Source: a virus. Taken from it: a stretch of 46,691 nucleotides of DNA. Location: IMG/VR virus record IMGVR_UViG_3300020202_000024, positions 1-46,691 of that record. One strand, 5' to 3'. A program made the translations under genes and the position numbers. Shown here one piece after another: positions 1 through 46,691 of the stretch. The notes below the pieces were generated by a model, which saw only the letters and a list, made by a program, of their open reading frames with translations, was not told the DNA's origin and made no database searches. The first letter of the stretch is position 1; each line of letters begins with the position of its first letter.

Positions 1-127
1 GACTACGATCTCGCGTCCATGGACATCGTTCCGGTCGCCGATCCGAAGATGGTCACGGACATGCAGCGGTCAGCCCGCGCAAACGTGGTCATGACGATCG
101 CCGGCCACCCAGTTCTCGGTGGAACTC
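1..127. repeat. Terminal overlap copy 1 (identical to 46565..46691)
   Basis: Base-by-base identity read directly; lies inside the portal ORF. Confidence 0.95.
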
Positions 128-552
128 TGGTCCCGCACGAAGCCACAAAGTACATCTTTGACATCGCGGGCATGGCAGAGGAAGCCGAGAAGCTTGTAGC
201 GAAGCCTCAGCAGGGGCCGAGCCCGGTTGAGGAGCTTCAGCTTAAGAACGTCGCGGCCGAGGTCGCCAAGAAAGAGGCCGGCGCCGAGAAGGACATGGCG
301 ACCGCCGAGAAGACCAAGCTGGAAACGGCGCTGTTGCCCCACGACAAGGCCATGGAAGCGCGCAAGATCGACAACGATGAGGCGCGCGGGCAGCACGATA
401 TGGCCCTGGGCGAGTTCGGCAAGGCGCTGGAGGCTGAATCCGCGGGCGCCAGTCATGGGCTGCAGCGGGACAAGCTGGCGCTGGACGACCAGGCGCGCGC
501 CCTGGACCGGGAAGCGGCGGCTGAGCGTGAGAAGGCCAAAGAGCCCGCATGA
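1..552 (+). CDS. Portal protein, C-terminal segment (continues 45008..46691 across the junction)
   Basis: Frame 1 is open from base 1 and in phase with the ORF running off the 3' end. Ala/Glu/Lys-rich tail; stop TGA at 550-552. Confidence 0.8.
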   Translation, partial: DYDLASMDIVPVADPKMVTDMQRSARANVVMTIAGHPVLGGTLVPHEATKYIFDIAGMAEEAEKLVAKPQQGPSPVEELQLKNVAAEVAKKEAGAEKDMATAEKTKLETALLPHDKAMEARKIDNDEARGQHDMALGEFGKALEAESAGASHGLQRDKLALDDQARALDREAAAEREKAKEPA

Positions 553-827
553 CCATCGAGAAAGAAGACTTCGACGCTTGGCGTGACAATCCCATCACCC
601 AGGCGGTGATGAAGCGCGTAGCGGCGATCGCCGAAGAGGCAAAGCAGCATTGGATGGCGGTGTCGTGGGAAGGCGGAAGCGCCGATCCCCTGATGCTGGC
701 TGACCTGAGAGCAAAGGCGCAGATCGCGAACGATCTCGTCGCACTGAAGCATGAGGACATCGATGACGAACCCAAGCGGCATTCTGCCGACCGAGTACAA
801 GGTTCTGATCGCTCCCAAGGCGATTGA
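549..827 (+). CDS. Hypothetical head-module protein
   Basis: ATGA overlap with the portal stop; 92 aa. The last ~65 nt overlap the next gene in another frame, so the 3' extent is uncertain. Confidence 0.5.
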   Translation: MTIEKEDFDAWRDNPITQAVMKRVAAIAEEAKQHWMAVSWEGGSADPLMLADLRAKAQIANDLVALKHEDIDDEPKRHSADRVQGSDRSQGD

Positions 828-1077
828 CGAGAAGACGAAGGGCGGGATCATCATCCCGGACCAGACGAAAGAGCGCGACCAATTCGCCCAAATGGAGGGC
901 GAGCTGATCGCGGTTTCCCCGCTGGCCTTCACCTACGATGACTGGAAAGGCCATCTGCCGCCGAAGCCCGGTGATCGTGTGCTGTTCGCGAAGTACGCGG
1001 GCGCAAACGTCAAGGGCAGGGACGGCAAGGACTACCGGCTCTGCAACGACAAGGATGTCGCGGCGGTGCTGGCATGA
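763..1077 (+). CDS. GroES/Cpn10-like co-chaperonin
   Basis: 104 aa. YKVLIAPK..EKTKGGIIIPD..GELIAVSP..KPGDRVLFAKYAG follows the GroES layout (mobile-loop GG-I-I, GD-V-F-Y-G). An alternative start exists at 751. Confidence 0.7.
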   Translation: MTNPSGILPTEYKVLIAPKAIDEKTKGGIIIPDQTKERDQFAQMEGELIAVSPLAFTYDDWKGHLPPKPGDRVLFAKYAGANVKGRDGKDYRLCNDKDVAAVLA

Positions 1078-1988
1078 GCGACACCGAGGCTGGCCACGAG
1101 GCCGAGGTCGAAGACACCGACGCGCCGTCCACCGAGGACATCCAGCGCGCCAAAGATATGGGCTGGGTTGCTCCCGAAGACTGGAAGGGCGCTCCCCCGA
1201 AAAGTGGTTTTCTCGACCCGCGCGAATTCGTGCGACGGGGCGAAAAGATCATGCCCATCGTCCGCGCCGAGGCCAAGAAGTGGCAGTCGGAAGCTGAGGG
1301 CCTGAAGCGCGAGCTGCAGGCGGCTCGCGATGAGCACCGCGACACGGTCAAGCGCATCGAGCGCATGTCCATGGTGGCGCTCGAGCAGCAGCGGTCCCAG
1401 ATCGAGGCGAGCTACGCCGCCAAGATCGACATGGCCGCGGCGACGGGCGACACGGATGGCGTCCGGCAGGCCCGCAAAGAGGAAAAAGAGGCCCTTGCGG
1501 CGCTCGACAAGCGCTTGGAGGAGCCCGAAGAGGACAAGAAGGCGCGCGAGAAGAAGGCCGAGACCACTGTCCCGGCCGATGTTCAGAAATGGCTTGAGGC
1601 CAACCCCTGGTACGAGTCGGATGACGAGCTCAAGGCCGTTGCGACCGCACGCCATGTGAAGCTGCTCAAGGAAAAGCCTGGCCTGTCGCTCGCTGACAAC
1701 CTGGAAGAGGTCCGCAAGTACGTGGCCAAGCGGTATCCCGAGCACTTCGAGGCAGCGCAGGACGAGGACGACGACGAGCCAAAGCGCGGCTCTCGCGTCG
1801 AAGGCGGCTCACGGATCGCAGGCGGCGGTGGCCGCAGCCTCTATTCCAAACTGCCGGCGGAGGCCAAGGCGGCAGCCGACAAGTTCATTGAGCAGGGCTT
1901 GTTCCTCGAAAAGGGCGAGACCATCGAGAAGGACAAGGCCAAGGCGCGCGAGCGTTACGCTGCGCAGTATCTGGAGAACGACAAATGA
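1074..1988 (+). CDS. Putative scaffolding protein
   Basis: 304 aa, acidic, long coiled-coil-like stretches (EAEGLKRELQAARDEH, KEEKEALAALDKRLEE). Sits between portal and capsid; ATGA overlap upstream. Confidence 0.6.
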   Translation: MSDTEAGHEAEVEDTDAPSTEDIQRAKDMGWVAPEDWKGAPPKSGFLDPREFVRRGEKIMPIVRAEAKKWQSEAEGLKRELQAARDEHRDTVKRIERMSMVALEQQRSQIEASYAAKIDMAAATGDTDGVRQARKEEKEALAALDKRLEEPEEDKKAREKKAETTVPADVQKWLEANPWYESDDELKAVATARHVKLLKEKPGLSLADNLEEVRKYVAKRYPEHFEAAQDEDDDEPKRGSRVEGGSRIAGGGGRSLYSKLPAEAKAAADKFIEQGLFLEKGETIEKDKAKARERYAAQYLENDK

Positions 1989-2464
1989 GCGAAGCCGAGA
2001 TCAAGCGCGGCCCTGGCCGACCCTCGCGTCAGCAGGAGACGCAGCAGCGTCGCCGACGCCGCGAAACGCTAGGAGACGAGCGGCACCTGAAGCTCGGAGT
2101 GCCTGATGCTCTCAAGGACCCGAGCTTCGAGTACCGCTGGATCAATGAGACCGGCAACCGCATTCAGAGCAAGACCGAGATGGACGACTGGGACATCGTC
2201 AAGTCCCCTGTAGACCCGGCCAAGGACGACGGCGAGGGATCGCCCGTGCGTCGCGCGGTCGGCACGGTAGACGGCAAGCCGCAATATGCGTTCCTCTGCC
2301 GCAAGCCGAAAGAGTTCTACGTCGAGGACAAGAAGGCAGAGCAGAATCTGATCAAGGCCGACGAAGATGCGCTTCGCCGCGGCCAAGTGAAGGGCTCGGA
2401 CGCCCTTTCTGGACCCCACGCTTATGTCCCTGGCACCAATAGGATCAGCCACGGCGGCGAATAG
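1985..2464 (+). CDS. Hypothetical head-associated protein
   Basis: 159 aa, basic N-terminus (QQRRRRRE), FEYRWIN motif. ATGA overlap with the scaffold gene. Confidence 0.6.
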   Translation: MSEAEIKRGPGRPSRQQETQQRRRRRETLGDERHLKLGVPDALKDPSFEYRWINETGNRIQSKTEMDDWDIVKSPVDPAKDDGEGSPVRRAVGTVDGKPQYAFLCRKPKEFYVEDKKAEQNLIKADEDALRRGQVKGSDALSGPHAYVPGTNRISHGGE

Positions 2465-2534
2465 GGGTCATCACCCCATGGTTCACACTTGACGCGGGGC
2501 AGGCCGAGCCGCCCGCGCTCAAAGGACTCATCAC

Positions 2535-3131
2535 ATGGCTAACGTTGACACTCCGTTCGGGATGCGTCCCGTTGCGGACCTGACCGGCCGTCCTTGGACG
2601 GGCGCGGTTCAGGCTTTCAGCACTGCGAGCGGTGACGGTACCGCTATCTACATCGGCGACCCGGTCAAGCTCTCCGGCACGTCCCAGACCATCAACGGCC
2701 GCGTCTATCTCGACGTTGACCAGGCGGCGACGGGCGACGTGGTCGTTGGCGTGGTTGTTGGCACTGACCCCGCGATCGGGGCCGGCGCAAACGGTCGCGA
2801 CTCCACCATCTACCGGGCGGCCTCCACCGTCCGCATTCTCTACGTCTGCACCGATCCGAACGCCGTGTTCGAGATCCAGGAAGTCTCGGGCGGAACCCCC
2901 CTGACCGCAGCCGATGCTGGCCTCAACGCCAACTTCGTCGTTGCGGCGGGCTCGGCCACCACGGGCCTTTCGGGCGTCGAGCTGAACAACGCGACCGAAG
3001 CCACCACCAACACGCTCGATCTCCAGATCGTCGGCCTCGTGCCGCGCGATGACAACGAGATCGGCGAGCATGCGAAGTGGCTCGTCCGCATCAACCGTCA
3101 CCAGTACGCCAACCAAGTCGCTGGCATCTAA
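2535..3131 (+). CDS. Putative capsid decoration/cement or accessory capsid protein
   Basis: 198 aa, Gly/Val/Thr-rich beta-type sequence immediately upstream of the capsid gene. Function is a positional guess. Confidence 0.55.
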   Translation: MANVDTPFGMRPVADLTGRPWTGAVQAFSTASGDGTAIYIGDPVKLSGTSQTINGRVYLDVDQAATGDVVVGVVVGTDPAIGAGANGRDSTIYRAASTVRILYVCTDPNAVFEIQEVSGGTPLTAADAGLNANFVVAAGSATTGLSGVELNNATEATTNTLDLQIVGLVPRDDNEIGEHAKWLVRINRHQYANQVAGI

Positions 3132-3146
3132 CAGGAGATCACGCAC

Positions 3147-4058
3147 ATGGCTGGCGTCATCACTACCGGCAACCATCCGAAGGCCCTTTGGCCTGGGATG
3201 CATGCCTTCTTCGGGCGGACCTACAAGGAAAAGCCCGTTCAGTGGCGTGAAATCTTCGACGTGGAGACCTCCTCCAAAAACTACGAAGAGGACACGCTGG
3301 TCACTGGCTTCGGGCTCGCCCCGGAGAAGGCTCAGGGGCAGTCCGTCTCCTACGACTCGGAGACCCAGGGCTGGACCAAGCGCTACACGCACGTTGTGTA
3401 CGGCCTGGGCTACATCGTGACCCGCGAGGAGATGGAAGACAATCTCTATGAGGTTGTCTCGAAGCGTCGCATCAAGGGCCTGGCGTTCTCGCATCGCCAG
3501 TCCGAAGAGGTCGTTCACGCGAACATCCTCAATCGCGCGTTCAACTCGTCCTATACGGGCGGCGACGCGAAAGAGCTTTGCGCGACCGACCATGCCACGC
3601 TGAACGGCAACCAGTCCAACGAGCTGGCGACCGCGGCCGACTTCTCCGAGGCGTCTCTGGAAGACATGCTCATCCAGATCCGCCAGGCGAAGAACGACCG
3701 CGGCCTCCGCATCGCCCTGGTTCCCCGCAAGCTGATCGTCCCGAACAGCCTCATGTTCGAGGCCGAGCGGGTCCTGAAGTCGTCCCTGCGCTCCGGCACC
3801 GCGAACAACGACATCAACGCTGTTCGCGCCATGGGCCTCCTCCCGGAGGGGTATGTCGTCAATGACTACCTCACCGACACGGATGCGTGGTTCATCAAGA
3901 CGGACTGCCCGAACGGCATGACGCACTTCGAGCGTCGCGCCCTCGAGTTCGGCCAGGACAACGACTTCGACACCGAGAATGCCAAGGCCAAGGCAACCCG
4001 CCGCTATGCGGCCGGCTGGACCGACTGGCGCAGCATCTTCGGAACCGCCGGAGCTTGA
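3147..4058 (+). CDS. Major capsid protein (HK97-fold type presumed)
   Basis: 303 aa. AGGAG-type RBS (caggagatc) upstream; sits after scaffold; followed by a strong intrinsic terminator. Confidence 0.7.
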   Translation: MAGVITTGNHPKALWPGMHAFFGRTYKEKPVQWREIFDVETSSKNYEEDTLVTGFGLAPEKAQGQSVSYDSETQGWTKRYTHVVYGLGYIVTREEMEDNLYEVVSKRRIKGLAFSHRQSEEVVHANILNRAFNSSYTGGDAKELCATDHATLNGNQSNELATAADFSEASLEDMLIQIRQAKNDRGLRIALVPRKLIVPNSLMFEAERVLKSSLRSGTANNDINAVRAMGLLPEGYVVNDYLTDTDAWFIKTDCPNGMTHFERRALEFGQDNDFDTENAKAKATRRYAAGWTDWRSIFGTAGA

Positions 4059-4077
4059 TCGGCAACACACGACTGAG

Positions 4078-4109
4078 GGGCGGGGCCATGTGTCCCGCCC
4101 TTTTTATTT
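4078..4109 (+). terminator. Rho-independent terminator after the capsid gene
   Basis: GGGCGGGG / TCCCGCCC 8-bp stem, 7-nt loop, then TTTTTATTT. Confidence 0.8.
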
Positions 4110-4160
4110 GAGAGCGCCGCGCCGCGGCGTTGCCTGCTCCAACGCTCTCAGGAGAGAACA

Positions 4161-4862
4161 ATGAGCACTTCCCGTTTTCCGAATGGCCTGACCAACGTCT
4201 CCCAGTCGTCCACCATGGGCATGTTCGGCGCCCCGGACCCGTCCAAGTTCCACGTCTTCTGGGACGACTTTGATCGGTTCGTTGCCGCCGACTGGACCAT
4301 CACCACGACCGAGGCCGGCGCCGGCTCGGCGACCGAGGCCCTTGGCGACGCCGATGGCGGCGTGCTGGTCGTGACCAACGACGCCGCGGACAATGACGCG
4401 GACTTCTTCCAGAAGGTCGGCGAGAGCTTCCTGATGGAAGCCGGCAAGGCCGCCTGGTTCAAGGCCCGGTTCAAGGTGTCCGACGCGACGCAGTCGGATT
4501 TCGTCATGGGCCTGCAGATCACCGACACCACGCCGTTGGATGCGACTGACGGCATCTACTTCCAGAAGGATGACGGCGACGCGAACCTTGACTTCTATGT
4601 CCGCAAAGATGCGACGACCGGCTCCAACTCGGCCACGGCCATCGCTACTGTGGTCAGCGACACCTATCTTTCGGTCGGCTGGTACTATGACGGCAAGGGC
4701 AGCGTGAAATACTACGTCAACGACGCGCACATCGGCACGCTCGATGCGTCGGCCACCTACCTGCCGGACACCGAGCTGACCGTGTCGTTCGGCATCCAGA
4801 ACGGTGAAGCGGTCGCGAAGATCATGACCGTGGACTACATCCTGGCGGCGAAGCAGCGCTGA
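4161..4862 (+). CDS. Beta-rich virion protein, possibly jelly-roll/ConA-like
   Basis: 233 aa, Asp/Thr/Gly-rich. GGAGAG RBS. Bracketed by two terminators, so it is effectively its own transcription unit. The fold assignment is a guess. Confidence 0.6.
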   Translation: MSTSRFPNGLTNVSQSSTMGMFGAPDPSKFHVFWDDFDRFVAADWTITTTEAGAGSATEALGDADGGVLVVTNDAADNDADFFQKVGESFLMEAGKAAWFKARFKVSDATQSDFVMGLQITDTTPLDATDGIYFQKDDGDANLDFYVRKDATTGSNSATAIATVVSDTYLSVGWYYDGKGSVKYYVNDAHIGTLDASATYLPDTELTVSFGIQNGEAVAKIMTVDYILAAKQR

Positions 4863-4885
4863 TCGGCACTCTGATCTGCATTTAG

Positions 4886-4916
4886 GGGCGGGCCTTCGGG
4901 CTCGCCCTTTTCATTT
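4886..4916 (+). terminator. Rho-independent terminator
   Basis: GGGCGGGCC-TTCG-GGGCTCGCCC stem (one G-U pair) with a TTCG tetraloop, then TTTTCATTT. Confidence 0.75.
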
Positions 4917-4927
4917 GGAGAGCCGAC

Positions 4928-5320
4928 ATGGCGAACACCATCACGAAAACCACCATTGTGGACGGGCCGCGCAACTTGGTGCAGCTCATCAACATCCTGG
5001 GCGACGGCTCGGGTGAGGAGACGGACACGGTCCTGGTGGATCGCTCCACGTTCGCTCCGACGAACGGCACCAAGCTGGTTGTCGAGAAGATCGAGGGCCT
5101 GAACCACGGCTTCACGGCCCGGCTCATGTTCGACGCCACCACGGACCTCACGATTGTTCATCTGCCCGATGCCGAGTGGTTTCACTACGACTGGTGCGGG
5201 TTCGGTGGTGTGGCCTCGAGCCATGCCGGCGCGGGGGCGAACGGCGACATTCTCATCACTACAGCCGGCCTCGGCTCGGGTGACGCCGGCACGTTCATCC
5301 TGCAGATGCGCAAGGGCTAG
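4928..5320 (+). CDS. Hypothetical virion protein
   Basis: 130 aa; GGAGAG RBS 6 nt upstream; lies in the structural block. Confidence 0.65.
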   Translation: MANTITKTTIVDGPRNLVQLINILGDGSGEETDTVLVDRSTFAPTNGTKLVVEKIEGLNHGFTARLMFDATTDLTIVHLPDAEWFHYDWCGFGGVASSHAGAGANGDILITTAGLGSGDAGTFILQMRKG

Positions 5321-5322
5321 CC

Positions 5323-5613
5323 GTGCATCAGCCGCACTACGTTGCCGGAGATTTCTGGCGCTGCTGCGACGTGTGCGGGATCGACTACCGCAGTTCGCAG
5401 ACCCGCAAGCGGTGGGACGGCGCATGGGTGTGCCTTGCCGACTTTGAGGAGCGCCACCCGCAGGACTTCGTCCGTGGACGCAAGGACCGGCAACGCGCGC
5501 CCGATCCGCGGCCGGAGCCGGCTGAAGTGTTCATCGGCGATGCGCCAACGCCGGTCCTCTCGCCCTCTGGCGACCCCGTGTTCACGCTCAGCAACGACAT
5601 GGTTGTGATCTGA
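5323..5613 (+). CDS. Hypothetical Cys-containing protein
   Basis: 96 aa, GTG start 2 nt after the upstream stop. CCDVCG...C pattern; overlaps the fibre start by 1 nt. Confidence 0.55.
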   Translation: MHQPHYVAGDFWRCCDVCGIDYRSSQTRKRWDGAWVCLADFEERHPQDFVRGRKDRQRAPDPRPEPAEVFIGDAPTPVLSPSGDPVFTLSNDMVVI

Positions 5614-8000
5614 TGTCCGACTATTTGACAGACACGGCCACGGTCACTTGGGACGAGTCCACGCCAAATCAGGTGAAAGGCAACGTTCCTGACAATGCCA
5701 TAACCTACGCCAAGATGCAGAACGTGTCTGCGGCGTCGCGGCTGTTGGGGCGCGGCTCGGCTGCCGGGTCTGGAGATCCAGAAGAAATCACGCTCGGCAC
5801 TGGCCTGAGCATGTCCGGTACGACCTTGACCGCGACGGGCGATGTACTTGGCCCAGCAAGCTCTACCGACAACGCTATCGCCCGTTTTGATCTTGCCACT
5901 GGCAAGGTCCTGCAGAACAGCGGCGTCTTGATCAGCGACGCCAATGCGGTTACGCCAGCCTCCAATGATGGAGGCGCCCTCGGCACCACGGCGCTTGCAT
6001 GGTCAGACGTCTTCTTTGCCTCCGGCGCGGTCCTCAACTTCAATTCCGGCAATTACACGGTCACCCATTCGCCAGGGACGCTGACGTTCAGCGGCGCGGT
6101 GGCCGTTGGCGGCAACCTCTCTCTGACCGGAACGCTGACGCAGCTCAGCTACACGGACTTCGCGGAGATCGCGGCACCGAGCAATCCCAGCGCTAACATT
6201 GCACGGCTCTACGCCAAGGACGACGGGGCGGGCGTGACCCGCATGTATTTCAAGAACAGCGCTGGCACCGAGACGGTCGTCGGTGGGCGCATCGCCCTTA
6301 TAGCGGACACCACATACAACGTGGGCTCGGCCCAAACCTACACGACGCCGCAGGCGCTGTACGAGTACATTCGCGACAACGTGGACACCGCGGGCTATGA
6401 TGTCATTGCACAGCTCACGGATGCGTCGCTCACCACCACATCCGACATCGATGGCCCCCTCACGGGCGGCGGCCGATTCCGCATCCTGGGCGACACGACC
6501 ACCCCGAACAATCGCATCCTGACGACCAGCACGGCCGAGTACACGCTGGAGATCCTGAACGGCGCGACGGTCTACATCGAGGGCGTGGGCTTTACGCACA
6601 CGGGCGGGTCAGGTGCGGCCTGTTTCGTGCGGCACGGCTCAACGCTGGTCATCAACGGGAATTGCGAGTTCGGCGGGGGCGCCGGCACGATCGACATTAC
6701 GTTGCAGAATGACTCCAGCCTGATCCGAGCCGCGAGCTATCGCATCAGCGGCACGCGGACGCGCCATATCTCCGGCAGCAGCAACAGCAACTTATCATCC
6801 ATCAACAACATCACCACGACAAACGTCTCTACGCCCGTGTGGAGCGAAGCCTTTGCGTATGCCCACGCTTCGGCCCGCCTGTGCTTCCAGTCGGGCGAGA
6901 CCTTTAGCGGGAGCGCGACCGGCCCGCGCTTCCTGCTCGAGCAGGGTGGGCACATCTTCACGGGCGGCGCCGGCCTCTCCTTCCTGCCGGGCAGCACCGC
7001 CGGCACACTGGATGGCAGTTCCAGCTACGACGGGATTCTCGGCTCGCTGATCGCTAGCGGGAATGTCACGTACGCTTTGCCGGCGGGCCCGACGGGAACC
7101 ATTGCACAGTTCGCGAGCGCGGACTCAACCAATACCGTAGCGATCGTCGATGCCTTCGCGGCCACACCCGTGGTCGGCGGGCGGCGCGCGCAAGGCACCG
7201 CGGCCTCTCCCTCCACCCTCAATGCCGCCAATCTGCCGATTGTGGTGTTCGGAGCCTATGGTCGTGACGACGTAGGCTACTCGTCAGGCGCCCAGGCAGA
7301 CGTTTCGATGTTCTCGAACGAGGCTTGGACCAGCTCGGCCCGCGGAACGCATCTTCGACTGCGTGCGACCCCGAACGGTTCGACGACGCTCACAGAGATT
7401 TTGCGCATCACCGGGACGGGCACTCTTTGGGCTCTCGATGGGTCTGCGTCGGCACCATCTGCCGCGTTCTCGACACAGACGAACACTGGCGTCTACTACT
7501 CTTCCAACACGTTCAACATCGCGACGCAGGGCGTTCTACGTGCGTCCGTCAGCAGCGCCGGTCTTGTTCTTTCCGTGCCTCTTGCTCCGGCCTCTGGGGG
7601 CACAGGTGTTGCATCGGCGGCTCAATATCTCGCAGCGTCCGCAACGCTCGATATGAACGTCACGACCGATCAAGCGCTGACGATCTCGCTACCGTCCGGC
7701 TACACTCGGTACAAGATCAATCAAATTCTAGTCTACGAGCCATCCATATCGCTGACGACGGCAGCGGGCGGCATCTACACGGCATCGGCAAAGGGCGGCG
7801 TGCAGGTTGTTGCGTCGTCGCAGACCTACTCGGGCTTGACGACGACGGGGCCGGACACGCTCGGTAGCGCGTTCGTAATTCCAGGGACCAACTACAACAC
7901 GATCTTTCTGGCCGACACGACGCTGTTCTTCTCGCTGACCACACCACAGGGGGCGGCGGCTACGGCCAAAATCGTCCTCTATGTCATGCCGGTTCCGTGA
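5613..8000 (+). CDS. Tail fibre/tailspike 1
   Basis: 795 aa, Gly/Ser/Thr/Ala-rich repetitive beta sequence. The NAITYAKMQNV..RLLGR..G...EI.LG N-terminus is typical of phage fibre proteins. Confidence 0.7.
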   Translation: MSDYLTDTATVTWDESTPNQVKGNVPDNAITYAKMQNVSAASRLLGRGSAAGSGDPEEITLGTGLSMSGTTLTATGDVLGPASSTDNAIARFDLATGKVLQNSGVLISDANAVTPASNDGGALGTTALAWSDVFFASGAVLNFNSGNYTVTHSPGTLTFSGAVAVGGNLSLTGTLTQLSYTDFAEIAAPSNPSANIARLYAKDDGAGVTRMYFKNSAGTETVVGGRIALIADTTYNVGSAQTYTTPQALYEYIRDNVDTAGYDVIAQLTDASLTTTSDIDGPLTGGGRFRILGDTTTPNNRILTTSTAEYTLEILNGATVYIEGVGFTHTGGSGAACFVRHGSTLVINGNCEFGGGAGTIDITLQNDSSLIRAASYRISGTRTRHISGSSNSNLSSINNITTTNVSTPVWSEAFAYAHASARLCFQSGETFSGSATGPRFLLEQGGHIFTGGAGLSFLPGSTAGTLDGSSSYDGILGSLIASGNVTYALPAGPTGTIAQFASADSTNTVAIVDAFAATPVVGGRRAQGTAASPSTLNAANLPIVVFGAYGRDDVGYSSGAQADVSMFSNEAWTSSARGTHLRLRATPNGSTTLTEILRITGTGTLWALDGSASAPSAAFSTQTNTGVYYSSNTFNIATQGVLRASVSSAGLVLSVPLAPASGGTGVASAAQYLAASATLDMNVTTDQALTISLPSGYTRYKINQILVYEPSISLTTAAGGIYTASAKGGVQVVASSQTYSGLTTTGPDTLGSAFVIPGTNYNTIFLADTTLFFSLTTPQGAAATAKIVLYVMPVP

Positions 8001-8222
8001 TCACCAGTTGCCTGGCTCGCGGTCCTTTGTGCCCTCTCGCAGAGCCTTGCGCTGGTCTGCCGTAGCGGTCCCGTACCACCACGCCAGCTCTAGCAGCCCG
8101 CCGAAAATTATGCCGGACATCAGGTGTCCGAAGGAGTCTGGCAACCCGATGCGCCAAAGCAGGACCGCACCGATGCCGCCGGCCCCTACGACATATGCCG
8201 CTAGAACAGCGCTCCGTAACAT
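8001..8222 (-). CDS. Small 2-TM membrane protein, counter-oriented moron
   Basis: 73 aa from ATG 8222 (the ORF track extends to a TTG at 8258). Two hydrophobic helices plus a charged tail. It fills the only gap in the structural operon, and the plus-strand ORF here looks non-coding (Arg/Ser/Pro-rich). Confidence 0.55.
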   Translation of the reverse strand: MLRSAVLAAYVVGAGGIGAVLLWRIGLPDSFGHLMSGIIFGGLLELAWWYGTATADQRKALREGTKDREPGNW

Positions 8223-8230
8223 GGGTGCTG

Positions 8231-8258
8231 ACCGTAACGTGTATTCCCGCACCGTCAA
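8231..8258 (-). promoter_or_regulatory. Putative promoter of the 8001..8222 gene (leaderless)
   Basis: Minus strand reads TTGACG-16 nt-TACGGT-8 nt-ATG. Confidence 0.4.
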
Positions 8259-8273
8259 GACCAGAGGTCCGTA

Positions 8274-9218
8274 ATGGCGACCAGCGGCACCTCCTCATAC
8301 ACGCGTAACCGCGACCAGATCATCAAAGCCGCGGCACGGAAGATTGGGGCCATCGAGGCCGGCGAGACCCCGGATTCCGAGATGGTTACCGACTTCGCCG
8401 AGGCCCTGAACGCATGGGTCAAGCATCAGCAAAGTCTCGGGAATTACATCTGGCAGACCGTTGAGGCGACACTTTTCCTGCAGCAGGACCAGACCCGCTA
8501 TGTCCTCGGCGCGACCGACCACGCGACCGAAAGCTACGTCAGCACGACCCTGTCGGCAGCAGCCTTAAGCGGAGCGACATCGCTCTCAATCACCTCCGCA
8601 ACGGGCATGTCAGCCAGCGACAACGTCGGCATCGTCCTGGATGACGGGTCAATCCACTGGACGACCATTAGCGGAGCCCCGAGCACGACCCTCACCATCG
8701 CGTCCGGCCTCGCGTCAGCGGCGGCTTCCGGAAATCTGGTCTTCGCCTACACCACCCGTATCGTCCGGCCGCTCAAGATCCTCGCCGCGCGCCGCTACAA
8801 CTTCGCGAGCGCAATCGACACGCCGATCGACGTGGAGGACCGCGAGACCTATTTCGACCTGCCGAACAAGACGAACACGGGCGTCCCCAATCTCATCTTC
8901 TACGACCGCCGCGGCGGGGCCAACTCCACGGGGCTGCTCTACACCTGGCAGCCGCAGGAGGTCATCACCGAGGCAATCAAGTTCACCTGGGCGCGGCCGA
9001 TCCAGATTTTCAATGTGGCCGGCGACGACCAGGATTTTCCCGACGAGTGGGTGCAGACCCTCCAATTCAACCTGGCGCTCGTCATGGCACCCGAGTTCAA
9101 TGTTCCCGAGATGAAGCTGGCCCGCATCGAGAAGATGGCGGCGCAGTATCTCGCGGATGTGACTTGGAACGAGCGTGAGCTGGGGTCGGTGTCCTTCGTG
9201 CCGGACATGATGCGCTAA
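8274..9218 (+). CDS. Putative head-to-tail adaptor/tail protein
   Basis: 314 aa, directly upstream of and overlapping (1 nt) the gp10-like hub gene. N-terminal R..II..A.RKIG motif is common in podovirus tail proteins. Confidence 0.55.
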   Translation: MATSGTSSYTRNRDQIIKAAARKIGAIEAGETPDSEMVTDFAEALNAWVKHQQSLGNYIWQTVEATLFLQQDQTRYVLGATDHATESYVSTTLSAAALSGATSLSITSATGMSASDNVGIVLDDGSIHWTTISGAPSTTLTIASGLASAAASGNLVFAYTTRIVRPLKILAARRYNFASAIDTPIDVEDRETYFDLPNKTNTGVPNLIFYDRRGGANSTGLLYTWQPQEVITEAIKFTWARPIQIFNVAGDDQDFPDEWVQTLQFNLALVMAPEFNVPEMKLARIEKMAAQYLADVTWNERELGSVSFVPDMMR

Positions 9219-10621
9219 TGCTGGTCCAATTCGCGACGCAGAGCTACCGGGCGGCGTCCCTCCCGGTAAGCGCGCAACGCTGTGTGAATTTCTTCGCGGA
9301 GCGCCAGCCGCCCGATGCGAAAACGCCGGTCGCCCTCTATGGCTGCCCCGGCCTCGTGACGACCATCACGATCGGAACTGGTCCGATCCGCGGTATGCAC
9401 GTCATGGGAGGGGTCCTGTACGTGGTGTCGGGCGGGCGCCTCTACAGCGTGACCAGCACGTGGGCGGCCACCGACATTGGCGGCAATATCTCGGGGACCG
9501 GCGTTGTCTCAATGGACGACAACGGGTCCCAACTGATGATCGTCAACGGGGCAAACGGCTACCTCTACAGCACATCGCTTGGCTTCATCCTAATCACGGA
9601 CGCGGACTTCAATGCAGCCGAGACGGTGACGTTCTTCGACCAGCGATTTGTATTCGATGAGAAGGGCACGAACAGGTTTTTCATCTCGGCATCTCTGGAT
9701 GGAACCAGCTATGACGCCGCACAGGTGTCCTCGGCCGAGGCGCGGCCGGATAATGTCGTTGCGGTGGTCCTGAACCAGCAGGTGCTGTACGTCTTCGGCA
9801 CGAGATCGACCGAGACATGGCAGGATGTGGGTGCGGCGAACTTTCCCTTCGAGCGTGTGCCTGGCGGTGTCATAGAGCGCGGCCTTGCCGCTGCCCACTG
9901 TACTGCGAAGGAAGACAACACGATCTTTTTCCTTGGGGACGATCGGGTCTTCTATCGGATGGACGGTTTGACGCCCAAGCGGGTGAGCACTCATGCGATT
10001 GAGGGCGCTTGGCGAGATTACGGCACCGTCTCAGACGCTTTTGCGTTCGCCCACTCATTCGGCGGCCACAAGTTTGTGACGGTCACATTCCCGACCGAGA
10101 ATGCGACCTGGGTCTATGACATCTCGACGGGGCTCTGGCACGAGCGGGAGTCGTGGGACGAGAACGACACGTCGCTCGGCCGCTGGCGCGGGAATGCCCG
10201 CGTTGACGCCTACGGGTATGAGCTGATCGGCGATGCCTTCAGCGGCCGGATCGGCTATCTTGATCGTCATACCTACACCGAATTCGGCAACACGATCCGT
10301 AGCTCGGCCATCTCGCCTCCGGTCCATTCCGACCGTCAGCGGGTGTTCAACTCTCGTTTTGAGATGGACATCGAGGCAGGCGTCGGCCTCACGACAGGGC
10401 AGGGCTCAGATCCCCAGATCATGATGCGCTACTCGGACGATGGTGGCCTCACATGGTCTCGTGAGATGTGGCGCAGCATGGGGGCCATTGGCAAATACAA
10501 GACGCGCTGTCGATGGCTGCGCCTCGGACAGGCGCGCCAACGGGTCTATGAAATCGCGATCAGCGACCCGGTGAAGCGGACGATTATTGCGGCGCACGTC
10601 GATCTTGAGCCTGGCCAATGA
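9218..10621 (+). CDS. Tail hub/nozzle protein, P22 gp10 (phage stabilisation protein)-like
   Basis: 467 aa. The pattern PGL..G..RG...GVLYVVSGGRLY...G.G.VSM and the C-terminal YSDDGG.TWS...W..LG...R..E matches my memory of the P22 gp10 layout and size (472 aa). Confidence 0.65.
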   Translation: MLVQFATQSYRAASLPVSAQRCVNFFAERQPPDAKTPVALYGCPGLVTTITIGTGPIRGMHVMGGVLYVVSGGRLYSVTSTWAATDIGGNISGTGVVSMDDNGSQLMIVNGANGYLYSTSLGFILITDADFNAAETVTFFDQRFVFDEKGTNRFFISASLDGTSYDAAQVSSAEARPDNVVAVVLNQQVLYVFGTRSTETWQDVGAANFPFERVPGGVIERGLAAAHCTAKEDNTIFFLGDDRVFYRMDGLTPKRVSTHAIEGAWRDYGTVSDAFAFAHSFGGHKFVTVTFPTENATWVYDISTGLWHERESWDENDTSLGRWRGNARVDAYGYELIGDAFSGRIGYLDRHTYTEFGNTIRSSAISPPVHSDRQRVFNSRFEMDIEAGVGLTTGQGSDPQIMMRYSDDGGLTWSREMWRSMGAIGKYKTRCRWLRLGQARQRVYEIAISDPVKRTIIAAHVDLEPGQ

Positions 10622-11058
10622 GTATCGACTCCGATGCGGTCGGCACACCGATCCCGGCCGCGGTGGCGGTGTTCCCGTTCACCGATGAAGCCGGGAAGCT
10701 GACATCCCACGGCTGGGAAGTGCTCAACGCCTGGCACAAGCAGCACGTCGGCATGGGGCGGATCTTCCCGTGCGATGCAAGTGGAACAAACACGATCACG
10801 CTGACGCCAGTCAACGACCAGATGCTGCTCGCGCAATACAGCGTCTATGACGTGTTCATTTTCCGGGCCGCGAATACGTCAACAGGGGCAGTGACGGCGA
10901 CTGTTGTGCCCAAGAGCGGCACGCTTACGACAATCAAGGTCTATGTGGACGATGGCGCCAATCAAGCCACGACCGGAGATGTGGTGGCCGACTGCGTCTA
11001 CATGGCGATCTATGCGCCGCATCTCGACGCAGCGGCCGGCGGGTTTGTCCTGAAATGA
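10618..11058 (+). CDS. Hypothetical virion protein (needle/plug position)
   Basis: 146 aa; ATGA overlaps on both sides. Confidence 0.6.
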   Translation: MSIDSDAVGTPIPAAVAVFPFTDEAGKLTSHGWEVLNAWHKQHVGMGRIFPCDASGTNTITLTPVNDQMLLAQYSVYDVFIFRAANTSTGAVTATVVPKSGTLTTIKVYVDDGANQATTGDVVADCVYMAIYAPHLDAAAGGFVLK

Positions 11059-11519
11059 ACGCTGAGATCCGAGAGGCCGGGCTGATCGACATGCCCGCCC
11101 TGCTCAGGATGGGACGCGCATTCTTCAAGCAAGCAAGCTTGGATACGCTCACGACATGGGACGACGCCTCGTTCGAGGCCACAGCGCAAATGCTGATCTT
11201 AAGTGAGCCAGGTGTCCTGCTCGTTGCGGAGGCTGACGGGCATGGCGTTGGGATGGCGGGCGCCCTCGTATTCCCGGCCTACTTCAACGTGAAGGTCCAC
11301 GTAGGTCAGGAGCTGTTCTGGTTCGTCGCGCCAGAACACAGGTTCGGCGTCGGCGCGGCGCTTATCGGCCGTCTTGAGGAAGAAGCACGAAGCAGGGGCG
11401 CATCCCTGTTCATCGCTGGCGCTGTCGCCGGCCTGCGGGACGCGGCGATTGCGCGGCTCTACGCACGGCGCGGCTACCGGCCCTCCGAAAATTCATTCAT
11501 CAAGGCTCTTGCATCATGA
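11055..11519 (+). CDS. GNAT-family N-acetyltransferase
   Basis: 154 aa. The acetyl-CoA motif R-F-G-V-G-A-A-L is followed by ARSRGA, and the C-terminal YARRGY is typical of GNAT. Confidence 0.7.
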   Translation: MNAEIREAGLIDMPALLRMGRAFFKQASLDTLTTWDDASFEATAQMLILSEPGVLLVAEADGHGVGMAGALVFPAYFNVKVHVGQELFWFVAPEHRFGVGAALIGRLEEEARSRGASLFIAGAVAGLRDAAIARLYARRGYRPSENSFIKALAS

Positions 11520-12244
11520 TCTCAACTGGAACGGCCATGCTGGGCGCCGCGGCGCTGTCAACTGGCGGCGGTATCGCGTCGGGTTTGATGGGATCGCGCG
11601 CGGCCAAGAGCGCGGGCGATCAGCAAGCGCGCGCGGCTGCCGAGGCCCTCGGCTGGCAGAAGAAGGTCTACGGCGACACCGAAGGCATGCTCGCCCCGTT
11701 CATCGGGACCGGGCAGAACGCCTTCCGCAGCATCGGCGACCTATATGGCCTTAACGGCAAGCCGGCGTCCATGGATGGCTTCACGGCATCGCCGGACTAT
11801 CAATTCCGCATGCGCGAGGGCATGGGCGCGCTGGAGAACTCTGCGGCGGCACGTGGCGGTCTGTTGTCCGGCAACTTCGGTCGCTCTGCCATCCAGTTCG
11901 GGCAAGGTCTCGCTTCGACGGAGTTCGGGAATTACTTCGACCGCCTGTTCCGCACGTCGCAGCTCGGCGCGAATGCGGCGTCGTCGCTGGGAAGCATCGG
12001 GGCCGGGTCGGCGGCGAGCATGGGCAACACCATCATGGCGCAAGGACAGGCGGGCGCCGCCGGTACGGTCGGCTCGGCCAACGCCATCAGTGGCGGCATC
12101 AACTCGGCCGCGAACAACCTGACGTTCCTGGCCGGCATGAACCGCTCCTCTTACGGACCGAACGCGAGCAGCGGGTATCTGCCCGGCGGGTCAAACTTCT
12201 CCATCCCGAACGTCCCGCAGGGGACTGGCATCTGGCCGGCGTGA
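11516..12244 (+). CDS. Ejection/internal virion protein A
   Basis: 242 aa, Gly/Ala/Ser-rich. First of three consecutive genes in the ejection-protein position. Confidence 0.6.
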   Translation: MISTGTAMLGAAALSTGGGIASGLMGSRAAKSAGDQQARAAAEALGWQKKVYGDTEGMLAPFIGTGQNAFRSIGDLYGLNGKPASMDGFTASPDYQFRMREGMGALENSAAARGGLLSGNFGRSAIQFGQGLASTEFGNYFDRLFRTSQLGANAASSLGSIGAGSAASMGNTIMAQGQAGAAGTVGSANAISGGINSAANNLTFLAGMNRSSYGPNASSGYLPGGSNFSIPNVPQGTGIWPA

Positions 12245-13344
12245 CGCACATGGTAGACAACTCCATCGCTCTTGGCGTGAAGCCGCCGTCGTTCGACATT
12301 TCCGCCCCGCTCGTGCGGGCCGCGCAAATGCGGGAGATGCAGGTCCAGGCGCAGGCCGCTGAGGTCAAGATGCGCCAGGAGGCGCTCGGCGCCGAGGCGC
12401 GCGGCCTGATGCAGTTCGCGAACCATCCTGAATTTGCCCAGCGGTGGGCGCAGTCCGTGGACAAGCTAGCGGCGCAGGGTGTTCTCGACCCGCAGACCGC
12501 GGAGAACTATCGCCGCACGCCGTCGCCACTGCTGCTGAAGCAAATCATCGCGTCCACGGAGTCGCCGTCAATCGCGTTCCAGCGGGAAGAAGCGCAGCGG
12601 TCGCAGGCGAATGCGGATCGGTCGTTCGGCCTTCAGCAGCAGCAGTTCGCGCTCAATGAGCGAGCCGCGAATCGCCGCGATGAGCCCGAGCAGGTCCGCA
12701 TCTTGCGGGCAACGGGCGTTGATCCGGCGAGCGCAGAGGGAAAGAAGCTGCTTTTCCCGAAGACGGACACCCCCATCAGCGCCACGGACAAAAAGGCAAT
12801 CTTCTCGGCTGAGGATGACGTGCCCCGGCTTGAGGCCACGATCCAGAACATCCAGCGCGCTAAAGAACTCAATCCCAGCGTCTACTCGGGCGTGGGCGCC
12901 AGTATCCGCGGCACTATGGGCGCCAAGCTGCCGGATATGCTGGTCCCGGACGCCATCGCATCCCCGGAGCGTGGCGCCGCGACCTCTGAGTGGGACCAGC
13001 TCATGGGCGCCGAAGCAATCAAACTGATGGGCGAAACCCTGAAGGGGGCGTCAACCGATTTCGAAATGCGCAAGTTCCTTGGCATCGCAGCAGATACGTC
13101 TCAGCCGCCCAAAGTGCGCGAGAATGCGATGAATCGTTTCGTTGATCTCGCCAACAAGGAACTTGACCTGCGGAAGAAGCGAGCCTCCGGCCTGCGCAGC
13201 GGCGACTACTTCAAGCCTGACGGCGGCCAAGGCGTAGCCGCGCCTGAAGGCGCGATTAAGATGCTCAAGGCCGACCCATCCCTCCGCGAGCAGTTCGACG
13301 CGAAGTACGGCGCTGGCTCTGCCGCCAAGGTGCTGGGCAAGTAA
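12241..13344 (+). CDS. Ejection/internal virion protein B
   Basis: 367 aa, Gln/Ala/Arg-rich and helical. GTG start overlaps the upstream stop (alternative ATG at 12250). Confidence 0.6.
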   Translation: MTHMVDNSIALGVKPPSFDISAPLVRAAQMREMQVQAQAAEVKMRQEALGAEARGLMQFANHPEFAQRWAQSVDKLAAQGVLDPQTAENYRRTPSPLLLKQIIASTESPSIAFQREEAQRSQANADRSFGLQQQQFALNERAANRRDEPEQVRILRATGVDPASAEGKKLLFPKTDTPISATDKKAIFSAEDDVPRLEATIQNIQRAKELNPSVYSGVGASIRGTMGAKLPDMLVPDAIASPERGAATSEWDQLMGAEAIKLMGETLKGASTDFEMRKFLGIAADTSQPPKVRENAMNRFVDLANKELDLRKKRASGLRSGDYFKPDGGQGVAAPEGAIKMLKADPSLREQFDAKYGAGSAAKVLGK

Positions 13345-16338
13345 ATGGCGAACGTCTTCGACCAATTCGACGGCAGGGCGCCGGACGGCCGGCCGCGGAT
13401 CGAAATCCGCCCGGCTGCCAAGGGCCTGGACCTGGACCCGCGCTCGCGTGACCTCGTGGTACGGACTATTCTGGGCGAGGCTGGCGGGGAGGGAGATGAT
13501 GGGCAGGCCGGCGTTGCCGCGGTCATCGCCAACCGGCTGCGCTCAGGCAAGTTCGGCAAGTCCGCTGCGGATGTGGTGCTGGCGCCCAATCAGTTCGAGC
13601 CATGGTCCCGGCTGGATGCTCGCCAGCGCATGCTCGGCTACTCGCCGGACAGTCCCGAATACAAGCGCGCGAATGCGGCGCTGGAGCGCGTTCTGGCTGG
13701 CGACGATCCGACCGGCGGGGCCACGCACTTTTTTGCGCCGGCCGCACAGGCTGCGCTTGGTCGTGAAGCGCCGAAATGGGCGACGGGTGAACCCACCGTG
13801 ATCGGCCGCCACAACTTCTATGCCCCGGACGGCAAGCCGAAGGCGGCGCAGGCGATTGATCGTTCTCGGCCGATCATCAACAACTCGGATGGCTCGTTCT
13901 CAACCGAGCGAACTATCACGGTTGGATTCGACGACGGATACTACAACATCCCCACCATAGTGGACGGCAAACAGGTCTCCGAGAGCGAGGCGATCCAGCA
14001 CTTTAAGGCGGGCCGAAACAAGGCTGTCGGACACTTTGCGACGCAGCAGGAGGCGGAAGCCGCCGCTAAAGCCCGCTCCGGTGAGATTGGCCGTGTACGA
14101 GGGGCGGAAGCGCAGTCTGGACGCAACCCGTTCGACCAGTTCGACGCCCCGGCCGCTCGGCCGCAGGAAGCCGCCTCATTCAATAGTCGTTTCGCGCCCA
14201 ATCCCGTCGAGGCGCTGATCGCCCCGGAGATGAGTGGCATCCCGTCGAACGCGGCGACCCTCGCTCCGGCCATGCGGCGCGCGGCGGATGAAAGACTTGT
14301 GTCGGCTGCAGGCGAAACGCCGGGCGGCACGTTCGCCAGTAGCGCCATGAACACGATGTTGTTGAACATCCCGCGCAATATCTCGGCGGGCCTTGCGGCG
14401 GCAACCACTGACATTCCGTTCTCCGAAGCCTATCAGGGCCTCAAGGACATTGATGAGGCGTCGGCTCGGCTCAACCCGAAGTCCGCGATTGCGGGTACTG
14501 TGGCAGGCGTTGTCGGCGGCGCTGTTGCGCTTCCGGGCCTGGGTGGCGCCGCGACTACAGCAGGCCGCATGGGCCAAGCCGCTGTCACGGGCGCCGGATA
14601 TGCAGCCGCTAGCGAACTGCTCGACAGCAAGGACCCGGTCAAGGCCGCAGTGGCAGCCGGGTTCGGTGCTGCGCTCGGTGCCGTGGCGGCCCCGATCGCC
14701 GAGAAGGTCGTCAACGTCGTCACCAGCTTCGTGAAGCGCGGCAAGACCGATGTCCGCTTTCTGAACAACGATGGTACGCTGACCCAGGAGGCGGTTGACG
14801 CTGCGAAGGCGGCGGGCATTGATCCTGCGGACTTCCATGCCGTTCTTTCGCGCGCCTATGCATCCAAATTTGCGGACCGAGGTGCCTCGCCGAGCACGGC
14901 TCGAGACGCGGCAGCGGGCGAGTTCGGGATCAAGCTTTCGCCCGGCCAATCGACCGGCGATTTCACCCGAACCAAGTACGAGCGCGACGCGGCCGGTGGG
15001 CTGTACGGCCCATTCGCGACAAAGGCGGCTCGCGGGTTCTTTGACGAGCAGACGGGGCAGGTTCAAGCGGCCCGCGGCGGAGTGCAGGACGAACTTGCCG
15101 GCGGCAGCCGTGTGGTGGAGTCCGTGGACGAGGCGGCGCAGGTCGTTCGCGAGGGCATTAAGCGGAAGGCGGGCGAGGCGCGGGCAGACTTTAAGGGCAA
15201 GTATGAGCGCGCATTCGACCAAGAGGGCGAGTTCAGCGACATCGCATTCCGCGGCGTCGGCGACCGCATCGGCCGCGCGCTGTCCGACTCCCCGAACCCG
15301 GTCATCATTGACGATGTGACCACACCAATCGCGGCCCGCGCGATCCGTGACCTGGACAACATCTCCAATCTCAAGATCCAGAACCTTGCAGACCCTTCTG
15401 GAGCGCCCGACCCGTCCAAGATCGTGGCGGTCAACCTGCGCGGCGTCGAGCAGGCCCGCAAGCGCCTAGTGTCATTCTACACTGCAGCCAAGTCCAAAGG
15501 CGACGCTTCGGACATTCGGGCGACGCAGCGTGTCATTGACGCCTTTGACGACGAGATCGAGCAGGCAATCACCACTGGCCTGTTCACCGGCTCCGACGAT
15601 GCTCTAAAGGCGATCAAGGAAGCCCGGATGGCCTACCGGGACTATCGCCGCACGTTCACCCCCCAAGGTCGGGGTGATGATGTGGGGCAGGGCCTGCAGA
15701 AGATTATCGAGCGCGACGCTACGGCTGGCGAGGTCGCCAACTATCTCTATGGCGCCAGCCAAGTCGGCGAGAAGGGCGTGTCGTCCCGCATGGCGGTGCG
15801 GCTCAAGCAGGTCTTCGGCGAGGGCTCCGAGGAATGGTCCGCCGTCAAGCAGGGCCTGTGGATGCGCCTAACGTCCAAGCCAGAGGGCATGACCGATTTC
15901 GGCCCGCAAGCCATGTCCGAACGGATATTCAAGTTCCTGCATGGCCCCGGAGCGGACACGGCCCGCGCGATCTTCGGAAAGGAAGAACTGGCGAAAATGG
16001 GCCGGCTTGCGGTTGCCATGAAAAACGTCGTCCCGCCGAAGGATGCTGTGAATTGGTCAGGGACGGCGTACACGATGGCGGCGCTCCAGGGCGGCGGGCT
16101 GGGCGGGACAGCACTGTGGTTCGGCTCTGATCCGGCGACCGCCGCGTCACTTGCAGCGTTGCGCGTCGGGGGCAAGTTCGGGCGGGACGTGCTCCGTGGC
16201 CGGTCTGCCAGCAAGCACTTCGCCAGCGGGCCTCCCTCAACGGTACAGCAGCCCGGCGGGGCCTATACGGGCTCGACCGGCGTAGCCGGCGGGCTCAGCG
16301 GTAAGGAGGCGGAGGAGGCAACTTACCCGTCTCGCTGA
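13345..16338 (+). CDS. Ejection/internal virion protein C with N-terminal SleB/CwlJ-type cell-wall hydrolase domain
   Basis: 997 aa. RTILGEAGGEG..GQAGVAAVIANRL..GKFG.S...VV..PNQFEPW matches the Hydrolase_2 (SleB) signature. The rest is Ala/Gly-rich with hydrophobic stretches. Confidence 0.7.
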   Translation: MANVFDQFDGRAPDGRPRIEIRPAAKGLDLDPRSRDLVVRTILGEAGGEGDDGQAGVAAVIANRLRSGKFGKSAADVVLAPNQFEPWSRLDARQRMLGYSPDSPEYKRANAALERVLAGDDPTGGATHFFAPAAQAALGREAPKWATGEPTVIGRHNFYAPDGKPKAAQAIDRSRPIINNSDGSFSTERTITVGFDDGYYNIPTIVDGKQVSESEAIQHFKAGRNKAVGHFATQQEAEAAAKARSGEIGRVRGAEAQSGRNPFDQFDAPAARPQEAASFNSRFAPNPVEALIAPEMSGIPSNAATLAPAMRRAADERLVSAAGETPGGTFASSAMNTMLLNIPRNISAGLAAATTDIPFSEAYQGLKDIDEASARLNPKSAIAGTVAGVVGGAVALPGLGGAATTAGRMGQAAVTGAGYAAASELLDSKDPVKAAVAAGFGAALGAVAAPIAEKVVNVVTSFVKRGKTDVRFLNNDGTLTQEAVDAAKAAGIDPADFHAVLSRAYASKFADRGASPSTARDAAAGEFGIKLSPGQSTGDFTRTKYERDAAGGLYGPFATKAARGFFDEQTGQVQAARGGVQDELAGGSRVVESVDEAAQVVREGIKRKAGEARADFKGKYERAFDQEGEFSDIAFRGVGDRIGRALSDSPNPVIIDDVTTPIAARAIRDLDNISNLKIQNLADPSGAPDPSKIVAVNLRGVEQARKRLVSFYTAAKSKGDASDIRATQRVIDAFDDEIEQAITTGLFTGSDDALKAIKEARMAYRDYRRTFTPQGRGDDVGQGLQKIIERDATAGEVANYLYGASQVGEKGVSSRMAVRLKQVFGEGSEEWSAVKQGLWMRLTSKPEGMTDFGPQAMSERIFKFLHGPGADTARAIFGKEELAKMGRLAVAMKNVVPPKDAVNWSGTAYTMAALQGGGLGGTALWFGSDPATAASLAALRVGGKFGRDVLRGRSASKHFASGPPSTVQQPGGAYTGSTGVAGGLSGKEAEEATYPSR

Positions 16339-16654
16339 AGTGGCGAGCTGGGTGATCATCCCAATCGCGCATCCAATATCCGTAGCGGATGCGGGTGCGG
16401 ATCATGGGCCACCAGACCAGACACTGAACTATGACAAGTTCAATCAGGCTGCGGATCGGCCAATGCGCGCGCGCCTGCGCTCTCATTAACACGTCGGCTG
16501 GACATCGGTAACTGGGGTCGCAGTCCATGAGGGTCAGGGCAGCCCTGGCTGCCGATCCGATCTCTACCACTAAGTAAATCGACCAAAGCATAACCCCGGC
16601 CCACAAGAGAACCTCCAGGGCCAGGCTGAGACGATCACGAGGGGCGCGCGGCAT
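16295..16654 (-). CDS. 2-TM membrane protein, counter-oriented moron
   Basis: 119 aa from ATG 16654 (track ORF extends to 16699). Hydrophobic helices LALEVLLWAGVMLWSIYLVV and LIELVIVQCLVWWPMI. It is the only ORF of 60 aa or more in the 400-bp gap before fibre 2. Confidence 0.5.
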   Translation of the reverse strand: MPRAPRDRLSLALEVLLWAGVMLWSIYLVVEIGSAARAALTLMDCDPSYRCPADVLMRAQARAHWPIRSLIELVIVQCLVWWPMIRTRIRYGYWMRDWDDHPARHFSETGKLPPPPPYR

Positions 16655-16660
16655 CGCCGC

Positions 16661-16690
16661 AATGTAGTGCCCCGACCCAGGAACATTCAA
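16661..16690 (-). promoter_or_regulatory. Putative promoter of the 16295..16654 gene (leaderless)
   Basis: Minus strand reads TTGAAT-18 nt-TACATT-6 nt-ATG. Confidence 0.4.
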
Positions 16691-16700
16691 GGACCCCAAG

Positions 16701-16721
16701 GCCGCCCCAGGGCGGCTTTTT
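16701..16721 (+). terminator. Rho-independent terminator
   Basis: GCCGCC-CCAG-GGCGGC hairpin followed by TTTTT; lies 20 nt upstream of fibre gene 2. Confidence 0.6.
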
Positions 16722-16740
16722 GCGTTGGAGATCTCCTATA

Positions 16741-18150
16741 ATGGCCGGACAGTTTACTAACCCGTTCCCGCAATTCTTCAATTCGACGCCGACCGTCTAT
16801 GCGTCGGGAAATCTGTATTTCTACGTCTCCGGCACCTCCACGCCGCTGGACACCTATTCGGACGAGGATCTGTCCGTCGCCAATGCCAATCCGGTCCCGC
16901 TCAACTCGGCAGGCCGCCCGGCCACGCAAATCTTCCTCCAGGACGCGGATTACAAAGTTGTCTTGAAGGACAGCGCCGGCACCACGATCTGGACCGCCGA
17001 CCCGGTACGGGCTCGTGACTCGGCGCTCGTGATCGCGACCAAGACCGGCTCCGGCTCGCCGTCCGGTGTTGTCGCGGGCACCGCTGGCTCTGCTGGCGTG
17101 CTCCCCACGATGTACTGGGACTACACCAACGAGATTCTTTACGTCTGCACGCTCACGGGCTCGGCCGCTACCGCGGAGTGGACGGCTATCAACGCCTCCG
17201 CAGCGACTCAAACATTTTCCGCGCCGCAGGGCCGGCTGACGCTCACCAGCGCCACGCCTGTTCTCGTCTCCGATGCGACATCCGCCACTGCGGTCTACTA
17301 TACGCCGTTCGTGGGCAACCTGGTGCCGATCTACAACGGCACGTCAATGGTGCCAACCACGTTCTCGGAACTCACGCTGACGCTCGCCTCTCAGCATGTG
17401 CTGAGCACGATCTATGACGTGTTCGTGTTCTCGAATTCCGGAGTGGTGACGCTGGCAACCGGCCCAGCGTGGTCTGTGTCGACGGCTGGCTCTGGCGCGC
17501 GCGGGACCGGGTCGGGCACGACGCAGTTGGCGCGCGTCGGCGGCCTTTGGACGAATGCGGTTCAGATCGCCGGGCGGAACGGGGCGACCACGTACACGAT
17601 CGGCGCGAACCTGGCGACATATCTCGGGTCGATCTTCATCGACGGGTCCGCCGGCCAAGTCACTTGCCACACGGCATTCGGGCAGAGCCGGAAATGGGGC
17701 GTGTGGAATGCCCACAATCGCGTTCCTGTCATTCTTAAGGCGGGCGATGCCACGGCCTCGTGGAGCTACAACACCGGCACCATCCGCGCAGCAAACGGCG
17801 CCGCCGCCAATAGCCTGACCATTTTCAGCGGTCTTCCGGAAGAGGTCTATCAAATCGATCGCTTCCAGACCGTGGAGAACGGCACCACTGGCAGCAACAC
17901 GGGCGAGGCGACCGCCGGCATCGGAGTCAACTCGACGACGGCCTACTCGGGGTTCGTTGGCGCTGGCCTCATTTCCGTGAGCGGCATTTCTGGCATTGTT
18001 TTCACCTCTACTCTGCACGGCCGTCATGTGGCGCTCCCGTCGATCGGTATCAACACAATCTCGGCGCTAGAGCAGGGTTCAGCGTCTGGCACTGACACAT
18101 GGCGCGGCGGTGAGGAAGATTGCCTCCTGACCGCGATGTGGCGCGCCTAA
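16741..18150 (+). CDS. Tail fibre/tailspike 2
   Basis: 469 aa from ATG 16741 (GGAG at 16727). The N-terminus F...G.LYFYVSGTSTPLDTYSDEDL...NP.PLNSAGR...IFL.DADYKVVLKD..G..IW is a common phage fibre head-binding domain. Confidence 0.7.
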   Translation: MAGQFTNPFPQFFNSTPTVYASGNLYFYVSGTSTPLDTYSDEDLSVANANPVPLNSAGRPATQIFLQDADYKVVLKDSAGTTIWTADPVRARDSALVIATKTGSGSPSGVVAGTAGSAGVLPTMYWDYTNEILYVCTLTGSAATAEWTAINASAATQTFSAPQGRLTLTSATPVLVSDATSATAVYYTPFVGNLVPIYNGTSMVPTTFSELTLTLASQHVLSTIYDVFVFSNSGVVTLATGPAWSVSTAGSGARGTGSGTTQLARVGGLWTNAVQIAGRNGATTYTIGANLATYLGSIFIDGSAGQVTCHTAFGQSRKWGVWNAHNRVPVILKAGDATASWSYNTGTIRAANGAAANSLTIFSGLPEEVYQIDRFQTVENGTTGSNTGEATAGIGVNSTTAYSGFVGAGLISVSGISGIVFTSTLHGRHVALPSIGINTISALEQGSASGTDTWRGGEEDCLLTAMWRA

Positions 18151-18173
18151 CTCCAATCATAAGGACTACGGCC

Positions 18174-18560
18174 ATGCGGCTATTCCCCGCCACCCTTTGG
18201 CTTGCGCCGATGGCGTGGCTCGGCATGTGCATCGGCGCAGCGGCGCAAGCTCACCACCACCCCACAGAGACGCTGACTGGCGACGTGGCTCGCTTCTACG
18301 AGACGTGGATGAAGCCGGACAAGCCGACTTCGTCCTGTTGCAACAAACAAGACTGCTACGCGACCGCGGCACGGTTCGAGAACGGCAGATGGACTGCCCG
18401 CCGCCGCGAGGACGGCAAGTGGCTGCCTATCCCCGAAAGCAAGATCGAGCGCAACAGAGACATGCCGGACGGCCGCGCGCATCTGTGCGCCCCGCCAGCC
18501 GGTCATCCCCACTACGGACCGGACGAAGTGTTCTGCTTCGGCGCCGGGGCAGGAGGCTGA
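18174..18560 (+). CDS. Secreted Cys/His-rich protein
   Basis: 128 aa from ATG 18174. Signal peptide MRLFPATLWLAPMAWLGMCIGAAAQA, then HHHP. Six Cys, including SSCCNKQDCY. Confidence 0.6.
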   Translation: MRLFPATLWLAPMAWLGMCIGAAAQAHHHPTETLTGDVARFYETWMKPDKPTSSCCNKQDCYATAARFENGRWTARRREDGKWLPIPESKIERNRDMPDGRAHLCAPPAGHPHYGPDEVFCFGAGAGG

Positions 18561-18562
18561 CC

Positions 18563-18766
18563 ATGTTCCAGTTCGTCCTTTTCCTTGTGCTCACGACTAC
18601 GAACCAGGGGCAGGTCCACACGCTCACCGAGCAGTCGTTCAACACCTATCAGGAATGCGCCGACTCCATCCCCGACGAGATCATTTCGCGGCAGCGGCAC
18701 ATTGCCGAGGCCGGCGCACCATTCGTCATCGGCATCGGCTGCCTGAAGACCGGCGAGAAATCATAG
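18563..18766 (+). CDS. Small protein with N-terminal hydrophobic segment
   Basis: 67 aa. AGGAGG RBS 6 nt upstream; MFQFVLFLVLTTT N-terminus. Confidence 0.6.
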   Translation: MFQFVLFLVLTTTNQGQVHTLTEQSFNTYQECADSIPDEIISRQRHIAEAGAPFVIGIGCLKTGEKS

Positions 18767-18775
18767 GAGGCCGCA

Positions 18776-18934
18776 ATGAAGGACTGGCTCAAGGCAATCC
18801 CCGGCGCGGTCTATGACCAGTCGGTGGAGGTGATCGCGCGCTATCCGCGTGCGGCGTTCTGGGTGATCGCGATCCCGCTCGGCTACTACGTTCTCAAAGG
18901 CGCGTTCATTGTCATTAAGTGGGCGGTGCTCTGA
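18776..18934 (+). CDS. Small membrane protein, holin candidate
   Basis: 52 aa (below the track cutoff). GGAGG RBS; one TM (AAFWVIAIPLGYYVLKGAFIVI). Its stop overlaps the endolysin ATG. Confidence 0.5.
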   Translation: MKDWLKAIPGAVYDQSVEVIARYPRAAFWVIAIPLGYYVLKGAFIVIKWAVL

Positions 18935-19623
18935 TGGCTGACCCTCGTTGGCTGGCCGAGGCCCGCACGTTCATCGGCACACGGGAAGCGCCTGGCCGCA
19001 AGCACGAGTCGAAGATCCTCCACTGGTGGAAGCTCATCCGCGCCCCGTTCACGGATGACGAAACGCCGTGGTGCGCCGGCTTCGTCGGCGGCATGCTGGA
19101 GATGGTCGGCATCAAGTCGTCCCGGTCAGCCGCAGCTCGCTCCTATCTCAAATGGGGCGCGAAGATCGATCGTCCAGTGCTCGGGTGCATCGTCGTATTT
19201 GAGCGCGGCCCGCGCAACGGGCATGTCGGTTTCTATGTCGGCAAGGACAGCCGCGGGAATCTCCGCATCCTGGGCGGCAACCAGGGTGATGCGGTCAATA
19301 TTAAGTCGTTCGATCCTGCACGGGTGCTTGGGTATCGGTGGCCCGTTGGAGAGCCCTTTCCCGTCGGGAAGCCTGTCCCGGTTGAGGACACGGACGAGCC
19401 TGTTTCGCGTCGCGAGTCGTTCGCCGATCTTCCTCCTGACGCTGAAGAGGTAGATGACGCCACGCCGTCCACACTGGTCGGGCAGATCAAGCAGTGGATG
19501 AACGGCATCGGTACGACGGCTGCGGCCATCTTCTCCAGCATGTTCGACTGGCGTATCGCCGCGCTGGTGGTCGCGGCCGGCCTGATCGTGTTCCTCGTCA
19601 TTTGGTTCTCAAAGAGGCGCTGA
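18934..19623 (+). CDS. Endolysin, CHAP/NlpC-P60-like (TIGR02594-type), with C-terminal TM anchor
   Basis: 229 aa. G..E..G...N..I..W...PWCAGFVG...ARSYLKWG...P..GCIVVF.R....GHVGFYVG......LGGNQGD.V. The C-terminus is IAALVVAAGLIVFLVIWF. Confidence 0.7.
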   Translation: MADPRWLAEARTFIGTREAPGRKHESKILHWWKLIRAPFTDDETPWCAGFVGGMLEMVGIKSSRSAAARSYLKWGAKIDRPVLGCIVVFERGPRNGHVGFYVGKDSRGNLRILGGNQGDAVNIKSFDPARVLGYRWPVGEPFPVGKPVPVEDTDEPVSRRESFADLPPDAEEVDDATPSTLVGQIKQWMNGIGTTAAAIFSSMFDWRIAALVVAAGLIVFLVIWFSKRR

Positions 19624-19994
19624 TGGACATCCTGTTCACCGGCATCGCTTGGGCCAAATGGCTGGCGGCTTGGGTTGCGTGGCTCGGTATCGGCCTTGTG
19701 CCGCTTGCCGTCGCCGCTGCGGTCATGTGGGCATTCCCTCCACTTCGGAAGTGGGCACTTCTGGCCGGCATCGGCTGGGGGCTCTGGTTCTTTGGCTACA
19801 CACTCGGAGACACCAATGGGGCTGCACGGATCACCAAAGAGTGGAGGGCAGCCGAGCAGCGCGCCATCCAGCGAGGGGCGGATGCCCGCGAACGGGCCGA
19901 GCGTGAGATCGAGCGCGAAGATAGCGGCGGTAGCAATGGCGTGCCTCGTGCTGGCAGGGTGCCAAACGACATCTACGACCGTGACAACCCGTGA
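19623..19994 (+). CDS. i-spanin candidate (could alternatively be a holin)
   Basis: 123 aa. N-terminal hydrophobic helices, then a charged coiled region (KEWRAAEQRAIQRGADARERAEREIERE). Its 3' end overlaps the lipoprotein gene. Confidence 0.55.
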   Translation: MDILFTGIAWAKWLAAWVAWLGIGLVPLAVAAAVMWAFPPLRKWALLAGIGWGLWFFGYTLGDTNGAARITKEWRAAEQRAIQRGADARERAEREIEREDSGGSNGVPRAGRVPNDIYDRDNP

Positions 19995-20112
19995 GGCCCA
20001 GTGCAAACCGTGGCGGGCGATCACCTATTCGTCGTCCAAGGACACCAAGCAAACCGTTCAGCAGATCCGCGTGCATAACCGCACCGGCCAGCACTTGAAG
20101 TGCTGGAGGTGA
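19882..20112 (+). CDS. o-spanin (outer-membrane lipoprotein), overlapping the i-spanin
   Basis: Lipobox LVLAGC preceded by RSSAKIAAVAMA. The mature ~50-aa peptide has extra Cys residues. Starts inside and ends beyond the i-spanin gene in the +1 frame. Alternative start at 19936. Confidence 0.65.
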   Translation: MPANGPSVRSSAKIAAVAMACLVLAGCQTTSTTVTTREAQCKPWRAITYSSSKDTKQTVQQIRVHNRTGQHLKCWR

Positions 20113-20114
20113 GG

Positions 20115-20375
20115 ATGAGCCACGAAGAGATGCGCGAGGTGGCAGAAGCCGCCGCCGATGCCGCGGTTGCCCGTGCCTTCATGCTTCTCGGCTTCGACGC
20201 TTCGGATGCCAAGGAAGTCCGGGAAATGCAGGCCGATTTCCTGCATCTCCGCAATTGGCGCAAGAGCACCGAGGCGGTCAAGCGTAAGGCGCTATTGACA
20301 GCCGTTGGCGTCATAGTGACCGGCGCAATTGGGTATCTGCTCGTAGCGTTCAAGTGGCCGACCGGAGGCCACTAA
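20115..20375 (+). CDS. Small protein with C-terminal TM helix
   Basis: 86 aa; GGAGGTGAGG RBS; LLTAVGVIVTGAIGYLLVAF near the C-terminus. Confidence 0.6.
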   Translation: MSHEEMREVAEAAADAAVARAFMLLGFDASDAKEVREMQADFLHLRNWRKSTEAVKRKALLTAVGVIVTGAIGYLLVAFKWPTGGH

Positions 20376-21593
20376 GTGGCGCAAGCCCCGCTCTCCGACG
20401 AGCTTGCCCAGGAGGCGCTCGACGCCTTCCGCGAGCACGGCGCTAAGGACATAGCGGCCCGCGCGCTCAACCTCCCGCCCAAGACCTTCCGCCATCGGCT
20501 GAAGATTGCCGAGGAAAGGGGGATGCACCTGTCCATCCGCGCCCGGACGGAGGTCCACGACGCGGCTGGCAATCTCCAGCGCACATACACCCAGCTCAAG
20601 CAAGAGCCCGGCGACCGCTTCGAGCCCCCGGAGGGGTTCGCGGTCCAGCGGATCGCCACCTACACCGGCCCTGACGGCCGGATCGTCGGACAGTGGCAGA
20701 CCGCCACCCGCGACGCGGAAGACACCCTGGCGGCCCTGCGGACGGTCGTAGACGAGCTAAAGCAGGATCTGCCGCGCGTCGCCCCCACGAAGGGGCCAGA
20801 GCACACCAACGCCCTGCTGCTCAACCAATACACCATCACTGACCTCCATATGGGCATGCTGGCCTGGGGGGAGGAGACCCGCGGCGACCCCTACGATTTG
20901 CAGATTGCCGAACGGCTTCTGACGGACTGGTTCTCTGCGGCCATCGCCATGGCGCCGGATGCCAAGGTCGGGCTGCTCGCACAGCTCGGCGACCTCCTGC
21001 ACCACGACTCCCACGAAAGCGTCACGCCGGCCCACCGGAATGTCCTGGACGCCGACAGCCGTCTCCAGAAGGTGATCCGCGTGGTGATCCGGGTGTGGCG
21101 CCGCATCGTCGCCATGCTGCTCGAGAAGCACGAACGAGTGCATCTAATTATGGAGGCGGGCAACCACGATCCCGCCTCAAGCGCCTGGCTCCGCGAATTG
21201 CTGTTCGCCATCTACGAGGACGAGCCCCGGGTGACGGTGGACAACAGTCCCAGCCTCTATCACGCCTACGAATGGGGCAAGACGGCGCTGTTCTATCACC
21301 ACGGCGACAAGCGGAAGGTGAAGAACGTCGATCATGTCTTTGCCGGCATGTTCCGCGAGATATTCGGCCGAGCCTCGTACAGCTATGGGCACGTTGGGCA
21401 CCTCCACAGCGATGAAGTGGTCGAGACGAACCTGATGCGCGTGGAGCGGCACCGGACCCTTGCGCCTGCCGATGCCTATGCTGCCGGCGGCGGCTGGCTG
21501 TCGAAGCGCGACGCCAAGGTCATTACGTACTCGCAGCAATTCGGCGAGGTCTCCCGCATAACCCTGTCACCAGCGATGGTCAGCACACAATGA
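20376..21593 (+). CDS. HTH-like N-terminal domain fused to a calcineurin-type metallophosphoesterase
   Basis: 405 aa. Ordered MPP motifs: ITDLHMG, LGDLLHHD, AGNHD, YHHGD, GHVGHLH. The N-terminal LNLPPKTFRHRLKIAEERG resembles an HTH. Confidence 0.7.
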   Translation: MAQAPLSDELAQEALDAFREHGAKDIAARALNLPPKTFRHRLKIAEERGMHLSIRARTEVHDAAGNLQRTYTQLKQEPGDRFEPPEGFAVQRIATYTGPDGRIVGQWQTATRDAEDTLAALRTVVDELKQDLPRVAPTKGPEHTNALLLNQYTITDLHMGMLAWGEETRGDPYDLQIAERLLTDWFSAAIAMAPDAKVGLLAQLGDLLHHDSHESVTPAHRNVLDADSRLQKVIRVVIRVWRRIVAMLLEKHERVHLIMEAGNHDPASSAWLRELLFAIYEDEPRVTVDNSPSLYHAYEWGKTALFYHHGDKRKVKNVDHVFAGMFREIFGRASYSYGHVGHLHSDEVVETNLMRVERHRTLAPADAYAAGGGWLSKRDAKVITYSQQFGEVSRITLSPAMVSTQ

Positions 21594-22069
21594 CGACATG
21601 CGCGTATAAGGACGGCATACTTGCAACGGACTCGTGCTGGACTTTCGGAGATACGCAAACCACATCACTTATTAAGGTGCGGCGGCTCGCCAGTGGCGCG
21701 CTTCTCGGTGGAGCGGGGGACAATGACGATCGGTCGGTCGTCACCCTGCTCGACAAGGTGAAAACGTTTGAGAAGTTGCCCAGCAAGGCTGACCTAGCCG
21801 CTACTCGTTGTTGCTTTGTGGGGCTGCTCGTTCTTCCCCGTGGAAAGGTCGTGATGATCGATATCGAGCCCATTGAAGGCTATACTCATTTCGATGCACA
21901 GGTTTGGGAAGCAAACCGGGGAATTGCTGCGATTGGAAGCGGATCGCGCTATGCGCTCGGCGCCATGGCGGCAGGCAAGAGCGCCAAGGATGCTGTCGCG
22001 ATCGCCTGCCGCTTCGACATCAATTCGCGTCCGCCAGTCCACACGATGGCCCTTCAGCCCAAGCGATGA
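21590..22069 (+). CDS. Stand-alone HslV/proteasome-beta-type Ntn-hydrolase peptidase
   Basis: 159 aa. The MTT N-terminus would expose a Thr nucleophile. IKVRRL, GGAGD and GSGSRYALGAMAAG parallel the HslV motifs. ATGA overlap with the upstream gene. Confidence 0.65.
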   Translation: MTTCAYKDGILATDSCWTFGDTQTTSLIKVRRLASGALLGGAGDNDDRSVVTLLDKVKTFEKLPSKADLAATRCCFVGLLVLPRGKVVMIDIEPIEGYTHFDAQVWEANRGIAAIGSGSRYALGAMAAGKSAKDAVAIACRFDINSRPPVHTMALQPKR

Positions 22070-22299
22070 ACCAAGAACGAATCTTCCGCTACGTGCCGGT
22101 GTCGAAGGCGATGGACCATTGCCTTATGGGCTGGATGCCAACCAATGCCTTTGAAGACTGCCGCCACGGCGAATTCTCGGTCCTCATGGAGTACCGCTGC
22201 GTATGTCGGGACACGTCCTCGTCAAGCTTCGGTCGATCGTCTACAACGACCGCTTTGAACTCGCCATTACCGACAGAAGCACTGGCGAATGCCGGGTGA
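22066..22299 (+). CDS. Small hypothetical protein
   Basis: 77 aa; ATGA overlap. The N-terminal 46 aa look genuine (RYVP...GW......HGEFSVLMEYRCVC). The tail after ~22203 has poor third-position GC and overlaps the next gene. Confidence 0.45.
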   Translation: MNQERIFRYVPVSKAMDHCLMGWMPTNAFEDCRHGEFSVLMEYRCVCRDTSSSSFGRSSTTTALNSPLPTEALANAG

Positions 22300-22472
22300 T
22301 CCCGCTGGATGACGACCAGCTCGCGGTCCTCGGGTGGGAGTTCGCGGACGCCCTGATGCAGCGGCACGCCTACCAGAAGCGGCTATCGCGCCAGCCAGTC
22401 CCGAAAAGCCGGATGCTCGACTACGGGCCGGATCAGCAGCAGCCAGCCGAGCACCAGCAGGCCGCCGAATAG
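22203..22472 (+). CDS. Small hypothetical protein
   Basis: 89 aa with high third-position GC. Last plus-strand gene before the strand switch. Confidence 0.55.
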   Translation: MSGHVLVKLRSIVYNDRFELAITDRSTGECRVIPLDDDQLAVLGWEFADALMQRHAYQKRLSRQPVPKSRMLDYGPDQQQPAEHQQAAE

Positions 22473-22500
22473 TGTGAGCCGCAGCGGCCTATTCAGGTGC

Positions 22501-22740
22501 CTATGTCGCATTCCTAAGTTCCGGCGTGAGCTGTACGGCGAGCCACACAGCGGCATGCGCCGACCCTATTGCCTCATCCCCAGCCGCCGCATTCTTCACC
22601 ACATCGGCCGCGTTGGTCCAGGCGTCTCGTGCCCGGATGTCCTTCGGTAATTCCCGCATCAGCTTCCTGGCGTCGTCCAGTGTCCTGATTTCCACATCCT
22701 GCACCATGACAGGCTTCGGGAACGGGGTACTCCACGGCAT
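22501..22740 (-). CDS. Hypothetical protein
   Basis: 79 aa; last gene of the minus-strand accessory block. Confidence 0.55.
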   Translation of the reverse strand: MPWSTPFPKPVMVQDVEIRTLDDARKLMRELPKDIRARDAWTNAADVVKNAAAGDEAIGSAHAAVWLAVQLTPELRNAT

Positions 22741-22765
22741 GACGCTACTCCACTGAAACGGCGAT

Positions 22766-23143
22766 TCAACGCCCGCCGTCCGTGCCTGTTCCCCGCCTGT
22801 CGATTACGCGCATTTTCTCTGATAAAATCAGCACCTTCTTGGGCGCCTTCCTGTGCTCGGCCTCGAGCAATGCCCGCGCGCCGTCCAGACCAGCGGCACG
22901 GCCAAGGATCTCGACCGGCTTCCCCCTCGTCACATCAGCCGCGCTCCATTCCGCGATCTCATATCGCAAGTCCTCCGGCGTCATCTCCGGCCGCAGCCGA
23001 ACGTCGTCAACGCTCGGCGGCTCGCTCAGGCTCACCCGCATGGATAGCCGGAACACCTCACCCAGCATCCCGCCAGGCGTGCTGCGCAGCCATTGAACGG
23101 CGGCTTCCTTGAGGCGGGCGAGGGGGTGGGTGGGTTCCGTCAT
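22766..23143 (-). CDS. Hypothetical protein
   Basis: 125 aa with good codon bias. Confidence 0.6.
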   Translation of the reverse strand: MTEPTHPLARLKEAAVQWLRSTPGGMLGEVFRLSMRVSLSEPPSVDDVRLRPEMTPEDLRYEIAEWSAADVTRGKPVEILGRAAGLDGARALLEAEHRKAPKKVLILSEKMRVIDRRGTGTDGGR

Positions 23144-23150
23144 TTCCCGA

Positions 23151-23159
23151 TGCTACACT
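23151..23159 (+). promoter_or_regulatory. Putative extended -10 element for the 23166 gene (leaderless)
   Basis: TGcTACACT followed by 6 nt and then the ATG. No convincing -35. Confidence 0.3.
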
Positions 23160-23165
23160 GCGCCC

Positions 23166-23348
23166 ATGGCCAAGAAAACCGCCGGCAAGCCCGTGATGTG
23201 GAACGTCTATGTGATGCGGGCGAAGCGCGTGCAAATCGGCGTGGTGCATGCCGCGACCGAGGAGGAGGCGCTGCAGCTCGCCTATGAGCAGCATAAGGTT
23301 CCGCCTCAGAGCCGGTTCAAGGTGAGCGTGGAGCGCTACCGTTCATAG
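23166..23348 (+). CDS. Small basic protein, counter-oriented inside the minus-strand block
   Basis: 60 aa: MAKKTAGKPVMWNVYVMRAKRVQIGVVHAATEEEALQLAYEQHKV. Only 22 bp from the divergent gene. Confidence 0.5.
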   Translation: MAKKTAGKPVMWNVYVMRAKRVQIGVVHAATEEEALQLAYEQHKVPPQSRFKVSVERYRS

Positions 23349-23352
23349 CGCA

Positions 23353-23541
23353 TCACTGGCGCTCGACCATTGGCCCGCATTCTGGCCAGTGGTAGCGGAC
23401 CTGGCCGTACCGGACATGCGACTGGCCCATGGTGATTTGCTGGCGACAGTCGCCGCAGACCATCGGCGGCTCATTCTTCATCTCGGCGTCAACCCATTCG
23501 TCCAGGACTTTCTTGACGTCGAATAGCGGGTCATCGATCAT
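23353..23541 (-). CDS. Small Cys-containing protein
   Basis: 62 aa; CGDC...C pattern. Confidence 0.55.
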   Translation of the reverse strand: MIDDPLFDVKKVLDEWVDAEMKNEPPMVCGDCRQQITMGQSHVRYGQVRYHWPECGPMVERQ

Positions 23542-23562
23542 CGGCGGCTCCTCCGTCAGTGA

Positions 23563-23820
23563 TTAGGCAGCACCGCGTTCGGTGGCCTTCCGCCAAAGCC
23601 GCAGCGAATTGCCGTAGGCTATCCAGTGCAAGCCGCATCCCCTGCAATGATCCGGCCTACCGTGCTCTGGCGGGCTGGCGTCTGCCTTGCAGCTCGGACA
23701 CACGAAAACCTGACGTTCGACTTGGCGCCCCCCCGGGACAAGCGCTGACGGCAAGCCCTCTCGTTGGGTGAGAAAGGCAGAAAGAAGATGGTGCTCGGCA
23801 TCGTTCGGAACGATGGTCAT
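23563..23820 (-). CDS. Zinc-ribbon protein
   Basis: 85 aa from ATG 23820; CPSC...CRGC pairs. Confidence 0.55.
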   Translation of the reverse strand: MTIVPNDAEHHLLSAFLTQREGLPSALVPGGRQVERQVFVCPSCKADASPPEHGRPDHCRGCGLHWIAYGNSLRLWRKATERGAA

Positions 23821-23961
23821 GACCTCTCCGTCATTGATCTCTTGTTTGTGACGCCTGTCGGGGTGGCCGCAGGTACTAAGCAAGCCCGCCAGGGCCTACC
23901 ATTCGCCGCAACCACCCCCAAGCCTGACGCTCCGGGTTTCGCTGGCGCTCCACCTTAGAGC

Positions 23962-24192
23962 TCATAGCCGCCGCTCGGCACACGGTGCTCTCACGTCAGG
24001 CGGTAACATCTTGTCACCAGGACCGGGTATGCACAGCGAGCCAAAGCGCTTGCCTATTGCCTCGGCCGCCTGCGTGCACTGCTCTTTCGAGGAATAACCA
24101 GGGATCGTAGCGAGCGCCTTGCCGGCATCGCCGCTGCCGCCGGCCAGAAGATAAAGTACAAGAACCCATGTCATGCTTATTCTCCGTGTCAT
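23962..24192 (-). CDS. Small secreted/membrane-anchored protein
   Basis: 76 aa; hydrophobic N-terminus MTWVLVLYLLAGGSG; three Cys. Confidence 0.55.
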   Translation of the reverse strand: MTRRISMTWVLVLYLLAGGSGDAGKALATIPGYSSKEQCTQAAEAIGKRFGSLCIPGPGDKMLPPDVRAPCAERRL

Positions 24193-24282
24193 CTAGAAAA
24201 CGAGGCGTGCCAGCAAGCCCACGCCGTTCCAAAACGCGATCGTCAGAGACGACACGACGAAACATACGATGATCGTCTCCAT
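24193..24282 (-). CDS. 29-aa hydrophobic peptide (tentative)
   Basis: METIIVCFVVSSLTIAFWNGVGLLARLVF. Its stop abuts the next start codon. Below the track cutoff. Confidence 0.3.
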   Translation of the reverse strand: METIIVCFVVSSLTIAFWNGVGLLARLVF

Positions 24283-24336
24283 GGGAGAAGTGTTGGGCCT
24301 CGGAGGTGGATAGCTAATGTGGCTCATTCTCGGTCC

Positions 24337-24606
24337 TCATCTATCACCCAAATCGATCGTCGGCGGCGGGTTAATGGGTTTCCATGCGACCGGAGTGTCT
24401 TCCGCGCCCCACCAACCACGCGACCACCAGCCCGGCCGCGCAGCCAAGTCGCCCCAATAGGCGACCTTGTAGACCTCGCCATCGTCATCGTCCGGCACAT
24501 AGACCAGGACGCGCGTCCCATCCCGCGGCGCCGACTCCATCGGCCTCCACGCAACCGCGTCAATGAGCGTCTTCAGGTCATCCATCGGATGGCGCTCCTT
24601 GCCCAT
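24337..24606 (-). CDS. DUF551-like protein (paralog 1)
   Basis: W.PMESAPRDGTRVLVYV...W motif. Start uncertain (24606 or 24585). Confidence 0.6.
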   Translation of the reverse strand: MGKERHPMDDLKTLIDAVAWRPMESAPRDGTRVLVYVPDDDDGEVYKVAYWGDLAARPGWWSRGWWGAEDTPVAWKPINPPPTIDLGDR

Positions 24607-24826
24607 CAGCGCCAGGCGCGGGCGGCAATGCGCGCCACTCGGACTCCGACATGACGATCGGTGTCGCATTCGGGTGCCGAGCCATCACAAACCCTTCGAC
24701 CATCACCATGAAATAAAGTGGGTTGCCGCCATAGAGCCGCGTCGCCTCAAGCTCCCGGCGCTCCCGGAAGTATCGCTTCAGGTCGCTGCCCATGACGCGG
24801 AACGTCTCTTGATAGAGGGTGGTCAT
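24578..24826 (-). CDS. Hypothetical protein
   Basis: 82 aa in a packed operon. Confidence 0.55.
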   Translation of the reverse strand: MTTLYQETFRVMGSDLKRYFRERRELEATRLYGGNPLYFMVMVEGFVMARHPNATPIVMSESEWRALPPAPGADGQGAPSDG

Positions 24827-24844
24827 TGTGTCCTCGCTATTCGC

Positions 24845-25069
24845 TTATCTGTGCATCACACGTTCGATGTAGTCCGCCTTAGCGGCGGACGGCGGAAGCG
24901 CGTGGATGGCCTCGCGCAATCTGTGCTCGGCCGAGAGCATGTCGCGCTCCACGGCCCCGTCAGGGGACGGACCAAATTGCTGCCAGATAGCGCAGAGCGT
25001 CATCCAACTCTGTGCCGCTTCGGCGATGCGCTGCACCGCGCTCGCAGGTAGTTGGCCGCCGGGTCTCAT
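24845..25069 (-). CDS. Hypothetical protein
   Basis: 74 aa; overlaps the upstream gene by 4 nt. Confidence 0.55.
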   Translation of the reverse strand: MRPGGQLPASAVQRIAEAAQSWMTLCAIWQQFGPSPDGAVERDMLSAEHRLREAIHALPPSAAKADYIERVMHR

Positions 25070-25461
25070 TTGCCCTCCTGCGCAGACTGCTCATCTCTGC
25101 GCATCGCGCGAGCCGCGGCAATAGCTGCCTTCATGTCGGGGAAGTGGCGAATCCCGCGATACTTGGCGATGGTGAATTCCTCCAAGCCGACCGCGAACAC
25201 CGGGACGCCAGACGACAGGGCGGCGCCGATCTCGACCCAACCGCCCTTGAGAACTTCACCAGGCTCCCGATAGGCGATCAGCACTCGGCAGCCGGCGGCC
25301 TCCGTCAAGCAGCGGTGCCAAAGGTCGTGAAAGTCGGAGGTCTCGCCTTCGCCGGCTTCATCGATCCAGGTGGAGATGATGGGCTCCCCCACCTTGTCGC
25401 GCAGGAATCGCCAGCGTGGCGCGTGCTTCGTCTTGCTTGCGATGTAGATGCCGTCACGCAT
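25066..25461 (-). CDS. Hypothetical; possibly nucleoside 2-deoxyribosyltransferase-like fold
   Basis: 131 aa. IYIASK...STWIDE...RVLIAY....GGWVEIGAALSSGVPVF resembles the Rossmann-like NDT layout. Weak call. Confidence 0.4.
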   Translation of the reverse strand: MRDGIYIASKTKHAPRWRFLRDKVGEPIISTWIDEAGEGETSDFHDLWHRCLTEAAGCRVLIAYREPGEVLKGGWVEIGAALSSGVPVFAVGLEEFTIAKYRGIRHFPDMKAAIAAARAMRRDEQSAQEGK

Positions 25462-25476
25462 CGTTGTCCTCGCTGT

Positions 25477-25692
25477 TCAGGTAACTGCGACGGCAACCGG
25501 GCAGTCCCGGAACTCAAGGCGCCCAGACCGTAGCAGCGCTCGCGCCTCGTCATGCGTGACGAGATACATGATGCTGTAGTGGGCGATCAGATGCTCCTCG
25601 TCGTCCGCGGAGAGCATGATCGGGCCATTGGGACCGTCCTTGGCGTGCTCGCGGGCCGCCTGCTCGACAAGGCTATCGAACCATCTGCTCAT
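25477..25692 (-). CDS. Hypothetical protein
   Basis: 71 aa. Confidence 0.55.
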   Translation of the reverse strand: MSRWFDSLVEQAAREHAKDGPNGPIMLSADDEEHLIAHYSIMYLVTHDEARALLRSGRLEFRDCPVAVAVT

Positions 25693-25862
25693 GGCTTCCG
25701 CTCCTGTGGCGCTTGCTCACCGTCAGCGCGGGGCATGGTGAACACCATTCTCGTGCCGCACCGCCCGCAATTTGCGAACGGGTTGGATGTCCATCGCGAC
25801 TGATAGTCGTCGCACCCGTTCGGGCATCTGGCATTTCGGAGCAGCGGCTGGCGCTCAGTCAT
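25689..25862 (-). CDS. 57-aa zinc-ribbon protein
   Basis: CPNGC...CGRCG. ATGA overlaps at both ends. Below the track cutoff. Confidence 0.5.
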   Translation of the reverse strand: MTERQPLLRNARCPNGCDDYQSRWTSNPFANCGRCGTRMVFTMPRADGEQAPQERKP

Positions 25863-26041
25863 CGGCTCTGTTCCTTCTCACCGTCAGCGCCATCCATCCT
25901 GTCGGCCTCGTGACACGCTGCGATCCACTCGGCCTCTGCGACGCACAGCGCCTCCATGGCGGCATCCATTCGGCGCTTTGCTTCAAGCGCCCGGTAGTGC
26001 GCGGCATAGCGCTCGCCATAGGTCGGTTCGCACATGGTCAT
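25859..26041 (-). CDS. Hypothetical protein
   Basis: 60 aa from ATG 26041 (MTMCEPTYGERYAAHYRALEAKRR); helical. Confidence 0.5.
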   Translation of the reverse strand: MTMCEPTYGERYAAHYRALEAKRRMDAAMEALCVAEAEWIAACHEADRMDGADGEKEQSR

Positions 26042-26043
26042 CG

Positions 26044-26169
26044 TCAATGGACCCCCGCCAGATAGCCGCAGGCGACGCCCCCGACGAACAGCGCGACGCA
26101 GCGGGCAAATTCCCACGGCTCCGGTCGCACGAGGAAGCTGCAGCCGATTGCGATCGCAAGTGTTGTCAT
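26044..26169 (-). CDS. 41-aa hydrophobic peptide (tentative)
   Basis: MTTLAIAIGCSFLV...CVALFVGGVACGYLAGVH. Confidence 0.35.
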   Translation of the reverse strand: MTTLAIAIGCSFLVRPEPWEFARCVALFVGGVACGYLAGVH

Positions 26170-26200
26170 GTCGTCCTCGTTTCTGTGATGACACTGGCGT

Positions 26201-26509
26201 TCATGCCGCCGCGGCAACCTCTGCCCAGAACTCGTCATCGATCTGCCGGTACGCGGCCTCTGCCTTCGGGTCCTGACCCGTGATGGCCTTGAAGCCGGCA
26301 GCATCGATTGCGATGGTCGATCCGAGGTCACCCCGGCGGTTGTGGTAGTCGAGCAGGAAGCGCGCCTGCTTGATGTCCACCGCGTGGCGCCGGTAGCTCT
26401 GGAATTCGGCCCACGTCTCCGCGTCAGTGGCGAGCGAGCGAGCAAGGCCCGTCTGGCAAGCCTGATCGGCGCTGTCGATGTAGATGATCTCGATGAAGCT
26501 GCGGCCCAT
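26201..26509 (-). CDS. Hypothetical protein
   Basis: 102 aa. Confidence 0.6.
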   Translation of the reverse strand: MGRSFIEIIYIDSADQACQTGLARSLATDAETWAEFQSYRRHAVDIKQARFLLDYHNRRGDLGSTIAIDAAGFKAITGQDPKAEAAYRQIDDEFWAEVAAAA

Positions 26510-26530
26510 GTCAGTCTCCCAGTCTATTGA

Positions 26531-26869
26531 TCAGCGGCGGGTCGGCCACTGCGGGACGTTCCGCCAGCCTAGAAACTCATCGCCCTCGTCGAGGCTGACG
26601 GCGTGGTATCGCGAGCCCTCGCCATCGTCTCCGGTCTCACGAAACCAGCCGGTCGTCGGGTGGCCGTCCTCATCGCACGTCTGGCATTTTTCGCCGTCAG
26701 GGCATTCGTATTCGTAGCGAAGCCGATAACCATTGAGGTACGTGGCGGCGAAGGAGTAGACCTTGCCGTTGCGGGCGCGACGAACAGCGACAATGAACTC
26801 GCCCTCGGACCCATGGGCGACAGGTGGATTCTCGGAGCTGCCACGCCACGTCTCGTCAGTCTTGTCCAT
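26531..26869 (-). CDS. Hypothetical Cys-cluster protein
   Basis: 112 aa; ECPDGEKCQTCDEDGH; C-terminal GWRNVPQWP. Confidence 0.6.
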   Translation of the reverse strand: MDKTDETWRGSSENPPVAHGSEGEFIVAVRRARNGKVYSFAATYLNGYRLRYEYECPDGEKCQTCDEDGHPTTGWFRETGDDGEGSRYHAVSLDEGDEFLGWRNVPQWPTRR

Positions 26870-26914
26870 CTCACTTCTCCTCGTTGAGGGGCGCTGTGCT
26901 GCTGTATGTGCCGG

Positions 26915-27187
26915 TCACGACTGCTCAATGCGGGCCGGGGGCGCGGGCATTTCGATGCGCGTCCAGTGCGTGTGGTAGTCCGGCCATCCGCCTACTTGCT
27001 TTCGGATGATGGTCGGCAGCGGGTCGGGGTCCGCATCCGTCTTCACCGCAATCTCGATCTGGACCGTTAGTCCCACGTCGAGGGGCGACCCGACGTAGGG
27101 CGGCTCCACGATGGGGAACACCCACCACAAAACGGCGCCTTCATCCTCGGTCCACTCGCTCAGCGGGCGCGCTTGCAACACGTCCAT
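26915..27187 (-). CDS. Hypothetical Trp-rich protein
   Basis: 90 aa. Confidence 0.55.
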   Translation of the reverse strand: MDVLQARPLSEWTEDEGAVLWWVFPIVEPPYVGSPLDVGLTVQIEIAVKTDADPDPLPTIIRKQVGGWPDYHTHWTRIEMPAPPARIEQS

Positions 27188-27189
27188 CC

Positions 27190-27492
27190 TCAGCCCTTCC
27201 TCTCTGTCCTGTGGTCAGTGAGATCGGCCGCCGGGAGGGCCTGTTCGGCTGTCCCGGCGGCCTCCAGTCCCTCAGCCGTTTGGGTCAGTGACGGCGAGGG
27301 CTCAGCCGCGGCGCGTGTTCGCTGATCGACCAGATCGAGCATGAAATGCAGCCATGCCTTGACCTTCGCGGCATCTTCGGCCGACAGCTCAAGGGGGATG
27401 TGCAGCGATGCGTGACCTTCCTGCAGGGGCAGGACCGCCTGCGGCGCCTCTGGGTAGCGCAAGTAGACGACCCGTTCGCGGTGTCGCGTCAT
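27190..27492 (-). CDS. Hypothetical protein
   Basis: 100 aa from ATG 27492. Confidence 0.5.
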   Translation of the reverse strand: MTRHRERVVYLRYPEAPQAVLPLQEGHASLHIPLELSAEDAAKVKAWLHFMLDLVDQRTRAAAEPSPSLTQTAEGLEAAGTAEQALPAADLTDHRTERKG

Positions 27493-27526
27493 GCCTCGGT
27501 CCTCGCTGATACTGTGGCAGCGCGGC

Positions 27527-27790
27527 TCACGCCTTGGCGAACCGCTCACGCATCCCTCTGTCGTGGATGTCTTGCTGCCCGGCGGAGATCTCCTCGCGGG
27601 CTCTCTGAACCGCCAACAGAGCGTTGGTGTACCGCGGGTGCGCCTGCAGCATCTCGATCCGGTGGATCATGCTGTCCAGGTCATTGACGATGATGGAGGC
27701 TTCTCGGCTCAAATCCCGTTCCATTGCGGATCTCCTGCTTGCTGCCTGTTGCTCGATTTCTGTCAGTAGTTTTGGGCTCGGTCCTCGCAT
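27527..27790 (-). CDS. Hypothetical helical protein
   Basis: 87 aa from ATG 27790. Confidence 0.5.
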   Translation of the reverse strand: MRGPSPKLLTEIEQQAASRRSAMERDLSREASIIVNDLDSMIHRIEMLQAHPRYTNALLAVQRAREEISAGQQDIHDRGMRERFAKA

Positions 27791-27795
27791 GGCGC

Positions 27796-27990
27796 TCACG
27801 ACTGCCCCTGCGGCGGTGATGCCGCGCCAGTGCCATCGGGCGGACACACCGGCCGGTTCTGGCCCTTGACGATGTCGTGCAGCAGCAGATGCTGCCCGCA
27901 CTTCTGGCAAATGGAGAACCGGCGTACCGCGGTCCCGACGCGAGGCTCGACGGGCTCAACCGGAGGCCGGTCCTCGATCGTGTGAAGCAT
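27796..27990 (-). CDS. Small Cys-containing protein
   Basis: 64 aa from ATG 27990; ICQKCGQ...C. Confidence 0.45.
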   Translation of the reverse strand: MLHTIEDRPPVEPVEPRVGTAVRRFSICQKCGQHLLLHDIVKGQNRPVCPPDGTGAASPPQGQS

Positions 27991-28013
27991 CTCAGGCGTC
28001 CAGCGGCGGTCCT

Positions 28014-28649
28014 TCACGGCGGGCCCTCTCTCGTTGATGCAGCGGCAGTGCCATCGGGCGAGGTGAGGGGCCGCCAATGCGTCGGCGCTCCGTCTGGATC
28101 GTCTGCGTTCCAGGTGATCGAGCCGTCCGGCGTCACCCACATCCCGACCGTGCCGGGGAACAGTCCGTTCTTCTGGATGTGTCCCCACTGGAGGGGCCAA
28201 ATCTCCTGGGCCTTGCCGCCCTCCATCCAGGTGAGTTCGATCACAGTGCCGTCTTTCGGCGCGGTCTCGATGGGGAGCCATTCGCGGGCGGCCGGACCTC
28301 CGGCCTTATGACCGGGATTACCCCGGCCATGCCCGTCGAGAGCCAGCTTCGCGGTGGCGCCGAGATTGGCGAGAATGTCCTCGGCCGGGAGGTCTATTGG
28401 CATTCCGGCCATGTAGACGACCTCCTCAAGCGCCGCCTGTAGTCGCTCGATCGCGGCACGGTCCGCGACCAGCGCCTTGGCCACGTCATCCGAGAAAGTC
28501 GCGCCGTCCCAGTAGACGACCGGACCATCTGGTGCATCGGCTCCCACCGTCCGCTTGAGGTCGAGCAGGATGCGGACATGCTCGTCTTCCAGCAGACGCC
28601 AGAAGCGCGCGACGTGGTCGCTCATCGGGGTCTCGCAGGCGTCGTTCAC
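28014..28649 (-). CDS. DUF551-like protein with N-terminal extension (paralog 2)
   Basis: 211 aa; C-terminal WLPIETAPKDGTVIEL...THWRPL. Confidence 0.65.
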   Translation of the reverse strand: MNDACETPMSDHVARFWRLLEDEHVRILLDLKRTVGADAPDGPVVYWDGATFSDDVAKALVADRAAIERLQAALEEVVYMAGMPIDLPAEDILANLGATAKLALDGHGRGNPGHKAGGPAAREWLPIETAPKDGTVIELTWMEGGKAQEIWPLQWGHIQKNGLFPGTVGMWVTPDGSITWNADDPDGAPTHWRPLTSPDGTAAASTREGPP

Positions 28650-28984
28650 GGCTGACCTCCCGCGCGCTCGGCCACGAGGTCGCCCAGCTCCATCAGGAGG
28701 CGGGTCGTCTGCCGCTTGGTGTCGGGGCGGGCGTCGCCGCCGGCCTCGCGGGCGAGGTTCTGGCGGATGAGCCGGGTCCGGCCGCGGATCGCGAGGTCAG
28801 TCGGGAACCGGGCGTCCAGCGTATCGAGCAGCGGACGGATGTGAGCAGCCGCCCCAGGTGGCACAGTTTCGGCACAGATATAGGGCGATGTTCTTGCAGC
28901 GTTCACGCCTAGATCGGCGGAACGGTCGTTATTTTCCAAGGACTTAGCCTTGGGAATATCGTTTACACCGAGATGATCTGCCAT
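28646..28984 (-). CDS. Hypothetical protein, first gene beyond attP
   Basis: 112 aa from ATG 28984. The 397-aa track ORF that includes it crosses the tRNA and is rejected. Confidence 0.5.
   Translation of the reverse strand: MADHLGVNDIPKAKSLENNDRSADLGVNAARTSPYICAETVPPGAAAHIRPLLDTLDARFPTDLAIRGRTRLIRQNLAREAGGDARPDTKRQTTRLLMELGDLVAERAGGQP
28860..28875. repeat. Direct repeat GGCACAGTTTCGGCAC, copy 1
   Basis: Exact 16-mer also present at 29022..29037. Each copy contains GGCAC twice. Confidence 0.85.
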
Positions 28985-29021
28985 GAGAAACACCCTATAA
29001 CATTGGGTTTGTGAGGTCAAC

Positions 29022-29037
29022 GGCACAGTTTCGGCAC
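29022..29037. repeat. Direct repeat GGCACAGTTTCGGCAC, copy 2
   Basis: Exact copy 162 bp downstream of copy 1 and 6 nt upstream of the tRNA. Confidence 0.85.
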
Positions 29038-29043
29038 TGGAAC

Positions 29044-29119
29044 GGGCGGTTAGCTCAGCCGGTAGAGCGCGTCCTTTACACGGACGATGTCGGCGGTTCG
29101 ATCCCGTCACCGCCCACCA
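29044..29119 (+). tRNA. tRNA-Val(UAC): tRNA-Val (anticodon UAC), complete, encoded CCA; probable attP core
   Basis: Hand-folded cloverleaf: acceptor GGGCGGT/ACCGCCC, D-arm GCTC/GAGC, anticodon stem CGTCC/GGACG with loop TTTACAC, T-arm GGCGG/CCGTC with TTCGATC, then A-CCA. Confidence 0.85.
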
Positions 29120-29304
29120 GCCGGCCCCTGCGGCATCGGCATCCAGTGCGTGGCTTTGGCGACGCTGCCGCCGCTGTCCTTCTGCCAAACGTTGTGCGGC
29201 TTCCCGATCCAGCGGGCCGGATAGGCGCACTTCACGGCGAACGATTCCCACACGAGGATGCGGGTGCCGTCCTTCGGCGCCGTAGCGATTTCCTGCCAGT
29301 CCAT
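29107..29304 (-). CDS. DUF551-like protein (paralog 3)
   Basis: 65 aa: MDWQEIATAPKDGTRILVW...THWMPMP. Starts 1 nt after the integrase stop. The last 13 nt overlap the tRNA 3' end. Confidence 0.6.
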   Translation of the reverse strand: MDWQEIATAPKDGTRILVWESFAVKCAYPARWIGKPHNVWQKDSGGSVAKATHWMPMPQGPAGGR

Positions 29305-30321
29305 TCACACCTCCGCTGCGTCCTTCTGCCAGTCCGGGTGATGGTGCCCGTAAGTCCGCTCCAGCATCCGCACGGACATCCCGAGCGCGCCGGCCGCCTG
29401 CCACAAGTCCACCCGATCGTGCATCATCCACGTCGCCCTGGTGTGCCGTAGGGTGTGGGGCGTTACTGCATCGTCCAGCCCGGCAGCCTTGCGCGCCGTG
29501 ACCCAGGACCGCCGCAGCTTCGTCACCGGCCGCCCATCGTAGTGAACCACCCGCTTCGCCTTGGGGTGCGCCTGCTCGTCCAGCCGGCGCCACCGCCGAA
29601 GGTGCGCCAGGATGCGCGAGCCGAGCCGCACGCGCGGCGTCCGCTTCGTCTTGGACTCGGCCTTGCCCGGCGCCCGGCGCCGCATCGTGCCGCTGTGCAG
29701 GTCCACCCAGGACCATTCCAGCCCCAGCAGGACACCCGACCTCGAGCCCGTGTAGAGGCCGAGCAGGATGAACCGGGCGAGGTGCGGCGTGCGCCTGGCG
29801 GTCCGTAGGAGCTTCGCGGCCTCGGATCTGGTCAGCCATCGCTCGCGACCTTCAGCCTTGTCCGGGAGAACCACGGTCGGCACGACGGGGAGGGGGTGCT
29901 TGTGCGCGTGCCAGTACCGGACGGCAGCCCGGAGGGTTTCAAGGTCTCGGCGAGCCGCCGAAGCCGGTCGGTCAAGCGCATACGCGCGACAAGTCGGGCC
30001 AGCGATTTCAGAGACACGCTTGCCCGACCACCACCGGAGAAGATTGCCGATCGTGTGAGCGACGTTCTCGGGGCGGGCTGTGTGCGGGCCATGTTCCTCA
30101 CCGTAGACGTTCAGGACATCGTCGATGAGCGGCGCGGGGCTGGGCTCCGGCCGGTGCTTGCGGGCGAGGTACGTTTGGAGAGCTGCTTCAGCTTCTCCAC
30201 GGTCAGATTCGCCGCAGCCCGTGCGGATGAACGCTGCTCCATCTCGGATGACCCATTGGCCTCTGCGGCTATCGAGCCAAAGCCGCGGCGGCGCCCTTCT
30301 TCTCGGCATTTGTTGATCCAT
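29305..30321 (-). CDS. int: Tyrosine recombinase (phage integrase)
   Basis: 338 aa. N-terminal RLWLD...WVIRDG...IRTGCG..DR.EAE.AL. C-terminal HTLRHTRATW...LGMSVRMLERTYGHH (R..H-x-x-R..Y). Alternative start at 30309. Confidence 0.85.
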   Translation of the reverse strand: MDQQMPRRRAPPRLWLDSRRGQWVIRDGAAFIRTGCGESDRGEAEAALQTYLARKHRPEPSPAPLIDDVLNVYGEEHGPHTARPENVAHTIGNLLRWWSGKRVSEIAGPTCRAYALDRPASAARRDLETLRAAVRYWHAHKHPLPVVPTVVLPDKAEGRERWLTRSEAAKLLRTARRTPHLARFILLGLYTGSRSGVLLGLEWSWVDLHSGTMRRRAPGKAESKTKRTPRVRLGSRILAHLRRWRRLDEQAHPKAKRVVHYDGRPVTKLRRSWVTARKAAGLDDAVTPHTLRHTRATWMMHDRVDLWQAAGALGMSVRMLERTYGHHHPDWQKDAAEV

Positions 30322-30479
30322 TCAGCCATGTCGGCGGGCGTCGTGTAATAGCGGCGCCCGATTGGGAAGATCAGGAGCATACCGCGATCGGCGGCGGAAC
30401 GCAGGGTCGAGACCGTCAGCCGAGCGGCTGGGAACAGCTCGCATGCGTGCTTAAGGGTGATCGGCTCGTCAGCGTTCAC
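30111..30479 (-). CDS. Excisionase/MerR-like HTH DNA-binding protein
   Basis: The N-terminal 55 aa (ITLKHACELF...LTVSTLRSAADRG.L.IFPIGRRYYTTPADMAEWI) fit an Xis-type HTH. The ORF then runs 211 nt into int in another frame, so the true end is uncertain. Confidence 0.5.
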   Translation of the reverse strand: MNADEPITLKHACELFPAARLTVSTLRSAADRGMLLIFPIGRRYYTTPADMAEWINKCREEGRRRGFGSIAAEANGSSEMEQRSSARAAANLTVEKLKQLSKRTSPASTGRSPAPRRSSTMS

Positions 30480-30511
30480 GGTTTTCTAGACCTCGGTTTG
30501 GTGAGCAGAAG

Positions 30512-31264
30512 TCACTGAGACACATCCAGGAGCCCGAGCTGCTTAGGCGGTCGAGGCTTCTCGATGAACAAATCTTGCTGCCGCAAGGCTGCAGCGACCC
30601 GCTTGCATGCCAAATCGAAGTAGTTTGGCTCTAGCTCAATGCCGACGAAGCGCCGCCCCAGTTGGACAGCAGCCATGCCCGTTGTCCCCGAGCCCATGAA
30701 GGGATCTAGGACGGTTTCGCCGGGGGTAGACGCCAGCGCGATCGCCCATTTCATCCAAGACAATGGCTTTGGACATGGGTGTCCGGTTTTTTCGGCTGTT
30801 TCCGTAGACTCGATCGCAGTGTGTTTGGCGCCCATGTGAAGGTTCGGCGCGCGACCGTACAGCAGCGCGTGAACGAAGCTGCTAAAGCCCCATGTGTTGC
30901 GTCCGCAAGCGGCTGGCAGATATACGCCGCCCATGGCTGTCGGCGCCGGTAGATGCCAGATCGCAGGCGGAACCCCGAAGACAAGCCCACGGCCGTCTTT
31001 TGTCAGGCTCAGGGCCATCTCAATGGCCGGGACCACGACGGCGCGGTAATTCTCCGGCGTGTCGGAATAGCTCGCATAGCCATCCTTCACGAGGACGCGG
31101 TCGGTTCTGCGGTCCTTGGACGCCAAATGAGTGCCGAGATTTACGCCGTATGGCGGGTCGGTAATCAGCAGATCCACGTCATTCAACGTCGGCATTACGT
31201 CCCGACAATCGCCCAGATAGAGCGACACGCCATCAGCAATATGTTCGACTCTGTTCATGCTCAT
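30512..31264 (-). CDS. Beta-class N6A/N4C DNA methyltransferase (orphan)
   Basis: DPPY (ITDPPYGV) precedes the SAM motif DPFMGSGTTG, which is the beta-group order as in CcrM. ATG at 31264 (track TTG at 31270). No nuclease partner. Confidence 0.8.
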   Translation of the reverse strand: MSMNRVEHIADGVSLYLGDCRDVMPTLNDVDLLITDPPYGVNLGTHLASKDRRTDRVLVKDGYASYSDTPENYRAVVVPAIEMALSLTKDGRGLVFGVPPAIWHLPAPTAMGGVYLPAACGRNTWGFSSFVHALLYGRAPNLHMGAKHTAIESTETAEKTGHPCPKPLSWMKWAIALASTPGETVLDPFMGSGTTGMAAVQLGRRFVGIELEPNYFDLACKRVAAALRQQDLFIEKPRPPKQLGLLDVSQ

Positions 31265-31270
31265 TGACAA

Positions 31271-31438
31271 TCAGTCTTCGCCATCGGGCTTGTAGACGTT
31301 CACGGTGATGTTGATCGGCGACCACTTCATGAGGCGGCAAACAACGGCCACACCGAGGGTGAGGGAGGCGCCAGCCGCGCCAACCAGAAAGAGCGCGCCT
31401 ACGAGTGAGAGAGCTGTCCCGGCCATTCCCATGGTCAT
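31271..31438 (-). CDS. 55-aa membrane protein
   Basis: AGTALSLVGALFLVGAAGASLTLGVAVV. Below the track cutoff. Confidence 0.45.
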   Translation of the reverse strand: MTMGMAGTALSLVGALFLVGAAGASLTLGVAVVCRLMKWSPINITVNVYKPDGED

Positions 31439-31458
31439 CCTCACGTGTCCGTCATATG

Positions 31459-31489
31459 TGCGGCCCGCTCACGGATGCGGCGGGCCGCA
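31459..31489. other. Perfect 10-bp GC-rich hairpin (TGCGGCCCGC / GCGGGCCGCA, 11-nt loop)
   Basis: Read directly. Intergenic between two minus-strand genes. No U-tract on the minus strand. Confidence 0.7.
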
Positions 31490-31496
31490 ATTCTCG

Positions 31497-31736
31497 TTAC
31501 GCCGCCTTCTTCTTCGTCACGCGCCCGGCGATGGTCAGAACGGGCTTGGTGCCAAGCGAGACAGGCGGGACGCTAGAAACGTTGAGGTGAGCGGCGGCAA
31601 TCTCGACCTTGAGGGTGTCGAGCACCGTGCGGGCAAGTCCGATGTGGACGCGGGCCTCCTGGTGGGTCATGTCGCCGCTATCGACCCGAGACCAAATTTC
31701 CATCATCTTCTGGCGGATTCCTGCGGTGTCTCGCAT
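31497..31736 (-). CDS. Hypothetical protein
   Basis: 79 aa; Lys-rich C-terminus. Confidence 0.6.
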   Translation of the reverse strand: MRDTAGIRQKMMEIWSRVDSGDMTHQEARVHIGLARTVLDTLKVEIAAAHLNVSSVPPVSLGTKPVLTIAGRVTKKKAA

Positions 31737-32142
31737 TTACCTTTCCTCGGAGGTCCTTGAAGATTGCCCCTAGTTCCGCGACCTCTTTCTCGAAACTAGA
31801 GAGTTCGTCAGCCCGCTCTTCGTCGGTGAGCGGCACGTCCATGAGCGGACGCCAAGCGACCTTGGACCAGACTCGCATGGCGAGGCTTTCGGTCTGGGTC
31901 GGCGCGTTGTCTATGCCGCAGAAAAACCCTTCGCCGGCTTCAAGGACTGTGACCTCGCAGGCGTAGGGGTCTGTGAGTTCATCGACTAGCCAGAACAGTT
32001 CGTCCCGGCCGCGCGCCAGCACGACCCCTAACGGGGCCCTGTCTCCCTTCAGGCGAACCAGGAACGGAACGTAGTCGGCGCCGAGCCACGGATCATCGTT
32101 GAGGTCGCTCAGGGCCGCTCGCTCCTCGTAGGTTAGTCGCAT
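31678..32142 (-). CDS. Hypothetical protein
   Basis: 154 aa. The 3' 59 nt overlap the next gene. Confidence 0.6.
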   Translation of the reverse strand: MRLTYEERAALSDLNDDPWLGADYVPFLVRLKGDRAPLGVVLARGRDELFWLVDELTDPYACEVTVLEAGEGFFCGIDNAPTQTESLAMRVWSKVAWRPLMDVPLTDEERADELSSFEKEVAELGAIFKDLRGKVNARHRRNPPEDDGNLVSGR

Positions 32143-32162
32143 CAGTCCTCGCTAATGCTTCA

Positions 32163-32399
32163 TCAGCGCCGGTCGGCAGTCATTTCCGCTTTCGACAGCC
32201 GGCCAACGAACGGTCCGCCGGGCCATTGTGCGAGCACTCCGCCAGCGGACTGGAAGATGCGGCCGGAGCCGTTGCACGTTCCGCATTCGTCGGCGCCCAT
32301 GAAGTCGCCTCCGTCTATGGTGTACGAACTGCGCTGACCGTGGCCTTCGCAGTCATGGCACTTGATCTCTGTCCACTTCGCCATATTGCCCTCACTCAT
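32163..32399 (-). CDS. DnaJ-type zinc-finger protein
   Basis: 78 aa with two CxxCxGxG repeats (CHDCEGHG, CGTCNGSG). Confidence 0.65.
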   Translation of the reverse strand: MSEGNMAKWTEIKCHDCEGHGQRSSYTIDGGDFMGADECGTCNGSGRIFQSAGGVLAQWPGGPFVGRLSKAEMTADRR

Positions 32400-32755
32400 T
32401 CCGCAACAGCGCGACTGGCGCGCAGCACGATCTGTTCGCCGCGTTCATGGTCACCCGTCGCGCTCCACAACTCGTCTGCAACGGACAGAGGGTTGATGCG
32501 ATGCGCGGCCCAGAAGGCGCGCTCGTTCTCCTGGTGCTGCGTGCGGTGGTGTGCGCCGCAGAGCGGAACGACCCATTTGTCGTCGGGCTTCTCGCCGACC
32601 CCGACCTGGCGCTTGCCGAATTGGATGCTCGAGAAACGGACGTGCGCGGCTTCGGTTGTCGTCGGGTCGCCGCATATGACGCAGGGCAACCGTCGAATAT
32701 AACGCAGGTGTTTCTCGGAATGCTGCCGGGGCTGGCGGATCATGTCAGCTCCCAC
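32396..32755 (-). CDS. HNH-type nuclease, Ref/DUF968-like
   Basis: 119 aa: IRRLPCVICG....AHV......GVGEKP.D...VPLCGAHHRTQH..GE..FW. Confidence 0.6.
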   Translation of the reverse strand: MGADMIRQPRQHSEKHLRYIRRLPCVICGDPTTTEAAHVRFSSIQFGKRQVGVGEKPDDKWVVPLCGAHHRTQHQENERAFWAAHRINPLSVADELWSATGDHERGEQIVLRASRAVAE

Positions 32756-33240
32756 GCGGTATATTCGCTGAGCAGCGCATCTGCCCGGTTGCCGGCTGGC
32801 GTGCCGACGACGGTTTCGCTGCGTGACTTCACGTCCAGCAGGAAGCGCACCACGTCGGCCGCCTCGTCATCGCAGGCGATCTTGGCGTAGGGCTTCGCCT
32901 GCAGCTTCTGCTCCTCCAGGAAGCGCCAGAACGAAGGCTTCCCGCACGCGATGCCAAGCCGCTGTGCATAGGAGGGTGCCCCGGCAGGGTTCGGCTGCCG
33001 GGGCTGTGCGGTCGGAACTGGCGTCTTGCTGGACGCGGCCTGCTCCTCTTGCTGTTGACGGGGGTCGAGCTTGGCGATGCCGAACCACGCTTCAGTGCCG
33101 GGATGCGGCATGCCGCCAACGACTTGATAGGCGAGGTCAGCGCTTTCGATGGGGACCTCGAATACGACTTGCACAACCTTGCGGCCTTTGATGACCTTCC
33201 AGTCGCTATACGTGGCCCTAAATGCGGCGGCGGTCATCAC
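32740..33240 (-). CDS. Hypothetical protein of the recombination module
   Basis: 166 aa. Gln/Pro-rich linker between two domains. Confidence 0.6.
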   Translation of the reverse strand: MMTAAAFRATYSDWKVIKGRKVVQVVFEVPIESADLAYQVVGGMPHPGTEAWFGIAKLDPRQQQEEQAASSKTPVPTAQPRQPNPAGAPSYAQRLGIACGKPSFWRFLEEQKLQAKPYAKIACDDEAADVVRFLLDVKSRSETVVGTPAGNRADALLSEYTAWELT

Positions 33241-33896
33241 GCGGCCTGCTTCTTGAGGGCGTCGATCTTGTTCATCACTGCCGTCTTGAGTTCGTGCAGC
33301 TCGCCGGCCTCAAGGCCTGCAAACCGCCGTGCCTCTTTCTGCTCGTCGCTGTTCCACCACGTTCCAAGCGCCTGCGGGTCGGTGCTCGTGCGGACGATCT
33401 CGTGAACCACCTTGAGGTAGGCCGCCTTCGTCTCGCTGACGACGTTGGTCTGCTCCTTGTCGTAGAGGGCGAGGCCGAACGGATTGCCGAATGTCATCAG
33501 GGCGCGCTTCATCGCGTCCGTCTCGGCTTCCTTGATCGCGCTTTCGTGGGCTTGCCCCAGATCAACGTCGATCCCGTGGCCGGCGCCGACACCCTCTCGG
33601 GTGACTATAGTGTCGCCAGCGAAGGCGACGATACGCACCTTCGCGATGTAGGAGACGCCCCAGCCGTCCTTCTGGCTCTGGCCGATCTTGCGCTCGCGTT
33701 CGGCGACCTGGCGGATGTCAACCGTTTCCCGTGTCCAGCCGTCGAAGCCGAAGATGCGATTGGCCTCGTCAATGGCCATCCAGCCTTCGATGTAGGAAAC
33801 CTTGCGCCCACCTTGATCGCGCTTCTTGACGTGCGCGCTGGAGAGCGGAGCGGCGAGGGCGGACTTTTGTGCTTCGGTGAACATCTCACAACCCAT
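33237..33896 (-). CDS. Rad52/Rad22-family single-strand annealing protein
   Basis: 219 aa: V..R.QGG.KVSYIEGW.AIDEANRIFGFDGW..E. Confidence 0.75.
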   Translation of the reverse strand: MGCEMFTEAQKSALAAPLSSAHVKKRDQGGRKVSYIEGWMAIDEANRIFGFDGWTRETVDIRQVAERERKIGQSQKDGWGVSYIAKVRIVAFAGDTIVTREGVGAGHGIDVDLGQAHESAIKEAETDAMKRALMTFGNPFGLALYDKEQTNVVSETKAAYLKVVHEIVRTSTDPQALGTWWNSDEQKEARRFAGLEAGELHELKTAVMNKIDALKKQAA

Positions 33897-34110
33897 TCTC
33901 TGCTTGACCGTCGCGGCGCCTGCGGAACAGCCTGCAGATGCCGCCGTTGATGTTGACGCAGCGCATGAACGGCTCTTGGTCCGCCCATCCGGTTCGCGTC
34001 ACGAAGCCTTGGCCTTCCAGGCGAGGAAACTGCGAGCACAGCCAGCGGGACGGATGTTGCTTCCGGCTCTCCGCATGGACGTTGTCGCAGTCCTCGCAGA
34101 AGGTCGTCAT
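33886..34110 (-). CDS. Cys-rich hypothetical protein
   Basis: 74 aa; six Cys. Confidence 0.55.
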   Translation of the reverse strand: MTTFCEDCDNVHAESRKQHPSRWLCSQFPRLEGQGFVTRTGWADQEPFMRCVNINGGICRLFRRRRDGQAENGL

Positions 34111-34313
34111 TCGGCGGACTGCCGCTTCGTTGCATCCAGGTAGTTCTGGATAGCCTTCCTGCCATTGAGGCAGAGGGCCTCGGTGGCCACGCGATCTTCT
34201 TCAGGGTCACCCCGTAGAAACCGCCGGTCCTGTGTGGCAGTGGCGACCGCGTCAACAAGCCAGTCGGCCCAAAATTCGGGTGTCTCTCGGTTGAACATTG
34301 GTTGCCTCTTCAT
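34107..34313 (-). CDS. Hypothetical protein
   Basis: 68 aa from ATG 34313; ATGA overlap with the upstream gene. Confidence 0.5.
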   Translation of the reverse strand: MKRQPMFNRETPEFWADWLVDAVATATQDRRFLRGDPEEDRVATEALCLNGRKAIQNYLDATKRQSAE

Positions 34314-34561
34314 TCCGCGGCCTGCAGCCTGAACTGCTCGGTCGGCAGTGCGTCGAACGAGCGCTGCGTCTCGGCGATCAATTCCAGGAGGTCGGTCAAC
34401 TCGTCCTTGGCCTTCTGCATCTCGGCCATGGCCAGCGTGTCGAACTCCGGGCGCGACTTCAGGACAAGCAGCCGCTGCCGGGCGTCCATGACATGGCGCC
34501 TGATCCACGATGCCTGCCGCTCCAGGAACCAAAGCTCGTTGTCCATCTGATCCCAGGTCAT
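34310..34561 (-). CDS. Hypothetical coiled-coil protein
   Basis: 83 aa. Confidence 0.6.
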   Translation of the reverse strand: MTWDQMDNELWFLERQASWIRRHVMDARQRLLVLKSRPEFDTLAMAEMQKAKDELTDLLELIAETQRSFDALPTEQFRLQAAE

Positions 34562-34863
34562 CAGCGTGTCCTCGGTTGGCGGCGCATCTCGCCGCTCAGC
34601 TTTGCTGCCGCGTAGGTCGCCCGAGCACGGAAGCCGCCGATCCGCTCGGATTTCTCGGCCAACTGCTCGAATGCGAATTTCATGTCGCCGATGCTGCCGT
34701 TGGCATGAGCTGCGCGGGCGTAGGCGAGGGCGACGATAAAGGGGCCGGCGATGGCCTCGATGGATGCAAGCTCAAGGGTGATGCCGTCCCGGAACGTGCC
34801 GGTCTCGGTGTGCTCGTCCTGGCAGTCGTCTTTGACCGCGAATGCGCTATTGGGTCGGGACAT
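34561..34863 (-). CDS. Hypothetical protein
   Basis: 100 aa from ATG 34863. Confidence 0.5.
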   Translation of the reverse strand: MSRPNSAFAVKDDCQDEHTETGTFRDGITLELASIEAIAGPFIVALAYARAAHANGSIGDMKFAFEQLAEKSERIGGFRARATYAAAKLSGEMRRQPRTR

Positions 34864-35033
34864 CACATGCGCTCCAGAAAGAATGCGAACAGAAGGGCGA
34901 GAATGCCGATGGCGACGATCGCTTTGACGCCCGGCGCGTTGTTCGGGAGGTCCGCCGGCTGGTCCTTCATGCGCTGGTACTCGGCATGCATGGCCTCTAG
35001 GCGGTCGACGGCGCGGAAGTAGTCCTGGGGCAT
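34863..35033 (-). CDS. 56-aa protein with C-terminal TM helix
   Basis: VKAIVAIGILALLFAFFL. Coupled overlaps at both ends. Below the track cutoff. Confidence 0.45.
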   Translation of the reverse strand: MPQDYFRAVDRLEAMHAEYQRMKDQPADLPNNAPGVKAIVAIGILALLFAFFLERM

Positions 35034-35398
35034 CACGCGGGCTCCTCTGACGGACCAGATTCCGGAGCCGCGGCTGCCGCATCGTCTTCAAGCTTGAACT
35101 CGATGGCGTCGACGATCAGCTTGGCGATGCGGTTTGATGAACCGAGAAGGTGCGCTTCCATCTTGATCGCGGTCTCGAAGACCATGTCGAGATGGAGCAT
35201 TTCCATGTTGCGCCCCTCCAGCTTGTATTGCTGGTACATGGCGCCATCCTTGATCGTGCCGATGTCGTGATATTTGAGCGCCATATTGAGGGCGATCGAG
35301 GCCACGACATGCGCGGGTGCAACGTGCGCGTTCTCCATCGCCTCCATCCCGCTGAGAGGGTCGGCGGCAGAAAGCGGCTGGTCGGTCTCGCTGTCCAT
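35033..35398 (-). CDS. Hypothetical protein
   Basis: 121 aa from ATG 35398. Confidence 0.55.
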   Translation of the reverse strand: MDSETDQPLSAADPLSGMEAMENAHVAPAHVVASIALNMALKYHDIGTIKDGAMYQQYKLEGRNMEMLHLDMVFETAIKMEAHLLGSSNRIAKLIVDAIEFKLEDDAAAAAPESGPSEEPA

Positions 35399-35652
35399 TA
35401 CGCTGCATCCTTCTGCTTGGTGGCGCGCTTCGCGACCTGATCCGCGATCATCTTCTCGGCGGTCTCGCGCTTGCGGGTGATCGACATGAAGGCGTAGAGC
35501 GCCGCGCGCTCGGCAGCCGGGAGGCCCGGCAGAGCCGCATTGACCATGTCCGGGATTTCGGTGGCGCTGATCGTCCACGACGCCGTCACGTCATCGCTCA
35601 CGATGAAGGCCGGGGCGCCGTGGCGGTCGTAGATGGTGTGGGTGTCGGGCAT
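35398..35652 (-). CDS. First gene of the early-left operon, hypothetical
   Basis: 84 aa from ATG 35652. GGAGAG SD in a 25-nt leader downstream of the putative PL. Confidence 0.55.
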   Translation of the reverse strand: MPDTHTIYDRHGAPAFIVSDDVTASWTISATEIPDMVNAALPGLPAAERAALYAFMSITRKRETAEKMIADQVAKRATKQKDAA

Positions 35653-35677
35653 GACGTGCTCTCCGTCTATGGAGAAC

Positions 35678-35706
35678 ACACTAAACCAAACTGGTAGGGC
35701 TTGCAA
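35678..35706 (-). promoter_or_regulatory. Putative PL promoter
   Basis: Minus strand reads TTGCAA-17 nt-TAGTGT. The spacer and -10 are covered by the 19-bp operator. Confidence 0.55.
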
Positions 35707-35758
35707 GAAAATAATTTAGCCAAAGTGGTAGAACGCGAAACGCGCGTTACCAGAATGG
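35680..35758. promoter_or_regulatory. Left operator cluster (three TACCA-N3-TGG sites)
   Basis: Sites at 35680-35698 (19-mer identical to the one at PR), 35720-35732 and 35746-35758 (inverted). Confidence 0.6.
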
Positions 35759-35776
35759 CTTATCGGAAGGTCGGAA

Positions 35777-36115
35777 TCAGCGGCGGATGGCGCGGATGAT
35801 CTTCATGGCCTCTTCGCGCACCTCGGCAGGCTGGCCGCGAAGCAGTTGATCGGCGCTCGGCTGGTCCGGGTGCCGATACAGGTCCTCGGGGGCGATATCC
35901 AGCGCCTCGGCCAAGGCCGCCAGCGCGTCCAGATCCGGCCGGCGTTCGCCCGTCTCGTAGCGAGAAATGGTCACGTCGCTGACAGGAGGCTCGAGCCTGG
36001 CGCCGAGCTGCTTCTGGGTAATGCCGGCCTTCTCTCGCCATTCGGTGAGATAGACCTTGAGCGGGCGCTTGGGACCGATGCGGGCGACCATGGGACCAGT
36101 GTTGTGCCAAGACAT
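35777..36115 (-). CDS. CI-like repressor (XRE-family HTH)
   Basis: 112 aa: GITQKQLGARLE...SDVTISRYETGERRP. Divergent from the cro-like gene and flanked by operator clusters. Confidence 0.75.
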   Translation of the reverse strand: MSWHNTGPMVARIGPKRPLKVYLTEWREKAGITQKQLGARLEPPVSDVTISRYETGERRPDLDALAALAEALDIAPEDLYRHPDQPSADQLLRGQPAEVREEAMKIIRAIRR

Positions 36116-36125
36116 TGATATCTCG

Positions 36126-36194
36126 TCACTATCCCAAGATGGTAGGTTGCGCCGGAACGTGGTGCTTGACGTGCCTACCAGTTTGGTTTAGTAA
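36126..36194. promoter_or_regulatory. Right operator/promoter region (PR and repressor promoter)
   Basis: PR on the plus strand reads TTGACG(36166)-17 nt-TAGTAA(36189)-9 nt-ATG, with the operator 19-mer at 36174-36192. An inverted site at 36134-36146 is followed on the minus strand by TAGTGA (36126-36131), 10 nt before the repressor ATG. Confidence 0.55.
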
Positions 36195-36203
36195 CGGCGG
36201 ACC

Positions 36204-36431
36204 ATGTCCGCTGGCACAGCACTACGCACGAAGCGCAAACAGATGGGTCTCACCCAGGACGCTCTCGCCAAAGAGCTGGGTGTGACCAACGTCACTGTGT
36301 CGAGGTGGGAAACCGAAGCGCGCAAGATCGACGACGACTTGCTGCCGCAAGTCAGCGCCTACCTGAATCTTCCGCGTGATGTGTTGAGGCCCGACCTCCG
36401 CAAGCTTCTTGCAGGGGAGGCCGGGAAGTGA
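36204..36431 (+). CDS. Cro-like regulator (XRE-family HTH)
   Basis: 75 aa: GLTQDALAKELGVTNVTVSRWE. Confidence 0.75.
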   Translation: MSAGTALRTKRKQMGLTQDALAKELGVTNVTVSRWETEARKIDDDLLPQVSAYLNLPRDVLRPDLRKLLAGEAGK

Positions 36432-36436
36432 GCGCG

Positions 36437-36775
36437 TTAGTCCATACGGCTGCGGTGTTGTCGCTCGTAGGTCATGAGCAGCGCCTGCAGTTCGGAGATG
36501 ACCGCCGGTATGGCCTCTATCGGCAGGATCTGATGGAGCGCCGCGACCCTGTCGGACCCAAGTCCGCCGGGGGCTGGTTTGCTGCTCACCCATGTGAGCC
36601 AAGCGTGGCCGTTCGCAGACTCGACCCTGCCAAGCGCGGAGGTGAAGACCTCCGGCGCCGGCACAGGTTCCACAATCCGGTATTTTTCGGGCATTGCAAC
36701 GCAGCCCATCTTCCCAGCCCTCCTGTCCGCATCTTCCCGGCACAATGTCGGGTTGATAACGGTAGGGGCTTTCAT
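36437..36775 (-). CDS. Hypothetical protein convergent on cro
   Basis: 112 aa from ATG 36775 (alternatives at 36709 and 36694). Ends 6 nt from the cro stop. Lower-GC DNA. A possible 44-aa upstream ORF (36772..36906) overlaps by ATGA. Confidence 0.5.
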   Translation of the reverse strand: MKAPTVINPTLCREDADRRAGKMGCVAMPEKYRIVEPVPAPEVFTSALGRVESANGHAWLTWVSSKPAPGGLGSDRVAALHQILPIEAIPAVISELQALLMTYERQHRSRMD

Positions 36776-36781
36776 ACTTTC

Positions 36782-36810
36782 GTAATACTTGGTGCTGGTG
36801 CGTACAGCAA
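36782..36810 (-). promoter_or_regulatory. Putative leftward promoter abutting ATG 36775
   Basis: Minus strand reads TTGCTG-17 nt-TATTAC-6 nt-ATG. This conflicts with the alternative upstream 44-aa ORF. Confidence 0.35.
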
Positions 36811-37046
36811 AACCACAAAAAAGTGCGCCCATTGGCAGGGAACAAACACAATTCCGCCATGGTTGTATTTGAACGGCACGCAATCATCGGCATTGCCCAA
36901 GGTCATTACAACTTTCCAGACACTCGATAGGCGCGTCGCTGCCCCCCGGCACGCGCTTAGCGCGGCGGTCGCCCCGTGCACCTCCGGCCGTCGCGCAACT
37001 CTCCCGAAGCCCGTGACCACTTCCTCCCAACTGTCCGGGCCAACTT

Positions 37047-37083
37047 GCCGCGGCGCGATCGTCGCTGCCGCGGCCCTTTATTC
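37047..37083 (+). terminator. Terminator-like hairpin in the cro-distal non-coding region
   Basis: GCCGCGGC...GCCGCGGC 8-bp stem (inner GCGA/TCGC pairs), then CCTTTATTC. Confidence 0.45.
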
Positions 37084-37236
37084 AGACTCGCGGCCCGGCA
37101 TCGACGGGTGCCTGCGCCGCGATGCTGCCCCTGCGACGGCAAGGAAGGCAGCGCCAGTGGGATACATGATCTGGTCCGCGACTGGCACCAATTTCCACCG
37201 CGTTCGGTCAAGGGACTTCCTGAACGCGCCGCGCGG

Positions 37237-37270
37237 GCGCGCAGCACCGAGGCCATTTGGTGCTGCGCGC
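37237..37270. other. Perfect 12-bp hairpin GCGCGCAGCACC / GGTGCTGCGCGC (10-nt loop)
   Basis: Read directly. Lies 15-45 nt upstream of the small hydrophobic ORF. No U-tract on either strand. Confidence 0.7.
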
Positions 37271-37314
37271 CTCTCACAGCCCCGATGCGGCGTGGCGGCG
37301 GTGAGGGGAAACTG

Positions 37315-37425
37315 ATGGCAACGATCGCGTATGGCGCCCTCTACTTGCTCGCACTGGTCGCTGGCGCCTGCCTGACGGTGTTCGCCGCCGAATGTTTGGT
37401 GCGGTTCATCGTGTTCGGAATTTGA
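37315..37425 (+). CDS. 36-aa single-TM hydrophobic peptide (tentative)
   Basis: MATIAYGALYLLALVAGACLTVFAAECLVRFIVFGI. GAGGGG SD 9 nt upstream; alternative start at 37285. GC1 exceeds GC2, which favours this strand over the antisense 59-aa ORF (37341..37523). Confidence 0.35.
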   Translation: MATIAYGALYLLALVAGACLTVFAAECLVRFIVFGI

Positions 37426-37583
37426 ATGACGTTCGGTGCGCTCCTTGCCGGGAGCAGCCGACCGAAAATGACGCCGCTGCCGGCGGCGTAGATCGAAGTG
37501 AACGTGAGTGTGTCGTTCTCCATGGCCAAACCATGGAGGTATGTGTGTCCGAAAAAACGGAAAAGCGTTCCGGAGCCCCCACG

Positions 37584-37937
37584 ATGCGTGATGTTATCGC
37601 AGCCGTCGCCGGACCGAGAGGGTGGAGCGACAACCGCAAGAGCTGGCTCGATCGCGCCGCCCGGCGCGCGGAGATCAGCTTTCGAGCGTGCAAGGCGTTG
37701 TACTACGGGGAAATCACTGACCCCGAACATAAGGCGGCGCGACGGATGCTTGCGGCAGCTCGCCGCGCCGGGATGCAAGAGGCCCAGGCTCTAGCCGATC
37801 GGTTCGACTCGATCGCGAGGTCAATGAATGACACGGATTCGAATAGCTACAGCGCGGATGTTGCTGCGCTTCTCCACGCGGCTCGCCTCCTTCGCGGTGT
37901 GGCTGGCCCCGGAACTGATTCCGGGGAACCACAATGA
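37584..37937 (+). CDS. Hypothetical early protein
   Basis: 117 aa from ATG 37584: WSDNRKSWLDRAARRAEISFRACKALYYGEI.DPEH. Confidence 0.55.
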   Translation: MRDVIAAVAGPRGWSDNRKSWLDRAARRAEISFRACKALYYGEITDPEHKAARRMLAAARRAGMQEAQALADRFDSIARSMNDTDSNSYSADVAALLHAARLLRGVAGPGTDSGEPQ

Positions 37938-38725
37938 GTGAGGTCGTCTACTTCATTCGCAACGAGCGCACGCAAGCCGTAAAGATCGGCTTCGCAAGCG
38001 ATCTGCGTTCGCGCTTCTCAGCGATCAAGACATCTGCGTCGGACCCTGTGGTTATAGCAGCAGCTATTCCGGGGGGCGCCGGCACTGAGAAGAGGCTGCA
38101 CGATCACTTTAAGGAACTCGCCACGCAGGGCGAGTGGTTCCGCGACGACCCAAGCCTGTCTTCGGCGATAGAGGCGTTTGCCATAGCTTATGACCTAGCC
38201 GATCTTATCGACGCTCAACTCCCTGAACACTTACAGGAGTCGATGCGGGGCGTCACTTGGCTGCGAAATCTTCAAAAGATCACCGGGGAGAATGATTACC
38301 AGACCGCCGAGCGGTGCCGTGTCACGCAGGGCCGGGTTAGGGGCATAAAGAACGGTCGCTACAAATATCTATCTCACGCTGACACTTTGAGGATTTTGGC
38401 TGCCTATGTTGGCGCCCTCTCCGAAGCGATCTTGCAGGCGCGAGTAGCCGGCGAACCCACTCATGAATTGCAGTCGCGTATCGAAGCCCTGAGATCAACG
38501 GGCCGAAGACTACTGCGCCAAGAGGACAAACTCCATCTTTACGGACAGGAGCTGAGCGATGTTGAACATGCTTTCGAGAGTTTACAATCGTCTCTGCGAC
38601 AAGATCGAGGCGAGCACAGAGCATCAGTTGCGCATGGCGCGGAAGGTGGACCCACAGATTCCGGGTCTGCCTCGGTACATCGCGATTGGCTCCTTGTTCA
38701 AAGCCGCGAAGCACGAGCGGGATAG
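37934..38725 (+). CDS. T5orf172/MUG113 (GIY-YIG-like) domain protein
   Basis: N-terminus VYFIRN....VKIGFA.DLRSR...I.T......V......G....EK.LH..F......GEWF. The last ~55 codons have poor GC3 and overlap the next gene. Confidence 0.6.
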   Translation: MSEVVYFIRNERTQAVKIGFASDLRSRFSAIKTSASDPVVIAAAIPGGAGTEKRLHDHFKELATQGEWFRDDPSLSSAIEAFAIAYDLADLIDAQLPEHLQESMRGVTWLRNLQKITGENDYQTAERCRVTQGRVRGIKNGRYKYLSHADTLRILAAYVGALSEAILQARVAGEPTHELQSRIEALRSTGRRLLRQEDKLHLYGQELSDVEHAFESLQSSLRQDRGEHRASVAHGAEGGPTDSGSASVHRDWLLVQSREARAG

Positions 38726-38786
38726 CACCCTTTTGGCGGCGCTGCGCGCCCAAATTGCGCGACTTGAGCGTCTTTCCTCCCGCTAA
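38559..38786 (+). CDS. Small helical protein
   Basis: 75 aa. AGGAG SD 7 nt upstream. Better codon bias than the overlapping tail of the previous ORF. Confidence 0.55.
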   Translation: MLNMLSRVYNRLCDKIEASTEHQLRMARKVDPQIPGLPRYIAIGSLFKAAKHERDSTLLAALRAQIARLERLSSR

Positions 38787-38798
38787 AGGTCCATACCG

Positions 38799-39599
38799 AT
38801 GCACATCACGCCGCCGGGAGAGATCGAGCGCAAGTTTATCTCTGAATACAGTCGCGTGCGATCGCGGCTGTGGGCGCCACCGGCCCACATCCGTCCCAAC
38901 CCGCCAATGCCGGAACCGGAGATCCGTTCCGAGCCCGTGCTAGAAATTGTCTGCGCTACGCCAGATCCTGAGCCGATCATTGCTCAGCCCAAAGAAGCAT
39001 TGCCGGCCGAGACGCGTCTCACATGCCGTTTCATATTCGAGCACGTCGCGGCGTTCTATCGCATCACCATGGTCGATCTCCTTTCCAGCCGCCGGCAGGC
39101 CCGCATTGTCGGCCCTCGGCACGTCGCCATGTATCTCGCGCGGCACATGACGACCCGGTCGCTTCCCGAGGTCGGGCGCCTGCTCGGCGGGAAGGATCAC
39201 ACAACGGTCCTGCACGGCGTCGGGCGCATCACTGAGCGGCTTCCCGACGAACCGGCGCTGGCGGCTGACGTGACTGAGCTGACGCGCAGGATTGCGGCCG
39301 GCGAGCCTGTATTGGTGCAGCCCCCGCCAGAGCCCAAGGCGCGCCGCGCGGTCAAGGCCAGGATCAAGAAGCCTCGGCGCAAATCGCTCGAGGTGGAGCT
39401 TGCGCCAAAGGTTTCGTTCTGGACCGCGCAACGCGACGCGGAGCTGACCCGCTTCTGGCACGAGGGCGTGCTTGTCGAGGACATGAGCGAGCGTTTCGGC
39501 AAGAGCCCGTCAACGATCCGCGACCGCGCCAACAGGATCGGCCTGCCTCTGCGGCGCGGGCACTGGCAGGAGATCGTCCGCGAGGTGCCGTTCCGGTGA
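38799..39599 (+). CDS. DnaA domain-IV-like DNA-binding protein fused to a GcrA-like HTH
   Basis: The centre (I...VA.FY.I...DLLS.RR...IV.PRHVAMYLAR..T..SLPEVGR..GGKDHTTVLHG) is Bac_DnaA_C-like. The C-terminus (WT..RDAELTRFW.EG.....M.ERFGKS..TI.DRANRIGL) resembles the GcrA N-domain. Confidence 0.65.
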   Translation: MHITPPGEIERKFISEYSRVRSRLWAPPAHIRPNPPMPEPEIRSEPVLEIVCATPDPEPIIAQPKEALPAETRLTCRFIFEHVAAFYRITMVDLLSSRRQARIVGPRHVAMYLARHMTTRSLPEVGRLLGGKDHTTVLHGVGRITERLPDEPALAADVTELTRRIAAGEPVLVQPPPEPKARRAVKARIKKPRRKSLEVELAPKVSFWTAQRDAELTRFWHEGVLVEDMSERFGKSPSTIRDRANRIGLPLRRGHWQEIVREVPFR

Positions 39600-40459
39600 T
39601 CATCATCCCGAAGAACTGGGCTGCCTTCCAGCACTACAAGGACCGCGCGCCGGCTTGGATCAAGCTGCACCGCGGCCTGCTGGATGACTACGAGTTCGCG
39701 CGCCTGCCGGTCGAGAGCAGGGCGCTGGCGCCGCTCCTGTGGCTCCTGGCGGCCGAGAATGAGAATGGCGAGATCGACGCCAGTCTCGACCGTCTTTGCT
39801 TCCGTCTCCGGCTGACCGGCGCGGAAATTTCCGAGGCGCTACACCCGCTCATCGAGTCCGGTTTCTTCATCCGGGTTGACGATGTAGCGCCGCGCTCCAT
39901 TGACCGTAGCGAGCCGCTACAAGCCTCGGAGCACGATGCTAGACAGATGCTACAGACCACGGAGCAAAATGCTCCCCTAGAAGAGGAGAGAAGAGATACA
40001 AGTATAGAAGAGGAGAGGAGAGGCGCTTCCGCGCCCCGGATCAAGCGGGAACGGAAAAAGCCAGAAGCGGCTTTGCCGACCGACTGGAAGCCATCCCCAG
40101 ACCTTCGCCAGTCCTGCTTGAACCTCGGCCTCTCGGATCGCGAGATCGATCGGGAGGTGGCGAAATTCCGCAACCACGCTCAGCAGGGCGATCGGCGCGT
40201 GCGGGACTGGCCTGCAGCGTTCCGCAACTGGTGCATCAAGGCGCTCGAGATGTCCGGCCGTGAGCCTCGGGTGGACGATGGCGCCCCGATCACGGCCTGC
40301 ACAATCACACCGGAGTCGCCGAGCTGGCCCGCCTGGCGCGCTCATTACGAGGCCGCCGGTAAGCGGTTTCCGTTGTCTGAGATGGATCGCATCGCGGAGA
40401 CGTGCGGCTCGTGGACGGTGCCGAGCGAGTGGCCGCCGGGAGCGCCGGATGTCCACTGA
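39596..40459 (+). CDS. Replication initiation/primosome-loading protein (DUF1376/DnaT-like)
   Basis: 287 aa: W..FQHY.DR.P.WIKLH..LLDD..F..L....R.L..LLWLLA. Contains an internal purine-rich repeat. Confidence 0.55.
   Translation: MIIIPKNWAAFQHYKDRAPAWIKLHRGLLDDYEFARLPVESRALAPLLWLLAAENENGEIDASLDRLCFRLRLTGAEISEALHPLIESGFFIRVDDVAPRSIDRSEPLQASEHDARQMLQTTEQNAPLEEERRDTSIEEERRGASAPRIKRERKKPEAALPTDWKPSPDLRQSCLNLGLSDREIDREVAKFRNHAQQGDRRVRDWPAAFRNWCIKALEMSGREPRVDDGAPITACTITPESPSWPAWRAHYEAAGKRFPLSEMDRIAETCGSWTVPSEWPPGAPDVH
39978..40017. repeat. Direct repeats TAGAAGAGGAGAG x2 in a 45-nt polypurine, AT-richer tract
   Basis: Copies at 39978-39990 and 40005-40017, inside the replication gene (encoding EEERR twice). 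Confidence 0.7.
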
Positions 40460-40814
40460 AACCGTACTCGACCTGCCTGTGCCCCCGAGCGTCAACCGCA
40501 CCCGCCGCGTGGACTGGGCTGGCCGAGCCGATGTGAAGCGCTGGATGATGCGCGCGGACGAACTGATCTATGCGTTCAAACAGCCGTGCGGCCCAGCCGA
40601 CATGCTGGAGGGCCAATTCGAGGCCACGATCATCCTATCGGAAGCGCACACGAAGATGGACGCGGACAACGCGATCAAGGCGGTGATCGACTACGCGCGC
40701 CGGCTCGAGCTGGTCAAGGACGATAGCCCGAAGTTCATGCGCAAGATCACGGTCGAATGGGGACATGCGCCCCACGGCTGCAGGCTGATCCTGAGGCCGG
40801 CTGGGGACTGCTGA
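40449..40814 (+). CDS. rusA: RusA-family Holliday-junction resolvase
   Basis: 121 aa: LDLPVPPSVN...W, then DADNAIKAVIDY......VKDDS. Confidence 0.75.
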   Translation: MSTETVLDLPVPPSVNRTRRVDWAGRADVKRWMMRADELIYAFKQPCGPADMLEGQFEATIILSEAHTKMDADNAIKAVIDYARRLELVKDDSPKFMRKITVEWGHAPHGCRLILRPAGDC

Positions 40815-40827
40815 GAGGGAGAGCGGG

Positions 40828-40968
40828 ATGAGCATCGGAGCGGGAATCGCGTTGGCGGGCGTCTGGCTGTTCGCTGCGGCGTGCGCGTTGAGCCGTACCG
40901 TGACGGCAAGTGGCATGATCCTTGGCATCGTCGTCGCGCTCGTCGCAACGCTGCTCATCGCGACATGA
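40828..40968 (+). CDS. 46-aa membrane peptide
   Basis: Two hydrophobic segments; GGGAGAG SD. Below the track cutoff. Confidence 0.4.
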   Translation: MSIGAGIALAGVWLFAAACALSRTVTASGMILGIVVALVATLLIAT

Positions 40969-40996
40969 TCCACGTGAAACGTAGGGATACCCCTTA

Positions 40997-41188
40997 ATGA
41001 CCACCGAGAACCAGCCGCACGTCGTCTACCCGAGGGGCGCAACACGCGGCTATATCGGGATGTTTGCGACATACGCAGACGCCTATGCCGCGTGGAAGGA
41101 CTACCATTCGCGCCGCCACCCTTTCGTCATCGCCACTCTCGGCCGCGTAATCGACCCCTCCGTTGAAATCGTAGACGTGAACGAGTGA
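40997..41188 (+). CDS. Hypothetical protein
   Basis: 63 aa. Confidence 0.5.
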   Translation: MTTENQPHVVYPRGATRGYIGMFATYADAYAAWKDYHSRRHPFVIATLGRVIDPSVEIVDVNE

Positions 41189-41194
41189 GGCCAA

Positions 41195-41365
41195 ATGACC
41201 ATCTCTAAGATTATCGGCGTGCTGATGCTCGCCACCCCCTTTGTGGCCTGCTTCGTGTTTATTGCCGTCCTGGTCGGTCTTGTGCCGACTGCGGCAATAT
41301 TCGGGACAGTCTTGCTCGTCATGCTCTGGATTGGCGCTGGTGTTCATTTGGTCATGGGGGGCTGA
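41195..41365 (+). CDS. 56-aa 2-TM membrane protein
   Basis: IIGVLMLATPFVACFVFIAVLVGLV and IFGTVLLVMLWIGAGVHLV. Below the track cutoff. Confidence 0.45.
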   Translation: MTISKIIGVLMLATPFVACFVFIAVLVGLVPTAAIFGTVLLVMLWIGAGVHLVMGG

Positions 41366-41433
41366 CCCCATGCCCCCGCGCAACCGTCGAAAGGCAAGGC
41401 CGACAATGCCGAAGGTTCACGACAGGAGGTCCG

Positions 41434-42009
41434 ATGTTGGCTGAGCGCATTGAACCGAGGGCTGCGGTCCAAGCCTCGCCACTGATCCCCGCAAGTTTCT
41501 CGCGGCCGATCTGGCTGGTGATCTATACCAACATCAAATGCGAATACCGGGTCCGCGGCGGTCTCGCCGGTAAGGGATTCCGCTGCTACGTGCCGGAAAT
41601 GACCAAGTGGGTATCTCACGCCCGCACGAAGCAGAAGGTCAAGCGCCCGCTGTTCCAGCGTTATGTGTTCGTCGAGATCGATATGGACCAGCAATCCATG
41701 GAGGACATCCGGCAGACCGATGGCGTCGAGACCGTGCTGTTCAACGAGGGCGTGGCCATGCCGTTCACAGTTCCGGAGGGCTTCATCGAGGAGACCTTGC
41801 GCCGGCAGCTCGCGGGCGATTTCGACTTCACCAAGGAGGATCCGATGCCGCTGGGAGCAAAGGTGGTGATCGTCCAGGGCGAATGGGATGGCCTGTTCGC
41901 GGTCGTCACCGGCCGGAAGGGCGGGGCGGGTAACGGCGACGTGATGCTCAAGGTCCTGAAAATGAAGGCGCCGATTCGACTACCCCTTGCGTCGATCCGC
42001 GCGAGGTGA
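41434..42009 (+). CDS. NusG/RfaH-like transcription antiterminator
   Basis: 191 aa. NGN-like W.VIYT....E..V...L...GF.CYVPE.......R......PLFQRYVFV, plus a KOW-like GAKVVIVQGEWDGLFAVV. Confidence 0.7.
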   Translation: MLAERIEPRAAVQASPLIPASFSRPIWLVIYTNIKCEYRVRGGLAGKGFRCYVPEMTKWVSHARTKQKVKRPLFQRYVFVEIDMDQQSMEDIRQTDGVETVLFNEGVAMPFTVPEGFIEETLRRQLAGDFDFTKEDPMPLGAKVVIVQGEWDGLFAVVTGRKGGAGNGDVMLKVLKMKAPIRLPLASIRAR

Positions 42010-42022
42010 TACAAGATGCGCG

Positions 42023-42065
42023 AGCCGTGCCGGAGATCCGTATGGATCACCCGCATGGCTTTTTG
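42023..42065 (+). terminator. Rho-independent terminator t1, directly after the NusG-like gene
   Basis: AGCCGTGC/GCATGGCT outer stem, GATCC-GTAT-GGATC inner stem, then TTTTG. Confidence 0.65.
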
Positions 42066-42271
42066 CGTCTGGCCATGGCTAGGCGTGTCGATTCTCGCGG
42101 CGGCGTGGAAAGCTAGGCGAGTAGCCAGAGACACGCTTGTCGAGGACAGGGAAGGTGCGGGGGAGGCGAGAGCTGTTGATCCCGGTTGGGCGACACGCCC
42201 GCCGATAGCCTGAGCCGGAGTAGCGCCCGGCCCGCGAGATTATCCCCAGCCGGATACGTTCTGGCTGACAG

Positions 42272-42304
42272 GCCGCTCCGGTTCGCTGGGGCGGCTTTTC
42301 CATT
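42272..42304 (+). terminator. Rho-independent terminator t2, before the late genes
   Basis: GCCGCTCCGG-TTCG-CTGGGGCGGC (10 bp, two G-U pairs, TTCG tetraloop), then TTTTCCATTT. Confidence 0.75.
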
Positions 42305-42335
42305 TGGAGGCTGCGATGCGCGAAGGCTGGCACTG

Positions 42336-42632
42336 ATGTGCACCGTTTCGATGGTCGGCGATTTCTACCGGGATAATCTGCCCAACCGGCATCCCTGGAT
42401 CAACATCACCAGCCCGACTTTTGCGCCGGTCCCGCCCGTCTCGCGCGAGGAGTTCGAGGCTCTGAAGCGTGACGTGGCTGACATGAAAGAGCTTCTCAAG
42501 CGCGCCAAGGCGTATGACGAGGCCAACGGCGAGCCGGACTGCGAGCTCGACGAGAAGGTGGCGCTGCTGCGGCGCGTGGCCGAATTGGTGGGCGTGAGCC
42601 TTGACGACGTTCTTGGCGCAAAGCCAGCCTGA
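42336..42632 (+). CDS. Hypothetical late-leader protein
   Basis: 98 aa: SREEFEALKRDVADMKELLKRAKAYDEANGEPDCELDEKVALLRRVAELVGV. Preceded by a 6-codon uORF (42316..42336) that carries the GGAGG SD and ends in TGATG. Confidence 0.6.
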   Translation: MCTVSMVGDFYRDNLPNRHPWINITSPTFAPVPPVSREEFEALKRDVADMKELLKRAKAYDEANGEPDCELDEKVALLRRVAELVGVSLDDVLGAKPA

Positions 42633-42633
42633 C

Positions 42634-42807
42634 ATGGGCGACGTTCTCTCATTCAAGCGCCCTGAGCCCAAGCCAAAGCGCATCAAATCCCTCGGCCTCG
42701 GCTATCCCAAGCCAGAGGACGAAGCAGCCGCCAAGGCCATTGTAGACGCTATGGCGCTGCATCATGGGCTCGATATCGAGATACTGCCTGAGGACGATGC
42801 GAGTTGA
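42634..42807 (+). CDS. Small hypothetical protein
   Basis: 57 aa from ATG 42634. Confidence 0.5.
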   Translation: MGDVLSFKRPEPKPKRIKSLGLGYPKPEDEAAAKAIVDAMALHHGLDIEILPEDDAS

Positions 42808-42836
42808 AATGAAACCAAGAAATCAAGTTATTCAAG

Positions 42837-43103
42837 ATGGCGCACGGCGGACCTAGGAAGGGCGCGGGCCGAAAGCCTGGTCAGGCAACCAAGATGAATC
42901 AGGAGGCGCGGGAGCAGGCGCTCTCCACTGGCATCTCGCCCCTGGACTACATGCTTGGCTTGCTCCGCAACGAGCAGAACGATCAGGCCATGAGGTTTGA
43001 GGCTGCGAAGGCCGCGGCGCCGTATGTGCATGCCCGGCTCTCGAGCATTGAGGCAGATGTCAACATCAGCGGCCACGAAGCAGCGCTCAACGAGCTTGAG
43101 TGA
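42837..43103 (+). CDS. terS: Terminase small subunit
   Basis: 88 aa. N-terminal GGPRKGAGRKPG and RFEAAKAAAPYVHARL are typical of small terminases. Sits immediately upstream of terL. Confidence 0.65.
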   Translation: MAHGGPRKGAGRKPGQATKMNQEAREQALSTGISPLDYMLGLLRNEQNDQAMRFEAAKAAAPYVHARLSSIEADVNISGHEAALNELE

Positions 43104-44631
43104 CCGCGAGCGCGCCATTCGGCGGCGGCTCCGGGACGATTTCGCTCATTACGCATCGAAGTGCCTGAAGATCCGCACGAAGGCTGGCGGGATCGAGCCG
43201 TTAGTCCTCAACCGGGCGCAGCTCTACCTGCATGACCGGCTGGAGCGGCAACTAGCGGAGACCGGCAAGGTTCGGGCGCTGGTCCTCAAGGGCCGCCAGC
43301 AAGGGGTGTCCACCTACACGGGTGCCAGGTTCTACCATCTGGCGACGCACCGCCGCGGTCATCGGGTGTTCATCCTGACCCACGAGCAGGAGGCGACGGA
43401 CAACCTGTTCGATATGGCGAATAGGTTTCATGAGCACTGCCCGGCGCTGGTACGGCCTCACACCGGCAAGGCCAACGCCAAGGAATTGGACTTCGATCGG
43501 CTCGACAGCGGCTATAAGGTCGGGACGGCTGGCACTAAAGCGGTCGGGCGGTCACAGACAATTCAGATCTTCCACGGCTCCGAGGTCGCTTTCTGGCCTC
43601 ATGCCGATACGCATGCTGCTGGCGTAATCCAGGCCGTCCCGGACATTCCTGGCACGGAAATCCTGCTGGAAAGCACAGCGAACGGGCTGGGCAACTTCTT
43701 TCATCAGAAGTGGCAGCAGGCTGAGGCGGGACAGTCCGAATACATCGCGATCTTCATCCCCTGGTACTGGCAGGAAGAATACACCAAGCCGGTGCCGCCA
43801 GGGTTCCGGCTGGAGCCGGAGGAAGTTGAGTACCAAGAGGCTTACGGTCTCACGCTTGGGCAGATGGCATGGCGCCGGGCCAAGATAGTCGAGCTTGGAG
43901 ACCCGCTGTTGTTCAAGCAGGAATACCCGGCCAACGCGGCGGAGGCGTTCCAGCTCACAGGCCACGATAGCTACATCCAGCCGGCGCTGGTGATGAAGGC
44001 CCGCAAGAACACCTGTGAGGCCGCTGGCCCGCTGGTTCTGGGCGTTGACCCGGCTCGGTATGGGAAGGATCGCTTCTCGATCGCCTGGCGGCGGGGCCGG
44101 AAGCTGCTGAAGGTCGAGAGCAAATCGAAGCTCGACACCATCGCGGGTGCTGGCTGGGTCAAGCAGGTCATTGAGGCGAACGGGCCGGCTCGTGTGTTCA
44201 TCGACGTTGGCGGGGTCGGCGCTGGCGTTGCGGACCTCCTGCGCGACTGGTTCGGGCCACGGCTGGTCCGGCACATCAATTTCGGCGGCGAGCCTCTACA
44301 TCCTCCTGGAGCCCAGGGCGGTGGCCCTCGGAATCGGCGGGCGGAGATGTGGATGCTCTCCAAGCAGTGGCTGGAAGATCCTGGCGGGGCGGATATCCCT
44401 GACAGCGACGCTCTGCAGGCCGACGCCTGCGGTCCGTCCTACAAGTACGACAGCAATACGCGGCTGGTCCTCGAATCGAAAGAGGACATGCTGCGGCGCG
44501 ACGTGCGGTCCCCGGATGAATGGGACGCGGTCGCGCTGACCTTCGCTGAGCCTGTTTCGCCGGACGAGGGCGATGATGACGACGAAGACTCGCACTCACA
44601 GCGCGGCCGGTCCGGCGTGACGGGGTATTGA
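43057..44631 (+). CDS. terL: Terminase large subunit
   Basis: About 520 aa. Walker-A-like VLKGRQQGVST, then ...FHGSEVAFW...ESTANG, and a nuclease half with VLGVDPARYGKDRFS. Start uncertain (ATG 43057 or TTG 43096). Confidence 0.8.
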   Translation: MSTSAATKQRSTSLSDRERAIRRRLRDDFAHYASKCLKIRTKAGGIEPLVLNRAQLYLHDRLERQLAETGKVRALVLKGRQQGVSTYTGARFYHLATHRRGHRVFILTHEQEATDNLFDMANRFHEHCPALVRPHTGKANAKELDFDRLDSGYKVGTAGTKAVGRSQTIQIFHGSEVAFWPHADTHAAGVIQAVPDIPGTEILLESTANGLGNFFHQKWQQAEAGQSEYIAIFIPWYWQEEYTKPVPPGFRLEPEEVEYQEAYGLTLGQMAWRRAKIVELGDPLLFKQEYPANAAEAFQLTGHDSYIQPALVMKARKNTCEAAGPLVLGVDPARYGKDRFSIAWRRGRKLLKVESKSKLDTIAGAGWVKQVIEANGPARVFIDVGGVGAGVADLLRDWFGPRLVRHINFGGEPLHPPGAQGGGPRNRRAEMWMLSKQWLEDPGGADIPDSDALQADACGPSYKYDSNTRLVLESKEDMLRRDVRSPDEWDAVALTFAEPVSPDEGDDDDEDSHSQRGRSGVTGY

Positions 44632-44635
44632 TCGT

Positions 44636-44818
44636 ATGGACGACAATCACGTCAGCAAATTCCCCGCAGAGTGGTGGAACGAGCGTCGTCGCCGAGATTA
44701 CTGGGTTGACGCATGCGGACTGGTGCACGTCAGGCCCGACAGCCCGACTGCTGTCGCCATCGAACTCAAGCTGAGGGACGTGGCCTTGGATATTGCGGCG
44801 CGTGGGACGAGGCATTGA
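44636..44818 (+). CDS. Hypothetical protein
   Basis: 60 aa between terL and the portal. Confidence 0.5.
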   Translation: MDDNHVSKFPAEWWNERRRRDYWVDACGLVHVRPDSPTAVAIELKLRDVALDIAARGTRH

Positions 44819-44820
44819 GC

Positions 44821-45006
44821 ATGGGGCACTTTGGCAGCGTCGCAGTGATGTGCACAGAGCGCGCGACCGATGGGGACGAGGTATCCTATGGCTTTCGCAT
44901 CACTCCAGAGGAGCAGAAAGACGGTCTCGCTGAAGTGGTGTTCGTCGAAGGGCTCCGTGGTTTGCAGATTGTGATGCGTCAAGCGCTAACTGCAGGGTTG
45001 GCCTAA
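44821..45006 (+). CDS. Hypothetical protein
   Basis: 61 aa from ATG 44821. Confidence 0.5.
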   Translation: MGHFGSVAVMCTERATDGDEVSYGFRITPEEQKDGLAEVVFVEGLRGLQIVMRQALTAGLA

Positions 45007-45007
45007 A

Positions 45008-46691
45008 ATGGCCTACGCCGCCGTCAAACAGGAGGGCAAGCGCTCGCCCCAGCTCGCCAAGACGATGGCGAAACTGTTCGAGTACGAGCAGGCCGGCAAC
45101 ATCGCTGAGTTGCTGGACGACGAACAGCTTGCAGCTATCGGCTACGATGTAGATCGCGGCTACGACATCGACAAGCGGTCCCGCTCTGACTGGGAGGAAT
45201 CGGCCGAGCGCGCCATGAACGTGGCGCTGCAGGTCCGCCAGCCCAAGAACTACCCGTTCCAGGGCGCGGCCAACATCAAATACCCGCTGGTCACGGTCGC
45301 GGCCCTGCAGTTCGGCGCCCGCGCCTATCCGGCGATCGTGGACGGAAACCGGATCGTCAAGGGTCAGGTACTCGGCAGGGACGACGGTGTCCCGCAGAAG
45401 GACGAGAACGGCGACCCGCGCATCGACCCGATGAATGGCGAGCCGCTCTGGATTACGCCGCCGGGCGTCAAGAAGGCCAAGGCGGATCGCGTCTCCCAGC
45501 ACATGAGCTATCAGCTTATGTGCGAAATGGAGGAGTGGGAGGAGGACACGGATGTACTGCTCCACCACCTTCCCATCGTGGGCTGCGCGTTCCGCAAGGT
45601 GTGGCGCTCTGAGGAGCTAGGCCGCAACAAGGCCGAGATGGTGCCGGCGATCCATCTCGTGGTGAACAACAAGGTGCGGAACCTCGATGAGGCGCCGCGG
45701 GTCACGCACGAGATTTTCCTTTACCCGCAGGACATCGAGGAGCGGAGGCGTTCAGGCACGTTTCTGGACATCGATCTGCCCGCGCCGGCCGATACGGACG
45801 GCAGCGGTGGGGATGATGATGCCCCGCACATGTTCCTGGAGCAGCACTGCTACCTGGATCTTGACGGGGACGACTACCGCGAGCCCTACATCGTCACGGT
45901 TCACAAGGACTCCTGCCAGGTGGTTCGCATCGTTGCGAACTACAACATGGAGAATGTGAGCACGAGCAAGGACGGCGAGCGGATTTCCCGGCTGCCCAAG
46001 GAACAGTATTTCGTCAAATACTCGTTCATCCCCGATCCGAAGGGCGGGTTCTACGATATCGGCTTCGGGAAGCTCCTGGAGAGCCTGTCCGAGACGATCG
46101 ACACGACCATCAATCAGATGCTCGACGCCGGCCACTTGCAGAACGCGGGCGGCGGGTTCATTGGCACTGCCGTTCGGCTCAAGAAGAAAGAAATCAAGGT
46201 CTCGCCCGGCCGATTCGAGCAGGTCGAGGTCGCCGGCGACATCCGCCAGCAGATCTACAATTTCGAGCACGCCGGCCCGTCTCCTGTCCTGTTCCAGCTC
46301 CTGGGCATGATGGTTGAGGCGGCCCGCGACATAACCGCGGTCAAAGACATCCTCACGGGCGACAGCGGCACGGACAGCCCGCAGACGGCCACGACGACCC
46401 TTGCCCTGATCGAGCAGGGCCTGAAGGTCTTCACGGCCATCTACAAGCGGGTTTATAGGGGGCTTAAGCAGGAACTGAAGCTGCTGGCTAATCTCAATGC
46501 CAAGCATCTCAGCGAAGAGGAATATTACACCTTCCTGGATCAGCAGCAGGTCGTAGCCAAAGAGGACTACGATCTCGCGTCCATGGACATCGTTCCGGTC
46601 GCCGATCCGAAGATGGTCACGGACATGCAGCGGTCAGCCCGCGCAAACGTGGTCATGACGATCGCCGGCCACCCAGTTCTCGGTGGAACTC
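45008..46691 (+). CDS. Portal protein, N-terminal and central part (runs off the window end; continues at 1..552)
   Basis: Open frame from ATG 45008 with no stop before the window end, so it is absent from the ORF track. With 1..552 it gives 702 codons. Sits after terL. Confidence 0.8.
   Translation, partial: MAYAAVKQEGKRSPQLAKTMAKLFEYEQAGNIAELLDDEQLAAIGYDVDRGYDIDKRSRSDWEESAERAMNVALQVRQPKNYPFQGAANIKYPLVTVAALQFGARAYPAIVDGNRIVKGQVLGRDDGVPQKDENGDPRIDPMNGEPLWITPPGVKKAKADRVSQHMSYQLMCEMEEWEEDTDVLLHHLPIVGCAFRKVWRSEELGRNKAEMVPAIHLVVNNKVRNLDEAPRVTHEIFLYPQDIEERRRSGTFLDIDLPAPADTDGSGGDDDAPHMFLEQHCYLDLDGDDYREPYIVTVHKDSCQVVRIVANYNMENVSTSKDGERISRLPKEQYFVKYSFIPDPKGGFYDIGFGKLLESLSETIDTTINQMLDAGHLQNAGGGFIGTAVRLKKKEIKVSPGRFEQVEVAGDIRQQIYNFEHAGPSPVLFQLLGMMVEAARDITAVKDILTGDSGTDSPQTATTTLALIEQGLKVFTAIYKRVYRGLKQELKLLANLNAKHLSEEEYYTFLDQQQVVAKEDYDLASMDIVPVADPKMVTDMQRSARANVVMTIAGHPVLGGT
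46565..46691. repeat. Terminal overlap copy 2 (identical to 1..127)
   Basis: Base-by-base identity; a length of 127 nt is typical of a k=127 assembler circular path. Confidence 0.95.

Follow-up and report, generated by a model that had tools for sequence, protein, structure and literature searches.

Genes for viral proteasome homologues (PPH) and genes for DNA-binding metallophosphoesterases stand side by side in phages far more often than chance would give, and one such pair is located in the distal part of the late operon in the phage analysed here. In this lineage the two genes became neighbours through a recent gene swap and are not a fixed two-gene system. Both proteins belong to families that are already catalogued, and the locus is not a new system. 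The reading that we prefer, to which we give about an even chance, is that the locus consists of independent accessory genes in a variable island of the late operon and does not form an obligate system.

Setting of the locus

The window is the whole stretch of DNA that was analysed (46,691 nucleotides; IMG/VR record IMGVR_UViG_3300020202_000024). Its first 127 nt are identical to its last 127 nt, which indicates a complete circular phage assembly of about 46.56 kb. The gene order runs from integrase, cI-like repressor and replication genes through a Q-like antiterminator, TerL and head, ejection and tail genes to the lysis genes, and the source is a complete temperate phage genome. The features at the end of the rightward operon are as follows:

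18919-19623, CHAP endolysin, 5' of the cassette
19675-20112, Rz-like spanin, 5' of the cassette
20100..20375, plus strand, small ORF of 91 aa whose C-terminal segment is hydrophobic, last gene ahead of the cassette
20376..21593, plus strand, gene 1, 405 aa, GTG start, phrog_704 member
21590..22069, plus strand, gene 2, 159 aa, PPH-type Ntn hydrolase of proteasome/HslV fold (phrog_1040, E 8e-28)
22066..22299, plus strand, gene 3, 77 aa, conserved domain in the first ~48 residues (22066-22209)
22203..22472, plus strand, gene 4, 89 aa, conserved, last gene of the rightward operon across this group of phages
22459..22502, no strand, weak inverted repeat between convergent gene blocks, 14-nt arms, 79% complementary

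The small ORF ahead of the cassette matches phrog_6420 (E 3e-20) and, weakly, DUF6127. Its TAA ends at 20375 and the GTG of gene 1 begins at 20376, as read from the sequence, while ATGA overlaps join genes 1 and 2 (21590-21593) and genes 2 and 3 (22066-22069). The four ORFs, the GTG 1 nt after the stop, these overlaps and the motifs quoted in the original prediction were all confirmed on the sequence. The prediction had also assigned the locus to an accessory slot where the late operon ends, and relatives of the phage do vary at this slot; the cassette region is a variable accessory island that closes the late (lysis-distal) operon.

Gene 3 has 57 representative homologues, mostly of 46-99 aa, which align mainly over residues ~3-50. 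Its ORF is open and conserved in the relatives L257 and L255, and its low-complexity tail overlaps gene 4 (ORF overlap of 97 nt). Gene 4 has 10 homologous clusters at 63-84% identity and is likewise terminal in L255, L256 and L257. Convergent minus-strand ORFs lie downstream of 22472, among which the ORF at 22766-23143 (minus strand) has a called counterpart in L257. The ORF at 22501-22740 is unsupported, having no family match and being missing in L257. From its sequence, the inverted repeat at 22459..22502 is a possible candidate for a bidirectional terminator; a consensus scan detected no terminator there, and a search of the cassette's surroundings for promoters and terminators gave no signal beyond the shuffled expectation.

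A canonical Walker A occurs in no coding-like ORF of at least 80 aa in the genome, barring a chance match inside gene 2, and PHROG scans of the large ORFs gave no AAA+ unfoldase. The earlier statement that the genome encodes no HslU therefore holds. The same scans found no SbcC/Rad50-like ATPase.

The metallophosphoesterase and the proteasome homologue

Gene 1 had been described as an HTH joined to a calcineurin-type phosphoesterase, and phrog_704 membership, five invariant motifs and the MPE fold found by Foldseek all support this description. The protein has an HTH at ~8-47, a low-confidence β-rich linker at ~54-112 and a metallophosphoesterase domain at ~145-405. Residues 42-402 align to profile positions 23-389 of 390 in phrog_704 (E 8.8e-120). 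It turned out that the motifs ITDLHMG, LGDLLHHD, AGNHD, YHHGD and VGHLH follow in order, with the metal ligands D156, H158, D206, N263, H264, H309, H342 and H344 invariant among 42 homologues; these five ordered metal-binding motifs and the predicted αββα sandwich fold place gene 1 among the calcineurin-like metallophosphoesterases. Pfam Metallophos gave no match at E <=1, and a direct PDB sequence search yielded chance matches only. Orthology with T5 A1 was ruled out (hhalign probability 2.8%, with the NHD motif alone aligned).

Homologues of gene 1 were found in 2,011 of 50,697 phage records, 827 of which cover at least 80% of the query, and more than 100 metagenomic clusters preserve the full-length architecture, at 55-66% identity. 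The phrog_704 family, labelled "DNA repair exonuclease", includes virulent phages among its ~2000 cultured-phage members, and gene-1 homologues are abundant in T1-like phages, Kagunavirus and Autographiviridae, groups generally regarded as virulent. Gene 1 shares 41-57% identity with cultured-phage members, such as p044 of Rhizobium phage 16-3, gp21 of Kagunavirus RP180 and the T1-like "phosphoesterase", with a match spanning both the HTH and the phosphoesterase domain. The p044 gene even occupies the same genomic position, between structural/lysis genes and attP-int. The family label is an annotation, for which no experimental test was found in the literature searched.

The model of gene 1 (AF2; pLDDT 77) matches Mre11, PolD-DP1, MJ0936, GpdQ, Rv0805, Vps29 and LpxH in Foldseek. 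Mre11/SbcD and the PolD small subunit DP1, both two-metal phosphoesterase nucleases, come out on top (Mre11 at E 4e-5, TM 0.34-0.43), although by score nucleases cannot be told apart from phosphodiesterases of small molecules (Rv0805, GpdQ, MJ0936). In DP1, too, a β-rich domain precedes the phosphodiesterase domain. However, the TM values to Mre11 and DP1 are only 0.3-0.45, sequence similarity is undetectable, and this phage, unlike those systems, encodes no Rad50/SbcC-type or polymerase partner. A precedent for a nuclease is Gp48 of mycobacteriophage A10ZJ24, a five-motif metallophosphoesterase that PMC12287305 shows to act as a phosphodiesterase, to damage host DNA and to aid the phage in evading defence. 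The likeness is at superfamily level; Gp48 comes from an actinophage, and the available text of that paper mentions neither an HTH fusion nor a PPH neighbour.

Close relatives of gene 1 likewise lie directly after lysis genes. The genes that follow them vary and are mostly of nucleotide-metabolism types: a dNMP kinase, a gene that is MazG-like by the 16-3-type annotation, a nucleoside-deoxyribosyltransferase-like gene, a NinI-like phosphatase and a Gad2 domain. In L255 a non-orthologous HTH-phosphoesterase (phrog_221) stands at the gene-1 position. DNA-binding N-termini recur among such proteins, as HTH in phrog_704, 7339 and 221 and as ParB in the phrog_284 member of locus L015.

Gene 2 carries MTT, KVRRL and GSGSRYALGA, with Thr straight after the initiator Met and no propeptide. 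Among 46 homologues, T2 is conserved in at least 90% and D14, K29, G43, G116 and G118 are invariant. Its model (AF2; pLDDT 95.4) matches BPH, HslV and 20S β with Foldseek probability 1.00 and TM 0.64-0.70, and its profile (A1) finds HslV first (E 3e-7), then BPH, then β5. Gene 2 thus has the proteasome β/HslV fold with the N-terminal Thr and equivalents of Asp17, Lys33 and Gly47. Degenerate active sites, which would have counted against the original prediction, are not seen in gene 2, where Thr, Asp, Lys and Gly are intact.

The earlier term "HslV-like" is right for the fold and the catalytic residues and fails for HslV proper. The equivalog models TIGR03692 (23.0 bits against a cut-off of 157.75) and NF003964 (23.5 against 137) reject gene 2 as a true HslV and align only to residues ~103-134; the Pfam Proteasome model also stays below its threshold (10.9 against 22.4 bits). 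With HslV (ClpQ), its best PDB sequence-profile match, gene 2 shares the fold, the Met-Thr-Thr start, a KVRRL-type lysine and the GSG motif, but it is shorter, truncated in the H1/H2 region, only 17-24% identical in structural alignments, and lacks an HslU gene in the genome. The top Foldseek match is BPH (5ovt, 5ovs), a stand-alone proteasome homologue without known unfoldase. BPH differs in its length of ~185-200 aa and its long acidic pore loop, and it forms double heptameric rings.

The PPH class comprises propeptide-free proteins of ~140 aa that miss the second helix, H2 (Fuchs et al. 2021, PMC8665760). Gene 2 shares its features: it is encoded by a complete phage genome, in line with the tailed-phage or prophage origin of the class, is compact, propeptide-free and near HslV and BPH (group I), and keeps the Thr1/Asp17/Lys33 triad and Gly47. 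In line with the missing H2 of the class, the predicted structure shows just two short helices, of 7 and 5 residues, between strands 38-43 and 76-81. Gene 2 (159 aa) and its close relatives (155-175 aa) differ from the ~140 aa of the class; distant relatives have ~137-141 aa. Gene 2 therefore matches the published PPH class by described features rather than by direct comparison with the representative WP_042125023.1, and AAH identity is argued against indirectly, as AAH keeps all four helices (PMC8665760). The claim that the two proteins lack precedent fell with these assignments, of gene 1 to phrog_704 with ~2000 phage records and of gene 2 to the PPH class.

Relatives of gene 2 are encoded in 185 IMG/VR stretches, while tblastn gave matches in only 3 of 50,697 phage records. 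Among 185,579 species-representative genomes only 3 distant loci were found, without host assignment. The composition of gene 2 is atypical (GC 57.7%, GC3 0.63, against GC3 of 0.84 in gene 1 and 0.83 in gene 4).

Cassette exchange and recurrence of the pair

We compared the locus with the close relative L257, which keeps genes 1, 3 and 4 but carries another short segment at the site of gene 2. By blastn, L257 positions 145-1366 correspond to 20364-21584 (87.5%) and 1568-1935 to 22064-22431 (84%), leaving one interval between them:

21585..22063, no strand, segment without counterpart in L257, which has ~200 nt of unrelated sequence here

The edges of this interval lie within 6 nt of the start and stop of gene 2, which makes it a swapped gene cassette. 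Among 86 loci with a close gene-1 relative, gene 2 is present in one, the window itself.

Across phages, a metallophosphoesterase is adjacent to and co-directional with a PPH-like gene in about 21% (22 of 106) of the informative non-redundant clusters, which were de-duplicated at 90% PPH identity, a step that limits double counting and is not a phylogenetic correction, and were drawn from IMG/VR and from JGI/ENA metagenome contigs, which overlap as collections. Each of the 28 phosphoesterase ORFs in the PPH loci is at most 700 nt away from the PPH gene, with none further out (Fisher p ~1e-22). The original prediction had made its idea depend on co-occurrence beyond chance in related genomes: the adjacency goes far beyond chance, while conservation of the cassette in this lineage was not borne out. 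Generally, the junctions are stop-start overlaps or gaps of at most 4 nt, and a phosphoesterase is the most frequent PPH neighbour. These phosphoesterases are HTH- or ParB-fused and represent at least four families of PHROG (704, 284, 7339, 221) and one unclassified type. At BLAST level the pair co-occurs in only 4 of 80 loci, a count that is too low because the neighbouring phosphoesterase families are too divergent for BLAST; adjacency was recounted by motif scan and PHROG assignment.

Both gene types favour module boundaries and accessory islands, in the vicinity of lysis genes, terminase and EndoVII. Among the annotated cultured-phage homologues of gene 1 that were inspected, none has a PPH neighbour, and in Aeromonas phage 4_L372X the 4 kb around the gene-1 homologue contain no gene of PPH size. 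A PPH-like BFVD structure exists for the related Aeromonas phage 4L372XY. Literature searches found no report of the association, and a term search found neither "phosphoesterase" nor "phosphatase" in the main text of PMC8665760. Nor did the literature searched yield a role that experiments had assigned to viral proteasome homologues, and the reproducible genomic association offers a starting point for work on their function.

Explanations of the locus

If the genes are independent, gene 1, from a family of two-metal phosphodiesterases with a DNA-binding HTH, would probably have nucleic acid as substrate; it could supply nucleotide salvage by degrading host DNA, or process the ends of DNA in lytic growth. 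Breakdown of nucleotide second messengers, as the original prediction suggested, would be another possible activity of gene 1. Gene 2 would be an active N-terminal-threonine peptidase without a phage-encoded unfoldase; it entered the slot recently by cassette replacement, and genes 3 and 4 are the conserved end of the operon. Substrates, expression timing and any cooperation of the two enzymes are what we infer here. The strong, strand-consistent and mostly abutting adjacency in both collections, the junction pattern expected of a functional pair, the four or more partner families, the rank of phosphoesterases among PPH neighbours and the ATGA overlap of genes 1 and 2 would suit a two-gene functional module acting jointly in host takeover or counter-defence. 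For instance, the phosphoesterase might need the PPH for its processing or activation, or for the degradation of a host factor by which it is blocked, and such a module would be modular, the PPH combining with any of several phosphoesterase families. Nevertheless, in 79% of PPH clusters the surrounding 6-8 kb contain no phosphoesterase, a PPH stands at only one of the 86 close gene-1 loci, matches in phage records number 3 for gene 2 against 2,011 for gene 1, L257 has gene 1 without gene 2, and co-residence in accessory islands could by itself yield adjacency. We consider joint action at this locus doubtful, and it is unlikely that PPHs and DNA-binding metallophosphoesterases in general form a modular two-enzyme phage module in which an ATPase-independent peptidase works with or on a nuclease/phosphodiesterase. 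If true, such a module would place a viral proteasome homologue in a functional context for the first time.

Compatible with independent genes and with joint action alike, the PPH could also be a surrogate HslV that uses host HslU (ClpY) and redirects or competes for ATP-dependent proteolysis during infection. Most Proteobacteria carry hslUV, the phage encodes no unfoldase, the catalytic residues are conserved, and HslV ranks first by sequence profile (E 3e-7) and belongs to the best structural matches. However, the H1/H2 region of gene 2 is heavily truncated relative to HslV and PPHs are described without H2, so ring and HslU-docking surfaces may differ, and this idea seems improbable to us. 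The original prediction had further proposed a prophage-encoded defence, a moron cassette expressed from the lysogen, as the position at the operon end beside the strand switch and the atypical composition of gene 2 might suggest; both enzyme classes also occur in defence systems. But PADLOC-DB 2.0 gave no family match at E <=1 for genes 1-4 and five neighbouring ORFs, gene 1 begins directly after the upstream stop with no convincing promoter of its own, its family abounds in virulent-type groups, and on phage contigs PPH genes often have replication, packaging or lysis functions around them. Defence is thus very improbable. As close phages with and without the PPH cassette, the window and L257 constitute a natural experiment.

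Organization of the four-gene region

The four co-directional genes behind the lysis block had been described as an accessory cassette, and translation of the window returned each ORF exactly where it was predicted, with every motif quoted for the products of genes 1 and 2. The features are as follows.

Features of the window, with strand where it was given
1-18150, head, Hc3, DNA-ejection and tail genes (PHROG scan)
18919-19623, CHAP endolysin (lysis block)
19675-20112, Rz-like spanin (lysis block)
20100-20375, DUF6127-like ORF (lysis block)
20376-21593 (+), gene 1, 405 aa, GTG start
21590-22069 (+), gene 2, 159 aa
22066-22299 (+), gene 3, 77 aa
22203-22472 (+), gene 4, 89 aa
29305-30321 (-), integrase (PHROG scan)
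35777-36115 (-), cI-like repressor (PHROG scan)
39596-40459, replication protein (PHROG scan)
41434-42009, Q-like antiterminator (PHROG scan)
42997-44631, large terminase (PHROG scan)

The proposed coupling can be read directly in the sequence: the TAA of the upstream ORF (20100-20375) directly abuts the GTG of gene 1, and ATGA overlaps join gene 1 to gene 2 and gene 2 to gene 3. Besides, genes 3 and 4 share 97 nt in different frames, a detail absent from the original prediction. Given the gene order and the lysis block, genes 1-4 therefore constitute the distal end of a rightward late operon, facing convergent minus-strand genes. Because nt 1-127 recur identically as nt 46565-46691, an assembly overlap of 127 nt, the window represents a complete phage genome of about 46.56 kb that is circular or circularly permuted. 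By gene content (PHROG scans of the window) the phage is temperate. As predicted, no HslU or other AAA+ unfoldase is encoded in the window genome according to PHROG scans of the large ORFs, and a motif scan found no canonical Walker A protein there. The segment GAMAAGKS in gene 2 (residues 123-130, 21956-21979) fits the Walker A regular expression, but it is probably not a P-loop, because it lies inside a predicted helix of the model (H119-127); its family consensus, A[LIM]GAMxAG[KA], is highly conserved.

Several other features of the genome were observed. A complete tRNA-Val (anticodon TAC) at 29044-29119 (+) adjoins the integrase and may mark the attP region or an integration target, and about 950 nt after the integrase (30322-31270) contain no convincing ORF. 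In the structural region, a 997-aa protein (13345-16338) has an N-terminal endolysin-like domain (phrog_15649, E 3e-25) and is probably a virion-associated cell-wall hydrolase, distinct from the lysis-block CHAP endolysin.

Gene neighbourhoods of the two families

Gene 2 resembles the phage proteasome homologues (PPHs), and we collected loci centred on its relatives (80 from IMG/VR, 80 from metagenomes and a few others). BLAST found gene-1 relatives in only 4 of the first 80 loci; on inspection, the genes directly upstream in other loci also proved to encode metallophosphoesterases fused to HTH or ParB domains, diverged beyond the reach of BLAST. For example, the comparison contig L015 (5836-7716) encodes, immediately upstream of a PPH gene, a 626-aa protein in which a ParB-like N-terminal domain is fused to a phrog_284 metallophosphoesterase. 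When 155 loci were searched by an ordered five-motif scan extended by BLAST, all 28 phosphoesterase ORFs were co-directional with the PPH gene and less than 700 nt from it, and none was detected elsewhere in the flanks. With 244 other ORFs near and 1304 far, the Fisher p value for phosphoesterase proximity is ~1e-22, ORFs being treated as independent and spurious ORFs included. After PPH proteins were collapsed at 90% identity, a phosphoesterase neighbour was present in 21% of informative clusters (22 of 106), mostly with an overlap or a gap of at most 4 nt at the junction. These neighbours belong to phrog_704, 284, 7339, 221 and one unclassified type, and no equally frequent neighbour family was found in the PPH loci.

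From the PPH side, the association with metallophosphoesterases is real, and this adjacency is the useful new lead. Genes of both types are preferentially found at module boundaries, close to lysis, terminase and EndoVII genes, and part of the signal could come from their common location in accessory islands. The words “phosphoesterase” and “phosphatase” do not occur in the main text of the PPH paper of Fuchs et al. 2021 (PMC8665760), and our literature search on the pair found nothing.

Co-occurrence beyond chance, which the original prediction required, is seen from the PPH side. From the gene-1 side, only one of the 86 loci with a close relative of gene 1 (51-63% identity) contains gene 2, the window itself. 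The DNA of the relative L257 is 87.5% identical to the window in gene 1 and 84% identical in genes 3-4, but in place of 21585-22063 it contains an unrelated stretch of about 200 nt that includes a short cysteine-rich ORF, the break-points lying at most 6 nt from the start and stop of gene 2. GC3 is 0.63 in gene 2 (GC 57.7%) versus 0.84 in gene 1 and 0.83 in gene 4. Gene 2 is a recently exchanged cassette, and the specific pair in the window arose by this swap. The slot downstream of gene-1 relatives is occupied by a nucleoside-deoxyribosyltransferase-like family in 17 of the 86 loci, and otherwise by dNMP kinase, MazG-like, DUF2829-like or NinI-like genes (the last three labels coming from 16-3-type annotation and inspection) or a Gad2-domain protein. 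Gene 1 clearly functions in the absence of gene 2, and the evidence from this lineage says that the pair is not a system; the idea of a conserved cassette is not borne out.

In L255, a 43-kb relative, the slot between the lysis genes and genes 3-4 holds a non-orthologous phrog_221 HTH-metallophosphoesterase (4164-5126, in the post-lysis position of gene 1), then endonuclease VII and a small ORF; the family of the phosphoesterase appears to change while its post-lysis position stays constant. A second indel lies beside the cassette: window 22473-22765, with a 79-aa ORF (22501-22740, -) matching no family, has no counterpart in L257, where gene 4 almost abuts the homologue of 22766-23143 (-). 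In another locus, L088, a Gad2 Pfam domain gene (6278-7054) directly follows a 63%-identical gene-1 homologue and precedes acetyltransferase, dNMP kinase, AAA_28 and ribonucleotide reductase genes, which hints at an island of anti-defence and nucleotide metabolism; the Gad2 domain takes its name from the Gabija anti-defence protein.

Gene products and possible roles

Gene 1 is a full-length match to phrog_704 (E 8.8e-120), a family annotated “DNA repair exonuclease”, and is not detected by Pfam Metallophos. By tblastn, relatives occur in 2011 of 50,697 phage records (827 covering at least 80% of the query), such as Rhizobium phage 16-3 p044 (55% identity), Kagunavirus, T1-like phages and Autographiviridae; more than 2100 metagenomic clusters also match, the best 120 of which retain the full architecture (54-94% identity). 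Across 42 homologues, none of the five motifs varies in its metal-binding residues. In the AF2 model (pLDDT 77), an N-terminal three-helix bundle (pLDDT ~87-92) is followed by a β-rich linker of poor prediction quality and then by the metallophosphoesterase core. Foldseek returned calcineurin-like folds with uniformly modest scores (E from 4e-5, TM 0.3-0.45), M. jannaschii Mre11 and the PolD DP1 exonuclease subunit at the top and the small-molecule phosphodiesterases MJ0936, GpdQ and Rv0805 close behind. Orthology with T5 A1 was considered and is not detectable.

A nucleic-acid substrate is favoured, though putative, for gene 1, because DNA-binding N-termini recur (HTH in four phosphoesterase families, ParB-like in L015) and nucleases are its top structural matches. 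A precedent for a phage metallophosphoesterase acting on DNA is Gp48 of mycobacteriophage A10ZJ24, which, according to PMC12287305, has phosphodiesterase activity and damages host DNA. In Kagunavirus RP180 (Raoultella phage, L083, 5001-7167), the gene-1 homologue forms a three-gene cassette together with genes for a polynucleotide kinase and an ATPase. The cassette is inserted within the tail-gene module, against its orientation, and suggests a role of the family in nucleic-acid end processing. In an Edwardsiella autographivirus, the homologue is near a dNMP kinase and a Pnkp-type adenylyltransferase.

Gene 2 matches phrog_1040 (“peptidase HslV family”, E 8e-28) and stays below the Pfam Proteasome threshold (10.9 vs 22.4 bits). 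Its description as HslV-like stands for the fold, the catalytic residues and the best PDB profile match (46 homologues; HslV first with E 3e-7, then the betaproteobacterial homologue BPH, then β5 subunits), but not for HslV equivalog status, since it scores ~23 bits against cut-offs of 137 and 158 in the two NCBIfam HslV models. The very confident AF2 model (pLDDT 95.4) superposes on BPH, HslV and 20S β subunits with TM 0.64-0.70, and the H1/H2 region of HslV is reduced to two short helical turns. In the alignment of 46 homologues, T2 is conserved in at least 90%, D14, K29, G43 and GxG 116-118 are invariant, and D143 and S146 nearly so. The active site is not degenerate, because the equivalents of Thr1, Asp17, Lys33 and Gly47 are kept. 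PPHs are ~140 aa, close to HslV and BPH, without propeptide and lacking H2, and are carried by tailed phages and prophages with function unknown (PMC8665760); the likeness of gene 2 is judged from this published description. In BFVD, many viral proteins share the fold, e.g. in Caulobacter phages CcrBL9 and CcrColossus and Vibrio phage VpV262. The pair had been said to match no described phage function, defence or counter-defence system; both proteins are new members of catalogued phage families (phrog_704 for gene 1 and, most probably, the PPH class for gene 2), which are experimentally uncharacterised.

In the most likely reading, to which as a whole we give an even chance, genes 1 and 2 would belong to a variable island as accessory genes that act independently. 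The product of gene 1 would target DNA as a two-metal phosphodiesterase during lytic growth, serving host-DNA breakdown and nucleotide salvage or end processing, and gene 2 would encode an active, ATPase-independent Thr-peptidase acquired recently. A true two-gene module of phosphoesterase and PPH would account for the co-directional, nearly gapless junctions on the PPH side, but 79% of PPH clusters have no phosphoesterase nearby and gene 1 occurs without gene 2, so that we regard it as unlikely. Borrowing of host HslU by the PPH, compatible with the other readings, appears more doubtful still. The suggested prophage defence is very improbable, because there is no PADLOC match and no evident own promoter, and gene-1 relatives abound in phage groups generally regarded as virulent. 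What had been observed in the original prediction is confirmed, and its interpretation is partly supported.

Genes 3 and 4

For gene 4 there are 10 homologous clusters (63-84% identity), and in relatives it is likewise conserved as the gene that closes the operon. The 57 representative homologues of gene 3 are mostly 46-99 aa long and align chiefly with its first ~48 residues. No family annotation was obtained for either gene. The ORF of gene 3 is open in L257 and L255, and its low-complexity C-terminal 30 codons, which overlap gene 4, are probably not under selection of their own. The short domain of gene 3 also occurs as 7-9 tandem copies in proteins of 677 and 803 aa (P0273 and P0240).
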